Shown in pieces: positions 1 through 64,000 of a DNA stretch of 64,000 nt (position 1 is the stretch's first letter; each line of letters starts with the position of its first letter). The stretch comes from a virus (taxonomy: Duplodnaviria > Heunggongvirae > Uroviricota > Caudoviricetes). The DNA is taken from positions 803-64,802 of the IMG/VR virus record IMGVR_UViG_3300008262_000042. One strand, 5' to 3'. The notes under the pieces are model-generated. The model worked only from the letters and a program-made list of their open reading frames with translations, ran no database searches and was not told where the DNA came from. Both the position numbers and the translations under genes were made by a program.

Positions 1-81
1 TGGGTTGGTATTGTGAATACTCTATATCCATCTTTTGTTTTGTCAATAGTAATACCATCAATAATGTATTTGTTGTCAATA

Positions 82-297
82 TTATTCATATTCAATTTCA
101 AATGTATCAGGATTAATATATTTTATTTTTTTACCACCAGTTAAATCAACAATCTTATCATCAGGTATTCTATTTTTAATGATAATATCTTTTAACTCCT
201 GTGGCATATCAGGATTATTTAGTATTTCATCACGTAGCTCTTCGTGTTTACGTGCTAATTCGGTTCCTTGCTCTATTAGTTTGTCTATTCTATTCAT
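82..297 (-). CDS. hypothetical protein (71 aa, acidic)
   Basis: ORF-track ORF on the minus strand, packed with neighbours; no recognisable motif. Confidence 0.35.
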   Translation of the reverse strand: MNRIDKLIEQGTELARKHEELRDEILNNPDMPQELKDIIIKNRIPDDKIVDLTGGKKIKYINPDTFEIEYE

Positions 298-422
298 TGA
301 TGATTTCTTTTAATCGTATAATTTCAGCAATCACGTCATCGCCTAATTCAATTTTAGACATTACGATTAAGTCCACAATTTGCTGTTCATATAGCTCAAG
401 TAGAGCATCTTTTGCTTGTTCT

Positions 423-800
423 TTATTCATAACTTTCTATTGTTTTATCGTTGTATACTATTGTGATTAGTTTGGTTGGTATTTTAAAAGGAGTGTTGTC
501 TACATTAGTTGGAACCATCATATCAGCTAAAGGACCATATTGTTCTTTCCAAATAGGAAGTGCTATTTTATGTCTCTCTTCCAAACTCAACTCACGTTCT
601 TCAATCTTTAATCCCCATTCTTCAGAGAACTTATTATCTGTTTTGATTTTGTTGATGAATAAACCTTGAGTCATTATCTCATCACTATTTGCTTTAGTAC
701 CAATAAATCCACCACCTACACCTGAAATCGGAAACCACTCTGACGTAAATAAATAATTCTTATACGACTCATCCAACAATTCTAATTGTTCGTTATTCAT
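423..800 (-). CDS. hypothetical protein, paralog family member A (125 aa)
   Basis: Paralogous to ORF 1371..1736. Shares N-terminus MNxEQxELLDE, core FSEEWGLKIEERELS and C-terminus IPTKLITxxYxDKTIESYE. About 50 nt at the 3' end is near-identical at nucleotide level. Confidence 0.5.
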   Translation of the reverse strand: MNNEQLELLDESYKNYLFTSEWFPISGVGGGFIGTKANSDEIMTQGLFINKIKTDNKFSEEWGLKIEERELSLEERHKIALPIWKEQYGPLADMMVPTNVDNTPFKIPTKLITIVYNDKTIESYE

Positions 801-1378
801 AACTTAATATTTTTAATAATATTATTGGCTCTCTTTAAATCAAACTCACATTTTTCTTTATATCTTTCTAATCTATCAAAGGTATATGCTTTTGTTGGTT
901 CGTCAGTTATTATATTTTCATTTGTTGTTGGGTACCCATCGTGTAATGTCCAATTATCTTGGTGAATATAAATCGGATTTAATTTACTGTGAGATGGTCT
1001 TATTAAGACAATTGTACCCCCATCTCTAAGAGTCGTTACATTATCAAATGACCATAATGTACCGCCGTTTTTAAGATATTCTTTAATATGTTTTTCTTTT
1101 TCAAACTCTTCAACCTTAGGGAATATAAGTTTTGCTAATTGGATTGGTGTGTAATTTATACGATCATATCCCATTGTAATGATTTCAAATTCAACCTCCA
1201 AACCCTCTTCAAGTGGTTTATATTTAACTTCACCATCTTCTAAATACTTGATTACATTACTATCAGAAGATAGTTCTGTGTACATCCAATGTGTTCCATG
1301 TGCGAATGAATGTAAATCTGACCATTTTACCATCCAAATACTGTCATCATTTCTTGTTAATATTCCTTTATTATTCAT
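797..1378 (-). CDS. hypothetical protein (193 aa)
   Basis: Long minus-strand ORF lying between the two paralogs; start overlaps the upstream stop. Confidence 0.45.
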   Translation of the reverse strand: MNNKGILTRNDDSIWMVKWSDLHSFAHGTHWMYTELSSDSNVIKYLEDGEVKYKPLEEGLEVEFEIITMGYDRINYTPIQLAKLIFPKVEEFEKEKHIKEYLKNGGTLWSFDNVTTLRDGGTIVLIRPSHSKLNPIYIHQDNWTLHDGYPTTNENIITDEPTKAYTFDRLERYKEKCEFDLKRANNIIKNIKL

Positions 1379-1736
1379 AACTTTCTATTGTTTTATCTTT
1401 GTAGGTTACTGTGATTAGTTTGGTTGGTATGTTATTTCTTTTCATCCATTCCTCTCTTGCTTTCGGTATTAGAGCATCCATTCCATACGGTTGAATTAGG
1501 GCAACTCTTTCCTCTTTACTCAATTCTCGTTCTTCAATCTTTAATCCCCATTCTTCAGAAAACTCTGTATCGGTTTTACATTTGTTAATAAATTCTTCTT
1601 TAGTCAACCAATAAGTAACATCATAATTTAATCCACCAATTTTACCTACCAATAGTCCATTTTCGTACTTAAATCCATTTTGTGACATACAAGACATATA
1701 CGCCTCATCCAACAATTCTTGTTGTTCTTTATTCAT
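1371..1736 (-). CDS. hypothetical protein, paralog family member A' (121 aa)
   Basis: Paralog of 423..800 (same conserved N-terminus, core and C-terminus). Confidence 0.5.
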   Translation of the reverse strand: MNKEQQELLDEAYMSCMSQNGFKYENGLLVGKIGGLNYDVTYWLTKEEFINKCKTDTEFSEEWGLKIEERELSKEERVALIQPYGMDALIPKAREEWMKRNNIPTKLITVTYKDKTIESYE

Positions 1737-1751
1737 GACCTCTCCATTTAA

Positions 1752-2027
1752 TTACTTGTACTTATAGTAAAACGAAAATCCTTTTTCTATAATGTAATAA
1801 TTAGAACCACTTAACCTTCTAACTGTATTATCTTCGCAATCGCATAGTGTGTAATACCTGATATTTCCAGATCTGTCACCTACCGCGTCGTGAGTTACAA
1901 CTGTACATACAATTCGCTCTTCTACTATTTCAAATGCGGTGTAAGCTATTATTATAAAAATAGCACTTACCGCAATAAGTACTATTGCAAATTTCCACTC
2001 TTTTAATGTACTTATAAATTTATTCAT
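1752..2027 (-). CDS. small membrane protein (91 aa)
   Basis: One hydrophobic transmembrane segment (FAIVLIAVSAIFIIIAY) followed by a Cys-containing tail. Confidence 0.4.
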   Translation of the reverse strand: MNKFISTLKEWKFAIVLIAVSAIFIIIAYTAFEIVEERIVCTVVTHDAVGDRSGNIRYYTLCDCEDNTVRRLSGSNYYIIEKGFSFYYKYK

Positions 2028-2050
2028 AACCTTCTATTATTTTGTTTTTA

Positions 2051-2695
2051 CTATTGTACAATAGTTTGAAATACGTACCTACTATATTTTCTATCGTCAA
2101 TTGTAATTACGATAAAATTTATACCTATAGTAAGATAAGATCTTAGATCTATCTCATGTCTACTACTAATACGGATCTTCTGATTAAATAGATTTCGACC
2201 TGTCATATTATATACTTCAACTCTTTGAACATTTACAGAGTTTCCAAAATCGCTCTTTAATATAGTACCTACTAGTTTAACTTCGTATATGTTGTTGCCA
2301 AATGGTATTCTAACGTAGTTACCTTGTACTAAGTTTAATACAGGTGAAATAAAATTAACTTCCAACCATCCCATATCAGGATTTGTAAAGTTAGGACATG
2401 AAGTCTCTGCTTTTGCTCTAAACAATACTGTAGTAGCAGTAGGTCTTGTTACTTTAATTACTACGCATCCATTAGCAGGTACTTGAATATCTATGGCAGG
2501 ATCTTGATCTGCTTTTGTTCTAATTCTCGCTTCACAATTTTGTTTATTGCATATCTCAGCAACATGCTCTCCATTAAAATACCCTTTGTATAGTACTTTA
2601 ATAACATTGTTTTCGAAGTGTTGTCCTCCATTTTGAGATTTTGTTGTTAGGTTAATAGTTAATAGTGTTAATAGGGTTACGATTACTTTTTTCAT
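2051..2695 (-). CDS. secreted protein with N-terminal signal peptide, possible T9SS C-terminal sorting domain
   Basis: MKKVIVTLLTLLTINLTT signal-like N-terminus; C-terminal ~70 aa beta-rich with a Gly/aromatic pattern resembling Por/T9SS sorting domains. Confidence 0.45.
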   Translation of the reverse strand: MKKVIVTLLTLLTINLTTKSQNGGQHFENNVIKVLYKGYFNGEHVAEICNKQNCEARIRTKADQDPAIDIQVPANGCVVIKVTRPTATTVLFRAKAETSCPNFTNPDMGWLEVNFISPVLNLVQGNYVRIPFGNNIYEVKLVGTILKSDFGNSVNVQRVEVYNMTGRNLFNQKIRISSRHEIDLRSYLTIGINFIVITIDDRKYSRYVFQTIVQ

Positions 2696-2717
2696 TTTAT
2701 TTATTATATTTTGTTTT

Positions 2718-2840
2718 TTACAAATGGTGTTTACCGCATTTCAAACTACCTCGATTTGCGGCTTGATGCGGAGTTAATGTTCTTTGGCATGATGCGAATA
2801 ATGCTGCTACTGTTAAAAGTACAAATAATTTTTTAAACAT
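2718..2840 (-). CDS. small lipoprotein (40 aa), not in the ORF track
   Basis: Hand translation of the minus strand gives MFKKLFVLLTVAALFASCQRTLTPHQAANRGSLKCGKHHL. It has a signal peptide plus lipobox-like FASC. It sits in the otherwise unexplained 147-nt gap upstream of the 548-aa secreted protein. Confidence 0.3.
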   Translation of the reverse strand: MFKKLFVLLTVAALFASCQRTLTPHQAANRGSLKCGKHHL

Positions 2841-2842
2841 GT

Positions 2843-4489
2843 TTAATTTGTTTTTAAGTGTTTGAATGAATATACATTAACTAGTCCGTTTCTATTAGTG
2901 AGTGTTACACGAATTAGGTTAACTCCTATTGAAGCAGATTGATTTATATTTACAGTATTGTAATTACTAATTTTTAATTTATTAGTGTATAATAATCTTC
3001 CAAGGGCATCAAACATTTCTATCTTTTGATCATAGGCTTTAGAGTCTGGAAGTTGGGTTATAATATCTCCGTTTGATGTTAGTCTAATATCTAAATTTGT
3101 TATAGGTCTATTAAATACAACATACTTCATTTCTTCTAAAGGAAGTTGACTATTGTAACTATTTCCCCATATCCAGAATTTAGATGCAGCTCCTCCATCT
3201 CCATCTACAACTAGATAATATGTCTTACCAATTTCTGAGGTGAAGCAGTGTTGTTGATTAAATTGTGTACCTGCTGTTGTACTATAAATTGCATTTCTTG
3301 GACAAGAGGTTAATGTCCATCTATTATCGTTACCATTTGCGGGTGTTGGACCTGTACATGGGTTATTATCATTATCCCTATTTGCATCAGTTACAACTAC
3401 ACTTTGTAATGTTATATTAGTGCCAGATATGCCACTTATAGTTAAGCATGTCCAGTTATCAGTTGCAGTATACTTTATCCAAACATCATTGTTATTTGCA
3501 CCATTCCATTGACACGTGGCTCCACTTATTGTTCCAAATCCATTTGTATTAGGTCCACTTAAAGAACCTGGCATTTGTGTACTTCCTGTCATTCCAGATG
3601 TAGTAGCGCATATAGGTGACTTACCATCCCATATAATTGGATTTGAACAGTTATCTCCAGTTGTGCCTTGATTAATTACATTAGGATCTCCAAAAGTTAA
3701 CGCTATTCTTTCAACACACGGTGGTGATGTAGTTGTTTCACTAAATATAACCTTCCATGTTCCATCTGCATTTATCCCATTATAAAGTGAATATACAGTA
3801 CCAACTCCATTAAATTGAGCATTGAAATATCCATTATTACCGCTCGTTAATAGTGGTGCACCTGTTAATAAATCATTAGATGTATTAGGATTATTTAAAC
3901 AAGTTGTAGATGATACTAGACTACCATTCGCATTGTTTAAACTAATTGGTGTGGGTAGATTTGCTTTAAAGCTTTTACGTGCATATGATAATACAGTATA
4001 CGAGAAGATAGTTGCATTAGATGCTAATTTATTATCAGTTGAACAAAACGTACGAGGAGCATTACCACAACCATTTCCGAATATCTCATCTCCGCCTCCA
4101 CTATCCCAAGCACTAACTATATATTTAACTGTAGTTCCAGCGGGTTGTGTAGGTATTGTTGCGAACACCGCATCTACTACTGGCGATCCAAAGTTATGAT
4201 CAAATACGGCTGATAGTACTTGTGTAGTTCCTAATCCTACTCCAAAAGCACCAGATGGGTTCGAACCATCTGTTGTATAATAGATTCTTGCTTGATTCCA
4301 AAAGAATTGGAACTCTATTTTGAATCCAATCTTAACTGATTGAGTTCTATCGGGAGTAAATACATCTCGAAACTTTAAGGTTCCTGTACCGATTGTGTTT
4401 GTAGATGCTTCATGATAAACATAGTTTGCTTCTGCAAAACAACTAAGTGTTAATAAAATAGTTGTAATAAATGTTAATAACCTCTTCAT
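2843..4489 (-). CDS. large secreted Asn/Gly/Thr-rich protein with T9SS-type C-terminal sorting domain (548 aa)
   Basis: Signal peptide MKRLLTFITTILLTLSCFAEA. C-terminus ...GRLLYTNKLKISNYNTVNINQSASIGVNLIRVTLTNRNGLVNVYSFK fits the Bacteroidota Por-secretion sorting-domain pattern. Confidence 0.5.
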   Translation of the reverse strand: MKRLLTFITTILLTLSCFAEANYVYHEASTNTIGTGTLKFRDVFTPDRTQSVKIGFKIEFQFFWNQARIYYTTDGSNPSGAFGVGLGTTQVLSAVFDHNFGSPVVDAVFATIPTQPAGTTVKYIVSAWDSGGGDEIFGNGCGNAPRTFCSTDNKLASNATIFSYTVLSYARKSFKANLPTPISLNNANGSLVSSTTCLNNPNTSNDLLTGAPLLTSGNNGYFNAQFNGVGTVYSLYNGINADGTWKVIFSETTTSPPCVERIALTFGDPNVINQGTTGDNCSNPIIWDGKSPICATTSGMTGSTQMPGSLSGPNTNGFGTISGATCQWNGANNNDVWIKYTATDNWTCLTISGISGTNITLQSVVVTDANRDNDNNPCTGPTPANGNDNRWTLTSCPRNAIYSTTAGTQFNQQHCFTSEIGKTYYLVVDGDGGAASKFWIWGNSYNSQLPLEEMKYVVFNRPITNLDIRLTSNGDIITQLPDSKAYDQKIEMFDALGRLLYTNKLKISNYNTVNINQSASIGVNLIRVTLTNRNGLVNVYSFKHLKTN

Positions 4490-4517
4490 AATTATGGGGT
4501 CTTTTTTGATTTAATAA

Positions 4518-4772
4518 TTAATACTTTTTTGCGATGTCAATAATCTTATCTATTTCTTCTGAAGATAAGCGATAGTAAATAGTTGCTAGTTTATTTATGG
4601 ATTCTTGGAAAAGTTGATGATCATATCCGTGTCCTTGAATTTCAAATTGAGGTGTACATAGACCATCTTCAATAAAAAGCTCTATCATTTCTTGTTTGTC
4701 GTGCTTCGTCATACTTTCATAGAATTCATACACGGCAATGTCTATGTCTGTTGAATGATCAAATGTTGGCAT
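4518..4772 (-). CDS. hypothetical protein (84 aa)
   Basis: Minus-strand ORF, no motif. Confidence 0.35.
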   Translation of the reverse strand: MPTFDHSTDIDIAVYEFYESMTKHDKQEMIELFIEDGLCTPQFEIQGHGYDHQLFQESINKLATIYYRLSSEEIDKIIDIAKKY

Positions 4773-4775
4773 ATT

Positions 4776-5015
4776 TTATGTTTTATTTATTGTGATTAAT
4801 ATTCCAGCTCGGCCGATTGCTAGTTCATAATTATTGAATCTATTGTCATGTACCCAACCGTAATCTTTGAATTTAAAAATAATAACTTCGCGATCTAAGT
4901 ACGTCGCGTGTATAGCGTTTGTTGCATAATCTATACAAAGATTAGACAAATGACCTAATTTCCATGAATCTTTAAATTCAGGTTCTAATTCTTCAGGAGA
5001 TATTATTAATAACAT
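4776..5015 (-). CDS. hypothetical protein (79 aa)
   Basis: Minus-strand ORF, no motif. Confidence 0.35.
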   Translation of the reverse strand: MLLIISPEELEPEFKDSWKLGHLSNLCIDYATNAIHATYLDREVIIFKFKDYGWVHDNRFNNYELAIGRAGILITINKT

Positions 5016-5124
5016 TTACAATACATATTAGAAATGTTTGTTCCAATACTGAACAGGTACCTCTTTTGCTATTTTTGTTTTTAGTTTTAAATACTTTACT
5101 AACAGTTTTTTACACTTTTTCTTT

Positions 5125-5481
5125 TTACTCTTTTTCATGTTTTATATGATTTAATAGTTTATTTCCTGTTTCACTTAGTTTATACACTATCTCTCCATCT
5201 TCATCTACAGATACATCTACCATATCCTTATCTACAAGTCCACTAAGTATTTCAGCAGAGAATTGTAATCCAGCTTGATCAAATATTCTATCATACTCCT
5301 CTTCAGTCATATAATATGATGGTCTTTTACCTTTTAGGTAATCTTCGTAAAAGATCTCGCAGTTGCTTTTTATTTCATCAATCCAAATTTCCAATAATCT
5401 AGAATCCATTTTGTCTGCTGGATCTTGCGTTAATTCTGTTTCATAAATTGTGTTTATGATCTCTTTTAAATACTCATGCAT
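5125..5481 (-). CDS. hypothetical acidic protein (118 aa)
   Basis: Minus-strand ORF; overlaps the start of the next gene by 8 nt. Confidence 0.4.
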   Translation of the reverse strand: MHEYLKEIINTIYETELTQDPADKMDSRLLEIWIDEIKSNCEIFYEDYLKGKRPSYYMTEEEYDRIFDQAGLQFSAEILSGLVDKDMVDVSVDEDGEIVYKLSETGNKLLNHIKHEKE

Positions 5482-5836
5482 TTGTTTTTATTTTATTTTT
5501 TATTGCTACGATATGTTTACAATCTCGACCTCTACCAAAACCATGAGCAGGACATGAGCAAGTCCAAAAAGACCCGCTTTGTACGATTTCATATTTATTT
5601 CCTTTGCTACCATCAACATTGTATCTTATGACTTCGTTTTTTATAGCAATTGGTATAGTCTTTTGTTCTGACTTTATCCACATTTTTTTTAATTCTTCCC
5701 AATCATATCGTCTAGATACCTCGTTCCAAATGCCATCTGCGATAATGTACCAGCGTTTTGTATACTGTCCAAATACGCAAACCGGTGGATATAAGCAAGT
5801 GAAACTTTTTGGGTGATCATTCATTTTTACAAACAT
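5474..5836 (-). CDS. SWIM zinc-finger protein (120 aa)
   Basis: C-terminal TCSCPAHGFGRGRDCKHI matches the SWIM CxCxnCxH signature. Confidence 0.55.
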   Translation of the reverse strand: MFVKMNDHPKSFTCLYPPVCVFGQYTKRWYIIADGIWNEVSRRYDWEELKKMWIKSEQKTIPIAIKNEVIRYNVDGSKGNKYEIVQSGSFWTCSCPAHGFGRGRDCKHIVAIKNKIKTNA

Positions 5837-6254
5837 TTTGTAAATTTATATAAATTAATTGATATGGTAAAATATTTACTCACTTTTTTTAAAAATTGTG
5901 TATTGGAAACCAATAAGTTATAACTGATTGATAACCAATACATATTCTCCAAACACATTAAAAGCTCATGGGTAGCTTAAAATATCTCATACTAGTTTAT
6001 ATTAGCTAAGATAAAATAGGCTACCCATGAGCTCCAAAATCATCATATGACTGTTTTTGCTTCATAGCATCTAATACTTTTTTCTATTTTCAATTCGAGT
6101 ATTAAGACTTTTGTACAAAGCGAACATTAAAATAAGTGTGACTGTTAAGACAAAAAAGAATTTCATGATACTAAGTATGAGGTTTTTAGAAAGAGGAGAG
6201 ATAAACTCTCCTCAATCCCATCAAAATTAACACACAGCCTTTGGACTGTTCATA
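5837..6254. promoter_or_regulatory. large intergenic regulatory region with palindromic motifs and a 14-bp perfect inverted repeat
   Basis: 418-nt gap. It contains TTTTTTTAAAAATTGT, TTGGAAACCAATAA, TTGATAACCAA, the arms agctcatgggtagc (5963-5976) and gctacccatgagct (6020-6033), and a terminator hairpin. Confidence 0.5.
6181..6213 (-). terminator. rho-independent terminator-like hairpin
   Basis: 8-bp GC-rich stem gaggagag/ctctcctc (6193-6200 / 6206-6213) with loop ataaa. On the minus strand it is followed by TTTCTAAAAACC. It lies 40 nt downstream of the 6255..6608 gene end. Confidence 0.5.
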
Positions 6255-6608
6255 TTAAGCATCTTTTTCTAAAGACGCTAATTCGTCTTTCAAGAAGTTA
6301 ACCTTTGCTTTATGAGATTCCAAAGCTTCTTCAGCTTCAGTAACTCTGTTTTTTGCAGAAATTAAGTTCTTTACATATTGATCTCTGTTTTCGATCTTTT
6401 GACCGTTATTTACTCTTGAAGATAATTGGGTTTCGAGAGCATCTTGCAATTTATCTTCGAAATTAACAGTATCGCCTTCGAGTGAATTGATTTGCGATTT
6501 AAGAGCTGATACTGCTTGTCTGTAGGCTTTTTGTGCTGTTACTTCAGCATCATCGCCTTTTAATAATGCTACGAATCCTTTGATAAACGAGTTTGTAATC
6601 TTTGACAT
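6255..6608 (-). CDS. coiled-coil protein (117 aa)
   Basis: Heptad-rich, Ala/Glu/Lys/Gln-rich sequence; followed by a terminator hairpin. Confidence 0.4.
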   Translation of the reverse strand: MSKITNSFIKGFVALLKGDDAEVTAQKAYRQAVSALKSQINSLEGDTVNFEDKLQDALETQLSSRVNNGQKIENRDQYVKNLISAKNRVTEAEEALESHKAKVNFLKDELASLEKDA

Positions 6609-6621
6609 AATTTTTGTTTTT

Positions 6622-8070
6622 TTAAAGTTTAAATTTTAATACCTTTGATTTTTGTTTGATTTCTAGTTTTACGGAAGAAACTACATTTAATTCTGTGTTA
6701 ATTTGTTTTTTTGTTTTTATGTGTATTAATTCTGATGATGTGTTATTGGGCTTCGAGATATAGTACTTATGCGCGTCAATCCGTGGGTATCGTGTATCAG
6801 TAGCCGTAATTACATCTGATCCTGAATATGCAGATTCCTCACATGTAGACATGTCGATGAAAGGAACCCATATCGGCATGCTGATGGAAGGATCCCATGT
6901 CAGTGGACGCTGTTTTACAAATTCTCCTGGTTTAAACCACCATGTGCTACCAGCTGAGAATGTTCCGCCGTCAGTTTCACTACTTTTAGATAGTTCAATT
7001 TGATAAGGTGTTGATTGATCGCTTTTCCCAATTTGTCTTATAATTCCTTTTTGAGGAAGAGGAATTGTAGCAAAGTGCCAACTTGTAATAGTTACTACAT
7101 CACCTACTTTATACTCTTGTTCAACGGATTGCTCTTTAGAAGTATTTACAGTTTCAGTATTAGAAGGTTCTGCAGGAGCAATACATTCTATAGGCATAGA
7201 TCTTCCTCTAAAATATGTTTCTTGTGTACACCTATACCATCCATCGTTAATTTCACCAATTTGGTAAACATATCCTATTACACCAGTTAGTGAACGTCCA
7301 TCCTTACTTGTTAAACTTACTATTTTTACCCAATCTCCTACTTTAGGCACCCACTCTTTTTTAGTTTCTTCTTCTTTAGTAACATCTAAAATTTTACCCC
7401 ATTTTCCTTTATACCAAATGTATCTATTACCTCCATTAATAGCATCATTACAAGACCAATAAGGTACTGTAGTACATTCTCCATCAGCAGTTCCATCAAG
7501 AGCAGAACAATAATTAGTTCCTATAGGGTATCTTTTAATAGCCATTTTAAGCAACTCGGTCTCATAATACTCTATAAAACCTTCTGCTCTTATCCACGTA
7601 TTTGATGAACCTTTAACATATAAAGCATATACACCATCTTTAAGTTCAATTTTAGATAGTTTTCTATTACCATATGCATGACCCGTACTTTTTTCCCAAC
7701 CAACTTTAGGATCGTCCCATCTATTTTCACCATGGGTTTGCCAAGAATTAATAATATCACATTCATATTCCATTTTAGGATCTATGCCAAAATCATGGAA
7801 TGTTTTAGTTTTTGGAATGTCAGGGGGAAATAGAGATACCAGCATTGATTTAGAAAAAGCTTCAGCTTCTTCTAATGTTTCGAACCACTTGATTGTTCCT
7901 TCTTTTATGTTTCTTTCACAAGCAAGATAGGTAGTATTATCATAGCGTATTTTACCATGATCAATTACCATCGCAATACATCCTGCATCAAATTTACGGA
8001 TACCTATTGCAGATGAACACATAGATACTACGTAAGTACCTGGTCTCCGCTCTTTACTTAAAGATTCCAT
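6622..8070 (-). CDS. hypothetical protein with tandem SH3/KOW-like repeats (482 aa)
   Basis: Internal repeats KVGDWVKIVSLTSKDGRSLTGVIGYV and KVGDVVTITSWHFATIP; N-terminal Cys-containing domain of unknown function. Confidence 0.4.
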   Translation of the reverse strand: MESLSKERRPGTYVVSMCSSAIGIRKFDAGCIAMVIDHGKIRYDNTTYLACERNIKEGTIKWFETLEEAEAFSKSMLVSLFPPDIPKTKTFHDFGIDPKMEYECDIINSWQTHGENRWDDPKVGWEKSTGHAYGNRKLSKIELKDGVYALYVKGSSNTWIRAEGFIEYYETELLKMAIKRYPIGTNYCSALDGTADGECTTVPYWSCNDAINGGNRYIWYKGKWGKILDVTKEEETKKEWVPKVGDWVKIVSLTSKDGRSLTGVIGYVYQIGEINDGWYRCTQETYFRGRSMPIECIAPAEPSNTETVNTSKEQSVEQEYKVGDVVTITSWHFATIPLPQKGIIRQIGKSDQSTPYQIELSKSSETDGGTFSAGSTWWFKPGEFVKQRPLTWDPSISMPIWVPFIDMSTCEESAYSGSDVITATDTRYPRIDAHKYYISKPNNTSSELIHIKTKKQINTELNVVSSVKLEIKQKSKVLKFKL

Positions 8071-8091
8071 AACTATTTTTTATTTGTTTGT

Positions 8092-8355
8092 TTATAACTT
8101 ACTTTCTAATAAAGACTTAAACGCAGTTTTCGATTGTATGCCTGATTGTCGATGAATCTCTAATCCATTTTTATATAATATGACTGTAGGTACGCTCGTA
8201 ATTTTTAATGAAGATACTTCATCGACATTTACATCAACATCTATTTGTTGTAATTGTACATTACTTCCGTAACTAGAACATACTTCATTAACAATGGGTT
8301 TAAAAGCTCTACAAGGGCCACACCATGCTGCTGTTACATATTTTACTAATATCAT
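8092..8355 (-). CDS. thioredoxin
   Basis: WCGPC active-site motif (AAWCGPCRAF) in an 87-aa thioredoxin-sized protein. Confidence 0.85.
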   Translation of the reverse strand: MILVKYVTAAWCGPCRAFKPIVNEVCSSYGSNVQLQQIDVDVNVDEVSSLKITSVPTVILYKNGLEIHRQSGIQSKTAFKSLLESKL

Positions 8356-8359
8356 ATTT

Positions 8360-8392
8360 TTAGATTTAAAAGAAAGCCCAATTAAGGGCTTT
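8360..8392 (-). terminator. terminator-like hairpin
   Basis: Stem aaagccc/gggcttt (8373-8379 / 8386-8392) with loop aattaa. It lies immediately downstream (minus sense) of the 8399..9373 stop, followed by a T-rich stretch. Confidence 0.4.
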
Positions 8393-8398
8393 TAGTTA

Positions 8399-9373
8399 TT
8401 ACTTATTTAGATTTAGCATAAATCCATTAGATCCTCCTAATACAGTTGACGGTACGCGCGGTACATCACCATTCGCATTTACCCAACGAATGTACTCAAC
8501 ATATGTTGGACTAAGTTCTCGTGTCTTTAATTTAATCGCTTCTGCTTCACCAGCTGCAGTAATAACCGCTTGGGCTGAATCACCCTTTGCCTTTGCAATC
8601 TTTGTCTCGGCTTCTGCTTGTGCTGTAATTTTATCAAGTTCAGCTTGTTGTGCCTTTTGAATCGCTTCTGTTTTAGACTTAATAACATCAGCCAATTCAT
8701 CTGGCGGAATTACACCAGGATTAATCTGTGTAACAGTAAAATATAGACTAAGTTCTTTATTTAATTCTTTTTCCACTTCTTGTTGATAGTGTTGTTTATT
8801 GTTAAAAATACTATCTATCGTATAGTTGTTACTAGCATTATTTAGTGCAATATTTGTTGCTGTTGCCAACCAATTATCCTCTAAATTTTTAAATTCACCA
8901 CCTTTTAAAAGATTAATATACAAATCAGCAGCTTTTTCTGGCTTTAGTGAATAGTTAAAACTTGGTGCAACTGTTATCGAGAATCCCCCTTTAGTTGTTA
9001 CTAAGAATTTATCATAAGCCACATGATTTTGTCTAATTGAATATTCTACGACATCGCTAATCCATGAATTATAATATACCCAACCCTTAACAGGTATTGC
9101 AACAGGTATACCTTTACTGTTACCAATTCTGTCAATTTTTAACCCTACATTACCCGCATCAATTCTTTGAACTGATATAGGATTAATAATCGATAAGAAG
9201 ATAGAAACTACAACTGTTATTACGAGTTTAACAATTGCCGCGGGGTTTAACTCTTTACTGCGATGTCCAAAACGATCAGGCTCGCTTTCTGTGTAATAAT
9301 TTTTAGAGTTAAATACGCCTAAGATGATACCGAGTACCAAAGTTGTCAAAATGAATGTGATAATTCCAATCAT
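8399..9373 (-). CDS. SPFH/band-7 (prohibitin/HflKC-like) membrane protein
   Basis: N-terminal TM helix, then an SPFH-like domain with a C-terminal Ala/Glu/Lys/Gln-rich coiled-coil (QQAELDKITAQAEAETKIAKAKGDSAQAVITAAGEAEAIKL). Confidence 0.65.
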   Translation of the reverse strand: MIGIITFILTTLVLGIILGVFNSKNYYTESEPDRFGHRSKELNPAAIVKLVITVVVSIFLSIINPISVQRIDAGNVGLKIDRIGNSKGIPVAIPVKGWVYYNSWISDVVEYSIRQNHVAYDKFLVTTKGGFSITVAPSFNYSLKPEKAADLYINLLKGGEFKNLEDNWLATATNIALNNASNNYTIDSIFNNKQHYQQEVEKELNKELSLYFTVTQINPGVIPPDELADVIKSKTEAIQKAQQAELDKITAQAEAETKIAKAKGDSAQAVITAAGEAEAIKLKTRELSPTYVEYIRWVNANGDVPRVPSTVLGGSNGFMLNLNK

Positions 9374-9402
9374 AACTGTGTTTTTTATTTGTTTTTAAAT
9401 GT

Positions 9403-9606
9403 TTACTTAATTAATGATCTAACGAATACATATGCAACGAACAACGCTGTTGCCATTGTTACTACGTATAGACAAACTCCAAAAGTATTTGCAATAGTGT
9501 TGGGTAGCGTGAGTAAATAGGCTGCGAGTTCTAATATGTAGACTGAACCCATAAAACCTATAATAAATAGGCTTAGAATCGTAATGATTTCTTTGAACTT
9601 TTCCAT
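9403..9606 (-). CDS. small two-TM membrane protein (holin candidate)
   Basis: 67 aa with two hydrophobic helices and a basic C-terminus (RSLIK); adjacent to the endolysin. Confidence 0.35.
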   Translation of the reverse strand: MEKFKEIITILSLFIIGFMGSVYILELAAYLLTLPNTIANTFGVCLYVVTMATALFVAYVFVRSLIK

Positions 9607-9753
9607 AACTTTTATTTTAATATTAAACGATATTTAGATACACGTAGACCACATGAATCGGGTGAGGTAGTTTCGTGTGTGCAGAACCTCTGTTAATCGA
9701 TATAAGTAAAAGTACGAATTATATTTTAATTAAAAAAATATTCGTTTTCGGTA

Positions 9754-10335
9754 TTATATATTAACATAATCTGTACCGGGAATAAAATCTCTTTTATTAT
9801 ATTTTTCGAGTAATTGTCTCCACGTGTAACCAAAATCTTTTTGAAAATGCGGTTTATCTTTAAAAGACTTCCAATCTCCGCCCCATTCCCAACCATTAGC
9901 TTTTAAAATATTTACAACTTCCATCCAATCAGCTCTTCCATCTTTATCAAAATCAATAGTATCTTCCCAAGATGCTGTTTCAAATGTGCCATTACCATCT
10001 CTATCACGTAAAAGAACAATATCAAGTGCTAACCTATAGTTGTGAATGCTCTGTCCGCCTTTAGCCTTTGTAATAACGCCTAATCGTCTTCCTTGTGCAT
10101 CAAATAATTTCGTTCTACCTTGCGCGTATAAAGCATTCTGTTCTGCAAATGATCTATAAGTATAAGCGAATCTACATATCGCCCTACCAGTTAAAGCGGG
10201 TACGATTTGATTCCTATATATGTTATCTACTTCTGTTCTAACTTTTGGATGCAGTAGTTGAATTCTTTGTAAAGTAATATTATCCATTGTCTTCGTTTTC
10301 ATTGGTGAAGAAATTAGATAGTATCTTTGAGACAC
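9754..10335 (-). CDS. endolysin, peptidase M15 family (L-alanyl-D-glutamate peptidase-like)
   Basis: Zn-binding motifs of M15 peptidases: GQSIHNYRLALDIV (SxHxxGxAxD) and DWxxxxDxPHF (GGDWKSFKDKPHF). Confidence 0.8.
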   Translation of the reverse strand: MSQRYYLISSPMKTKTMDNITLQRIQLLHPKVRTEVDNIYRNQIVPALTGRAICRFAYTYRSFAEQNALYAQGRTKLFDAQGRRLGVITKAKGGQSIHNYRLALDIVLLRDRDGNGTFETASWEDTIDFDKDGRADWMEVVNILKANGWEWGGDWKSFKDKPHFQKDFGYTWRQLLEKYNKRDFIPGTDYVNI

Positions 10336-10486
10336 CAGCGATAATCATAATAGCTAAAGATAAACCTTTATAGTCTACCATAAAACTAAATGTTGCAATA
10401 GTCATTGCTCCAGCTAATATAGAATCAGCCGCTTTTCTTATAGATTTAGGAGTGGGTTCCCAATATCCTTTCCACGAATATTTCAT
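10280..10486 (-). CDS. small membrane protein (holin/spanin-like)
   Basis: 68 aa with a hydrophobic core (AGAMTIATFSFMVDYKGLSLAIMIIAGV); overlaps the endolysin start. Confidence 0.3.
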   Translation of the reverse strand: MKYSWKGYWEPTPKSIRKAADSILAGAMTIATFSFMVDYKGLSLAIMIIAGVSKILSNFFTNENEDNG

Positions 10487-10529
10487 AAGCCTATACGTTT
10501 ATTATAAATATAAGCAAATGATAATATCG

Positions 10530-10736
10530 TTAAGCAGATATTACGTCAGCTATAATAGATTCCGATACTGATTTAACTTCGAAGTCCATGATACCACCAA
10601 GGTATTTTGTTATTCGAGCCTCAGCTTCAGTACAACTCATAGCATCAACTAGATATTGCACTATAACTTTTTTAATTTTACCGGACTTTTCATCTGCATG
10701 AGTGAATTGCACTTTTGCTAAAAAATACTTTTTCAT
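10530..10736 (-). CDS. hypothetical protein (68 aa)
   Basis: Minus-strand ORF. Confidence 0.3.
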   Translation of the reverse strand: MKKYFLAKVQFTHADEKSGKIKKVIVQYLVDAMSCTEAEARITKYLGGIMDFEVKSVSESIIADVISA

Positions 10737-10754
10737 TTATTGGTTGTTTGTTGT

Positions 10755-11093
10755 TTATTTCCAGAGTGCTTGAACAGCTATTATGATACAGCTTAAGATT
10801 ATGCACACGATTGTTTTAAGACTTACGCCTTCTTTGAATATTAACCAAGACAATGCTGAAAATACAACTACGCCAATTGCAAAACCTAACAATCTGCCTG
10901 GCCACATATCGCCTTTATAATAATCGGCGAAGTAGTGTACACTCTTATAGAACGCGAAAGCGGCTGGTATACCTGATAGATATATCAGCCACTCGTTCTG
11001 TTGCAGTATTTTATATTTGTAGGATCCTTGAAATGATACGAAACTTATAGCTTGTCCTAAAGCTCCGTACAAAATAGCTAATAGCATTTTCAT
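10755..11093 (-). CDS. membrane protein (112 aa, 3-4 TM)
   Basis: Multiple hydrophobic helices. Confidence 0.45.
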   Translation of the reverse strand: MKMLLAILYGALGQAISFVSFQGSYKYKILQQNEWLIYLSGIPAAFAFYKSVHYFADYYKGDMWPGRLLGFAIGVVVFSALSWLIFKEGVSLKTIVCIILSCIIIAVQALWK

Positions 11094-11126
11094 AACTGCC
11101 CGTTTTGTGCTTATTTGTGTAAGCGA

Positions 11127-11315
11127 TTAATCTTCTTCATTCACATTTAGATACAAACCAGTTGATCTATTACCACCTTCTTCTTCGATGGAGTTTTTAT
11201 AGTTCACGCCAGCTTTTTCTAATAGTGTATGAATCTCTTTTTTGATTTCTTTCAAACTGCTTATATATTCTTGCAGTTTCTTTTTTTCGTCCGGAGAAAG
11301 TTTGCTAAGTCTCAT
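11127..11315 (-). CDS. hypothetical protein (62 aa)
   Basis: Minus-strand ORF. Confidence 0.3.
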   Translation of the reverse strand: MRLSKLSPDEKKKLQEYISSLKEIKKEIHTLLEKAGVNYKNSIEEEGGNRSTGLYLNVNEED

Positions 11316-11324
11316 TAATATTTT

Positions 11325-11531
11325 TTAATAAATATTCGACAATTTAGCAATGTGTTCTGCTTGCTTAGGATCTTTTATGACAGCGATTTCATAGTCAGAT
11401 TTTCCACTTGATGTAATTACACCGGAATATCGTTGAGCGGAACTATGATTAACGCATGTGTCTTTATATCCCAATTGAACACGTTTTTCTGGTATTTCTG
11501 ATTGGCAAACTTTACAATACTTTTTTTGCAT
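11325..11531 (-). CDS. zinc-ribbon protein (68 aa)
   Basis: CKVCQ...CVNH Cys pairs. Confidence 0.35.
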   Translation of the reverse strand: MQKKYCKVCQSEIPEKRVQLGYKDTCVNHSSAQRYSGVITSSGKSDYEIAVIKDPKQAEHIAKLSNIY

Positions 11532-11668
11532 AACTTTAATTTTAATGGTTGATTACTTTGTTTTTACTAAATAATATAATGCGATTGTTAAAAATACCCA
11601 TAACGCGGATATTAACGCCATTTTTACGGCTAATTTTTCTTTTTTGTTCATAACTTTTGTTTTTGTGA

Positions 11669-12439
11669 TTATTGTCTTGTCGAATGTACGCTAATGACAT
11701 CGTCTTCTATAACTAGATATTCTCCGCTTGTGCCTAAACAGTCTATGCAATAGTACTTATTACCATACGCTTTCTGCACAGCTTTTAAATCTATACGATC
11801 TATTTCTGTGTGGCCGAATATCTGAATGTATTGTTTCTTTAATTCAGACTTTTTATTTGATTTAAGAAGAGCCGTAGGTCGTATCCATATAGGAGTCTGA
11901 TTCTTATCATTACCATACGGGTCCCATCCAGTGAATTCGAAAGCATGCGGTTTATACCTAAATAACTCGTTTAGTTCTACAGTGACATGCTCTACTGACC
12001 ATCCTCCTTCGCCGAACACATTATTCATAAACACAGTGCTTACACCTGCGTGGGTAAATAGATAGTTATTAAAGCTATATGCCATTTGTAAATGCTCTCG
12101 ATTTTGGTCAATGACATACTCGATTTGGTATTTGCCTACGCTTTGGTAACCAGAGGTACCAGTATATCCGATCTCTGGAAAGTAATGATGATCATGGTTG
12201 CCTATTAGTAATATTACTTCTATCCCTGATTTCTTTTTGAATTCAATTACATCGAGAAAGTTATTAATCTGTTCTTCGGTTTTTAAATCAAATGAATCGA
12301 AATAGTCTCCAACGAATATGATTCTATCTGGATGCTTTGAGAATGTGGTCTCCATATATGTGGCTAATTTCCAAGTGGAACGGCCATGTAAATCTCCAAA
12401 TACTAATGTTTTCATAATAAATTTTTTTAGTCCCACCAA
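11669..12439 (-). CDS. calcineurin-like metallophosphoesterase (Ser/Thr phosphatase-like)
   Basis: Metallophosphatase motifs GDLHG, GDYFD, GNHD in the canonical order. Confidence 0.8.
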   Translation of the reverse strand: MVGLKKFIMKTLVFGDLHGRSTWKLATYMETTFSKHPDRIIFVGDYFDSFDLKTEEQINNFLDVIEFKKKSGIEVILLIGNHDHHYFPEIGYTGTSGYQSVGKYQIEYVIDQNREHLQMAYSFNNYLFTHAGVSTVFMNNVFGEGGWSVEHVTVELNELFRYKPHAFEFTGWDPYGNDKNQTPIWIRPTALLKSNKKSELKKQYIQIFGHTEIDRIDLKAVQKAYGNKYYCIDCLGTSGEYLVIEDDVISVHSTRQ

Positions 12440-13014
12440 CCTTGACTACGCTCTTCCATTATTCTCCAAAGTAGTCTATGACACCGGTCTTGATTATATT
12501 TACTCACAAAAAACGCAAGTCTTTCTTTATTTGATAAGTCCTCGTTAGGGTATAATTTCTTAATTCGTCTGACAGCACCTTTATACTTAGTTAAATAATC
12601 ATCCCAGTTTTCAGAGTTAGTTTTTGTACTTATTGTAAAGTGATCTGAGCTATCTTCACAAGGCGTAAAAACAAGCTCGCTATCTTCGTAGTTGTATTTT
12701 TCAAATACATAATACTCTTCATGCTTACGTTCAATTAAGTTGAGTACCAAAGTCATATCACGATTATCCATAGGTACTCTAGTATGCCTGTTATGCTTAA
12801 CAATGTACTCTCTTTGGAACTCTATCTTCTTCTGTAATACCTTTGTAATGTAGTAATCGTCCCAATTTCTATCCTTGTAGAGAGTAGGCATCCATCTGAT
12901 AATGTTTGTTATGCCATCTATAAACTCTTTGAACCAGATAGGAGTGTGTCTACGCCAGGTCTTTCTATCCCATGCCGAATCTTTCGGGATTGGTAATTTA
13001 GTGTATTGCTTCAT
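12427..13014 (-). CDS. hypothetical protein (195 aa)
   Basis: Minus-strand ORF, Trp/Arg-rich; no motif. Confidence 0.4.
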   Translation of the reverse strand: MKQYTKLPIPKDSAWDRKTWRRHTPIWFKEFIDGITNIIRWMPTLYKDRNWDDYYITKVLQKKIEFQREYIVKHNRHTRVPMDNRDMTLVLNLIERKHEEYYVFEKYNYEDSELVFTPCEDSSDHFTISTKTNSENWDDYLTKYKGAVRRIKKLYPNEDLSNKERLAFFVSKYNQDRCHRLLWRIMEERSQGWWD

Positions 13015-13016
13015 AA

Positions 13017-13952
13017 TTACTTAGTTTCGTTTGTTAATGAATATGATACTTCTCCTGCTTTTTCTTCGACTAAAGTACCGTATTGTACTTCGTCATTAGT
13101 TAATTGGTAACCGAATTTGATTCCTGCTTGTCCGTTACGATTCTTAGAGAATATGATATATGTACCACCACCATCTTTATCTGACTCTCTACGCATTTCC
13201 ATATGAGCATCAGTAATATGCTTCATCTTATTGCTACCCACGAATACTCCGCTTTTGGTAACTTGTTGAATCAGCATGAATGTAGTATACGCTTTACGTT
13301 TATTATTCCCTTCGTTATTCATTACGCAAAGATCTACTAACCATTTTTCTGCGGCTGTTTGAGACATAGAGTTATCTTCCTTAACAGATGCGAGTACTTC
13401 TACGATACTATCTACAAGTACGTAATCGTAGCCCTCTTGCATAAGCTTTTCCATAACGTCTTTAAAGTTGTGGTTCATAAAGTCAGATGTGAATATAGTA
13501 TCTACTTCACCAAACACTGGAAATCTACGCATATATTTGAACATCTGAATCTTACTCATCTCAGCACACACAAATAAGCATTTTAAGTTTGGATTCTTTT
13601 TCTGCATATTTGACAATGTGTGAAGTAATACGGTAGTTTTACCCACACCTGGGTCACCTGTACACATAATGTTAGTCGCGACAGGCACACCGCCTTCGTG
13701 AGAAAACAACATATCTACGATAAGTCCACTACTATGGCATTTTAACATGCTGTCATTAACATCGAGTGAATTCAGCTTAACTACTTTTGAGAAATTAATA
13801 TCTTCGGCTTTTGCAACTTTTACGCCTTTTTTAATTGTGTGCGTACGTTTACCTTTGTTTGCTAAATATTGATCGACAGTGATGCCTAATTCCTTTGCTT
13901 TTAATTTCGCGTAATACATTTGTCCGTAACTCAATTTTGATTTTTTATTCAT
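13017..13952 (-). CDS. RecA-superfamily P-loop ATPase (RadA/KaiC/DnaB-like)
   Basis: Walker A GDPGVGKTT and Walker B YVLVDSI; N-terminal HTH-like segment. Confidence 0.5.
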   Translation of the reverse strand: MNKKSKLSYGQMYYAKLKAKELGITVDQYLANKGKRTHTIKKGVKVAKAEDINFSKVVKLNSLDVNDSMLKCHSSGLIVDMLFSHEGGVPVATNIMCTGDPGVGKTTVLLHTLSNMQKKNPNLKCLFVCAEMSKIQMFKYMRRFPVFGEVDTIFTSDFMNHNFKDVMEKLMQEGYDYVLVDSIVEVLASVKEDNSMSQTAAEKWLVDLCVMNNEGNNKRKAYTTFMLIQQVTKSGVFVGSNKMKHITDAHMEMRRESDKDGGGTYIIFSKNRNGQAGIKFGYQLTNDEVQYGTLVEEKAGEVSYSLTNETK

Positions 13953-14236
13953 AACTTATTTTTTTAGTTAAACGAGAAACGTAAAATTATAACAATGTTT
14001 TGAACTAAAAAAATTTTTTATAGGTTTTTTTAAAAATTGTCCATTGATAACCAAATAGTTAACCTAACTTATTGGAAACCAATAAATTGCAACTAATTGA
14101 CTATCAATCTGTTATATTACGAGCTCACCAGAAGCTCATGGTCAGCGCATAATTTTTGACGATATATGATCTATGGAAGTAAAAATAGCTGCCCAAATTT
14201 TACTTGGTGTGTTTAGGGAAGCTTCTATAATAGCCA
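13953..14236. promoter_or_regulatory. second intergenic regulatory region sharing the same motif set
   Basis: 284-nt gap with TTTTTTTAAAAATTGT, TTGATAACCAA, TTGGAAACCAATAA and AAGCTCATGG in the same relative order of blocks as 5837-6254. Confidence 0.45.
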
Positions 14237-14506
14237 TTAGGGCCTAGCAATATACTCTAATATGATTCTTGATAGCTCTTGAATAGCTTTTGTGTTCTCT
14301 TGCACTAAAGATGCCATTCTATCTCGCTCTTCGCTAATTAAATCAAGCATTTCCTCTTGAAGTTTATCTACCTTCTTTTCTAATTCACTATTTTTTTTCT
14401 CAAGTCTTTGCCATTGATTATAAGCAAAATATCCTAATACTAATGCTAAAGCACCTAATACCCCGTATTGAAGGAATTCGGTAGATAGTGAAATTTTTGG
14501 ATCCAT
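14237..14506 (-). CDS. membrane-anchored coiled-coil protein (89 aa)
   Basis: TM helix (VLGALALVLGYFAY) followed by coiled-coil. Confidence 0.35.
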   Translation of the reverse strand: MDPKISLSTEFLQYGVLGALALVLGYFAYNQWQRLEKKNSELEKKVDKLQEEMLDLISEERDRMASLVQENTKAIQELSRIILEYIARP

Positions 14507-14579
14507 CCTAATAGTCTAATTTTTACTAGCTTTGTATATTACCTTTTCTGTGTATAAATATACCGAAAGTCTTGTAAAT

Positions 14580-14960
14580 TTAGATATTGTAAAATAATCT
14601 TAAATAATTTATGCACTTTTTTGTATCTTTTTTTGCTCGCTTTTTTGCAGCTATTTCAAAAGGATGATCATCGTAATCAAACTTTTCAGCAAGCTTTTGA
14701 TATTGACTATCTGATTGCTTATAATGAGCATACTCTTCTATAATTGTTGATACTAAATACTCTAATTCTTCTGGCTTTTTTATGTCGCTATTTATATAGA
14801 TAATGTTTTCTAAGGGTTCATAATAACCATCTAGATCTTGATCTTCATGATCTTTAAACTTCTTATAGCTTATATGTGGATACGGTGCATATTTAGATCT
14901 ACCGTAATTTTGAATGCACCAATATAATACTTTATTAACATGTCCTTTATTCAATCTCAT
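14580..14960 (-). CDS. hypothetical protein with EEYAH motif (126 aa)
   Basis: IIEEYAHYK resembles the HEYAH motif of the next gene; possible degenerate metallopeptidase-like paralog. Confidence 0.3.
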   Translation of the reverse strand: MRLNKGHVNKVLYWCIQNYGRSKYAPYPHISYKKFKDHEDQDLDGYYEPLENIIYINSDIKKPEELEYLVSTIIEEYAHYKQSDSQYQKLAEKFDYDDHPFEIAAKKRAKKDTKKCINYLRLFYNI

Positions 14961-15559
14961 ATTCCCGATATTTGAAAAGCTTTTATTACTTTCTTACTCA
15001 TCTTTCTGTAATTCATTCTGAAGGTGGGTGACATAACATTAATTACACTTATATTTGTATATGGACTATTTTTAGGTGTACTCCAACGTCTTGTTGTTTT
15101 TATGTGATTATAAAACTGTACATATGCATTTGCCTTTTTTATATAATGATCTAAATCAATATCTAAATTAAACTTTTTGATTATATTTACAGATCGCTTT
15201 TCATTATCTAGTTCGAGATATTTTACTATATCGATATGTTTTTTGTAATCTCGTACTACTTCTTTTTTAGATAACCATGCATCCATCTTATTGACAGAAT
15301 CATATTTGATCATTTTTTTCCATATGTCACAATTATCCAACCACTGAGTCATATGCGCATACTCATGAACAAGTATCTCTAAACTATCTTCTCGATTCAT
15401 TGCGCATACTAGTTCTAAAGAGGATTCATCAAAATATCCAGAACATTTAATATTATTTGATAATCTTAGATATGAAACTGGTTTAAGTTTGCATTTTATT
15501 CCATATTTAGCACACTCTGATTTTACATGATCGATGAACGCTTTTGTATTTTTTGTCAT
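14957..15559 (-). CDS. putative HExxH zinc metallopeptidase-like protein (200 aa)
   Basis: LVHEYAHMTQW HExxH motif. Confidence 0.35.
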   Translation of the reverse strand: MTKNTKAFIDHVKSECAKYGIKCKLKPVSYLRLSNNIKCSGYFDESSLELVCAMNREDSLEILVHEYAHMTQWLDNCDIWKKMIKYDSVNKMDAWLSKKEVVRDYKKHIDIVKYLELDNEKRSVNIIKKFNLDIDLDHYIKKANAYVQFYNHIKTTRRWSTPKNSPYTNISVINVMSPTFRMNYRKMSKKVIKAFQISGI

Positions 15560-15563
15560 ATTA

Positions 15564-16010
15564 TTATTTAGTTAATTGATCTTTTACTTGTGATAGCGAT
15601 ATTAAGGTGATTCCAAATGGAAGCAGTACTATTATTATTGCTAAGTATGCTAATAAAGAAATTCCCCATATTATTGTAAGGAATATCCATTGTTCTATAA
15701 CCAATAAAAGTGCGTCTTTAAACTTTATAGATTCTAAGAATCCACTTAATATTAAAATGCAAAATCCTAAAGAGTAACATATGATTAATAAAAGAAATAG
15801 CACATATGTTATCTTAGTCACATAATAAATTAACTTAGCAAAAAAACTACTATTAGACCATAATATGCCTAATAATATTGATAAAGGAAATAATATTAGT
15901 GCAAAAAGTACACAAAATATATTAAGATAAGTTGAAATAAGTACACCGTAATGCACAAAATTAGATTCGAGTAACATAACTTTTATTTTGAATAGATACA
16001 AATATACCAC
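15564..16010 (-). CDS. polytopic membrane protein (148 aa)
   Basis: Almost entirely hydrophobic, 4-5 predicted TM helices. Confidence 0.45.
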   Translation of the reverse strand: MVYLYLFKIKVMLLESNFVHYGVLISTYLNIFCVLFALILFPLSILLGILWSNSSFFAKLIYYVTKITYVLFLLLIICYSLGFCILILSGFLESIKFKDALLLVIEQWIFLTIIWGISLLAYLAIIIVLLPFGITLISLSQVKDQLTK

Positions 16011-16049
16011 TATATTTCGATATGGTAAAATTTAAGTTTCTAGTGATAT

Positions 16050-16784
16050 TTAAACGTAGTCTACTAAATCTGAGAGATCGTCACTCGATTTATAATTTGT
16101 ATCTGCTTTTTCTATACTATCTTTATTTAGGTTATCTAATTCTACACCTAATTTTTTAATATGATCTATATAAAAACTATCTAATTGGTAAAATTCTTTT
16201 TTCTCTTGCTTCGCTTGCGGTAAATTTAAAGATATAGTTTCTACTTTTTCAACAACTGAATCTTCATAGAAATCTAAACAATGTAAGAATGAACAGTTAT
16301 AGCAAACAAATTCCATATTTTGTATTCTCCAATCACTTTTATCCCCATTCTTGAAGTTTAATAGTATCGGAATTTTATTATCTTCGACTCTTCTTTCTTC
16401 GAAGCCACATCTATTGCACTTCTCTTCTAGTTTTTCGTGTACTATTAAGTTGTCCTTTAATTTTTGTATACGTTCAGGACTGTATTTTTGATTTGGTTGA
16501 AGTATATTTTCCCAATTTATTCTTTGCTTTCCACCAACCCAACTACGACCTATAACCCCTTTCATAGCTTGATTCATATGTAGATCGAATAAGCTTTTAC
16601 CCGTTTCAGGATCTCTATACGCCTTAGCATACTTCTTGTATGTAGGATAACTTACTTCAAGAAATTCAGCCGCTTTTTTATTAGACGTGCTATTTGCCAT
16701 AGCTTTTCTAATATCCTCTTCTGTGAGTTCTATTCCTTTATATACCCAGTTCCCTATTTGGTTTTCAAACTTCTTTTCTTCCAT
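16050..16784 (-). CDS. HTH + zinc-finger (HNH-like) protein (244 aa)
   Basis: N-terminal HTH-like KKAAEFLEVSYPTYKKYAK; C-terminal CNRCGF...CYNCSF Cys pairs typical of HNH/zinc-ribbon nucleases. Confidence 0.35.
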   Translation of the reverse strand: MEEKKFENQIGNWVYKGIELTEEDIRKAMANSTSNKKAAEFLEVSYPTYKKYAKAYRDPETGKSLFDLHMNQAMKGVIGRSWVGGKQRINWENILQPNQKYSPERIQKLKDNLIVHEKLEEKCNRCGFEERRVEDNKIPILLNFKNGDKSDWRIQNMEFVCYNCSFLHCLDFYEDSVVEKVETISLNLPQAKQEKKEFYQLDSFYIDHIKKLGVELDNLNKDSIEKADTNYKSSDDLSDLVDYV

Positions 16785-16787
16785 AGA

Positions 16788-17204
16788 CTAATCTATTTTT
16801 GGATTGACTCTTCTCATTAGATTATATAAGTCATAAGGATTGTTTAAGTACACCTCTTCTCCTGTCATTTCAATTATAATTGGATTGATAGTGTTATCTT
16901 CTGGATTTATTCTTTCGTATAGATAAAATGATATTAGATTATAGCACTCTTTTCCATAACTAGTATAAAGTAATGCATCAATAACTTCTAAAAACTTATC
17001 ATCATAGTTAGATAGATCTATATTCAAATCATATTGTGATATTATAGATCTCGCTTGAATCTCCTCTAACGTATTAATTACTTGTTTAAACAACTCAAGT
17101 TTCTTATCAGCTTCTGATCTTCTCTTTCTTCTAACTACAGAATTTGTATTTAATATCTTATCTACTGTTATTTTTAAATCCTTATAATCATCCATTTGCA
17201 TCAA
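16788..17204 (-). CDS. hypothetical protein (138 aa)
   Basis: Minus-strand ORF. Confidence 0.35.
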   Translation of the reverse strand: MMQMDDYKDLKITVDKILNTNSVVRRKRRSEADKKLELFKQVINTLEEIQARSIISQYDLNIDLSNYDDKFLEVIDALLYTSYGKECYNLISFYLYERINPEDNTINPIIIEMTGEEVYLNNPYDLYNLMRRVNPKID

Positions 17205-17538
17205 TTTTTTTAAGTGATTTAGATTGCTTTGATTGTATCTTTGTGATTAGAGCATTAATTCTTGCACACTCTACGTAATCCTCTTTAGCAACATTCTCAG
17301 ATAAGCATGATGATAATGCAGATACCCAATCTTTTTTGTGTAAGTCCATATAGTAGCTACTATTATTTATTTCGAATAAAGTAGCATAATTACTTTTATT
17401 CTTGATAGCTTCTTCTATTGCATTTGGGGTTTCTTTAAGAACAAGAGTCTTTAAAGATTCTGAAGTTAGTAAATCTTCTGAATCATATGAGCTTAGGTTT
17501 TCAATATATGCTCTAACTTTTCTGTTGTTTTTTGCCAT
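17188..17538 (-). CDS. hypothetical protein (116 aa)
   Basis: Minus-strand ORF. Confidence 0.35.
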   Translation of the reverse strand: MAKNNRKVRAYIENLSSYDSEDLLTSESLKTLVLKETPNAIEEAIKNKSNYATLFEINNSSYYMDLHKKDWVSALSSCLSENVAKEDYVECARINALITKIQSKQSKSLKKIDANG

Positions 17539-17555
17539 AACTTTTGATTTTTATT

Positions 17556-17867
17556 TTATTTACTACCTTTAATAACGTCCATTAATATCTTTGAGATGGA
17601 GTTTAATGGTACTATAAAAGATATTACATTTTTGTATGGGTTTCTTTCATTATAATCTAAGGCAATACCTGAATCTCCAAATCTTTTTTGAAGAGCTACG
17701 CTTATTTTATTCGCCAACTCTTGAGTTTCTCTTGGATCTTCTGGTGGTTGACTCATTACGAATTGTAAGTTGATTCCTTTTTTTGTTGGAGCACTAGAGA
17801 TTTCAAACTGAAGTGTTAGGCTTTGTCCTAGTATTGTAATTGGGTATTTTGGGTTTAATGAGCTCAT
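17556..17867 (-). CDS. hypothetical protein (103 aa)
   Basis: Minus-strand ORF. Confidence 0.35.
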   Translation of the reverse strand: MSSLNPKYPITILGQSLTLQFEISSAPTKKGINLQFVMSQPPEDPRETQELANKISVALQKRFGDSGIALDYNERNPYKNVISFIVPLNSISKILMDVIKGSK

Positions 17868-17887
17868 CTATGTTTTCTTATAAATAT

Positions 17888-19063
17888 CTAAATTTTTATG
17901 AATTTACTTGTATAATATTCGTCGTCTAATCTAATTAGATTTTTTTCGTAAGTGTCTAAACTTTTAATAGTTATCTTAAATATATCTAATTCGAATTCTC
18001 CAATATCTCCAGACTCTATGATTATGTCAGCTAATTGTTGTATTATTCTAAAACTATCATTTGTTAGTTTATTTGCATCAAATTCAATTACTATATTATT
18101 TTCACTAATAGGATCATTAAATCCTTTTAATAACACTCTTTTACTTAAATCAAACTTTGTATTGCTTTGTTCATTTTCTATGTATGCTATAGTAATAACT
18201 TGCATTGTATCATCTATGTATATTCTATCGCACCACGGTTCAAGTATTTGTAAAGCTTGTAAAGTGCAGTTAGATACAACAAACGCTATATTATATTTAG
18301 TTGTTGATGATCTATTTCCCCATTTTCTAATATAATTACGATTTGATTTAACTTCTATTAGCTTTGTAGTATTAATATATTCTTCTGAAAATCTAGATGT
18401 TTTACTAACGAAATGATAGCAAATTGCATCTAATATAGTTATACATTCTAATCCTAAAAGTTTTAATCTCATTATTAGATCATCATCTTCACAAAACATA
18501 GGATTAAATAAATTATCCATTCCTTTAATGCTTAGTAATAGATTTCTAGATAAACACATAAAAAATGTTATGCCTTGCTCATATTTATTTTCATATGATT
18601 TTTGAGCTTCTTTTGCAAATTCGTAAAAACTACTAAGATTGAAGGTTTCAAGATCAATTCCAAAATCTCTAATAATCTTACCAGGTCTTTCATGGTCTGA
18701 GAAGATCGGTGGTTCAACAGTTGTATACGATATAACTTTATTTACACTTATGTGTTTTATTAGATTCTCTATAAAATTAGGAGCTAATACTATATCATTA
18801 TGTAAATAAACAACATACTCTTTTGTTGAAATCTCTGCAGCTTTATTAAATGTATCTGAAAATGTTCCATACTCTTTAGAATAATAATATTTTAAATAAG
18901 CGTCATTTAGTGAATCTAACCACTCATGTGTACCATCAGTTGATGCATAACTAACAAAACAAATCTCAATCTTTGGATAAAGTGCTCTTGTTGTTTTATA
19001 AAAATGTTTAGTATAGTCTAGATTATTTTTTAATCCAACTAATAATGAAATATTATTTTTCAT
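17888..19063 (-). CDS. glycosyltransferase, GT2-like (391 aa)
   Basis: N-terminal GT-A-like region with YLHNDIVLAP (DxD-like); first gene of the sugar island. Confidence 0.45.
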   Translation of the reverse strand: MKNNISLLVGLKNNLDYTKHFYKTTRALYPKIEICFVSYASTDGTHEWLDSLNDAYLKYYYSKEYGTFSDTFNKAAEISTKEYVVYLHNDIVLAPNFIENLIKHISVNKVISYTTVEPPIFSDHERPGKIIRDFGIDLETFNLSSFYEFAKEAQKSYENKYEQGITFFMCLSRNLLLSIKGMDNLFNPMFCEDDDLIMRLKLLGLECITILDAICYHFVSKTSRFSEEYINTTKLIEVKSNRNYIRKWGNRSSTTKYNIAFVVSNCTLQALQILEPWCDRIYIDDTMQVITIAYIENEQSNTKFDLSKRVLLKGFNDPISENNIVIEFDANKLTNDSFRIIQQLADIIIESGDIGEFELDIFKITIKSLDTYEKNLIRLDDEYYTSKFIKI

Positions 19064-19934
19064 TCTTAATACTTGTTAATAATTTATTATATAATTCAAT
19101 ATGTGAAATAGCAATCTTCTTACTGTCGCATAGCTCTATAATATTCGCAGGTTGATCTACTTCTATATTAAGAATATTTCCATGAATGTCTATTATATAC
19201 ATATAACCTGGAATTCCACAACACCATCCTTCAAGAGTCGTACGACCTAGTAGAATACCGCCTGTAAAGTGCATCTGCTTAACAATAGTTTCAGTATTCC
19301 ATCGCTTATCTAGATACTTTATATTAGGATGATTAAATTGAAATCTACTTTCACTCATTATATATAAATCCCAATCATTTTTAATACATTCATTAGCTAA
19401 GTGAGATATTGCACTAAATCGAATAGGATCTAATACTTCTCCTACAAATATTCCAGAATATCTATCTAGTTTATTTATATATTCTAAATTAAATCTGCTT
19501 TGATCTATTGGATTATATATCAAAGATACTTTACTCTCAGGTATATTATATTGATCTATTAGCATTTTCTTTATAGGCTCTCTTATAGCGATATAGTGAA
19601 AAATATTAGAGTCGATAATTGGATCTTCTGATCTTATTTCTGAATGTATTATACTTACGAGTGGTGTATTTTTAAAATTACTAAGCATATATGAATTAAC
19701 TTGTGGTTGACTTGCCACAATAATATCATATTTTTCATTAGTATCTATATTTGTTAAATCCAATTGTTTAATACCACTTAACTTTAATCTAGTTTGATCT
19801 GCATTATCAATATTACGTAAAGTAAATAACGTAACTTCATGGCCTAAATAATTTAATTCTCTAACTAATTCATAGTGATATAATTCACTTCCTCCTAAAC
19901 CATTTACATTTAAGCAACCAATTAATATCTTCAT
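19053..19934 (-). CDS. glycosyltransferase, GT4/GT-B N-terminal-like (293 aa)
   Basis: MKILIGCLNVNGLGGSELYHYELVREL matches the GT4 N-terminal GGxE pattern. Confidence 0.45.
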   Translation of the reverse strand: MKILIGCLNVNGLGGSELYHYELVRELNYLGHEVTLFTLRNIDNADQTRLKLSGIKQLDLTNIDTNEKYDIIVASQPQVNSYMLSNFKNTPLVSIIHSEIRSEDPIIDSNIFHYIAIREPIKKMLIDQYNIPESKVSLIYNPIDQSRFNLEYINKLDRYSGIFVGEVLDPIRFSAISHLANECIKNDWDLYIMSESRFQFNHPNIKYLDKRWNTETIVKQMHFTGGILLGRTTLEGWCCGIPGYMYIIDIHGNILNIEVDQPANIIELCDSKKIAISHIELYNKLLTSIKNEK

Positions 19935-20704
19935 AATGTCATTTTTTTATATACCTCTAATATACCTTGTTCTAATCCTATATAATCTATATTGTAAGGT
20001 ATAAGTTTATTTGATATATAGTCATCTATTTTAGCATTTTCAACATTTATATGTACTTTATAATCACTTAAATTATTTATTAAATTTGCTATCTCTAATA
20101 GACTAATAGATCTTGAATAAGCACAATCAACATCCTTAAGTAATAAACTTTGGTCATTTTCTATATAATATTCAATGACTTTAATTAAGTCTTTCATATA
20201 GAAAAAAGTCATTTTTTTATTTTGAATATTCATAGATTGTTTACCAATGTATCTTAGTAAATTTGCTCTTATAAATCTTGTATCTAACTCATACTCATTA
20301 AATACACCGAATATTCTTATATTATAAAAACCATCTTTTTGCAAAATAGAATTAGCTATTATTCTTTTACTTATACCATATGGAGATTCTGGACTATTGA
20401 TTTCTGCGCCTGATGCAAGATTAATAAACATTCCATAATTTTCTTTACATTGTAATAGATTATAGTACATTGTTAAATTATCATCAACTACATTCCAATC
20501 ATCTTTCTTAAGTCTACTTCCACCAACTATTGCACAATGTAATATAATATCAAAATATTGGCCTTTAAAATAATCTAATGTTGATTTAGACGATGTTAGA
20601 TCAAATAGATCTCGTGTATGAGCCACTATTTCATATTTGTCTTTTAACGCTAAATATAAGCTATAGCCTATATAACCTCTTGATCCGGTTATTAGTATTC
20701 GCAT
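19931..20704 (-). CDS. NAD(P)-dependent sugar epimerase/reductase (short-chain, RmlD-like)
   Basis: Rossmann N-terminus MRILITGSRGYIGYSLYLAL; ~257 aa, typical of NDP-sugar reductases/epimerases. Confidence 0.65.
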   Translation of the reverse strand: MRILITGSRGYIGYSLYLALKDKYEIVAHTRDLFDLTSSKSTLDYFKGQYFDIILHCAIVGGSRLKKDDWNVVDDNLTMYYNLLQCKENYGMFINLASGAEINSPESPYGISKRIIANSILQKDGFYNIRIFGVFNEYELDTRFIRANLLRYIGKQSMNIQNKKMTFFYMKDLIKVIEYYIENDQSLLLKDVDCAYSRSISLLEIANLINNLSDYKVHINVENAKIDDYISNKLIPYNIDYIGLEQGILEVYKKMTL

Positions 20705-21241
20705 TTATTTTTCTTTTGAATAATCACCGAACTCAACAATAATAGTACTTTTTCCATCTGTTCTATTTAAAGCATATTCGTAACTTGGAACAATATCTTT
20801 TGGTTCATGTAATTCAATAACTTGTATTGTTTTACACATAGATCTAAACGCATCAGAAAAATTACCCTTATGTTGATCTTGTGGATCTACTGGTCTTTCA
20901 CTACCTACTGCTACTCTTATAATTGCTTTTGGAGTGCATCTACCATCTGACATTAGTGAAAATTTATCTAAATGATTGATTATTTGATCTGTACCCATTA
21001 ATAAAAAATTCCATCTAGGTATTATAGAAACTGGTATATATCCATTTAAAGCTAATCCGTTTACTACACCGCATTGTAAATACTCAGCTACTGGAAATTC
21101 CATTTTTTTATTAGGACTAATATGTTCTAATGTATCATATAATCCGGTTCCAGCATATTCAACTGCTTGTCCTATGAATACAACCTTATCATTTAACGAT
21201 AACATAGTCATCGCTTTTTTTAACTCTTCAAAATATTTCAT
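20705..21241 (-). CDS. transketolase-like TPP enzyme, C-terminal (pyrimidine-binding) subunit
   Basis: 178 aa with the transketolase Pyr-domain pattern (FIGQAVEYAGTGLYDTL...EYLQCGVVNGLALNG); paired with the N-terminal subunit gene immediately upstream. Confidence 0.55.
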   Translation of the reverse strand: MKYFEELKKAMTMLSLNDKVVFIGQAVEYAGTGLYDTLEHISPNKKMEFPVAEYLQCGVVNGLALNGYIPVSIIPRWNFLLMGTDQIINHLDKFSLMSDGRCTPKAIIRVAVGSERPVDPQDQHKGNFSDAFRSMCKTIQVIELHEPKDIVPSYEYALNRTDGKSTIIVEFGDYSKEK

Positions 21242-21253
21242 AATTTGTATAAT

Positions 21254-21904
21254 TTAAAATTGAACTCGTTGACCAGCTCCAGCATGCGGATATTTTTTAT
21301 TTTCATATTCATAATAAACTAAATTTGATTGTTTATATATGCAATTATTTTTTATATCATTTATAAATCGATCTTTATCATCTATAAAATAGGGTGTAGA
21401 TCTTTTCCATACATCATCAGTTGGAGTTAATACAGATAATTTATTTGATTCTACTACGAACGTTATTGGTAGATTGTAGTTTCTAGAATATTTATATGCT
21501 TCATGAAAATTACCTGTCTCAGCAGACATATCACCTATCCAACACCAAACATGGCCGGTACTGCCTCTTAATTTATTTCCCAAAGCTATTCCAGTAGCTA
21601 TTGATGGAATTCCTCCTACAATAGAGCTACATATAAATTTATATTCTGGGAGTGTTTGAATCATGGATTTGCCCTTAATGATTTCATTCTTTAGAAGATC
21701 TGCAGGTATACCTTTTAATAAAGCTTGATAGTGATTTCTCCAAGTACAACATACCCAATCATTAGTAATATCTACACTATTAAATACGCTAACTATCTTT
21801 TCCTCATTTCCACTATATAAATGTATTGGAGCTTTTATTTTTTTATTATTAAATAGACTAGCTATTTCATTTTCAAATTCAATTAATTGTTCTATTGTTA
21901 CCAT
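21254..21904 (-). CDS. transketolase-like TPP enzyme, N-terminal (TPP-binding) subunit
   Basis: GHVWCWIGDMSAETGNFHEAYKYSRNYNLPITFVVESNKLSV resembles the TPP-binding GDG...N region of split transketolases. Confidence 0.55.
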   Translation of the reverse strand: MVTIEQLIEFENEIASLFNNKKIKAPIHLYSGNEEKIVSVFNSVDITNDWVCCTWRNHYQALLKGIPADLLKNEIIKGKSMIQTLPEYKFICSSIVGGIPSIATGIALGNKLRGSTGHVWCWIGDMSAETGNFHEAYKYSRNYNLPITFVVESNKLSVLTPTDDVWKRSTPYFIDDKDRFINDIKNNCIYKQSNLVYYEYENKKYPHAGAGQRVQF

Positions 21905-22854
21905 ATAAATTTGTTATTGTAGTAATTTACTATATTTTTTATTTCAATGTTAAATTTCTTTTTTGGTGTCCATCCTAAAGATCTAAGCTTATTATCATTT
22001 AATGCATATCGTATATCTTGACCTGGTCTACTATATGAAAAGTCTATGTAGTTTAAATATGACTCATGCTCTGGTATTCCGTAAAATTCAATTACTTGCT
22101 TAATAGTGTCTATGTTTTGTTGCTCAAATCCTCCAGATATATTATAAATTTCTCCAATAGTTCCCTTATCAATAATTGTTATAACTGCGTGAGCTGTATC
22201 TTCTGCGTGTAGCCAAGTTCTATAAGGTTCTCCATTATTATGTAAAGGTATTCTTCTCCCTAAATTCAAAAATTTAACAGCTTTAGGTATTAATTTTTCA
22301 ACATATTGCCCTATTCCATAATTATTTGTAGGTCTTAGTATTATATACGGTATATTATGTGTTCTACCCCAAGCCATTATTAGCATATCTGCAGCTGCTT
22401 TTGTAGCTGAATATGGATTTGATGGCTTAAGCATATCTATTTCTATATGCTCTCCTAATCCTATATCTCCATAAACTTCATCTGTACTAAAATGTATCAA
22501 TGTTGGTTTTTTTGAATTCTCAGCTCTATAATTCTTTATTAGCTCTAAAAGATTATGTACACCATCTATATTAGATTTTACAAACTCAGTACTACTTACA
22601 ATACTATTTCCAACATGAGTTTCTGCTGCTGTATTAATAACATAATCACAATCATATAAAAACGTAAGATCATTAATATCACAGTGTACAAAAGAAAAGT
22701 TTTTATATTTTTTAAACTCCTCTAATAGATATTTATTAGCCGCATATGTTATTTTATCTACGCCTTTCACATACCAACCTTTTTCTAAACATATTCTAGT
22801 TATGTAAGATCCTATAAATCCCAAACATCCAGTAATATATACTACTTTTATCAT
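21898..22854 (-). CDS. NDP-sugar 4,6-dehydratase (RmlB-like)
   Basis: N-terminal ITGCLGFIGSYITR (GxxGxxG) and catalytic YSATKAAADMLIMAW (YxxxK); 318 aa is typical of dTDP-glucose 4,6-dehydratases. Confidence 0.75.
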   Translation of the reverse strand: MIKVVYITGCLGFIGSYITRICLEKGWYVKGVDKITYAANKYLLEEFKKYKNFSFVHCDINDLTFLYDCDYVINTAAETHVGNSIVSSTEFVKSNIDGVHNLLELIKNYRAENSKKPTLIHFSTDEVYGDIGLGEHIEIDMLKPSNPYSATKAAADMLIMAWGRTHNIPYIILRPTNNYGIGQYVEKLIPKAVKFLNLGRRIPLHNNGEPYRTWLHAEDTAHAVITIIDKGTIGEIYNISGGFEQQNIDTIKQVIEFYGIPEHESYLNYIDFSYSRPGQDIRYALNDNKLRSLGWTPKKKFNIEIKNIVNYYNNKFIW

Positions 22855-22870
22855 TTTATAAAATATTAAT

Positions 22871-23599
22871 TTATATGTATTGATTAAAATGGGTTTTTAA
22901 TACCTCTTCTCTTTCATAATTAGTAATTCCAGTTAAATGAGCAATAAAACTTTCTTTAGTCCATTCATTTATTATTAAATTTTGTGCATTAGGTCCAGTT
23001 CGAACTGGATCATTTAACCACGTTTTAGTTTTTGTTAAACAAAGAGGAACGCTATTTAAGTATTTATGCTCTAAAATTTTAAAACAATTTACTATATCGT
23101 TATGTTGATGTATTATATTTAGTGTAATTTGTTCAGCCATAATATTATGTAAATAATATTGACTAGTTTCATAAAATTTATTGAATAAATCATTTACATC
23201 TTCTGTACGACGAATAATAAAATTCCCTGTGCTAAATCCATTTTTTCCAGCTGGACCTCCTTCATAGCATAACCAATCATATGAACTATAAAAAGTATGC
23301 TTACTATCTATCATATCATCTATAGTAATATTTGGATTTGTTATTATTGAATCTCCATCTAACCACATAACAACATCATATTGTTGTAATAATGTAAAAC
23401 ACTCCCAAGCTCTAACAAATCCTATATAAGATGTGCCTATATTTTTTTTAGTAAATCCACATTGTTCTATTTCATTAAAATGTCGTTTTATAATTAAGTC
23501 ATAACTATGTTGTTTACAATATTTTAATTTTGAATTTAATGTTAAATCTAAAACATTCCACATTGATTGATCAGCTCCAGTTACTACAACTTTATTCAT
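22871..23599 (-). CDS. putative nucleotide-diphospho-sugar transferase-like protein (242 aa)
   Basis: WLDGDSII DxD-like motif; weak. Confidence 0.3.
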   Translation of the reverse strand: MNKVVVTGADQSMWNVLDLTLNSKLKYCKQHSYDLIIKRHFNEIEQCGFTKKNIGTSYIGFVRAWECFTLLQQYDVVMWLDGDSIITNPNITIDDMIDSKHTFYSSYDWLCYEGGPAGKNGFSTGNFIIRRTEDVNDLFNKFYETSQYYLHNIMAEQITLNIIHQHNDIVNCFKILEHKYLNSVPLCLTKTKTWLNDPVRTGPNAQNLIINEWTKESFIAHLTGITNYEREEVLKTHFNQYI

Positions 23600-25242
23600 A
23601 TTAAATCTTTTAAATATATGTTATATAGTTTATCGTTATTATAAGCATACTTTAAGGCTACTTCAAAATTATGTTTAACATATATTAACATACTTTCATA
23701 GGTTTCTTCATTTAGATTATTAACTATGTTAATTAATTCATCTATTGTATTAAATGTAATAATACCGTTTGTATTAAAAAAATTACCAATATTTGTGCAA
23801 CCTCTATATATTGGGATAGTTCCAGTTAAAAAGCAATCTAATATTTTTTCTGTAAAATAATTATCTGAAATGCCATTCTCAATTGCAATTGAAAATCTAT
23901 AATCTTTTAATGCTTCTATTTTTCCTGTTACTTCATGATACCCAACGCCTCTAATATCTATTGTAGAACCTAGTTCTTTTAAAGAATTAACACACGCAAC
24001 TCTAAATCTATGGCCATCAGTAATAGTTTTATTAGAAGTTATAAAAGATACTAATTTTGTTTTTTCGTAAATATTATATAAACCTTCATCTGATAAAACT
24101 GGATATTCTAAGGAGTGCACATTCTTATTTAAGACAACCTCATATCCTCCATTTCTAAAAACAGCATTAGGTAACTCTAGTAATTGAGGATCATAGGTTA
24201 GTATACGATCAAATTTTTCATAATTTTTAAATACAATTTCATATACGCTATTATGTTCTAATAAGTGCCTAGGTTCGTGTATATCTGCAACTATTTTTCC
24301 TCGTTTAATAGGAATTTCTCCATTAATATACTTGATTATTTCTGTATCTTGAATTAAGGTAACATCAAATTCTCCATTTAATTGATTGTACACATAAGAA
24401 AATAATGTTGGAATCGTATTTCTTTCTCTATATTCTCCAAATACATTTACTAATGGAAGTTTATCTCCTGATAGTCCTTCTTTATATTTTTTTCTATTTC
24501 TAATTTCAACTTCAAACTTATGATTCTCTATTGATTGTCTTTCTTGAGATCTTACTTGGTTTTTTGGTGTCATATTATAAACGCATGTGAAGAAATCAGG
24601 TACGCCTATTTTATTTTTTGGACACATCTCTTGATAGATACAACCCCAAGCGACATCTATAGCATGCCAATAATAATCGCCTGTAATAAGCGATTTTAAA
24701 TCTATCTTATTTATACTTTTAAATAAAAATTTACGGTATGTTCTTAGATGACTCGCTTTAAACATATCTCTCCTATAGAGTTTATGATCATGTACAAAAT
24801 TTTCATGAGGTACACCATATACTGTAGATTCTATAAGTCTATCAGATCCATCATAACATACGAATCTACCATAAGTCATCCAATAATCATAGTCATTATA
24901 TAGTTTATTTAAGTTCGAAAGAGTGTTCTCATCAAAAAACCAATCGTCACCATCTAAATGCACTAATATATCATCATCGCTATCAGACGCAAAATCTATA
25001 TATTCAACATAATTATAAGCTGCTCCTTTATTTTCATCATTTCTTATTAACGTAAATCGACTATCATGCTCTATTATTGATTTTACTTTTTCATACGTGC
25101 CATCAATCGACGCATCATCTATATATAACACTTTAAAATTGTCATATGTTTGATTTATTATACTGGCTAAATTATATTCTACCCAATCTTCGTTATTATA
25201 TGAAGGCGTAATTATTACAAACCTATTTTGTTTTTCCATCAA
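23596..25242 (-). CDS. two-domain glycosyltransferase (GT2 N-terminal domain + second GT-like domain)
   Basis: Classic GT2 N-terminus FVIITPSYNNEDWVEYNLASIINQTYDNFKVLYIDDASIDGT; a long C-terminal extension carries a second transferase-like domain. Confidence 0.6.
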   Translation of the reverse strand: MMEKQNRFVIITPSYNNEDWVEYNLASIINQTYDNFKVLYIDDASIDGTYEKVKSIIEHDSRFTLIRNDENKGAAYNYVEYIDFASDSDDDILVHLDGDDWFFDENTLSNLNKLYNDYDYWMTYGRFVCYDGSDRLIESTVYGVPHENFVHDHKLYRRDMFKASHLRTYRKFLFKSINKIDLKSLITGDYYWHAIDVAWGCIYQEMCPKNKIGVPDFFTCVYNMTPKNQVRSQERQSIENHKFEVEIRNRKKYKEGLSGDKLPLVNVFGEYRERNTIPTLFSYVYNQLNGEFDVTLIQDTEIIKYINGEIPIKRGKIVADIHEPRHLLEHNSVYEIVFKNYEKFDRILTYDPQLLELPNAVFRNGGYEVVLNKNVHSLEYPVLSDEGLYNIYEKTKLVSFITSNKTITDGHRFRVACVNSLKELGSTIDIRGVGYHEVTGKIEALKDYRFSIAIENGISDNYFTEKILDCFLTGTIPIYRGCTNIGNFFNTNGIITFNTIDELINIVNNLNEETYESMLIYVKHNFEVALKYAYNNDKLYNIYLKDLI

Positions 25243-26551
25243 TAAATTTGTTTAATACAACTTCTATATAATCAATCTTTTCTTTATCTATTACTGGAGA
25301 TGTGCCTAGAAAGAATGTATCGGTTGTAACCTTTCTTGCGATTGGATATTTTTCTATTACTTCTTTTGGATCCATCAAACCCGCATACGCTGGTTGCAAC
25401 ATTATATTTCCAGCAAAATACGGTCTTGTTTGTATTTTATTAGATTCAAAAAATTTACAAATATCTGATCTTTTAAATGGAGCACCATCTTTTATAGTAA
25501 TTGGAAAAGCAAACCAATCTACATCTGCGCCTAATTGAGCTTCATGTAAGTGGAAATATTCATTATATTTAGAAAAAACATTATATAGGTTTTTATAGTT
25601 ATTTCTTCTTTTTATACCTATTTCCTCTAATTTTTCCATTTGCACTAATCCAATAGAGGCCTGTAATTCTATGGGTTTTAGATTATACCCTATTTCTTCA
25701 TATACATACTTATGATCAAATAATTCGTCTGGTATACTTGGCACCCAATTATTAAATCTGCAACCACATGCTCCATTTTCTAATAGATTCTGTTTACCAA
25801 TACAAAAACAACCTCTTCCCCATTCTCTAAAACTTCTTATAACTCTTTCTAGTATAGGATCGTCTACTGCTACAAATCCGCCTTCTCCCATAGTTATATG
25901 ATGCGCTGGATAGAAAGAACAACTTGCCATTTTACCGAAAGATCCTAAAGGTTTCCCTTCATAAGTTGAACCAAGTGCATCACAACAATCTTCAAGTAAT
26001 ACTAATTTGTATTTTTCTACAATCTCCATTAACCTTTTCATATTCGGAGGATTACCAAGAACATGCGCAAAAGTTATTATTTTTACATCTGGATTTTCTA
26101 TGCATGCTTGCTCTACTTGATCTAAATCTAAATTAAGTGTATCTAATTCTATGTCTACAAATATTGGCTTAAATCCTACTTGCAATATTGGATTTATAGT
26201 TGTTGGAAATCCAGCTATAGGCGTAATTACTTTGGTGCCTTTAGGTAAATTAGCATATCTTTTTGAAGTCATTGCTAACATCATCAATAGATTTGCGCTA
26301 GATCCACTATTTGTTAGTAAACCAAAATTTTTACCAAGTTTTTTAGGAAATTTTCTTTCAAACTTTGTAGCTTCAGCACCTAATACTAGCCACTCGCTTA
26401 ATAGAGTTTTAACAGCTACTATATACTCTGCTGAATCAAAATATGGACCTGCATATTGAACCCAATCTTCTCCAGCTTTCCATGATTTTTTGCTGTGTTT
26501 ATCTTTTATATATTGATCAACTAGTGATACTATTTCTTTTTCCGTAACCAT
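25223..26551 (-). CDS. DegT/DnrJ/EryC1-family PLP/PMP enzyme, E1 (DdhC/RfbH)-like NDP-4-keto-6-deoxyhexose 3-dehydrase
   Basis: Aspartate-aminotransferase-fold sugar-aminotransferase architecture (GSSANLLMM..., DALGSTYEGKPLGSFG). The position of the PLP lysine reads SFYPAHHITMGEGG (His instead of Lys). A Cys-rich segment GCFCIGKQNLLENGACGCRF follows. Confidence 0.65.
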   Translation of the reverse strand: MVTEKEIVSLVDQYIKDKHSKKSWKAGEDWVQYAGPYFDSAEYIVAVKTLLSEWLVLGAEATKFERKFPKKLGKNFGLLTNSGSSANLLMMLAMTSKRYANLPKGTKVITPIAGFPTTINPILQVGFKPIFVDIELDTLNLDLDQVEQACIENPDVKIITFAHVLGNPPNMKRLMEIVEKYKLVLLEDCCDALGSTYEGKPLGSFGKMASCSFYPAHHITMGEGGFVAVDDPILERVIRSFREWGRGCFCIGKQNLLENGACGCRFNNWVPSIPDELFDHKYVYEEIGYNLKPIELQASIGLVQMEKLEEIGIKRRNNYKNLYNVFSKYNEYFHLHEAQLGADVDWFAFPITIKDGAPFKRSDICKFFESNKIQTRPYFAGNIMLQPAYAGLMDPKEVIEKYPIARKVTTDTFFLGTSPVIDKEKIDYIEVVLNKFIDGKTK

Positions 26552-26558
26552 TTTTTAT

Positions 26559-26807
26559 TTATAAACTATTTAGATCTAAATTAGAGTTATTCATCTTAAT
26601 TATCAAATCCACAAGAGTGCTAATTTGTGTACTCTTTATAACATTATCGCAATTTATATTATTCCAATAATCATTGTATTTATCTCTTGGAATAGCATTC
26701 CAAACTTTACTTATTGGATTATAATGAAATATCCAATTAAATAAACAATCATTTTCTTCTGAATTTGGATATACATTTTCGTAATCCTGATAAGTATTTT
26801 GTTTCAT
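26559..26807 (-). CDS. hypothetical protein (82 aa)
   Basis: Minus-strand ORF. Confidence 0.3.
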   Translation of the reverse strand: MKQNTYQDYENVYPNSEENDCLFNWIFHYNPISKVWNAIPRDKYNDYWNNINCDNVIKSTQISTLVDLIIKMNNSNLDLNSL

Positions 26808-26810
26808 GCT

Positions 26811-27446
26811 TTATATTTTACTGTAAAAATTATTTTGTTGCTCTTGTTTAGCTATGTCTTTATTATGATGTAAACACCAATCTAAACTATCTGTAGGAAA
26901 CTCTGCTATATGAGAATAACCGACTATTCGTTCATGCACTTTTCCTTCCCATTTTATATTAACTTTATTTCTAACTATCCTACTTTGATAATCTGGCCAG
27001 TTAATTAGTCCATCAGGATCGACTCTCCAATTCCATACTTTTATATGCTCTTGTGTTAGTCCTTTAACCGTATTTGCTCTTGGTACCATGAATAGATCAA
27101 CTGGATTGCTATCTAATACTTGATGTAGATAGTACAACATATTCTCAGATAAAGTTTCGTCAGCATCTATGAAGTAAATATAATCTTTTTTACAATTACT
27201 TTTTAAATTATTTTTAAAGTCTGCGAAATTTTTATTTAGCTTATATGTTATATATCTTACTCTACTATCAGAATCAATAAGCTGTTCAATATACTTCTTT
27301 ATCGATAATGCATCGCTATCTGTACATTCATCTTGTTGAATTACAATCTCATCATTTTCTTTTATACAAGGTAACAACTGTTTAATAAGTCTTTTGAATT
27401 CTTTGTATTCGTTACAGCAAGTTATAGCGTAAGATATAGTTATCAT
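26811..27446 (-). CDS. glycosyltransferase family 2-like (211 aa)
   Basis: N-terminal ITISYAITCCNEYKEFKRLIKQL and DEIVIQQDE resemble the GT-A fold. Confidence 0.5.
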   Translation of the reverse strand: MITISYAITCCNEYKEFKRLIKQLLPCIKENDEIVIQQDECTDSDALSIKKYIEQLIDSDSRVRYITYKLNKNFADFKNNLKSNCKKDYIYFIDADETLSENMLYYLHQVLDSNPVDLFMVPRANTVKGLTQEHIKVWNWRVDPDGLINWPDYQSRIVRNKVNIKWEGKVHERIVGYSHIAEFPTDSLDWCLHHNKDIAKQEQQNNFYSKI

Positions 27447-27455
27447 TTTGATGAT

Positions 27456-27938
27456 TTATATTAAATCTAAATATTCTAATGCGCTTACATAATCTGTTCC
27501 AAAATATTGCATACTACTTGGATCTGATTTATGAGATTTGTTTTTAAATACTGGTTTCTTCTTTTCTTGTTTTGTTAATGGTATATTTTTAATTGCACAC
27601 CATTGAGCATCTTCTTTACAAGTTCCATTCATAAAAATAGTGCCTCTATCTAGTATATTAACTACGGTCGGGTACCACACTCTTCCTTCAGAATCTATTT
27701 TCTTAAGATCTTTATATAGTTCTGGCATCTCTGCTTCGAATGTTTCAAAATCAAATTCCCCTTCTCTTGCTAAATCGTTTGATTGATGTCCACAACCTAA
27801 ACACATATATGCATTGTGAAATTCATTCATAGCTATAGAGTAGCAAGCGCCTTTTTCTCCGCATAGAGGACAATCTATTAGGTTGTCTTTTACTTTATCC
27901 ATGTAACACCTCCTTTGTAGTAGTAGTAGTAGTTCCAT
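27456..27938 (-). CDS. zinc-ribbon protein (160 aa)
   Basis: CPLCGEKGAC...CLGCGH Cys pairs. Confidence 0.35.
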   Translation of the reverse strand: MELLLLLQRRCYMDKVKDNLIDCPLCGEKGACYSIAMNEFHNAYMCLGCGHQSNDLAREGEFDFETFEAEMPELYKDLKKIDSEGRVWYPTVVNILDRGTIFMNGTCKEDAQWCAIKNIPLTKQEKKKPVFKNKSHKSDPSSMQYFGTDYVSALEYLDLI

Positions 27939-28152
27939 TTGAATCTGTAGTAGTGTACCAAAAAGGCTGTCCAGGTGGGACAGTCGGAGAATATGGACTA
28001 GTCCATGGATTAACTCCTATAGGAGATGGTGCACAAGTACTGTCTACCTTGTCTACTTCTTTTATTGCCTTTTCAATATCTATTTTCATTTGGCTATCTG
28101 TTTGTGCTGCTAGATAACCTTTTAGCCAATATACAAATTGTTCGTGTGTCAT
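27895..28152 (-). CDS. hypothetical Pro/Thr-rich protein (85 aa)
   Basis: Contains a TTTTTT run encoded by a (gta)n microsatellite; overlaps the downstream ORF by 44 nt. Confidence 0.3.
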   Translation of the reverse strand: MTHEQFVYWLKGYLAAQTDSQMKIDIEKAIKEVDKVDSTCAPSPIGVNPWTSPYSPTVPPGQPFWYTTTDSNGTTTTTTKEVLHG

Positions 28153-28153
28153 G

Positions 28154-29467
28154 TTATTCTACTTTTGTAAGTTTTGGTAATTCTATTTTTTTCAATTTAG
28201 GTAACTGTAATTGAACAGGTTTTGGAAAAGTCGATAAATACTCTGAAAGTTTATCTTTCATTTTTTCCATTGAAAAGTTTGTCTTTGCATAATAGGCTTG
28301 TCTATTTGCTAAATCAGACTTATACTTATCATAGTTGTTATAAACTTGTTCTAAGGCCGTTTGTGCAGCTTTGGTATTAACTTTAAACCATTGCGATTCT
28401 GGAATTAACATATTTTCTGCGACTGCTGATCTATGGATATTTTGTAATTCCCCTGGTAACATTACGCAAAACTCTTCATTTAAGAAATCTATATGTCCTG
28501 ACCAATTTGATGCTATGATAGGTTTTTTACATACTGAGAATTCTAATAGAGGTCGGCCATAACCTTCACCATGACCAAAGTATATCATTGATTTTACTTT
28601 TGGGTGGTTATATAGATTGTTAATCTCTTCTTCAGATATTTCACCATGTAATAGATAGATATTTGGTAAATCTTTAGAGTTGACAGTATTTCTTATTTTA
28701 TCTATCATTTCTAAGAGGTCCTCTCTGTCTATGATGCTATTAGCTACTTTTGTAGTTTTTAATATTAAAGCAGGCTTATTTTTTTTATTTTTAAAAGTCT
28801 CTAAAAATATTTTTATAGTTCCAGATACATTCTTTCTATCTTCTCCAAAATCTCCTTGCAACCAATGACCAACAAATAAATAACAAAAATCTTCTTTAAC
28901 TTGACTTATTGTTTTAACTAATTTGGTATTTGTTAATTCTTTTTCTGGTATATGGAAATACTTATTAAGATCTACACCTTCAAAAAGAACTTCTATAGGT
29001 TTTTCAAGTTTAATCTCTCTTCTAACATTACCGTGATTATCTTTTTCTTGGAATTGAGAACTATTAAATACATTCTTTGCATGCTCTGAAGATACTAAAG
29101 TTAAATTCATTCTATTAACTCCGTCTATCCAAGTTGAATGTGCTATAGTAGTCTCAATACCCGCAGTTACACCAACATTCATTAACTTTCCAATTGGTTG
29201 GAATTCATTAGGTACTGTGATTTGAAACCAATAATCTGGTTGTACTGTTAGTTGATTATTTGGTAAAATAAGATCTTTTAAAAATCCCCATTCTTTTGCA
29301 TGATTTTCTATATATCCCCAACTTGTAGCTCCCCATCTTTGAGAAAGTATTTTTACATCCCAATCATCTTTTTTAAGTTCATATAGAGCCTTTACAAAAT
29401 CTCTAGCTCTTGATCCATATCCACTATTGGTATCGATAGGACAACTAATTACGCATAACGGTTTCAT
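28154..29467 (-). CDS. glycosyltransferase, GT4/GT-B-like (437 aa)
   Basis: C-terminal EGYGRPLLEFSVCKKPIIAS matches the GT4 E-x7-E donor-binding motif. Confidence 0.55.
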   Translation of the reverse strand: MKPLCVISCPIDTNSGYGSRARDFVKALYELKKDDWDVKILSQRWGATSWGYIENHAKEWGFLKDLILPNNQLTVQPDYWFQITVPNEFQPIGKLMNVGVTAGIETTIAHSTWIDGVNRMNLTLVSSEHAKNVFNSSQFQEKDNHGNVRREIKLEKPIEVLFEGVDLNKYFHIPEKELTNTKLVKTISQVKEDFCYLFVGHWLQGDFGEDRKNVSGTIKIFLETFKNKKNKPALILKTTKVANSIIDREDLLEMIDKIRNTVNSKDLPNIYLLHGEISEEEINNLYNHPKVKSMIYFGHGEGYGRPLLEFSVCKKPIIASNWSGHIDFLNEEFCVMLPGELQNIHRSAVAENMLIPESQWFKVNTKAAQTALEQVYNNYDKYKSDLANRQAYYAKTNFSMEKMKDKLSEYLSTFPKPVQLQLPKLKKIELPKLTKVE

Positions 29468-29468
29468 A

Positions 29469-30920
29469 TTAATATACTAATTTGTGTGTTATTTTTTTTC
29501 TTGGTAATTTTTCTATTTTTATGAATTCGAAGTCCTCTTTTGGCTTCCATTCACTAAAAGTTTTTTCTATAGATGATATGACATTTTTACTCATATTTGT
29601 ACTACTCATCATAGACTCATCTGATGTTGCCCAGTCTCTTCCTTTCATGCCTCTATGTATTCTATCTTCTGGAGTTAGGTTATATACATTCTCTATAGCA
29701 TTAGCCACATCTCTAAAATCGCATCTATCATCGAATATGTATGGCGTAGGTATAGAACCAACTATTGACATATTAGTAGGAAATACTGGCATTGCCCATA
29801 CTCCATGTTGTCTATATTTACCAAAATGATTAGAAGGGAAATCTTTTGTAAAATCTACCCAATTTCCTTTTTCATCTTCAAATCTAAGTTGATCTTGCAT
29901 ACCGCCTGTAACATTAGCAATGATCATAGTGCCAGCCATCATAGATTCTGTTAATGATAATCCCCAACCTTCATTAGATGATATTAACGCAGTAACGTCT
30001 GCGATATTATACATGTAATTTAATATATTAGTAGGTACCGCGCCTTGTTCAAATTTTACTTTTTGATATTCAGGATCACATAATAATTCAACTACTGCAT
30101 TAAGATTAGTTCCATTCTCATCCATAGCTTGCGTATGCAATAATAATGTACACTTCTTAGCTTTCTCTTTTCCTATGCTATCACAGAATAGTGCATATGC
30201 TGCGATAAGATCAGAAGTACACTTTCTACGAATATTTCTAGCATTATAGAAAACTACAAACTCTGGTTGATCTTCACCGAATAAGTTCTTTTTATATGAT
30301 TGTAAACCTTCATACTCCTCTTTCATAAATTCATTTATGGGGTAGAATAGTCTATCATTGATACCATGAGGAACGTAAGTAATAACTTTGTCTTTTGCTT
30401 TTTCTCCTAAAACTAATTCGTGGATATTTTTAGTTTGTTTAGATATTGACATTAATAAGTCACATGATTCATAATATGGCTTATTATATAAAGGAGCAGG
30501 ATAGTCATCCCAGATTGATAAGTATAGTATAGGTATTTTTTTTCTAATTTCATTTTCCATTTGAAATAACCACACCCAATATCTAGGATCAGTAAATAAC
30601 ATGATCGCATCGGGTTTTTCAATTTCTAGTATCTGTCTAACAATCTCTGGTGTTCCATATCCATTGCATGGATAAAGCGTCACAGAAGAGTCTGGGATAT
30701 TCATGGTCTTATTCGTATCTTCTGATAGATCAAACCTTTTGCCGTAATCTGGATGATTGATAGCAGCTCCTAAATTAACCCAATTGAATCTGTGAGAAGT
30801 GCCTATAACTATTTCTCTTGACATTGTAGCGATACCACTTGTCATTCGAAGATCGTCACTCATTAGTAAGATCTTCTTTCTTTTTGATTTTTCAATATAA
30901 CCTTCTGGTAAACTTTGCAT
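29469..30920 (-). CDS. glycosyltransferase, GT4/GT-B-like (483 aa)
   Basis: NEGWGLSLTESMMAGTMIIA matches the GT4 E-x7-E motif. Confidence 0.55.
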   Translation of the reverse strand: MQSLPEGYIEKSKRKKILLMSDDLRMTSGIATMSREIVIGTSHRFNWVNLGAAINHPDYGKRFDLSEDTNKTMNIPDSSVTLYPCNGYGTPEIVRQILEIEKPDAIMLFTDPRYWVWLFQMENEIRKKIPILYLSIWDDYPAPLYNKPYYESCDLLMSISKQTKNIHELVLGEKAKDKVITYVPHGINDRLFYPINEFMKEEYEGLQSYKKNLFGEDQPEFVVFYNARNIRRKCTSDLIAAYALFCDSIGKEKAKKCTLLLHTQAMDENGTNLNAVVELLCDPEYQKVKFEQGAVPTNILNYMYNIADVTALISSNEGWGLSLTESMMAGTMIIANVTGGMQDQLRFEDEKGNWVDFTKDFPSNHFGKYRQHGVWAMPVFPTNMSIVGSIPTPYIFDDRCDFRDVANAIENVYNLTPEDRIHRGMKGRDWATSDESMMSSTNMSKNVISSIEKTFSEWKPKEDFEFIKIEKLPRKKITHKLVY

Positions 30921-30926
30921 ATACTT

Positions 30927-31142
30927 TTATTTTCCGATTGCGTTTAGGATCTCACTTCCTGTATAGTGAGTATTATATGTTTGATGTATTTTGTATCTAT
31001 AATCTGCATCTGTCATATATAAGAACATTGATCTATGAACTAAATCTTGAAAATTAATTGATGTTCTTATACTCATAATTTTAAAGTCTTGATATATTTT
31101 ATCAGGCATCTTTACTGTTGTGGTAGAAAATTTTTTTTCCAT
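30927..31142 (-). CDS. hypothetical protein (71 aa)
   Basis: Minus-strand ORF. Confidence 0.3.
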   Translation of the reverse strand: MEKKFSTTTVKMPDKIYQDFKIMSIRTSINFQDLVHRSMFLYMTDADYRYKIHQTYNTHYTGSEILNAIGK

Positions 31143-31181
31143 ATCTTTTATTATAAATATACATAAATATGGAAATACACA

Positions 31182-32087
31182 TTATTTATTTTTATCACAA
31201 AGATCTGGACTTGCATTATATGGACAATACTTGCAAGACGAAGTATTTTTTTCGTATACTCTTTCTGTATTATACTTAGCTTCTGGAGTAAAACACTCTT
31301 TTATAAAGTTCTCAAAACCTTCATAAGCCTCTTTAACCTTTTTCTTTTTATTAGCAGGAACATACTCTTGAATTCTTGAGATTGGGAATTCAGAATTTTC
31401 ATAGATCTTTCTTTTAACAATAAAGAATTTAACATCTATTTTATCTTCAGGTATATTTAATGCTTTTGAATAGAAGTGTTTATATAATAGAATTTGTGTT
31501 AATTTAACTTTGTCCTTTTTTTCTTTTTCTCCCCAACCGCGTGTTGATGTTTTTATATCATATATTGTGTATGTATCAGTATTTTTATGATATAAGATAA
31601 AATCTATATAACCTTGTATTAATACATTAGGACTGTAATCAGTTACTTGTTGTAGTACTGGGATTTCTATACCAACTAATTCTGTATCTTTCTTTGAAAA
31701 ATATTTAGATCTATTCTTTTTAAACCACTCTATAGAGGCTATTCCATCTAATGTAAATTCTTTAAGTTCTTCTCTAGTTGTGTAATGCTCATTATTATTA
31801 CTTTCTAAATCTTTTTTGTAGTTATCTACCATTCGATTCTCAAGATATTCAGATAGATTTATTTTATCAGCCGCAACTATTGATTCATTATACATTACAC
31901 TTAAATAATGTTGTAAAGTTTCGTGTAAAGAAGTACCGTATAAAAGGTGTATTCCTGGTTTGAATACCTTTTTCTTCTTTACATACGCTAAGTACCATGA
32001 GTGAGGACAGCTACTATACATAGAAAATTGACTGTAAGATACACTCTTTTGATATGCGTAATTAATTTCTATTTTACTTTTTTCCAC
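31182..32087 (-). CDS. Cas4/RecB-family PD-(D/E)xK nuclease with Fe-S cysteine motif
   Basis: N-terminal Cys (SSCPHSW); PD-(D/E)xK motifs GYIDFILY and YDIKTS; C-terminal CKYCPYNASPDLC (CxxCx8C) as in Cas4/AddB nuclease domains. Confidence 0.6.
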   Translation of the reverse strand: MEKSKIEINYAYQKSVSYSQFSMYSSCPHSWYLAYVKKKKVFKPGIHLLYGTSLHETLQHYLSVMYNESIVAADKINLSEYLENRMVDNYKKDLESNNNEHYTTREELKEFTLDGIASIEWFKKNRSKYFSKKDTELVGIEIPVLQQVTDYSPNVLIQGYIDFILYHKNTDTYTIYDIKTSTRGWGEKEKKDKVKLTQILLYKHFYSKALNIPEDKIDVKFFIVKRKIYENSEFPISRIQEYVPANKKKKVKEAYEGFENFIKECFTPEAKYNTERVYEKNTSSCKYCPYNASPDLCDKNK

Positions 32088-32334
32088 GAACTATTTGTTG
32101 TATTTTTTTAAGATATAATATGTGATCCATACTTTCTTGAATAGCATGCTCTAACCATTCATCAAGAGATAAGTCTTCCCTATCCATATTAGTTCCATAC
32201 TTCTGTTTGCCAAATGACGCTCTATCAACAAAAGAATCAATTACTGAATCTACTACTGAATCTGTTTTTAGTATAGTCCTACTATTCTCGCTTGAGAAAG
32301 TTATTGATCTAGTTTCTTTTCTAAAATCTCCCAT
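32074..32334 (-). CDS. hypothetical protein (86 aa)
   Basis: Minus-strand ORF. Confidence 0.3.
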   Translation of the reverse strand: MGDFRKETRSITFSSENSRTILKTDSVVDSVIDSFVDRASFGKQKYGTNMDREDLSLDEWLEHAIQESMDHILYLKKIQQIVRGKK

Positions 32335-32336
32335 AA

Positions 32337-32561
32337 TTAGTCTTGTTTTTTTAATTCTTGAGGTAACATATCCTCGTTGATGTGTTTACACTTTGCACAT
32401 GCAAATACTGGAATTGGTATTAAAGCATCTTGTGGAGTACCAGTAATGAACTTAGATGCTTTTCTAATCATTAGTACTTCTGTAAATACAGAGCATCCAC
32501 ATTTTTCACAAATTACTCCAGTTGTTTTATCGAATGAGATATTTAGTTTTGGTTGTTGCAT
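32337..32561 (-). CDS. zinc-ribbon protein (74 aa)
   Basis: CEKCGC...CAKCKH Cys pairs. Confidence 0.35.
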   Translation of the reverse strand: MQQPKLNISFDKTTGVICEKCGCSVFTEVLMIRKASKFITGTPQDALIPIPVFACAKCKHINEDMLPQELKKQD

Positions 32562-32574
32562 TTTATTTATTTTA

Positions 32575-32823
32575 TTATTGTTGTTCTATGTGTTCAGAAA
32601 AAAAGTAATCACTTTCTGGGAAATCAAATATATGAAATCTATCTGTTAATTCAAATCTACTTGAATCAAAACAATTACAAGGTGCAGGAGGATCCACTTC
32701 CATTAATAGATAATTTCCGCTATTTGTTACACCATAAATAGTGTATTCTTTACCATTTTCGAGTAGACCAATTGCACCTCTAATACACTTAACTATTTGT
32801 CCTATTTTAATGATATTATCCAT
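32575..32823 (-). CDS. hypothetical protein (82 aa)
   Basis: Minus-strand ORF. Confidence 0.3.
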   Translation of the reverse strand: MDNIIKIGQIVKCIRGAIGLLENGKEYTIYGVTNSGNYLLMEVDPPAPCNCFDSSRFELTDRFHIFDFPESDYFFSEHIEQQ

Positions 32824-33268
32824 TATTTAATTTTTTAATATGGTTATATAAATCTACTAAATTTCCATCGAATTCATTCATTATAGTTTCTAGTGCTGTT
32901 ACATTTATTTTAAAAATCTTACAGAACTCGCTTTTTAATTTTTTTAGAGTGGTTGTTTCCTCTTTTTCAAAATCTTCTATAAGCTTTCTTCGTCTTTCCA
33001 TAAATAGACATCGAACTTCGTGTTCTTGATCAGCATTTTTACAGAGTTTTAATTTATCTTGCATTAAGTAATATTCATACTCGGCTTGATAATAGTAGTC
33101 TGATACATCAAAATCACCGCGGGCAATTCTTTCATATAATGGGTACTTATTACTTAGCACTTCTCTAGACTTATATCTTCTATGCCAATAGTATTGGTTA
33201 TATGAAACAGGTGTAAGCTTTGATAACTGCTCTTCTAAAAACTCTCTCGATAGTTTTGGTAAACTCAT
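32816..33268 (-). CDS. hypothetical protein (150 aa)
   Basis: Minus-strand ORF. Confidence 0.35.
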   Translation of the reverse strand: MSLPKLSREFLEEQLSKLTPVSYNQYYWHRRYKSREVLSNKYPLYERIARGDFDVSDYYYQAEYEYYLMQDKLKLCKNADQEHEVRCLFMERRRKLIEDFEKEETTTLKKLKSEFCKIFKINVTALETIMNEFDGNLVDLYNHIKKLNNG

Positions 33269-33933
33269 TTATCATTCCATTTGATGCCTTTATTAAAATG
33301 TCTTTCGTATATATGTAAATTAGTTATTAACCAATTCATATCTCCTACTTCATAACCAGTCTTTTCTGATACTAATTCCATAAGCTTTGAAAACGTATAG
33401 AAGTCATTACAAAATCCAAACCAAAGATCTATACTTCTAGCAAATACGCTTAATTCTAATTTATTATCTTTAACATAGAAATTAAGAACCATATTACATG
33501 GCGTATCATATTGGTATCTATCTAGTTCATCTAAATCATAATGGACAACTACTGCGCGTCTAGTATTTGGATCTTTTTTAAGAAGATCTATAACACGCTC
33601 TAGTTGATTATTTTTATTCCAAAAATATCCATAATTACTATTTACTTCTGTAGTACCATCTACCATCATATTTTTCCATATCTTTGCACGTTCAGCTATT
33701 TCGCTAGCATCTCTATCACCTTTAAGATACCATTCCCACTCATAATCTGCATACTCTTGTTTAAAGTTCCTTTTTGGATTTGTTATAACTCGCTCTAATA
33801 CATTCTCAACTCCAAAGCTTATATTAAATAGTGCTTTAGTACCAGCAAAGTTTGGCTTATCATAGCGATCTTCTATATACTCGTAAAAAGCTTGGAAAGC
33901 ATGATTTGCATTTTCAAATAACATATTGTTCAA
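33265..33933 (-). CDS. ThyA-fold pyrimidine hydroxymethylase, T4 gp42-like deoxycytidylate hydroxymethylase
   Basis: 222 aa, shorter than thymidylate synthase. Blocks EWEWY, KIWKNMMVDGTTEVNSNYGYFW, DPNTRRAVVVHY, TPCNMVLNFY (nucleophile Cys), ARSIDLWFGFCND and NLHIYERHF are collinear with T4 gp42 as recalled. Asp sits at the position that is Asn in thymidylate synthases. Confidence 0.65.
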   Translation of the reverse strand: MNNMLFENANHAFQAFYEYIEDRYDKPNFAGTKALFNISFGVENVLERVITNPKRNFKQEYADYEWEWYLKGDRDASEIAERAKIWKNMMVDGTTEVNSNYGYFWNKNNQLERVIDLLKKDPNTRRAVVVHYDLDELDRYQYDTPCNMVLNFYVKDNKLELSVFARSIDLWFGFCNDFYTFSKLMELVSEKTGYEVGDMNWLITNLHIYERHFNKGIKWNDK

Positions 33934-34399
33934 TTTTTATGAATTTTTTTAATAAATCTATTCCTGATGTATCTCTATATTGATCTAAATATACAACTCT
34001 TTTTATTCCTGATTGTAATATATATTTCGAGCATTCAATGCATGGAGATAATGTTACATATAATGTTGAATTTTGCACAGCATTTCCTGTCTTTGCAGCT
34101 TTTATCACCGCATTCATTTCAGCATGGAGTACTATACTTTTAGTAATTGTGCTCATTCCAGTTTCATGTAACTCTTCGCAACAATTATCCATTCCAGATG
34201 GAGTACCATTGTAACCTATACTAATAACATTACCATCTTTCTCTATCACTGCGCCTACTTTACTTCTTTTACAATGCGATAATGAAGATACTGCAATGGC
34301 CATAGTCATATATACCATGTCAAGTCTTCTTTGTTTAGAAGACTCCTGTACTTCCAAATCCTCCGGAGCCTCTTTCTGTATTTTTTTCTGGTAATTCAT
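33914..34399 (-). CDS. dCMP deaminase
   Basis: Zinc-binding HAEMNAV and PCIECSK (PCxxC) motifs of the cytidine/dCMP deaminase family. The real start is probably at an internal Met (MVYMTMA), which reduces overlap with the dUTPase. Confidence 0.85.
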   Translation of the reverse strand: MNYQKKIQKEAPEDLEVQESSKQRRLDMVYMTMAIAVSSLSHCKRSKVGAVIEKDGNVISIGYNGTPSGMDNCCEELHETGMSTITKSIVLHAEMNAVIKAAKTGNAVQNSTLYVTLSPCIECSKYILQSGIKRVVYLDQYRDTSGIDLLKKFIKIEQYVI

Positions 34400-34772
34400 C
34401 TACTAATTCTATGTTTTCGAAGTTAATTGGAATCAATACGAATTGCATGATTTTTTGTTCTGGTTGGATAGTTTGTGGTTGATTAGATACATTGAACACA
34501 TGTATATGAATCTCTCCAGTATAATCTGGGTCTACAAGCTGAGCACCATATATGAGGCCTTGTTTTGTTGAAACTCCGCTTTTATTCATAGCGACTAGCC
34601 CATATCCATTAGGAACATCAGCTTTGATACCGCTTGGGATCAACACAGACTCACCTGGCTGCAGTGTTTTTGGTTCTTGAATATAATCTTTAGGCAAATA
34701 AAAGTCTATGCCAGCGCTGTCGGGTGTGCCTCTGGAAGGTGTCTTTACTTCTCTGATTTTTTTAATTTTCAT
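34335..34772 (-). CDS. dut: dUTP diphosphatase (trimeric dUTPase)
   Basis: Motifs AGIDF, GLIYGAQLVDPDYTGEI and C-terminal RGSGGFGSTG. Confidence 0.9.
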   Translation of the reverse strand: MKIKKIREVKTPSRGTPDSAGIDFYLPKDYIQEPKTLQPGESVLIPSGIKADVPNGYGLVAMNKSGVSTKQGLIYGAQLVDPDYTGEIHIHVFNVSNQPQTIQPEQKIMQFVLIPINFENIELVDELPEKNTERGSGGFGSTGVF

Positions 34773-35047
34773 TGTTTATTTGTTTTTCTTTTTTTGTCCT
34801 TTTTTATTTTCCATTCAACTGTTAAATATGTGCCAAGAAATGCACCGATTATCGCAGCTATTATGTAAGATTGATTCTCCATATATTTAGTCACTGTAAT
34901 AGCACTAAAAAGGTATATCATAGATCCCCATATACCAGCTTGTATACTTTTTCTTTCTTCTATTTTTATGAAGTAAAGTGTCCAGCAAATATCAGCTATA
35001 GCCATCATAATTATGACCATTATAAAAGTGAGTATGTATGTAATCAT
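34769..35047 (-). CDS. membrane protein (92 aa, 3 TM)
   Basis: Three hydrophobic helices. Confidence 0.4.
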   Translation of the reverse strand: MITYILTFIMVIIMMAIADICWTLYFIKIEERKSIQAGIWGSMIYLFSAITVTKYMENQSYIIAAIIGAFLGTYLTVEWKIKKDKKRKTNKQ

Positions 35048-35050
35048 AAC

Positions 35051-35329
35051 TTATTTCTTTTTATTTTTTAAATAACTATCTAATGATGCCATATATGCAA
35101 CACAATCTAGATAGTTGTCTTCTTTATAATTCCAAGATGCTCTAGATAGTTTTAATGCAATTAATACATTATAAACATCAAACGCTGTAAATTCTTTTCT
35201 TGACATCTCTGAAGCGATTCTGGCAGTTTGTTCCATGCCTTCTTCAAAGGGTCCATACATACGTTCTTTTTCTTCGCCTCGCTCAAAGACGATTTCGTGT
35301 GCTTGTTCTAATATACTTTTTTCTTTCAT
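35051..35329 (-). CDS. hypothetical protein (92 aa)
   Basis: Minus-strand ORF. Confidence 0.35.
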   Translation of the reverse strand: MKEKSILEQAHEIVFERGEEKERMYGPFEEGMEQTARIASEMSRKEFTAFDVYNVLIALKLSRASWNYKEDNYLDCVAYMASLDSYLKNKKK

Positions 35330-35365
35330 AACTATAATATAATAATTTTATTTTTATTAAATAAA

Positions 35366-36253
35366 TCAATAATCGCAGTACTTTTTAAAATCGCTAAAGT
35401 CTCCCCATACCCGATTCGAATCAATATCGCTTGGTTTTAAATTTGGCTTCCTCATCGCTGGCGCTACATTCCAGAAATAATCGCCTTGATTCCCATGTTG
35501 TTTTAATACTTCCCATCCCTTTGCGTCATAAGTTAATACACAATCAAATGGTGGGACAACTCTTGAATTTTTGGTAAAAGCTTTATCGTAACTGTAGAAG
35601 TTAGCACGACCAAGTTCTCCTTCTTGGATATTTCTAGCAACAGCGACTGCGTTGAATTGGGTTTTTGGTAAAGCTATCTGTAAAGTTCTTGATAGTACGC
35701 CTGTAGAAAATACACTCCACAATGTTTCTATATTTGTATCTTTAAAATTATCGTAAAATACTCTAACGCCACCTGCAACAACCATCTCATGCTTAAGTCC
35801 AAATGGAAGATATTTTGCTCCCATTTTTTCAGCGAACTTCTTTGCCCATATATTTGCTGTTGGCATTGCTGGAATTCTTACAAATAACGGTATGCCTCCT
35901 TCCTCTATAGCTGTTAATTGATGTTCTGATGCTTTCTCTGACGCAGGCATTACTAAGTATAGTTTTTTATTATACTTCTTAGCTAGATAGCATAGAGAAT
36001 AAGGCGCATAACCAGTTCTTGGCGCTACATAAACTAGTGCATCCTCTTTTACTTGAGATATAAAGAAATCTGCCATCTTTGTTTTAGTACCATATTGAAA
36101 TTCACCATCATCTATGACATTAAATCCGTCTATTTGCTTTGTTACGAAAGTGTAATCATGATTATAATCTTTGGTGATGTTTAGATAGTACTCGAGATCT
36201 CTACCATTTGATTGGTCTAGACTGTCTTTTGTAGTGCACTTATTTAAGAACAT
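35366..36253 (-). CDS. hypothetical protein; possible PLP-dependent fold-type II (ACC deaminase/D-Cys desulfhydrase-like)
   Basis: Weak resemblance of KQIDGFNVIDDGEFQYGTKTKMADFFI to the KRDD...GGNKxRKLEFL PLP-lysine region; tentative. Confidence 0.25.
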   Translation of the reverse strand: MFLNKCTTKDSLDQSNGRDLEYYLNITKDYNHDYTFVTKQIDGFNVIDDGEFQYGTKTKMADFFISQVKEDALVYVAPRTGYAPYSLCYLAKKYNKKLYLVMPASEKASEHQLTAIEEGGIPLFVRIPAMPTANIWAKKFAEKMGAKYLPFGLKHEMVVAGGVRVFYDNFKDTNIETLWSVFSTGVLSRTLQIALPKTQFNAVAVARNIQEGELGRANFYSYDKAFTKNSRVVPPFDCVLTYDAKGWEVLKQHGNQGDYFWNVAPAMRKPNLKPSDIDSNRVWGDFSDFKKYCDY

Positions 36254-36316
36254 GGGCTATTTTTTTATAAATGTAATAAAAATAATTGAATTTAAGAACT
36301 ATATATCTAGGGTCAT

Positions 36317-36340
36317 AAAAAAAGCACCGAAGGTGCTTTT
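36317..36340 (-). terminator. rho-independent terminator (bidirectional-looking)
   Basis: Stem agcacc/ggtgct with loop gaa, flanked by an A-run and a T-run; on the minus strand it is followed by TTTTTTTAT; 25 nt after the 36363..36719 stop. Confidence 0.6.
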
Positions 36341-36362
36341 ATTAGATTTTATTATATTTTTA

Positions 36363-36719
36363 TCACTTTATATCAAAAAACTTTTTATTGTCAGCTGGCC
36401 AAAGAGTTTTCCTTCCTTCGGCAGATTGGGTTACTCTTACAGAAGCCTTGATAGCTTTAAGCTCATCTGAGTTTTCTTTCTTATAAGCGGCTGCAGCTTC
36501 TTGCGCTTTATCAAAATTTTTCTCTGGCACGGCTACTACAAAATAGCGACTTCCTTGGAACTTCTGTATCTGAGACTCTTGAGGATCGTAGGCTTTCATC
36601 GCATCTACAAATTTTCTAGCTGATGCTTGTACGCTCTTTGTCGATACTTCACTTAACGAATCTGCCTCTTTCAAAAGAGGATTATTTTGTAAGTATTTAT
36701 TATAGTCAAAATGGTTCAT
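36363..36719 (-). CDS. hypothetical protein (118 aa)
   Basis: Minus-strand ORF followed by a strong terminator. Confidence 0.4.
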   Translation of the reverse strand: MNHFDYNKYLQNNPLLKEADSLSEVSTKSVQASARKFVDAMKAYDPQESQIQKFQGSRYFVVAVPEKNFDKAQEAAAAYKKENSDELKAIKASVRVTQSAEGRKTLWPADNKKFFDIK

Positions 36720-36785
36720 TATATTATTGTTTTATATAAATATGCAAAAAAGCTCTTGAAAGAAGATTCTTTATTGTATAAATAA

Positions 36786-37547
36786 TTACACATATTTCCA
36801 TATATAACCACCAGCTATTTTTACTTTTCCTCTACAACAAGCGCTGATAGCTATCGATCCATAAACTTTTAAAGCTTCAGAAATAGCATTATATGTAGTA
36901 ATATACTCTCCATCTTTAGAGTACTGATTAATTTTTTTAGACATGCCATTATTACCTCCTCTGGATTTAATGGCGTTTTCAGGTTTACTCATACCGTTAT
37001 TTTTTCCACTAAACATCTCTTTGTATTTATCTTTTCTTTCTGGTGTATATGATTCTTTAATTTTTTTACGTCCCTCATCATTCATTTTCCACCCGCTCCA
37101 GTCTTTATCTCGTCTTTCTTTGGTCCATATTAATTTTATTCTATTCTCAGGTTTTTTATTAAAGTGATTATCACCAGATATACTTTTAGAAAACAGTATT
37201 CTAGCCTCTTCATATTCTTTAGAATTGGGAATGTATCTATTTCCATATCTATCTTGATTACACATTCCCCAAAAAGATCTTGTTAGTTTAATATTATTTG
37301 AATATAAGTTCGCTAATATTCTATGAGCTAAAAAATGTTCTCTAGCGGTTAAAGGAACTATATTTGGGTGATTTAAGTCATAAGCATGACCTTTTCCTCC
37401 CATACACTTAGGAGTTATATGATGTCCCTCATAGTATACACCTAAATCTCCGTTAGTTTTTTTCCATAATTTCGAATTAGTTTTTCTTATTTCTAATTCA
37501 TTTTTTGCTCTTTGACAAATTTCATTATATATCTTTTTATAGTCCAT
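36786..37547 (-). CDS. HNH homing endonuclease with NUMOD-like repeats
   Basis: HNH motif GHHITPKCMGGKGHAYDLNHPNIVPLTAREHFLAH; C-terminal repeated NGMSK modules typical of free-standing phage homing endonucleases. Confidence 0.7.
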   Translation of the reverse strand: MDYKKIYNEICQRAKNELEIRKTNSKLWKKTNGDLGVYYEGHHITPKCMGGKGHAYDLNHPNIVPLTAREHFLAHRILANLYSNNIKLTRSFWGMCNQDRYGNRYIPNSKEYEEARILFSKSISGDNHFNKKPENRIKLIWTKERRDKDWSGWKMNDEGRKKIKESYTPERKDKYKEMFSGKNNGMSKPENAIKSRGGNNGMSKKINQYSKDGEYITTYNAISEALKVYGSIAISACCRGKVKIAGGYIWKYV

Positions 37548-37667
37548 AAAAATAAAAATGGTCCAAAAAACAAAGGAGCTCTAACCTTCCTAAGTTTAAT
37601 GGACCAATAAGTTTATTATAGATAGCTAGTTAGAGTAGCAATTCTATCTATAATAAATATGTGGTAA

Positions 37668-39290
37668 TTATATTCCCATCATTCCATTCATAGGATTTTT
37701 ATTATTATCATTTTTATCTTCTACAGAAAAAACAACCGATTCTGTTGTGAGGATTGTACCTGCTACTGATGTTGCATTACGTAGTGCAGTAATTACAACT
37801 TTAGTTGGATCTATAATACCAGCTTCTATAGCGTTAACAATTTTATGATTTTTTGCATCATATACTTCACCTTCGCCTGGTACTCTATTCCACCAATCCT
37901 CAATACCTGCGTTTGATAGGATCGTTTTAAATGGTGCCTGAAGTGCCTCTCTTACGATGTCTTTTGCGATTGTTGAAGTAGTGGTGTGTTCATTTACATA
38001 ATTCAAAGATAGCCTATATAATACACTGCCGCCTCCAGGAACAATACCATCAGCTAATGCAGCTTTTGTGGCAAATAGCGCGTCTTCTAATCTATCTTTT
38101 TTCTCTTTTATTTCAATATCAGAGTTTCCTCCTACATTAATGATTGCTACTCCGCCTACCATTTTGCCTAAACGTTCTTGTAACTTTTCTTTCTCAAAGA
38201 ATGATGTCGCTCTATCAATTTGATCTTTGATTTCAATTGCTCTACTTTCAATAGCTGCTTCATCTCCTTTTCCGTCTACGATTGTTGTTTCTTCTTTTGA
38301 TACATTAACTAATTTACAAGATCCTAATTGTGCACTTAATTGAGTAACATTAATTTTATCTAGTTTATGACCTTTATCTTTTGAGATTACTTGCGCTCCT
38401 GTTAAAATTGCAATATCTTCTAAAATTAAAGTCTTTCTTTCTCCAAAATCTGGAGCTTTAACTGCACACACTTGCACTATTCCTCTCATTTTGTTTACAA
38501 TCATAGTAGCTAACGCTTCTTCTCCAAAGTCTTCTGCTACAATAAGCAACGACCTATTATTAGTATTAGCAATCTGTAAAACTGGAAGTAGCTCTTGTGC
38601 AGTAGAAATTCTACCATCATAGAGTAATATATAAGGATTTTCTAAGTTCGCTTGCATAGTAGTATTATTCGTAACAAAGTACGGGGATTTATAACCTCTA
38701 CTAAATTGCATACCTTCAACTACTTCTAAACTAGTTTCACCACTTTTAGATTCTTCAATAGTAACTACGCCATCTCTTCCAACTTTTTGTATTGCTTCTG
38801 AGATTAGGTAACCCACTTCTTCATCATTATTTCCAGAGATTGTTGCAACTTGTTTAATTTGATCTTCTGTAGAAATATCAATCGAAACTTTCTTAACTTC
38901 TTGAATTACTTCTTGAATTAAATTATCAATTTCATTTTTAACTTCAACTGCATTATTCCCCTGTCTAATTTCTTTTAAGCCAGCTTTTACCATTGTTGAA
39001 GCAATTATAGTTGATGTTGTTGTACCATCTCCTGCTTCATTAGCTGATTTAATAGACACCTGTTTAACTAATTGTGCTCCAATATCCTCAATATCATCTT
39101 CTAATTTATTAAATGACTTTGCAACGCTTACGCCATCTTTTGTAATTTTTACTTCTCCATTTTGCTCTCTAATCAAAACAGTACGTCCTCCTGGTCCTAA
39201 TGTAGAAGATACTGATGCGTTTAATTTTTCTACTCCAGCTAATAGACGTTCTTTAAGATCTTGTCCAAAAACATTTTTTGTTGTACTCAT
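37668..39290 (-). CDS. groL: chaperonin GroEL (Cpn60)
   Basis: 540 aa; N-terminus [10 protein letters not shown]...; GroEL-wide collinearity including GDGTTT and AVKAPGFG-like AVKAPDFG; Gly/Met-rich C-terminal tail NPMNGMMGI. Confidence 0.9.
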
Positions 39291-39296
39291 AATTTT

Positions 39297-39590
39297 TTAG
39301 TTTTCTAATATTGCTAATATTTCTGTTTCTTTGATTAAGATATAATCTTCGTTATTTAATGTGATTGCCATAGATCCCATTTTAGGAATTAATACTTTTT
39401 GGCCAGGTACTAATTTTGTTTTGTAATAATCACCTCTATGCCAATTGTAAGTATCACTAGCGCTTACAACTTCGCCCATTTCAGGTTTTTCTTTACCCAT
39501 GTCTGGAATAACAATGTTTCCATAGGTAACCTCTTGTTCTTCTATTTTTTTTAGAACTACGATTCCATTTAGTGGAGTTAACATATTCAT
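39297..39590 (-). CDS. groS: co-chaperonin GroES (Cpn10)
   Basis: 97 aa, immediately upstream of groL; LNGIVVLKKIEEQEVTYGNIVIPD and GEVVSAS pattern of GroES. Confidence 0.75.
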   Translation of the reverse strand: MNMLTPLNGIVVLKKIEEQEVTYGNIVIPDMGKEKPEMGEVVSASDTYNWHRGDYYKTKLVPGQKVLIPKMGSMAITLNNEDYILIKETEILAILEN

Positions 39591-39602
39591 TTTTATTTTT
39601 GT

Positions 39603-39818
39603 TTATTTGGTTAATAACTCTTGTTCTTTTTCTTCAACTAACTCTAGATCTTCTATTTTATCACAAAAGTATAATTTGCCATCTTTTCTAAAGACACTAT
39701 TAGCATCTAGCCATTCTTTAACTAGATCTACGTCTTTAACGTAAGATTCCTCATACACTTTCTTTAACAGAAATAGGTCTTCGTTAATTTTTAAAAATTG
39801 TTTGCAGATTGAAAACAT
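39603..39818 (-). CDS. hypothetical protein (71 aa)
   Basis: Minus-strand ORF. Confidence 0.3.
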   Translation of the reverse strand: MFSICKQFLKINEDLFLLKKVYEESYVKDVDLVKEWLDANSVFRKDGKLYFCDKIEDLELVEEKEQELLTK

Positions 39819-39844
39819 AACTTAAGCACTCAGGAAGATACGTA

Positions 39845-40315
39845 TTAATTGATTTGTACTTTTTTTACTTGTTTTTGTTCAGAGAAAGGAACGCTAATAG
39901 TTAGTAAACCTTTATCTAATTTTGCGGTTAATTTTGATAAATCGAATTTAGATGCTAATTTCCATCCTAAATCGAATGAACCTTTTTTAATTCCTTTGTA
40001 AATTACTTGTGTGTCTGGAGTATCTTTCTTTTGATACGTAATTCTTAGCGTATCGCCTTCAGTTAAGATTTCAATGTCTTCTTTGTTTAAACCAACCGCG
40101 GCGACATCAAATACGATTCCTTCTTCAGTTTCGTAAATGTCTGTGGGGTGTGATACTTTTTGTAATAAATCTGTGAATGTGGATGATGTGTTGAAGAAAT
40201 CTCTCCACAATAGATCGAACTGATCCAATGAAAATGGTCTAATGTACGTCATGTCGTTTTGTTTTGTGTTCCCGTTATAGGTGAACTGTTTAATAATTGT
40301 TTTTTTAAAATTCAT
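39845..40315 (-). CDS. small heat-shock protein (Hsp20/alpha-crystallin)
   Basis: 156 aa; alpha-crystallin-domain-like EDIEILTEGDTLRITYQK...GLLTISVP. Confidence 0.7.
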   Translation of the reverse strand: MNFKKTIIKQFTYNGNTKQNDMTYIRPFSLDQFDLLWRDFFNTSSTFTDLLQKVSHPTDIYETEEGIVFDVAAVGLNKEDIEILTEGDTLRITYQKKDTPDTQVIYKGIKKGSFDLGWKLASKFDLSKLTAKLDKGLLTISVPFSEQKQVKKVQIN

Positions 40316-40386
40316 AACTTGCCTACCTGAGTGCTTTATTTTTAATAAATATATTACTTTTTTATAAATTATAGCATTTTTAATTC

Positions 40387-42693
40387 CTAGTGACCATCGC
40401 GAAGATTCTTAGCAATCGCAGGTGGAGCAACTAATTCTATGCTTAACTTTGTTGTATTCTCCATTTTATCTTGGACTATTTTAGCTGCTTCTTCTGCTTT
40501 AGATTCTTCTACTTCCATTACGAGCTGATCATGTATCTGTGCTATTACTTGGCCTCTTATATTTTTATTTTTAAATTCTCTATTTATCGCAATCGCTGCT
40601 CGATTTACTATAGAAGCCGCTAGACTTTGAATTTGGAAATTCATAGAGTTATTTAATCCATTAACATAATCTCTAACTATGCCTTTAGCTTTATCTTTTC
40701 CGTATTTATATTCTAATTGTTTTTTGAATTCCCAATCGAATAAACTTTCACCAAATACTTCATGTAATTTTTTAACTTTTGGTAAATGCCTAATTCTTCC
40801 AACTTGACTTGTTATATAACCGCTATCTTTTGCTTTTTGTTTAGATTGTTCCATCCACTTCTTAAGTTCTGGAAATCCGTTTAGATAACCATCAACAAGT
40901 TTTTGTGCTTCTTTTTTAGTTACTCCAATTGTCATACCTAATGCATACGCTCCCATACCATATGGTATACCTAATGAATATGATTTGGCTTTATTTCTTA
41001 ATTGAGGTGCTACCTTTTTTAAGAAGTTTGGAGATTTTTTATCTGGTGAGTACTGATCTAATTTCTCTGTTTTAATAGCGATAGTAGAGTAGAAGTCCCA
41101 GTTGTTTCTAAAAATATCTTTAAGTCCATCATCTCCTGATACGTGAGAAAACACTTTAGGTTCAAGAGATTCATAGTCACAGTCTATGAAAATGTTGCCC
41201 TCTTTTGGTACAAAGAATGCACGAATCATATTATTGTATTCTATAACGATTGGATCATCATCACCTTCTTCTTTAGGTCTAGGTAGCTGTTGAGCATCAG
41301 ATCCATATCTACCAGAAACTGTAGCATGTTGTTTGTAGTAGAAGTAATAGTTTCCTAACTCTTCATTTTCTAAGAAACGATCAATATACGTAGATTTTAT
41401 TTTAAGTAGTTTGTTATATATACGTAAGCTTTTTGCCCATGGGTGCTTATCTGCTATTGATTGTATTAGATCATCATCAAATTGTGGCTTACCTGTTTTT
41501 GTTGAAGATAATGGTTTAATACCTAAAGCAGCAAAAGCTATCTCTCCCATATGGTCTTTTGACTGTATGTTAAAATAACTACCATTATTATTATCTTTCC
41601 ATAATTTTACACAAACCTTTATAATCACATCTTCAGATAACAACTTCTCATCTCCTGTAAGAAAGAAGTTTTTTACGTCACCATCAGGTAAGTTTGCTAC
41701 TGAATTAGCATTTATGGAATATTTACCACTTGCTGATCTTGGAAACTCTAATTTTAATTCATCTATAAGTTCTTGAGCAAATGTGCCTTTACTATTAGGT
41801 GGATATGCTTCCATAGCTTTGTAGACTATCCAGGTGCGCACTGCTTGCTTTTCTAATAAAGCTTCAATAACTATATTATGGTATTTTTTTAGATCTTCTG
41901 CGATCTTTGTTTTAGCTTCTGTTATAAGCGGCATATCTAATCTAACACCACATTCTTCCATAGGTATTGTAACTTCTTTATATAGTGGCATTACTTCATC
42001 TTCATAAAAGAATTTTACTAGACCTTCTTTTTCTAATATTGTAGAAAAGTAGTAGAATATTCTTAAAGCTAAATCAGTATCTGCAATAGCATATTTTGCT
42101 AGTATTTCTAAATCTGCTTTATAAATTTCATAGTTATCTTTTGATGTAGATCCACCATTCTTTTTTATTGATGCTTTTAGTTCTATTTGCTCTTCATTCG
42201 CTTCTTTTTCTACATCAAGACCTATTTCTTCTTGAACCATTTTAGCAATTTCTTTTAATGCAAAAGGTGAATTAGATCCAAATCCAGCGCCTTCCTCTTT
42301 AACAGTATGAACCATTAGCATCGTATCTGCGTGTATGTATGGAGTTAGATCTATTCCATAGAAACATTTTACGAATCTACAGTCAAAGGACAGATTGTGC
42401 CCAATAATACTTTTACTAGTAAGTAGTTGAATGATTTTTTTAGCAATATCATGACAAAGCTCACCATGTATTTGATGATCTTTTAATTCATCATTTTCAA
42501 ATACCATAGTAGGTAAATAATATCCTGAGCCTGGTGAAGTACTTACAGAAAAACCAATTATTTTTCCAGTTCTAGGATTTAATGAATTGGTTTCAGTATC
42601 GAATGATATTAGATTTGATTCTAAAACATATTTAGCAAGATCCTTTATTTTTTCTAAAGAATCTACTAATACATAACTTTTTTGTGTAGACAT
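40387..42693 (-). CDS. family A DNA polymerase with 3'-5' exonuclease domain
   Basis: Exo I LISFDTETNSL; Pol motif A IDCDYESLEPKVFSHV, motif B KAKSYSLGIPYGMG, motif C QIHDQLVMEV. Confidence 0.9.
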   Translation of the reverse strand: MSTQKSYVLVDSLEKIKDLAKYVLESNLISFDTETNSLNPRTGKIIGFSVSTSPGSGYYLPTMVFENDELKDHQIHGELCHDIAKKIIQLLTSKSIIGHNLSFDCRFVKCFYGIDLTPYIHADTMLMVHTVKEEGAGFGSNSPFALKEIAKMVQEEIGLDVEKEANEEQIELKASIKKNGGSTSKDNYEIYKADLEILAKYAIADTDLALRIFYYFSTILEKEGLVKFFYEDEVMPLYKEVTIPMEECGVRLDMPLITEAKTKIAEDLKKYHNIVIEALLEKQAVRTWIVYKAMEAYPPNSKGTFAQELIDELKLEFPRSASGKYSINANSVANLPDGDVKNFFLTGDEKLLSEDVIIKVCVKLWKDNNNGSYFNIQSKDHMGEIAFAALGIKPLSSTKTGKPQFDDDLIQSIADKHPWAKSLRIYNKLLKIKSTYIDRFLENEELGNYYFYYKQHATVSGRYGSDAQQLPRPKEEGDDDPIVIEYNNMIRAFFVPKEGNIFIDCDYESLEPKVFSHVSGDDGLKDIFRNNWDFYSTIAIKTEKLDQYSPDKKSPNFLKKVAPQLRNKAKSYSLGIPYGMGAYALGMTIGVTKKEAQKLVDGYLNGFPELKKWMEQSKQKAKDSGYITSQVGRIRHLPKVKKLHEVFGESLFDWEFKKQLEYKYGKDKAKGIVRDYVNGLNNSMNFQIQSLAASIVNRAAIAINREFKNKNIRGQVIAQIHDQLVMEVEESKAEEAAKIVQDKMENTTKLSIELVAPPAIAKNLRDGH

Positions 42694-42695
42694 AA

Positions 42696-42896
42696 CTATT
42701 CTTCTTTTTTACTTTTTTTATTTTTGTATGGAAATAATTCGTTTAGCTTTTCTTGTCTTCGAGTACAACCGCAATCCTCTTCTCCTAATGCTTCTGCTAT
42801 TACAGCTGCTAACTTATCGATTTGGAGTAGTTCTGTAAATTTTGCTACAGTATCACCAAGACCTTCAGACTCAACTTTCTTTTTTTCCTTCTTCAT
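42696..42896 (-). CDS. hypothetical protein (66 aa)
   Basis: Minus-strand ORF with a CGC Cys pair. Confidence 0.3.
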   Translation of the reverse strand: MKKEKKKVESEGLGDTVAKFTELLQIDKLAAVIAEALGEEDCGCTRRQEKLNELFPYKNKKSKKEE

Positions 42897-43059
42897 CTTG
42901 TTTACCTTTGATGTATAATAATACTGCTAATACGTTATTTGCTAAAATATCTATATGTTTTTTCATTCTATTTATTTCGTATCTTTGATATACTTGTAAT
43001 ACTAATAATAGAATGCATATAATAAAATACAAATTTTGTTGGTTTAATGTAAAAGTCAT
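42871..43059 (-). CDS. small membrane protein (62 aa)
   Basis: One TM helix. Confidence 0.3.
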   Translation of the reverse strand: MTFTLNQQNLYFIICILLLVLQVYQRYEINRMKKHIDILANNVLAVLLYIKGKQDEEGKKES

Positions 43060-43187
43060 TTTTTGTTTAAATATAACTATATTATCTTATAAAATAAAAT
43101 AAATATTTTTAGTAGAATTATGTTACGTAACTTGAAATCTAAATTTCCAACCACGATATAATCCTCTTTCATATATGAAATGCGTTA

Positions 43188-45050
43188 TTAAAACTCATTT
43201 ACAGTACACGCACCACCAGCACAAGCAACTTCATTTTTTAAATCCGTAGTATCATCATACTCTATAACTTTAGATAGATCTATATTTGTTAAGTGTTCTA
43301 CCATTTCATTATACTTTTCTTCAGTACAATCTTCAAAAGGAGCTTGAATATATGTGTGATCTGAATACGGTAATACGGATAATCCATTATAGTATTTTCT
43401 ATTTTCCCACATCCATTTACCTACATTATCCCATTCTCCTTGTTTTATAGATACAGTTGCAGAAATATTGTGAGTATTTTGTCCCGTTACGTGACCTGGT
43501 TTTATCCAATTAGTATAAAAAAACTTAACTCGTTCTAGTAGATCAATTGCAGATTCTGTTCTTAGAATTGATCCAACTGGTGCTTTTTGTGGTACAGAAA
43601 TAACTGCGGTATCATGTGGTCTAAAATACTCGTCTTCTACTAATTCTGGATGGTGGATAGATAGGTGTGTATAGATTGCTTCATTTTTACCTACTCTTAT
43701 TCTTCTAATATAGTGATCATTATGCCAAGCGTGGATTCCACTAGAAGTTCCTAAGGTTAAAGATGATGTTCCAGAAGGTTTGATAGTAGTGCATCTCGCA
43801 GCTGTATTGATACCTAGTATTTTTGCTACTCTTTCATTTTCTTTTCTTACAACATCAGCTGCTTCTTTTAGATCTAGATTTTGTGCCTTTCCTGATCCAA
43901 TACCTGTCATACCAACTCCAATAAGTGCTTCTTTTTCAGTTGTACGTTGCCAAATAGGTCTCAAATAATGGAAATTAGTATAAGATGCTTGTAAAGTTCC
44001 TATAAACGCTGCAGCTTTTACTCTATTGTTAAGATCTTCTTGTGATTGTACATCACTGACATTAACTTCGCATAAATTACAGAATTGATAAGGACGTAAA
44101 GCAATTTCGCAACACGGGTTTGTTCCCCAATCTTTATCGTTTGAGAAATAAATTCCAGGTTCTCCTGCTCCAGAAGCTTCTATTTTTTTCCATAAATTAA
44201 AAAAGAATTCTTCTGTTATTTTATTTCTAAGTAATACAGCTGAATTATTTGCTCTTCCTCTTTGAGGATTTTGTTCCCACCATGCTCCTGATTTTGCTGC
44301 GATCATATCTTGATCATCTGCGCTGAATAAGCAAATTAAAGCGGCTCTTCTAATTCCTCCAGCTAATACTGCGTCTGCAATATGACATACTATATCATGT
44401 ACTTCTATGGTAGTTAATTTGTCATTATCTTCTTTTCTAGATAAGATACCTTCTAACTTAACTAAACATTCTTTTAATGGTTGTGGACCTGGTGCTTTAC
44501 CTCCAGAAGTAATAAGTGCAGCACCTTTTGGTCTAATGTCTGAGAAATCAAAATTAATTACTGATCCTCCTCCAAAATATGATTTGATTAATACTTTAAC
44601 AGCGTCTGCCCAACCTTCGATACTATCACTTATTAGGTATCTTCTATGCTTTTTTTGGTTTGGTTTTCTTATCTCTGGAAGTTTATCAATATGATGAGAT
44701 TGTACTGAATATCCTACGCCTGTTCCGCCTAATAAAAGAAACATAATCTCTGAAAAAGATCTTAGATCGTCAATTGGAAGATAAGCGCAGTTATATATTC
44801 TATTAGGAGAAATTTCTATTGATTTACCAGCAAATTGCATACTTCTCATTGAAGGTAAAATCATCTTATTATAAACTAGCTCATACGCGTCTTCTATTTC
44901 ATTTAACAAATTAGGAAACTTTTTAATATGCATTTCCTTATTTCTATCTACTAATTCTTCCCAAGACTCTCTTCTATTTACTAATTTGTTAAATTTTGCA
45001 TACTTCATGTATACAGTTAAATCACTAAGAATGCTTTGCGTAATGTGCAT
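43188..45050 (-). CDS. ribonucleotide reductase catalytic protein (probably class II, adenosylcobalamin-dependent NrdJ-like)
   Basis: Active-site block NPCCEIALRPYQFCNLCEVN (NPCGE...CNL pattern of RNRs). Single 620-aa gene with no adjacent small subunit or activase. Confidence 0.7.
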   Translation of the reverse strand: MHITQSILSDLTVYMKYAKFNKLVNRRESWEELVDRNKEMHIKKFPNLLNEIEDAYELVYNKMILPSMRSMQFAGKSIEISPNRIYNCAYLPIDDLRSFSEIMFLLLGGTGVGYSVQSHHIDKLPEIRKPNQKKHRRYLISDSIEGWADAVKVLIKSYFGGGSVINFDFSDIRPKGAALITSGGKAPGPQPLKECLVKLEGILSRKEDNDKLTTIEVHDIVCHIADAVLAGGIRRAALICLFSADDQDMIAAKSGAWWEQNPQRGRANNSAVLLRNKITEEFFFNLWKKIEASGAGEPGIYFSNDKDWGTNPCCEIALRPYQFCNLCEVNVSDVQSQEDLNNRVKAAAFIGTLQASYTNFHYLRPIWQRTTEKEALIGVGMTGIGSGKAQNLDLKEAADVVRKENERVAKILGINTAARCTTIKPSGTSSLTLGTSSGIHAWHNDHYIRRIRVGKNEAIYTHLSIHHPELVEDEYFRPHDTAVISVPQKAPVGSILRTESAIDLLERVKFFYTNWIKPGHVTGQNTHNISATVSIKQGEWDNVGKWMWENRKYYNGLSVLPYSDHTYIQAPFEDCTEEKYNEMVEHLTNIDLSKVIEYDDTTDLKNEVACAGGACTVNEF

Positions 45051-45152
45051 TTTAAAATTAAATTTTTAAGTTCAAACAATATTTTTTACCCTCAAGTATT
45101 TAACTTGAGAAAATAGCTCTTCAATGTGTTAGCTAATTATTACCCGTAGGTA

Positions 45153-45341
45153 TTAAGGATTGTTACCAGTGTCAGTACTAGTAGCAGTTGCAGACAAATT
45201 AGATACGCCAGATTTAGCGTTTCTAGAATTGCTTTTATTTACTCTTTCTGCAAAGAAATATCCAACGTATTTAACTGGATTTTCTACAATTCTAAAGTTA
45301 TTGCCTTTAACAGATTTTATAAATTTTGTAAGTAAGCTCAT
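45153..45341 (-). CDS. hypothetical protein (62 aa)
   Basis: Minus-strand ORF. Confidence 0.3.
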   Translation of the reverse strand: MSLLTKFIKSVKGNNFRIVENPVKYVGYFFAERVNKSNSRNAKSGVSNLSATATSTDTGNNP

Positions 45342-45385
45342 AATATACCGTTATTTGTACTAATAAATATGCGACTTTTTGATAG

Positions 45386-46765
45386 TTATAATCCAAGTTC
45401 GAAAAACTTATTAGATAAATATTTTTTCTCCTCTTGATCTATTTTAGAAAATCCAGATTTTCCATTTTTTTCTGATTCTACTACTAAATCACCATCATCT
45501 AATTCAGAAGAATCGATTTCTATGTGGCCATTTGCGGTATTAATTTTAGCTGCGAATGTCATACCATCAGACCCAAATCTATTCTTAATAACATGTATTC
45601 TACCAGTACCTGCAAGCTTATCACCTCTTTTTCTTGACAATGACATCGCAAAGTCAGCAATCATTATTTTATCATATGATCCTGCGATTTTATCTGCTTC
45701 AATAATATCATCTTTCGAACCAGTTCTATTTACTTGAGATACAGTCCATATAGGCGTCTTTAGTTGCCTTGCTAAACCCTTAATTGATGTATATACGTCA
45801 TCGATTTGATCTTTTCTTTCTGATGATTTCGATCTAGATCTAAGTAAGTCTACATAGTCTATGATAATCAAATCTGGTTTGTGTCCTAGAGTTGTGCACT
45901 TTTGAATATGGCTTTCTATTGTTGAAGGCGTAGTTTTACCCATAGGAAACTCTCTAATAATCAATTTAGCGGGTAAACTATCTACAGTACTTTCAATCAA
46001 AGATCTATATTCTTTTTTATGTATATTTTGGAATTCTATTCCAGTAAGCATTGAGTCATATCTTTTTGCTACGTACTCTTGTGATAGTTCTAATGTGTAG
46101 TGACAAACATTATAACCTGCTTTTACAGCCCAAGCGCCAAGATTAATTAAGAACCAAGATTTACCACCACCTGGAGATCCTAAAACCATGCCTAAATCTC
46201 CAGCGCCTAATCCACCCATTAGTAATTCATTAATATGTGGCCAAACAGTAGGAACTGCGCCTCTTTCTTCTAATCTATATCTAGTTTCTATATCTTTTTC
46301 GTATTCATGACCTAGATCTCTGCTTTGTCCAGCTTTTAGAGCATTATCAATAATATTTCTAATATCATCGTATTGACCTTTTGATAGTAATTCTACAGAA
46401 TTCATCAAAGCTTTCTTTAGCTGTTGATTTTTACAGAAGTTGCTAAACTCTATTTCAACATACTCTTGATCTTCATTAATAGCTTTTAATGATTCCTTTA
46501 ATTGCTCAACGACAGTGATTCTTAATATTTCATTCTCTATCTTTTTTACTTCTACGGATAAGTACTCTGGAGTTGGATTAGTATGATATTTAGAATAATA
46601 TTTTAAAGTCTCTTCTACAATCCATTTATGCGCTGGATTATCAAACTCTTCTGGATTAAGGAGATCATACACTCCATGAAGAAACTCTTTATGTTTTAAA
46701 AGAGATGATATAACTTTTATTTGGAATGAAATTCCGTACGCTTGTAACGTATTTAATGTACCCAT
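45386..46765 (-). CDS. DnaB-family replicative helicase
   Basis: Walker A GSPGGGKSWFLINL, Walker B LIIIDYVDLL, SQVNR arginine-finger region; 459 aa. Confidence 0.8.
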   Translation of the reverse strand: MGTLNTLQAYGISFQIKVISSLLKHKEFLHGVYDLLNPEEFDNPAHKWIVEETLKYYSKYHTNPTPEYLSVEVKKIENEILRITVVEQLKESLKAINEDQEYVEIEFSNFCKNQQLKKALMNSVELLSKGQYDDIRNIIDNALKAGQSRDLGHEYEKDIETRYRLEERGAVPTVWPHINELLMGGLGAGDLGMVLGSPGGGKSWFLINLGAWAVKAGYNVCHYTLELSQEYVAKRYDSMLTGIEFQNIHKKEYRSLIESTVDSLPAKLIIREFPMGKTTPSTIESHIQKCTTLGHKPDLIIIDYVDLLRSRSKSSERKDQIDDVYTSIKGLARQLKTPIWTVSQVNRTGSKDDIIEADKIAGSYDKIMIADFAMSLSRKRGDKLAGTGRIHVIKNRFGSDGMTFAAKINTANGHIEIDSSELDDGDLVVESEKNGKSGFSKIDQEEKKYLSNKFFELGL

Positions 46766-46766
46766 A

Positions 46767-47783
46767 TTAATTTGTATATTTACTAAGTTGTTGAAAATGA
46801 TTGTATAACCACATTCTTGGATCTTTGATGCTAGCGCCTAAATCATCTGCTTCATATAATTTTATGAACTCTGGAGTATTAAACTCTTTATATGGGCTAT
46901 CTAACATCTCTGAAATGCTATTAATATCTTCATCAGGGATATTAGGGTTATGCAAATCCATTAGTAATTTATTAATTTTAATTTGACTTTTAAAGTTTAA
47001 TATATTTGTATGGACTTTTTTATTACCCTTAGAACAAATATCAAGCACAGTCTCTAGTTCTACTACATCTTCTTTAGCTAACTGAGGAAACTCTTTAATA
47101 AGCGTTTTAGGGCCTAATCCTCCAACTCCAGGAACGTTATCACCAGTATCTCCTAATAACATCTTTTGCATTAGAAAATTATTAGGATGCACTTTATATT
47201 CTGATAGTACTTTTGCAGGCGTATAGAATATCTTTTTTGTAGGAGAATACACAGTTATTCTATCGTCTACTAATTGTAAATAATCTCTATCGCTAGATAG
47301 TATCGTAACTTGTTTTCCATAAGATTTCGCTAAATATCCAATTACATCGTCTGCTTCTACTTTATCAATAGCTAGAATATCAACTGGTAAACATCTTAGG
47401 TAATCAATTAATCTAACTATTTGATTAGTGATAGATTCTGACTCTTCTTCTTGACTTTCATAGTGATCCCAATTAGTAATTCTTTTTATGCCTCTATTCG
47501 CTTTATACTCTGGATAGATATATCTTTTATTCGTTGATGAACCTTTTCCATCAAAAACTAAGATTACTCTTGTAGGTCTTACGAGATCTATAGCATTACC
47601 AACTGATCTTAAAAATCCAGTCAATCCTCCAATTGGAGTTAGATTTTTATTCATATGTTGTATTACGGCAAATGATCTCATAAAAGTATTTAGTGAGTCT
47701 ACCATAAGCACACGACTATCTAATGTCAACTCTTCTTTTTCTTGCGTTAAAGAGTTGAATAATTCTTTATATTCTTTTTTCAT
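46767..47783 (-). CDS. 5'-3' exonuclease / flap endonuclease (T4 RNase H-like)
   Basis: PIN-like N-terminus (LMVDSLNTF, VFDGKGSS), H3TH motif GDTGDNVPGVGGLGPKT. Confidence 0.8.
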   Translation of the reverse strand: MKKEYKELFNSLTQEKEELTLDSRVLMVDSLNTFMRSFAVIQHMNKNLTPIGGLTGFLRSVGNAIDLVRPTRVILVFDGKGSSTNKRYIYPEYKANRGIKRITNWDHYESQEEESESITNQIVRLIDYLRCLPVDILAIDKVEADDVIGYLAKSYGKQVTILSSDRDYLQLVDDRITVYSPTKKIFYTPAKVLSEYKVHPNNFLMQKMLLGDTGDNVPGVGGLGPKTLIKEFPQLAKEDVVELETVLDICSKGNKKVHTNILNFKSQIKINKLLMDLHNPNIPDEDINSISEMLDSPYKEFNTPEFIKLYEADDLGASIKDPRMWLYNHFQQLSKYTN

Positions 47784-47792
47784 TACTTATTT

Positions 47793-48863
47793 TTATTCTG
47801 AATCATCATAAGCCACTGATGTTTCTACTGATTCTTCAATTAATTCAAAATCAATTGACCCAAATAAATTCATCCAATCTTCTGAATGATCATTTTTGTA
47901 TTTATTTACTGATGCTGGAGTATCGTCGATAAAGCCATGAGGTGTCATTATTACCTTTGTAACAGCTGTAACTCCAGTTACGTGATTCTTATCACATGAA
48001 ATTCTAGTTCTTTTAGCAAATTCTATATCTTTACCACCTTTGCTTGCTTTAATTTTATTGGTACCAGCTTTAGCTACATTACCAAATGTAATAACAAGAG
48101 AAGCATCAAAGTACATAGTATTACCGCCTTTATTTTGTAGAGTTGGTTGACTCATCGGATTATCTGGTTTAGCAACCCATACTTTATTTATCGCAATAAG
48201 TGTATTTGTATATGGTTGACTTTCCTTTCTTGATAATACAATTCTTTGATTAATGAAGTTACCAAATTGTTGTGACATAGCTCCAGCATTCCATTCATTA
48301 TTATTAGTAGACTTCTCTACAGACATTCTACATGGAATAGAACCAACTGAATCCCAAAAGAAACACAAATCATATGGTAAATTACCCTTTTTTTGTTCAT
48401 CTAAAATATCAGCTATAAAAGCAGCAACGTCTTCAACACAATTTAATTTTTCTCTATCTACAAATATAAAAAAGCCATCATAGTCAGATACAACTCCATC
48501 TTCATTTGCTACTTCATTAAATTGTAGTCCCATTAGTCTTGCGTGTTCCCATGACCACTTCATCTCTGTGATAATGAATACAGGCAATATATTCATCTTT
48601 TGACATGATACAGCGGCTTCTAATAAAGCTGTAGTCTTCCCTGTATCTGAGTGACCTCTTAATAGACTAATATGTCCAACTGGTAGACCTGGGATTTGTA
48701 ACGCCTCTTGAAAAGATTTTGATAGGGGTATCCATCTATCATCTTTAAACTTAACAGAAGTTGTATTTAGATTTTTCTTCTTTTTAAAGTTATCTAAATT
48801 AAATTGCCCTTTTATTGCGCCTGAAATTGCACCATTCAGGCTTGGTTTTTTTTCTTTTGCCAT
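47793..48863 (-). CDS. RecA-superfamily ATPase (UvsX/RecA-like recombinase candidate)
   Basis: Walker A LLRGHSDTGKTT, Walker B FFIFVDRE; acidic C-terminus; placed between the SSB and FEN genes. Confidence 0.5.
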   Translation of the reverse strand: MAKEKKPSLNGAISGAIKGQFNLDNFKKKKNLNTTSVKFKDDRWIPLSKSFQEALQIPGLPVGHISLLRGHSDTGKTTALLEAAVSCQKMNILPVFIITEMKWSWEHARLMGLQFNEVANEDGVVSDYDGFFIFVDREKLNCVEDVAAFIADILDEQKKGNLPYDLCFFWDSVGSIPCRMSVEKSTNNNEWNAGAMSQQFGNFINQRIVLSRKESQPYTNTLIAINKVWVAKPDNPMSQPTLQNKGGNTMYFDASLVITFGNVAKAGTNKIKASKGGKDIEFAKRTRISCDKNHVTGVTAVTKVIMTPHGFIDDTPASVNKYKNDHSEDWMNLFGSIDFELIEESVETSVAYDDSE

Positions 48864-48871
48864 ATTAGATT

Positions 48872-48899
48872 AAAATGCCCCTCGTTTGAGGGGCTTTTT
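48872..48899 (-). terminator. rho-independent terminator (GC-rich hairpin)
   Basis: 7-bp stem gcccctc/gaggggc with loop gttt and a flanking T-run; lies between the SSB gene end (48908) and the next gene start (48863). Confidence 0.6.
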
Positions 48900-48907
48900 A
48901 TTAGTTT

Positions 48908-49717
48908 TTAGAAATTAAAAAGATCATCTATCTTTTCATCTACACTCGTCTTTGTAGTGCCTAAGGTAAATTTACCAGCTGGTTTTTCTTCTTTTTCCCA
49001 AGGTAAATCTCCTTTTTGAGGCTGTGTTTCTGTTTCATCTTCAACCTCGCTCTCAGGGTTTAGGTAGTTTAGTAGAGCTGTTTTCATCTCATCATATCCA
49101 TACTTTTTAAATTGGGCTACTGGATTTGGTTGTTCAGTTAGCCACTTTTTAACTTGTTCAGGATCTTGAGATAATGGAGTGATTTTTGTTCTTACACGAA
49201 CTGTAGATTTGTTGTAAGTCAATCCTGTTGATTCTTTTCCTAAAGTTTCAATCGTAATATCACGACCTTCAATAGGATCTGTGTAGTCTCCAACGTCTTC
49301 ATCCTCAGCGATAGAGATTAAGTCCATGAAGATTTGCTTACCAATTCCCCAAAGCATAACGCCTTTTTCTTCCTCGCCTCTTACAATAACAGGAACAAAG
49401 ACTCTCATCTTAGGTTCTAATTTTTTGGCTAACATCCAATCTTCTCTGTTAGAAGACTTTCTTAAGCCTTGAGCAAATTCTACAATGGGATCCTTTTCTC
49501 CAAAGTTGGATAAAGCAATCATTGTTTTACTTCCAATTTCATAGTGGAAATAAAGTTCTTTAAATGGATTTGATTTGTCGTAGCACGATGGCACAATTCG
49601 TACCGTGTGTTTACCTACTGTAGGAGCCCATAAAGTTTTTTGCATGTCTCCTTTTTGTGAACCTTTCGGGTTTTGCAACGCATGCAAACGCTGCTTTAGC
49701 ATTTCTATATTCATCAT
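48908..49717 (-). CDS. single-stranded DNA-binding protein, T4 gp32-like
   Basis: 269 aa; N-terminal basic region, Cys/His-containing core (VRIVPSCYDKSNPFKELYFHYEIG), acidic C-terminal tail ending DEKIDDLFNF. Confidence 0.6.
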   Translation of the reverse strand: MMNIEMLKQRLHALQNPKGSQKGDMQKTLWAPTVGKHTVRIVPSCYDKSNPFKELYFHYEIGSKTMIALSNFGEKDPIVEFAQGLRKSSNREDWMLAKKLEPKMRVFVPVIVRGEEEKGVMLWGIGKQIFMDLISIAEDEDVGDYTDPIEGRDITIETLGKESTGLTYNKSTVRVRTKITPLSQDPEQVKKWLTEQPNPVAQFKKYGYDEMKTALLNYLNPESEVEDETETQPQKGDLPWEKEEKPAGKFTLGTTKTSVDEKIDDLFNF

Positions 49718-49774
49718 AATCTTTATTTAACTGTAACAAATGTACATATAAAATCGATAGTAAAAAAATTTATT

Positions 49775-50212
49775 TTACAAGTTCACGATTTTTTTTATTT
49801 CGGTATTCAACTTTTTAAACTTATTATCTTGGACTAATAAGATACAGTTTTTGTAGTCTGGCCAATTGATGGGAAATCTGCTGTCTAATACACCGTTATT
49901 TAATGTCATAATCAATGCATTCAGCGAGTTTATTGTGTATAGAGTGTTAGTTTCTTTTTTTCTATGAACAAGTATCGTATTTTTAATGATTCTTGGTTGT
50001 TGATCAGATTCTTCTATATTATATGTGCACAACAGTTCATTAGTGTCTGGTGAGCTTAATACAAATATTTTTTTATATAATACTGCGTACTCTCTATTTA
50101 TAGATTCAATTAATTGATTTAAGTCCTCTTCTGTGGTAAATGTACAGAATAATTTATTCCTAAGCATCTCTTTTGTTACTATACTATTTTTTATGAATTC
50201 AATTTTTTCCAT
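49775..50212 (-). CDS. hypothetical protein (145 aa)
   Basis: Minus-strand ORF. Confidence 0.35.
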   Translation of the reverse strand: MEKIEFIKNSIVTKEMLRNKLFCTFTTEEDLNQLIESINREYAVLYKKIFVLSSPDTNELLCTYNIEESDQQPRIIKNTILVHRKKETNTLYTINSLNALIMTLNNGVLDSRFPINWPDYKNCILLVQDNKFKKLNTEIKKIVNL

Positions 50213-50222
50213 CTATAAATAT

Positions 50223-51509
50223 TTACCCGTTTTGTAAAAAGTAGTTTTTTCCGTGTTTGTGCTTAGTTGGCGTATTATTTTGTTCTAAAATCTTTTTTAT
50301 TTCAACTAATAGTTCTTTTCCATCTTCTACTGAATAATCGAATAAAAACGCGTCATACGTTATTAGTACTAACCTTGTCTTTTTGTTTTGTAATATGTCT
50401 TTTATTTTTAGTATCTTATCAACGTTATATTTTGTTTCTAAATTCTGTACGTAATAATTTAACAATTTGCTTGGATTCATATCCTCTTCTCTCTTTAACT
50501 TAATTCCAGTAGGCAGTTCTAGGGACTCACCAGGTGCGCATGATTCGCTTAAAAAATTTGCTAATAGTAACATTCTATTAAAGAATGGGATGTGCTGGTG
50601 ATCTTCTGGTACGCTCCCATACAGATTCTTAAAGCTTATTGCTTTTGACTGTTTATATTCTTCTTCTGTTAGCGTATCTTTTTTAAAATACTGCTTTCCT
50701 AGATACTCATGTACTGAGCTATTTGGAAATTCATATTTAACTTCATTTGCAATGATTCTTAGATGATACGCATCAAAATCAAATTCTACAAAAAAGTCAT
50801 TATCAGGAATTATGCAAGATCGATGCGGTTCATCTTTTGGTATTGCTAAAAAGTTAACGCCATTAAATGTATTAGTTGGTCTTCCTGTTTGGTTATATAG
50901 ATTATATCTAGTGTATACTTTATCTTCTTTTATAGATATTTTTGGATTACTTATATTATTTATGCTAACAAAATCTTCATATTTTACTTTTATAGGATTT
51001 TTTTCTACATAAGAATAAGCTTCTATTAATCTATCTAGATTTTTTATAGGTCTTGCTTTTTTTATTATAGCATGATATTCACTATATACATGTTCTAAGT
51101 GTTCATAATGTTTTACTATCGGTATCATTGAATTTAATTCTTCCGAATCATAATACTTTCTATCATACTCAGATTGTATCTTTGTTTTTATTTCTAGTTC
51201 TTTATTATCAAAGAATAGTAAATCTATTAAGTTATCAGTATCTATATAATAAGAGTGACGTTTTTTATCAAGTACATAAACTTTATTGTGTTTTCTTATA
51301 AAATCTTTTACTATATTTTCTGGAATAGAGAATGCTTCAGAATGATTTACACATATTATATAACCCTTATCATTAGTTCTATAATAGTATGCACACGCTG
51401 TGGTGAGGCTCGGATGAAAATTATAGTTATTTGGGATTATTTGTAGAAAACACTCTTGAGAATGCTCAAGCATTTCAAGTTGCTCTATAGTCTCGATAAT
51501 AAAATACAT
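50223..51509 (-). CDS. minimal family-A DNA polymerase-like protein (polymerase domain only, 428 aa)
   Basis: Collinear PolA motifs: TGRPTNTFNGVNFLAIP (cf. TGRLSSSDPNLQNIP), motif A EFDFDAYHLRIIAN, motif B KAISFKNLYGS, motif C LITYDAFLFD. PolA-like spacing; no exonuclease domains. Confidence 0.5.
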   Translation of the reverse strand: MYFIIETIEQLEMLEHSQECFLQIIPNNYNFHPSLTTACAYYYRTNDKGYIICVNHSEAFSIPENIVKDFIRKHNKVYVLDKKRHSYYIDTDNLIDLLFFDNKELEIKTKIQSEYDRKYYDSEELNSMIPIVKHYEHLEHVYSEYHAIIKKARPIKNLDRLIEAYSYVEKNPIKVKYEDFVSINNISNPKISIKEDKVYTRYNLYNQTGRPTNTFNGVNFLAIPKDEPHRSCIIPDNDFFVEFDFDAYHLRIIANEVKYEFPNSSVHEYLGKQYFKKDTLTEEEYKQSKAISFKNLYGSVPEDHQHIPFFNRMLLLANFLSESCAPGESLELPTGIKLKREEDMNPSKLLNYYVQNLETKYNVDKILKIKDILQNKKTRLVLITYDAFLFDYSVEDGKELLVEIKKILEQNNTPTKHKHGKNYFLQNG

Positions 51510-51562
51510 ATAACCTTTATTTTTACAAATATATGTAAAATAATAATAGCAATAAAATTAAT

Positions 51563-52228
51563 TTATTGGGTGACTCTACCGAATTTTGCGTAATCTTCCG
51601 CAATAAAAGCTTTTATACCTAAGAAAGTCTTATCTAAATTTTCTACCAATCTTTTATTAGTATCTACGATTCCAGCTCTAATATCATATTGTGATAGCCT
51701 AATTGTATTTAATGGTCCAGTTAATTTCCAAAATATATTCTCTATTTGATAATAAGTAACATCATATGGTACTGTGCCATTACCAATAGCATCATACTCA
51801 TTTCCAGAAATTTCTTTTACATATCCATTTTCATTTATTCTTTTTACAAAATACCTAATTATTGATCCTTTTCTATAATCTTCTTCAGTAGGTTTTGGGA
51901 AATAAGACGTTGGTTCAGATTTGAATTCTGAAGATATTACTTCTCCTGTTGATGATATTGTAGTACTCTTTAATCTTGTATTGAATGCGAATTGTTGTCT
52001 TTGCGCTTGTGTATTAGCTACTGAAGCAAGTCCTGGTGTATTTGCGTACTCTGATATTCTTACTAAAGGCTTATTACTACCAATAACAGGGTTTGCTCCC
52101 GAAAAGAATTTACCGTCATATGTAGCATAGTATTTTCCTGAATAAGGTGCTCCATCTAACAAGAATTCATTTCCGCTAGTTATTAAATTTGTCTTTACTC
52201 TAAATGATGGATAATATCTTATTGGCAT
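51563..52228 (-). CDS. putative baseplate/tail structural protein (221 aa)
   Basis: Position at the distal end of the tail module; no motif. Confidence 0.3.
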   Translation of the reverse strand: MPIRYYPSFRVKTNLITSGNEFLLDGAPYSGKYYATYDGKFFSGANPVIGSNKPLVRISEYANTPGLASVANTQAQRQQFAFNTRLKSTTISSTGEVISSEFKSEPTSYFPKPTEEDYRKGSIIRYFVKRINENGYVKEISGNEYDAIGNGTVPYDVTYYQIENIFWKLTGPLNTIRLSQYDIRAGIVDTNKRLVENLDKTFLGIKAFIAEDYAKFGRVTQ

Positions 52229-52246
52229 ATTTTAAATTATAAACTA

Positions 52247-55200
52247 TTAAACAATTATCCCTGTTATTTTAGATATTTTTCTACCAACTTGTTCTGCTAG
52301 TGAATTTTGGCTATTTCCTCCAATTAATACATTTGTATTATTTATTCTTCTTTTTATAAATATAGCAGCTAATTCATCTGCTTTTCTAGTACCATTATTA
52401 TATGCGCTAATTATTTCTTTAGAAAAACCTTGAAACCACCCTGGACCATTCCAAGTTGCGTATACAAAATTAAAATAAAGTCTACCATCTGATTTTATTA
52501 AAGTTTGAATCTCTTTATTAGGAACAAATGTTGATAGATTATAATTAAATATTGGTTGCATAATTTCAACAGCTAATTCTAATAATTCAGACTTTAATGG
52601 ATCATTAGGAATATATGACCAAGGCCAACTATTTCTTGCGTTAGCTTGATCAATTTTACCCCAAAATCTTTTACATGGGCCACAATCTGATATTACGCTT
52701 CCGCCTCTCTCTCTATCTAAACCATACATCGTTTCTCCACTTGTTCCATATCGACTATCTCGTACTCTACCGTCTTTTAACATATCTGGATGGTAGTATC
52801 CGCCTTCTAAATTTGTTATTACGGCTATTGTAACTTCTCTAAAAGACGTCATATTTGCTGTTACTAAACTAGGTTTAAATGTCGCTCCAGCTGATGTTAT
52901 TATAGATTGTTGGCTAAAAGCAGCTTGATTTATTATTTCAAATTCAACCTTATCTTGTTTGCCTACCTTTGACATATAGTCTCCTGCGCTCTTTAAATAG
53001 TACATATTACTTTTTACAGATGTAGTCCATCTATTCGATTCTATAGAATGATCTAATCCAGTAACTACAAAGCCTACAGATCTAATTACATCTTTTGCTG
53101 AATTATTCTTAGAATAAGAGTATGGTAATAAATTCTCATTTATAGTAAAACCATTCATTATACCTAATCCTGAAATCCCATCAGTAGTAAATGTTAGAGA
53201 TAATGGCATTAGCATCGTTCCATTTGTTCCCGTGTCTTTATTTTTTGCTTTAAGAACTCTATCTATATAATAGCTAGTAGCATGATTTACTAAATCTTCA
53301 GCAGTTGCAGATGATCTATAAAAGCAATCTATAGCATAATTAAATCTTTGCGCTGATTCTATTTCTGTTTGATTTTTTGATTCATCATTAGATTTAGAAG
53401 CGGCTGCTATTATTGGTTTATATCTATCTATAGCATAATTACTTAATTTACCATATGCAGTTGCATCTGTACTATTAGTGGTTTGAGAACCAACATCAGC
53501 ATTTGCAGAAATAGCTACAACATTTGCTATTCTAGTTGATATATCAGTGTTTATTTGTAAACTCGTTGCTATTGATTCTTTACCATACAATGGCAAATCA
53601 TATTCATTGTTTTGTAAGATTTTATTACCTTCTTCAGCTGATGGAATATCTTGATCATCTACAACATAAAAACAGTTAGAATCATCATCATAGGCTAATC
53701 GTAAATAATTAAAAGTTCCAGTAGATTTACAAAAATCAGATAATAGTTCTTCTATCATAGATTTAAAATACACTGCATTTGTTTCATCTTTACTAGAATG
53801 CGATCTAATTAAATTTAATAAATAATCGATACTAATTAAACAATTTAAAAAACGTCCTCTATAGGCTGCTGTATTTGATCCACTAATTTTAAAATCCTTA
53901 ACTATATCAGATATTGAGTCGCCTGTCCATACGGGTACGCCATCTATGCTGTCATTTTTAACTATAGTAGGATCAAATAATTTTTTAAATGAATCTTTAT
54001 TTCCAGTAAAAGGCACTATAAATTTGAATGGATCAGTACATAACATAGTATCATTAGATTGACATACATTAGACCAAGTATTAAAATCTAAATAAAATAT
54101 TGGCTTATTTTTATTTTCAGTTTCATAAAGTAAACAACAGTGGTTAATCAAAAAGAAAAACCAACTTAATGGTATATAAGTGGGATAGTGTATATTTGCA
54201 TTTTCAAAAAGATCTTGACTTTGATAATACGGTATTAAGTAAGAAGAGAACATAGATTTATAATCTATAGCGTACTTATCTATAAGATTTGCCAAAGATC
54301 CATCACTATCATCTATATTAGGATTTTTCATTATATTTCTATGAAAACCCATATAAGATTCTACTTCAAATTTTATATTTTCATTTTTATAATACGCTCC
54401 ATCTTTAGTAATATAGCCTTTTATAGTATTTTTATAATTATCATCAATAAGATTAGCTATATTATTAGAAAAAGCTCCATTAAGATGAATGTTATTTAAA
54501 AAATCTTTATTTTTTTTATTTGCCCATTTTATTTCAGTTATTTTAGCTTCTCCTAGTGATCCAATCGAAGACGCTATAGTATTTAATTGAATAGTCCTAA
54601 GTATACACTCTATTTGCGATCTATACTGACTAGCTTCACTTTTTTGTAAAGCGCTTGAATCGATTTTTGCATATTCATCTAATTGTTTTTCTAATTCTTG
54701 TCTACCAGTATTTGCTTGCGCTGTATTATTAGGATCTGCTATTTGCGCAAATTCGAATTTAGATTTTGCTTGTATACTTCCTATTAAACTAAAATCATTA
54801 ATCGCTACTGATATTCTAAGTGTATGTATAACACTTTCACTTCTAGAAATTTCTATATTTTTACCAGTTTCATTATCTATTGGAGATCTAGAATACCATA
54901 GATTCTTAACAGGTATATCGGCGTATGCCCATAGAGTAACCTGGTCGTTATAATGATTTTTAAAAAAAACTACTACGTTATATTTACTTTTATTATCATT
55001 AACATATTCGTATACTGCGTTTTTTATTAGTTGTAAGTTTTGTTGAGTTTTTTCTGACTTTAAGTTAAATGTAATCGCTTTACTATTTATTCCATGTTGA
55101 TTTTTATCTATTTGTAATTGTGGATATAATGAATGTCTTATTTTTATTTTATACTCTTCATCAAAATATGATAAACTTACGACACCTGTTTGTTGAAGCG

Positions 55201-56830
55201 AGGCCCCCGAAAATATAGTTGTTAAAGTGCTATTCCCGCCTATATCTTCTAATTTATATTTTTCTATAATAAATTTTGAATCACTTGGTTTTATTGTATT
55301 TGTATCTAACGCATATTTTATATTATCGCCGAATCTAAAAGATTCACGATTATCAGGATTACTTGGATCTGGTCTTTGTACAACACTATCTACGTTTAAA
55401 TTAAAAGTAATACCAATCCCACTACTCAAAGTTGGATCTGGTGAATAATCGACTACTGTTTTATATTTACGAAAATAATAAAGCTTAGTTGGATTACTTG
55501 GATCAGCTCTTTTATCTTGAATATACACATCCACAATATCGCCTTCAGCGTAATGCCCTCTTTTATCTTCTTTAACTACTGATGAATTATTACTTACTAA
55601 ATATTCATCAATTGTTAATGGTTGTGTATTAGTGATCAAAGTTCTTGTTGCAGCGTCTATAATTCTACCATATTGATCACAATCATAATTACCTATTTTG
55701 TCTTTATATTTATAAGTTTTTTGTTTATCTGAGTAAAATTCATATCCTTCCCACGTTGCTGTGCCTTTAGCAACTTGTACATTATTTTCAATTGTATTTA
55801 TGAGAAGCCTCTTATTTATATAGTTAACTACACATTGAGGAAAATTATTTATATTCTGAGATTCTGCTGTATTAACTGCTTGTATTTTATCTTTTAATTC
55901 TGCTTCTCTTTTAAGTTTATTTATTTTAGTAACTACATTTGCAATATTTTCTATTGCGATTAATAAAGATTTAGGTAAATTAGTAATACCATTAATTCTT
56001 ATAGATTCTCCTAAATAACCAAGTGCTTGTAATTTTAAAGTACAATCATATCCTCCATTAATATTGGATGTAAAAGTAAAATTAGTGACTATACCTAGCA
56101 TAGCATCATAATTACCATCAGTATCTCTAACGGCTTTCATTATTTTATATCTAATCTTATCTTTATCTAATCCTTGTTCAAATGGATCTATTGCACTATC
56201 CTCTGTCTTTTTTAATTGTGAAACTTTTAGTATATCCTCAATATTAGTAGATGATGCTACATTCTTACTATTTGTTTTATAGTAATACGTATTTCCCCAT
56301 TCTAAAAACATTGTATAACCTAACTTAAAATACAACATATCTACTAAGTCTAGTTGCATTTTATCATTTACTGTAAATTGTATATCAGCACTTCTTATAG
56401 ATCCTAGTTTACCTTGAGTTATAATTTTTGCACTTTTTATACCTGGCATTGGTCTATAACCGTATTCTTGTACTTCTTTTGCTCCTAATAATTGATAAGC
56501 ACCATTATTTTCTATTCCACTTCTTAGATCATAATTAGCTTTTCCATCAACTGATTTGTATGCAGAAGTGCCTCCAAATAACACATACTGCTTAGCTAAA
56601 GTACTAGCCTCAAGTGCTTGAGGAAAGTCTCTATTTATTTTTTCTATAAACTCTTTTTTTATGTCTATCGAAGATACTAATCTAACCCATCCAGTTTTAT
56701 TTGCTAAATAAAGTAAATTACCATCATCTCTAACATCTTTAGAATTCATTTTAGATCTAACCATTAATTGATTATGCACCCATTCAGGTATTCTATAACC
56801 AAAAATGTTATCTAGATTTATATATCCCAT
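52247..56830 (-). CDS. large tail/baseplate protein with C-terminal GH108-like muramidase domain (1527 aa)
   Basis: C-terminal ~190 aa contain NLEGGYYHPD...RYGTSGETMYGLDR, matching the GH108 lysozyme EGGY...GG.T..GI signature; the rest is a long Asn/Ser/Thr-rich fibre/baseplate-like protein. Confidence 0.5.
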   Translation of the reverse strand: MGYINLDNIFGYRIPEWVHNQLMVRSKMNSKDVRDDGNLLYLANKTGWVRLVSSIDIKKEFIEKINRDFPQALEASTLAKQYVLFGGTSAYKSVDGKANYDLRSGIENNGAYQLLGAKEVQEYGYRPMPGIKSAKIITQGKLGSIRSADIQFTVNDKMQLDLVDMLYFKLGYTMFLEWGNTYYYKTNSKNVASSTNIEDILKVSQLKKTEDSAIDPFEQGLDKDKIRYKIMKAVRDTDGNYDAMLGIVTNFTFTSNINGGYDCTLKLQALGYLGESIRINGITNLPKSLLIAIENIANVVTKINKLKREAELKDKIQAVNTAESQNINNFPQCVVNYINKRLLINTIENNVQVAKGTATWEGYEFYSDKQKTYKYKDKIGNYDCDQYGRIIDAATRTLITNTQPLTIDEYLVSNNSSVVKEDKRGHYAEGDIVDVYIQDKRADPSNPTKLYYFRKYKTVVDYSPDPTLSSGIGITFNLNVDSVVQRPDPSNPDNRESFRFGDNIKYALDTNTIKPSDSKFIIEKYKLEDIGGNSTLTTIFSGASLQQTGVVSLSYFDEEYKIKIRHSLYPQLQIDKNQHGINSKAITFNLKSEKTQQNLQLIKNAVYEYVNDNKSKYNVVVFFKNHYNDQVTLWAYADIPVKNLWYSRSPIDNETGKNIEISRSESVIHTLRISVAINDFSLIGSIQAKSKFEFAQIADPNNTAQANTGRQELEKQLDEYAKIDSSALQKSEASQYRSQIECILRTIQLNTIASSIGSLGEAKITEIKWANKKNKDFLNNIHLNGAFSNNIANLIDDNYKNTIKGYITKDGAYYKNENIKFEVESYMGFHRNIMKNPNIDDSDGSLANLIDKYAIDYKSMFSSYLIPYYQSQDLFENANIHYPTYIPLSWFFFLINHCCLLYETENKNKPIFYLDFNTWSNVCQSNDTMLCTDPFKFIVPFTGNKDSFKKLFDPTIVKNDSIDGVPVWTGDSISDIVKDFKISGSNTAAYRGRFLNCLISIDYLLNLIRSHSSKDETNAVYFKSMIEELLSDFCKSTGTFNYLRLAYDDDSNCFYVVDDQDIPSAEEGNKILQNNEYDLPLYGKESIATSLQINTDISTRIANVVAISANADVGSQTTNSTDATAYGKLSNYAIDRYKPIIAAASKSNDESKNQTEIESAQRFNYAIDCFYRSSATAEDLVNHATSYYIDRVLKAKNKDTGTNGTMLMPLSLTFTTDGISGLGIMNGFTINENLLPYSYSKNNSAKDVIRSVGFVVTGLDHSIESNRWTTSVKSNMYYLKSAGDYMSKVGKQDKVEFEIINQAAFSQQSIITSAGATFKPSLVTANMTSFREVTIAVITNLEGGYYHPDMLKDGRVRDSRYGTSGETMYGLDRERGGSVISDCGPCKRFWGKIDQANARNSWPWSYIPNDPLKSELLELAVEIMQPIFNYNLSTFVPNKEIQTLIKSDGRLYFNFVYATWNGPGWFQGFSKEIISAYNNGTRKADELAAIFIKRRINNTNVLIGGNSQNSLAEQVGRKISKITGIIV

Positions 56831-56832
56831 AA

Positions 56833-57141
56833 CTATCTATTTAAGTTTTCTTTTTTATATTGATTTATTACTGATATTGGATTAGCTGGTATTCTTATTT
56901 GTGCTCCTATTGGTGGATATATTGAATCACCAGGTAAAGAATTTGCAGATGCTATTATACGCCATAAGTTCATATCTCCATAAAAATCTAGAGCTAGTAA
57001 ATCTAATCTATCTCCAAGAGTTGTTATAACATAATTATCCCCTTGAACTACAGGAATGCTCGGATATACATTAGTTTCATAGTATTGTATACCTGTATCT
57101 GTTTGTTTTTTTATTGGAGTATTTTCGTATTTATATGACAT
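56833..57141 (-). CDS. LysM-like baseplate protein (P2 gpX-like)
   Basis: 102 aa; LGDRLDLLALDFYGDMNLWRIIASANSL resembles a LysM fold. Confidence 0.35.
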   Translation of the reverse strand: MSYKYENTPIKKQTDTGIQYYETNVYPSIPVVQGDNYVITTLGDRLDLLALDFYGDMNLWRIIASANSLPGDSIYPPIGAQIRIPANPISVINQYKKENLNR

Positions 57142-57142
57142 A

Positions 57143-58894
57143 TTATTGAGGTCTTAATTCTCTATTTATTTTAAATCTTAATTGATTTATATCAAATTCA
57201 TTATTAGCATTTTGTAATAATGTTCTATTTACTAGATTAGTCGCAAATGAACTTACAGCTGTGTTATTAGTCGGTATATTACTACTTATCGTACCTATAT
57301 TAGTATTATTAGCTTTTAAACTTTCTGTATTTTTTTCTTTATTATATTTTTGTAAAGTCGTATTCGCTAATATTGTTTCATCTTCAGGTAATTGTTTACC
57401 TCCAATTCTCATAAATCTTTTTGGTAACATACTATGAATTGGTTTAAATGATATACTAACATCAAGATAGTGTGGAAGTTGTCTACCATCTTCTATATCC
57501 CATGAAGTTTCATTCGCGATAGTTATATTAACGCTTTCTAATAATCCTGGAACTCTATAAAAATAATCACCTACAGTTATCTTAACTACAGATGATCTCA
57601 TAATACCACTATTCGAATAATCTGGATATACTTGAGATGCTAATGCATTTAGCTTACTATATAAAGGTAAAAGTTCATCTTTTGATTGCGCAGCTATTCT
57701 AAATGCATATTGTATATTTCTAGTAAATCCTTCATATATATAAAAGTCTTCACCTCTTCCTATATACTTAAAAGCGTTTATTGTTGCTTGGTGACCATCT
57801 GTAATTCCACTTGTCAATAGTGCTCTAAATTGTAAAAACATAGATGAACCGACTTCATCATTGCTTAAGCATTCAAATCCAAACTTAATAAGATCATCAT
57901 TCGCATTACCATTAGTCCATGGATCTCCAGTATTAAGCGCACCTATATCCTTTACATTTATCTTATCTACTATACTATCAGTACCATATGTATAAAATCT
58001 ATAGTCAATAGTATCTTGATCTGCCACTAATAAGTTTTCTAGACCAACTACTGATCTCATTCTTCTACTCGCACCTCTAGTCTTTTTTGTATATATTTGA
58101 TCATATGTCGCAAATCCTTCTGTAGCAGCTTTTGTTGTATCTTCGTATCTTCTAATAGTTGTACTACCTATTCCATAAACTGATCCAGGACCGCCTAAGT
58201 AGTTTTGTATTATATTTCTATCTAGCGATAGACCTAATTGGTTTATTTTATTTATTCCACCAAGTACTCCGCTTTCTCTAGTAACTGGCGTTAACTTTAG
58301 TTGCTGTAATAATAATAATCTATTCTCTAGTCGTACTCTCTCACTATCCATCGTTAATTGACTTCCTACAGTCTTAGCGTAGTATTTAGAAACAGTATCG
58401 ATAGGCATTAAACCTTGTCTTTGTATATGTAAACCAGAGCCTGCATAACCTACTTGCTCTAAAGTGTTTAAACCATCATTATATAGTCTAGTGTTTTCTA
58501 ATATATTATATCCATTTATATTTTGACCAAATATATTTACGCTAGTACCAGTTTCCATTTTAGGATTAGTCAACTGTAATCCTATTTGTTTTTTTATAAA
58601 TGCGTCCCCTCTAGGCTTATCGCTTAAAAACTTTCTTATTCTAGTCTTGTCTATTTCTGCTGATAATGTTACTGTTCTACTTCCTAATTGGATTGTTGTA
58701 GATCCGCCTCTTATAGGATAATCTAAGCCAGTTCTATTTAATGAATAAAAATTTCTTATATTATTTGGAGCATTTTCATCATCTATAGGAAATTGCATAT
58801 AAGGTTGCCCAGACCATCCGCTATCGCGTCTATCAAAAGCAGCAACCCCGTATTTTAAATCCTTTAAACTAGTTCTTAGATCTATTAGTGGCAT
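57143..58894 (-). CDS. tail/baseplate protein (583 aa)
   Basis: Position immediately downstream of the tape-measure gene; no specific motif. Confidence 0.35.
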   Translation of the reverse strand: MPLIDLRTSLKDLKYGVAAFDRRDSGWSGQPYMQFPIDDENAPNNIRNFYSLNRTGLDYPIRGGSTTIQLGSRTVTLSAEIDKTRIRKFLSDKPRGDAFIKKQIGLQLTNPKMETGTSVNIFGQNINGYNILENTRLYNDGLNTLEQVGYAGSGLHIQRQGLMPIDTVSKYYAKTVGSQLTMDSERVRLENRLLLLQQLKLTPVTRESGVLGGINKINQLGLSLDRNIIQNYLGGPGSVYGIGSTTIRRYEDTTKAATEGFATYDQIYTKKTRGASRRMRSVVGLENLLVADQDTIDYRFYTYGTDSIVDKINVKDIGALNTGDPWTNGNANDDLIKFGFECLSNDEVGSSMFLQFRALLTSGITDGHQATINAFKYIGRGEDFYIYEGFTRNIQYAFRIAAQSKDELLPLYSKLNALASQVYPDYSNSGIMRSSVVKITVGDYFYRVPGLLESVNITIANETSWDIEDGRQLPHYLDVSISFKPIHSMLPKRFMRIGGKQLPEDETILANTTLQKYNKEKNTESLKANNTNIGTISSNIPTNNTAVSSFATNLVNRTLLQNANNEFDINQLRFKINRELRPQ

Positions 58895-58906
58895 ATTATT
58901 TTTTTA

Positions 58907-60832
58907 TTACATTTGTTTTATTTCTGGAGAACTGCTTCCTTTAATTCCTGGAGCTTGGTTTGCTGCTCTACTAGAATCTATACTAGGATTATTTGCATTG
59001 TGTTTATGTGTATTTGATGAAATCAGTCTATTATCTACAAGATTATTAACAACTACGGTTGTCATAGATTGATTATTTCTAATATCATATGGATTTACTG
59101 CTTTTGTATTTGTATTACTTGCAGTAGCATTTGTAGCTGCAGCTTGTGATATAGTAGCTGCTCCAAAATCTCCTCCTACTGATCTAATTCTACTTGCCAT
59201 ATCTGCTCCTCCTGATTTGAAAACAGCTGCTTTTGTCATCCACTTATTCTTATCTGTAAATGGTAAAACGGCCACAACTTCAAATAAATCTCCAATAAGT
59301 CCAGATACCATTTCAACTGCGCCAGCAATAGCATCTCTAACCCATTTTATTATCCCCTGTATAGTACTTGGATTAGTTAACATATTTACAAAACCTTCAA
59401 TTTTTTCTATAATACCCGATTTTTCTATAAAATCAACAACTGATTGTTTTATTTTTTCTATAAAAGCCATTAACTTTTCTTGTGTAGAAGCCTGTTGCAT
59501 AGATTGGAAAGCTTGTTCTCCCATGGCTTCTGCCATTGCTTTCTCATTACCATATCTTTTAAGACCTAATTGGTACATTTCTCTGGCGTTCTCTGTTCCT
59601 TTTGCGCCTATACTAGCATATAATTCTTGCTTTTTAAGCATATCTGCTAGTTGATCTCTTGACATTCCCATGGATTGTGCAAAAGATTCTGCAGCTATTC
59701 TATTCATTTTTAGAAATTCTGCACTAGATCCAACTTGTCTATTTATTTCTGCTGCAGCACCTGCAAGATCATTATTTAAAAATAATTCTCTAGCCTTATT
59801 AAAATTCAGCTCTTTACCAGTTAGTATTTGAGCTTCCATTTCTTTAGATATACTAGACTCAAAATCTAGAAATGAATCAGCCATAGATTCTAGATCTTTC
59901 ATTTCCATTCCCATAGCTTTTATTGTCAATAGACTTTTAGTAAGCTGAGATGGATATTTAGAGAATCTTAAGCCTAAAACACCTGAAAGACTTGTTACTT
60001 CTTTTAATACTTGTTGATAATTAAATTGTATGCCAGTTGCTCTTTCAAGACCTTTTACTTGTGCTAATACGCCTTTAACTACGCCTTGTGTTGATTTTCC
60101 TGTTATACTAGAAACTTCAGCTAATCTTGAACGAGTATCTAACTCTAATCCTGCAAATTCTTTTAGCTTTATGTTTGTTTGTAATGTCTCATCAGATAAT
60201 TTATTATTTATACCTAATTGACCTGCTAATTCTGAATAAGATTCTAATAATTTTTTAGAAGTAATAAATACATCTCCTTGATTTAGTGATATATCTTGAA
60301 AATGCCTATTTAGTTGCCTTGCTTGACCGCTTGTCATTCCAAGATTTCTGCCAGCTTTAACTATAGCATCATCTACTCCTACTACAACATCGAGCAAAGC
60401 TGAAAATCCATCTATTAGACCGCCAACTAAACCACCTATAAATGGTATGTTTTTAGCCATACTAGATATTCCTCCTGTAAGCCCAGATACTACACCTCCT
60501 CCTTCTGGAGTTAACGCTTTAAGACCTGAAGTAGCTGCTGAAAGTGCGCCTTGCATTACATTTTTTATAGCATTTTTTGCTTTACTAAAACCCACTACTA
60601 AAGCTGTAGCTATAATAGCAGGATCTAATATATTTTGCATAATTGTTTTTCCTGCTGCTTTTATACCAGCTGCTAATACTTTCCATTTACCTACATTTGT
60701 AACTTTTCCTGTAGCGTCTACTGTTTTTCTTGCGGCGAAACTCATTGCGTTATACGCTTCTTCTCCTACACCAAGATTATCAGCAAATATTTTCATTAAA
60801 TTTCCCGATATACCTAATTGTTTAGAAACCAT
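58907..60832 (-). CDS. tail tape-measure protein, C-terminal part (641 aa)
   Basis: Gly/Ala-rich hydrophobic segments (GGGVVSGLTGGISSMAKNIPFIGGLVGGLIDGFSALLDVVVG), long helical regions, position downstream of the chaperone-like ORFs. Confidence 0.5.
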   Translation of the reverse strand: MVSKQLGISGNLMKIFADNLGVGEEAYNAMSFAARKTVDATGKVTNVGKWKVLAAGIKAAGKTIMQNILDPAIIATALVVGFSKAKNAIKNVMQGALSAATSGLKALTPEGGGVVSGLTGGISSMAKNIPFIGGLVGGLIDGFSALLDVVVGVDDAIVKAGRNLGMTSGQARQLNRHFQDISLNQGDVFITSKKLLESYSELAGQLGINNKLSDETLQTNIKLKEFAGLELDTRSRLAEVSSITGKSTQGVVKGVLAQVKGLERATGIQFNYQQVLKEVTSLSGVLGLRFSKYPSQLTKSLLTIKAMGMEMKDLESMADSFLDFESSISKEMEAQILTGKELNFNKARELFLNNDLAGAAAEINRQVGSSAEFLKMNRIAAESFAQSMGMSRDQLADMLKKQELYASIGAKGTENAREMYQLGLKRYGNEKAMAEAMGEQAFQSMQQASTQEKLMAFIEKIKQSVVDFIEKSGIIEKIEGFVNMLTNPSTIQGIIKWVRDAIAGAVEMVSGLIGDLFEVVAVLPFTDKNKWMTKAAVFKSGGADMASRIRSVGGDFGAATISQAAATNATASNTNTKAVNPYDIRNNQSMTTVVVNNLVDNRLISSNTHKHNANNPSIDSSRAANQAPGIKGSSSPEIKQM

Positions 60833-60840
60833 CTTTTCAT

Positions 60841-61371
60841 TTATAACTGCCTTTTCTCCTTCTTCTGTTTGTCTTCTTTTTCTCCTTCTTCTGTTTGTCT
60901 TCTAGCTAGTTCTAATTGTTTTTCTTGGGCATAAAGCGCTACAGCTTGTATATCGCCTTTACTTTTTAGTATTCCCATCATTGCTTTTTCTATATCATGA
61001 CTTTTGCCTTGAGCGGCTAATCTAGCTCTTTGGGATTCTACGATATTTTTTGCGTCTGCTAATGCATCTTTAGTTTGTTGATCAAAATCTTTATTTAAGT
61101 CAACTAGTTTCTTCTCTTCTATATACTCTTTTTGTTTTAATTTAAGAAGTTCCTGATTAGTTTGTCTTAGATTTATTGAATCTTTAGATAATGTGGCTAA
61201 TCTTGCTTCAATTTTTAAATACGCATTATCCATCTTTTTTAAATCAGATAATGCGTTTTTTAGCAGATTATTATAATCCCCTTGATCCTCTAATAGCTCT
61301 TTTAAATCCCTAATCAAATCTTTTGATGACATTCCTGGATTTTGTGAGCCTGGTGTTGGTGGTGTTGCCAT
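60841..61371 (-). CDS. tail tape-measure protein, N-terminal coiled-coil part (176 aa), separated from the C-terminal part by a tandem duplication
   Basis: Coiled-coil. Its stop lies 8 nt from the start of ORF 58907..60832. Deleting one copy of the perfect tandem repeat at about 60852-60903 joins the two ORFs in frame. Confidence 0.45.
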   Translation of the reverse strand: MATPPTPGSQNPGMSSKDLIRDLKELLEDQGDYNNLLKNALSDLKKMDNAYLKIEARLATLSKDSINLRQTNQELLKLKQKEYIEEKKLVDLNKDFDQQTKDALADAKNIVESQRARLAAQGKSHDIEKAMMGILKSKGDIQAVALYAQEKQLELARRQTEEGEKEDKQKKEKRQL

Positions 61372-61405
61372 TGTATTATACTATACAAATAAATATGTAT
61401 CTAAA

Positions 61406-61729
61406 TTATTTTTTAGATTTAGCTGCGGTAGTCTTATAAGAATATTCCTTAGATGCTTGTACGACTGCATCCGGTATCTTTATTTTTGAGGGATCAGTGT
61501 TTTCTGTAATTTGGTTATTTTGCTGATCTCTCATATCTTCTAGTTTTTTGAGATACTCATTAATTTTTTTTATATTATACTTTCTATGCTGTATTGGCAT
61601 ATCCCAAACTTCAGACCATGAGAATCCCCCTCCGCCATGATAAGTTAATTCAAAACACTCTGTCATAAAAATAGCACGGTATTCCGCCCCAGGAAAGAGC
61701 GGAACCCATATTATTTGTGCGTTATCCAT
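61406..61729 (-). CDS. tail assembly chaperone-like protein (107 aa)
   Basis: Position between the tube and tape-measure genes. Confidence 0.3.
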   Translation of the reverse strand: MDNAQIIWVPLFPGAEYRAIFMTECFELTYHGGGGFSWSEVWDMPIQHRKYNIKKINEYLKKLEDMRDQQNNQITENTDPSKIKIPDAVVQASKEYSYKTTAAKSKK

Positions 61730-61730
61730 A

Positions 61731-62498
61731 TTAGTCTTCTATTTGTGGAAAGAAGAATCCTACGCCCATTGGCAAATCAGTTGTAATCTCTTCGCCATTT
61801 TTTAGTGTGAAAGTAATCTTTGTATCAATATCAGGAGTATTCTTAGCAATATCTTGTCTAAGAGCAATTGCATCTCTAGCTAATAGGTAACCTTCATCAA
61901 TAAACTCTCTTACTGTTTTAGTTGAATAATCTCCATTAACAGACGTTATTTGATGTTTAAGCCTTGTACTTAATTCTCCTATTTCTGTCTTAGCAATCTT
62001 TTTCATACCTTTGATCTCATCATCTATTTTCTTATCATCAGCTATTGTAAGTATCTTATATGTTACTGTATTTTTTGAGTAAGGTAATTCAAAGCTAAAT
62101 TCATTTTTATCTGAAAATTTAGAAAAGTCTAATTCTTTATATTTTAAATCTTGCAGATCTACTACTACAGTTTCTTCTTCTTCTAGACTACTTGCTTTAT
62201 ACTTAAATGAATAATCTTTTCCATAACCTAATATACGAGCTGCTATCAGAAGCGCATTCCGATCACCCAGAGTTAAATCCTCATAGTTTATTTCTGATTT
62301 GATAAGAGACTTAAGCATACGTTCAATCGCGATGCCCTGACGTAACAGGTTCACATTGGTGAGAATGTCTTCAGTTTTAGCTGTCATATATGCCATTTCT
62401 ACAGCTCCTGAAGATAGTGGATTTTCTTTTGCATATAACTTTCCTTTACTAGGAAGATCGATCATTTCTGTTGGGATCGAAAATTTTTTTTCTGCCAT
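61731..62498 (-). CDS. tail assembly/tube-associated protein (255 aa)
   Basis: Position; stop and next start overlap (TAATATGG). Confidence 0.3.
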   Translation of the reverse strand: MAEKKFSIPTEMIDLPSKGKLYAKENPLSSGAVEMAYMTAKTEDILTNVNLLRQGIAIERMLKSLIKSEINYEDLTLGDRNALLIAARILGYGKDYSFKYKASSLEEEETVVVDLQDLKYKELDFSKFSDKNEFSFELPYSKNTVTYKILTIADDKKIDDEIKGMKKIAKTEIGELSTRLKHQITSVNGDYSTKTVREFIDEGYLLARDAIALRQDIAKNTPDIDTKITFTLKNGEEITTDLPMGVGFFFPQIED

Positions 62499-62539
62499 GT
62501 TGTTTTTATATAAATATACGAATATATAATTTTCTGCAT

Positions 62540-62568
62540 AAAAAAACCTCTCGAGTAGAGAGGCTTTT
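62540..62568 (-). terminator. rho-independent terminator (bidirectional-looking)
   Basis: Stem cctctc/gagagg with loop gagta, flanked by A6 and T-run; on the minus strand it is followed by TTTTTTTATG; 27 nt after the tube gene stop. Confidence 0.6.
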
Positions 62569-62594
62569 CTTTTTGTTATTATCTAGATTATTTA

Positions 62595-63080
62595 TTAGAA
62601 GTTCAAAATACAATAATCCATTCCTAAAGTTAAACTAATTTCAGTTGGATCTTGTACTGAGAAATCATAAGATCCGAAGTTTGTTTCTTTGATGAAAGCG
62701 CCCTTAACGATCCACTCAGATACGATGTCACCAACAGGTCCAATGATATTTAAGCTACAATCTTTCTTATAGAAGTCAGAATAACCATCACGACCTGTAA
62801 CAGACTCATGATGTAATCTTACCCATTCCATAACAGCTTGTTGTCCGCTTGGGCTAATTGGATTGTATAGCGTTAAAGCCATATCTCTCCATTCAGCTTT
62901 ACCTTTTAGCTTACGATATACGTTGATATGATCTAACTTTATCTCGTTTAAAGTAACACCAGGAGCATCTGCTTTTTTAATCATGAATGTAGGTATACCA
63001 TCTATATAAAATATAAATCTATTCTGAACTGTTGGTTCAAACGAGGTAAACATTAATTCACTTGTATCTAGTATTGGCAT
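62595..63080 (-). CDS. tail tube protein
   Basis: 161 aa, immediately downstream of the sheath gene, followed by a strong terminator, which suggests high expression. Confidence 0.5.
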   Translation of the reverse strand: MPILDTSELMFTSFEPTVQNRFIFYIDGIPTFMIKKADAPGVTLNEIKLDHINVYRKLKGKAEWRDMALTLYNPISPSGQQAVMEWVRLHHESVTGRDGYSDFYKKDCSLNIIGPVGDIVSEWIVKGAFIKETNFGSYDFSVQDPTEISLTLGMDYCILNF

Positions 63081-63117
63081 CTCTTAATTATTTTATTTTC
63101 TATAAATATGCTCTATA

Positions 63118-63357
63118 TTATTTTTTCTTTGCTGCAGCTTCTTTCTTTTTCTTAGCTTCGGCTTCTTTTTTCTTTTTTGCTTCAGCTTCCTTTTTTTTCT
63201 TATCTTCAGCTTCTTTCTTTTTCTTAGCGTCAGTTTCTTTTTTCTTATCTTCTTTTTTAGCTCCTTCTGATAAGATGCTTAGTTGAGACTTAATGCTCTC
63301 ATAAAGTGCTTTAGGAACTCTGATTCTCAATACTGTATTATCGCTTATATTTTTCAT
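63118..63357 (-). CDS. Lys/Glu/Ala-rich tandem-repeat protein (79 aa)
   Basis: Protein repeats KKKKEAEAKKKKEAEA encoded by a roughly 24-nt DNA tandem repeat (about 5 copies). Confidence 0.4.
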   Translation of the reverse strand: MKNISDNTVLRIRVPKALYESIKSQLSILSEGAKKEDKKKETDAKKKKEAEDKKKKEAEAKKKKEAEAKKKKEAAAKKK

Positions 63358-63377
63358 TTTTATTTTTTTATATTATA

Positions 63378-64000
63378 TTAAGAGAAGCTAGCGCCTGTCG
63401 GTAAAATGTTAAAGTTTAAGTAAATGTATTCAGCAGCTCTTGTTGGTTGTAAGTAAATAGTACCAATAAGTTGATTTCTATCAATAACGTCAGGGGTGTT
63501 ATTAGTTTCATCCATTATTACTTGGAATGCATATAGACCTTGACGTTGTTGAACAGTCTCTAAATACGGGTTAACTTGGTTTAAGAATTTATTTCTTGTT
63601 GATTGAGTGTTTGGTTCGAATACCAATGTTTCTCCTATTTGACCGATATAGTCTTTTAGTGATATTAATAGTCTTCTTACGTTTACTCTGTCTAAAGCAG
63701 ATGCTTTTGATTGTAGAGTCTTTTGACCATATATTACTGTACCAACTCCAGGGAAATTAGCGATTGGATTCACTTTTCCTTGATATAGTGTATTTCTTTG
63801 ATTAACGCTTAACTTTCTTTCTGGTTGAAGTACTGTACCCATTCCACCTCTATTAAGACCTGCTGGTGCGAACCATTCTGCAGATACTTTATCATTATAT
63901 TCGTATATAGCTGGAACTAGTGTTGAAGCAGGAATAAAGTTTAATTTACCTGTTTCTCTACTTCTAACTTGTAACCATGGCCAGTATGCTGCAGCGTATG
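63378..64000 (-). CDS. contractile tail sheath protein (C-terminal portion; gene continues beyond the window end)
   Basis: The frame stays open upstream of the annotated Met to the window edge. C-terminal sheath-domain pattern GVGTVIYGQKTL, ALDRVNVRRLLISLK, FEPN, MDETNNTPDVIDRNQL, IYLQPTRAAEYIYLNFNI. Confidence 0.7.
   Translation of the reverse strand, partial: YAAAYWPWLQVRSRETGKLNFIPASTLVPAIYEYNDKVSAEWFAPAGLNRGGMGTVLQPERKLSVNQRNTLYQGKVNPIANFPGVGTVIYGQKTLQSKASALDRVNVRRLLISLKDYIGQIGETLVFEPNTQSTRNKFLNQVNPYLETVQQRQGLYAFQVIMDETNNTPDVIDRNQLIGTIYLQPTRAAEYIYLNFNILPTGASFS

Follow-up and report, generated by a model that had tools for sequence, protein, structure and literature searches.

Two open reading frames (ORFs) on the minus strand of this viral genome, of 176 and 641 amino acids (aa), lie end to end in a tail gene module, and a tandem duplication sits exactly where they meet. 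The locus raises the question of whether we are looking at a gene that is read through by recoding, at a tape measure naturally made of two polypeptides, or at a single gene that has been broken, and, if it has been broken, whether this happened in the phage or in the assembly of its genome. We addressed this question with the whole 64-kb stretch of DNA, referred to here as the window (G+C 30.9%, with almost all genes on the minus strand), and with the contigs and proteins related to it.

The tandem duplication and its effect on the reading frame

At 60852-60903, we found that the sequence TTTTCTCCTTCTTCTGTTTGTCTTCT (plus strand) is present twice, head to tail, as a perfect tandem. The sequence-only reading had recognised this duplication and had counted 25 nt per unit; the duplication was confirmed, and the count was corrected to 26 nt both by Tandem Repeats Finder (period 26, 2.0 copies, 100% match, score 104) and by direct string comparison, in which 60852-60877 and 60878-60903 agree letter for letter. 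The run of period-26 identity is exactly 52 nt long with no extra shared base at either border, and the borders of the duplication are blunt and free of microhomology. Purines predominate in the 26-bp unit, which is of low complexity and contains AGAAGA repeats. No other perfect tandem duplication in the 64-kb window has a unit above 12 nt. When we shuffled the window 50 times, the longest self-match at periods of 20-40 averaged 11 nt and never exceeded 14 nt, as compared to the 26 nt observed, so that no comparable repeat arises by chance. Which copy is called the extra one is arbitrary; BLAST puts the 26-nt gap of the sibling contigs at 60852-60877. Where copy 1 meets copy 2, the letters are GGAGAAAA followed by AGAAGACA, or in longer context GAAGGAGAAAA followed by AGAAGACAAACAG, and the single-copy form reads GAAGGAGAAAAGGCAGTT at the same site.

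Because 26 is not a multiple of 3, the duplication shifts the reading frame and a stop is reached 11 codons later. In mRNA sense, the region reads GCT AGA AGA CAA ACA GAA GAA GGA GAA AA/A GAA GAC AAA CAG AAG AAG GAG AAA AGG CAG TTA TAA, with the slash at the boundary between the copies. Residues 1-165 of the 176-aa ORF are identical to residues 1-165 of the intact protein (100%), residues 166-176 (EDKQKKEKRQL) are derived from the frameshift, and the stop codon TAA is at 60841-60843; the ATG of the 641-aa ORF follows 8 nt past this stop. When one copy was removed in silico, we obtained an uninterrupted ORF of 812 aa that reads ARRQTEEGEKAVINEKMVSKQLGIS across the site. The two ORFs, the shift of frame with its new stop, and the restoration of one tape-measure-like gene by deletion of one copy are all as the sequence-only reading had described them, and the fusion product that it had expected to be about 800 aa long is exactly 812 aa and identical to an existing protein, P0121. 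The features at and around the site are collected in Table 1.

Table 1. Features of the split gene and of the tail genes around it, in window coordinates.
Feature	Position	Strand	Remarks
Sheath-position partial ORF	63378-63842	-	Pfam sheath domains in the gene of the near-identical sibling L006 at this position
79-aa K/E/A-rich repeat ORF	63118-63357	-	between sheath and tube genes
Tail tube protein, 161 aa		-	after the 79-aa ORF; phrog_4542
Baseplate-hub-like protein, 255 aa		-	after the tube gene; PF12322/phrog_150
107-aa protein		-	between the hub-like gene and the split gene
N-terminal fragment ORF, 176 aa	60841..61371	-	ends EEGEKEDKQKKEKRQL before the stop, also given as ARRQTEEGEKEDKQKKEKRQL
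Copy 1 of the unit (mRNA sense)	60878..60903	-	AGAAGACAAACAGAAGAAGGAGAAAA; native frame RRQTEEGE plus the first two bases of a K codon
Copy 2 of the unit (mRNA sense)	60852..60877	-	out of frame, read as (K)EDKQKKEK
Between duplication and downstream ATG	60833..60851	-	in the single-copy allele, one base of the K165 codon plus AVINEK; in the window, out of frame and overlapping the new stop codon
C-terminal fragment ORF, 641 aa	58907..60832	-	starts MVSKQLGIS; residues 172-812 of the intact protein
583-aa protein		-	after the split gene
102-aa protein		-	after the split gene
1527-aa protein		-	after the split gene

The ATG of the 641-aa ORF is preceded by the leader GTTATAAATGAAAAG, which is A-rich and free of a Shine-Dalgarno (SD) sequence and resembles the native gene leaders in the window. 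In the regions upstream of minus-strand genes, we found an SD-like motif in 2 of 45 window genes, and the native leaders are A/T-rich. The near-absence of SD motifs and the A/T-rich leaders fit a Bacteroidota-type host, which would agree with the relatedness to Flavobacterium phages described below. Judged from its leader, termination-reinitiation at the internal ATG is plausible and would make two fragments of the protein.

Identity and genomic context of the split gene

Tape-measure proteins (TMPs) set the length of the phage tail (PMC9022992). The minus-strand genes around the split gene form a contractile-tail module, in which the long ORF takes the position of a tape measure, preceded by the sheath, tube and small-protein genes and followed by baseplate/hub genes; the order of the genes in the module is the same in the relatives and in Immutovirus. 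Among the genes that follow, the 102-aa protein has its best match in phrog_7145, a baseplate wedge subunit, and matches Phage_tail_X below threshold in Pfam.

At the protein level, the N-terminal fragment matches TMP_3 with an E-value of 0.0061 and 16.7 bits, which is below the cut-off of 41. The restored 812-aa protein has no significant match in Pfam, PHROGs or PDB, and in this, as well as in the interruption of its gene in the window contig, it differs from myovirus TMPs. By tblastn, we found similarity (30% identity, 345 aa, E 2e-25) to the 'tail tape measure protein' of Flavobacterium phage vB_FspM_immuto (Immutovirus), an annotation that is itself predicted. In immuto, the genes run from the sheath through a small tube-position protein ('tail completion protein'), a baseplate hub subunit and a small protein to the TMP. 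The two proteins share this gene order, their great length and a Gly-rich hydrophobic segment; they differ in size, with 812 aa for the intact protein here as compared to 1006 aa in immuto. The label 'tape-measure-like' is a reasonable one, with synteny and homology to a predicted annotation as its basis and not a match to a curated family.

Between the sheath and tube genes, the 79-aa ORF carries a 24-nt unit repeated five times (81% match) at 63122-63240 and encodes repeats of the KKKEAEA type. In the more distant relatives L001 and L002, the corresponding ORF has 48 aa, so its length varies.

Elsewhere on the minus strand, we observed a set of chaperone genes at 37668-40315, with a GroEL-like Cpn60 (540 aa, 37668-39290), an adjoining small Cpn10-like gene and an HSP20 (39845-40315), and beside it genes for a DNA polymerase A (40387-42693), a ribonucleotide reductase (43188-45050) and a DnaB-like helicase (45386-46765); for all of these genes, identical sibling contigs supplied the Pfam assignments. 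At approximately 17888-26551, also on the minus strand, there is a sugar-nucleotide/glycosyltransferase cluster with a DegT aminotransferase, GT2, GT4 and GT10-like enzymes, epimerases and E1 dehydrogenase/transketolase-like subunits; such genes are unusual in a phage and suggest that a polysaccharide, the virion or the DNA is modified. The ORF at 29469-30920 corresponds to a gene for a 483-aa protein with a Glycos_transf_1 domain in an identical sibling contig (L011).

Single-copy alleles and the question of recoding

In the protein collections, the 641-aa product sits in a 90%-identity cluster that also includes the 812-aa protein P0121 (NCBI and JGI). P0121 equals the ORF with one copy deleted, residue for residue, and is carried by at least 6 contigs from several samples. 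Apart from one 26-nt gap, the contigs of three separate JGI samples match the window at 100% identity, over 15.1 kb (L006, JGI 3300042691), 10.9 kb (L008, JGI 3300008448) and 4.0 kb (L005, IMG/VR 3300031787), and a fourth contig (L007, NCBI GCA_031545585.1) has the same 26-nt gap and 3 SNPs. Over 30387-52693, two further pieces of this strain (L010 and L011) show 100% identity to the window, which indicates that the window genome is otherwise the same strain. Over approximately 34 kb, the 26-bp insertion is the sole difference between the window and contigs of at least three other samples. When we searched the contigs of IMG/VR and the JGI metagenomes with a pattern that matches either state, only a single-copy contig was found, and the match in the JGI metagenome contigs was the same 5.3-kb contig as in IMG/VR. 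The 176-aa frameshifted product is a singleton cluster in a collection of 15 billion proteins, in which we found no second protein with the frameshifted tail at or near 100% identity.

To look beyond the strain, we used the restored 812-aa protein as a query and found 465 homologues, and most of the best 120 of these are 730-820 aa long with 90-100% query coverage. In an alignment of 13 homologues there is no gap at the junction; E170 is invariant and K171 is near-invariant (at least 90%), and both residues fall within the AVINEK stretch that is out of frame in the window. A single BLASTP HSP covers residues 150-200 in 110 of 124 related proteins. The gene is one ORF in the same gene order for P0003 (800 aa, 67% identity; loci L001-L003) and for P0002 (795 aa, 75% identity; locus L004), and the more distant relatives, at 62-76% identity, have one ORF of 795-800 aa. 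The DNA of the diverged relatives has one copy at the site, with a sequence that is unrelated to the window unit. Since a megablast of 58800-61800 against GenBank phages gave no match, there is no cultured near relative. The identical siblings with one copy, the uninterrupted homologues and the singleton 176-aa product together indicate that the one-copy state came first. By these sequence comparisons, the ancestral and functional allele has a single copy and a single ORF, and the allele with two copies is confined to the window's contig.

The comparison with L004 also showed a patchwork of similarity along the gene. At the nucleotide level, L004 shares 98.7% identity with the window over 58078-60526 and 98.9% over 61363-61454, immediately upstream of the gene, and the approximately 280 N-terminal codons in between have no megablast-level match between the two. 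This suggests that the N-terminal module was exchanged in L004 by recombination and that the gene is mosaic.

The sequence-only reading had named the site a recoding candidate and had also mentioned a naturally bipartite tape measure. A functional arrangement of either sort, be it programmed -1 recoding across the duplication or a bipartite tape measure with a separate N-terminal coiled-coil module, is very unlikely. It would draw on the junction of the copies, where GAA-AAA-G could act as a weak slippery run and where ribosomes shifting by -1 within the second copy would regain the frame, on the fact that the window and two other contigs (L019 and L020, described below) break at about residues 120-165, each leaving a C-terminal ORF of 632-641 aa, and on the N-terminal region of approximately 280 codons that is swapped as a module in L004. 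However, the duplication is absent from identical genomes, and the two-frame architecture is not conserved among the relatives, with one ORF in 110 of 124 homologues. At the site itself, an X_XXY_YYZ slippery heptamer is absent and GAA-AAA-G is at best a weak slippery run; the 87 nt downstream fold at -5.7 kcal/mol (z = -0.34), which is no better than shuffled sequences, and no stimulatory RNA structure is seen there; and this genome does not use SD sequences. Programmed frameshifting was rejected as a result, with no conservation, no heptamer and no structure to support it. A bipartite tape measure is not supported either: all close siblings are intact and breaks occur only in three singleton contigs, in which they differ in kind and position. 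Scanning of the 64-kb window detected no tRNA genes, and a suppressor tRNA or an altered genetic code, considered in view of the in-frame TAG of L019, was set aside.

The site can be set beside known cases of programmed -1 frameshifting, the lambda gpG/gpGT-type chaperones and dnaX. The gene for the lambda gpG/gpGT-type chaperone lies directly upstream of the TMP gene. The window site resembles these cases in that the frame shifts in or close to the tail-length module, at an A-rich run. In contrast to the window site, theirs are conserved in relatives, have a proper slippery heptamer and yield two designed products that share an N terminus; the window site is missing from identical genomes, has neither heptamer nor stimulator and lies inside the TMP-like gene and not in a chaperone gene.

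Two other contigs carry broken alleles of the same gene. In L019 (JGI 3300008448; 1150-1760), there is an in-frame TAG between QMQVMDS and LEANLELK, where relatives read AK, leaving ORFs of 138 and 633 aa. In L020 (ENA scaffold; 1-400), the frame is shifted at an A6 run or a little before it, leaving a partial N fragment and a 632-aa ORF. Together with the window, this makes three breaks, which fall at different positions (about residues 120, 140 and 165), are of different kinds and are each found in a singleton contig. Our search sees only those breaks that leave a long C-terminal fragment, so the sample is biased and the N-terminal clustering is largely an effect of ascertainment. There is a slim chance that the variable N-terminal coiled-coil module of approximately 165 aa can work as a separate polypeptide and that the split alleles are viable natural variants and not dead genomes. 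If this were so, the alleles of the window, L019 and L020 would be expressed by termination-reinitiation in an SD-independent (Bacteroidota-type) translation system, and the tape measure of this clade would tolerate being bipartite.

Finally, the repeat might be a contingency locus that toggles tape-measure expression through phase-variable copy number, since the gain or loss of a copy changes the frame when the unit length is not divisible by 3. This is most improbable: only one or two copies are seen, known contingency repeats have units far shorter than 26 nt, no sibling contig has more than one copy and the diverged relatives have unrelated single-copy sequence at the site.

Mutation or assembly error

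We conclude, with a probability of roughly 90%, that a tandem duplication private to this contig breaks a tape-measure-like ORF that is normally a single one of 812 aa, through either a recent mutation or an assembly error. It is neither a programmed frameshift nor a natural two-gene tape measure, and the lesion is of an ordinary, already known kind. The extra head-to-tail copy of the purine-rich segment would have been added after codon 165, shifting the frame into the stop 11 codons on and leaving the 176-aa N fragment and, from the ATG 8 nt further, the 641-aa C fragment. The second copy would have arisen either as a very recent spontaneous duplication in the phage population of one sample or as an error of assembly joining or consensus. 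If the allele is real, it would be deleterious or at best leaky. Some function might leak through by termination-reinitiation at the nearby ATG, with two polypeptides as the outcome. Another route would be rare -1 slippage on GAA-AAA-G where the copies meet; a ribosome that shifts by -1 at any point of the second copy would be back in frame and make a full-length protein of 821 aa, in which the nine residues RRQTEEGEK are repeated. Adjacent perfect repeats of 26 bp are expected to delete to one copy via slipped-strand mispairing, and such a slipped-strand deletion would readily restore the wild type here.

The lesion closely resembles the frameshift or pseudogenisation by spontaneous out-of-frame tandem duplication that is classical in genes of phages and bacteria, with perfect copies in head-to-tail order, a unit length not divisible by 3, an early downstream stop, a one-copy wild type in the siblings and an expected reversion. 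It differs from the classical kind in having no microhomology and in not being separable from an assembly artefact on the present data. A transposon footprint or target-site duplication was considered and rejected, as 26 bp is too long for one and there is no element or scar.

The sequence-only reading had left three options for the second copy, a recent duplication, an artefact and a polymorphism, and these are still the apt ones, with one copy in every other assembly and two copies here only. We regard a real variant and an artefact as about equally probable. For a real, very recent tandem duplication in one sample, giving a defective or leaky tape-measure allele, we see close to an even chance. 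Such an allele could persist through co-infection with the wild type, restart of translation or rapid reversion. The copies are perfect and there are no SNPs relative to the siblings, which would make the event only generations old; the segment is purine-rich and of low complexity with AGAAGA repeats; a novel copy junction normally needs read support in k-mer (de Bruijn-graph) assemblers; L019 and L020 show that the same gene is found broken elsewhere, by an in-frame TAG and a frameshift; and the ATG 8 nt after the stop, with its native-like, A-rich, SD-free leader, means that both fragments could be made. However, the borders lack the microhomology that simple slippage tends to leave, the allele is seen in one contig only among 15 billion proteins, and one would hardly expect the consensus to carry a frameshift in a virion gene that is presumably essential.

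An assembly or consensus artefact, such as an untrimmed 26-nt overlap or an error in merging overlaps, has a probability somewhat short of even, and in that case the phage in the sample would have a normal 812-aa gene. The insertion as the only difference over approximately 34 kb from contigs of at least three other samples points this way, as do a product that has had no independent sighting and a biologically costly change that is nonetheless the consensus. Exact copies with blunt borders are what an untrimmed overlap would leave, and, more speculatively, 26 equals k-1 if k is 27, as would be expected of a graph overlap left untrimmed. Against an artefact, standard pipelines rarely make internal tandem duplications, and there is no second such duplication anywhere in the 64-kb window.

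For annotation, 58907-61371 is best described as one disrupted tape-measure-like gene (812 aa when intact), not as two genes and not as a case of recoding, and the window contig should be flagged as carrying a private indel. The value of the finding lies mainly in annotation and data quality. If the duplication is real, it would capture a loss-of-function or leaky allele soon after its origin in a natural phage population, and such an allele would be of specialist interest only if it is viable.

We also considered that two strains might have been joined into a chimera at the site. On this point the SNPs of the siblings are uninformative, as three siblings have none on either side, and this explanation was set aside.

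Away from the split gene, the window shows strain-level microdiversity. At 9838-26696, comparison with L013-L016 gave 3-56 SNPs per locus, unlike the 30-64 kb part of the window that is identical to the siblings. The SNPs are found in patches, for example at 22498-22645 and 14638-14765, together with small indels at 12422, 14023, 22548-22552 and 9864-9866, and this patchy distribution suggests local recombination.
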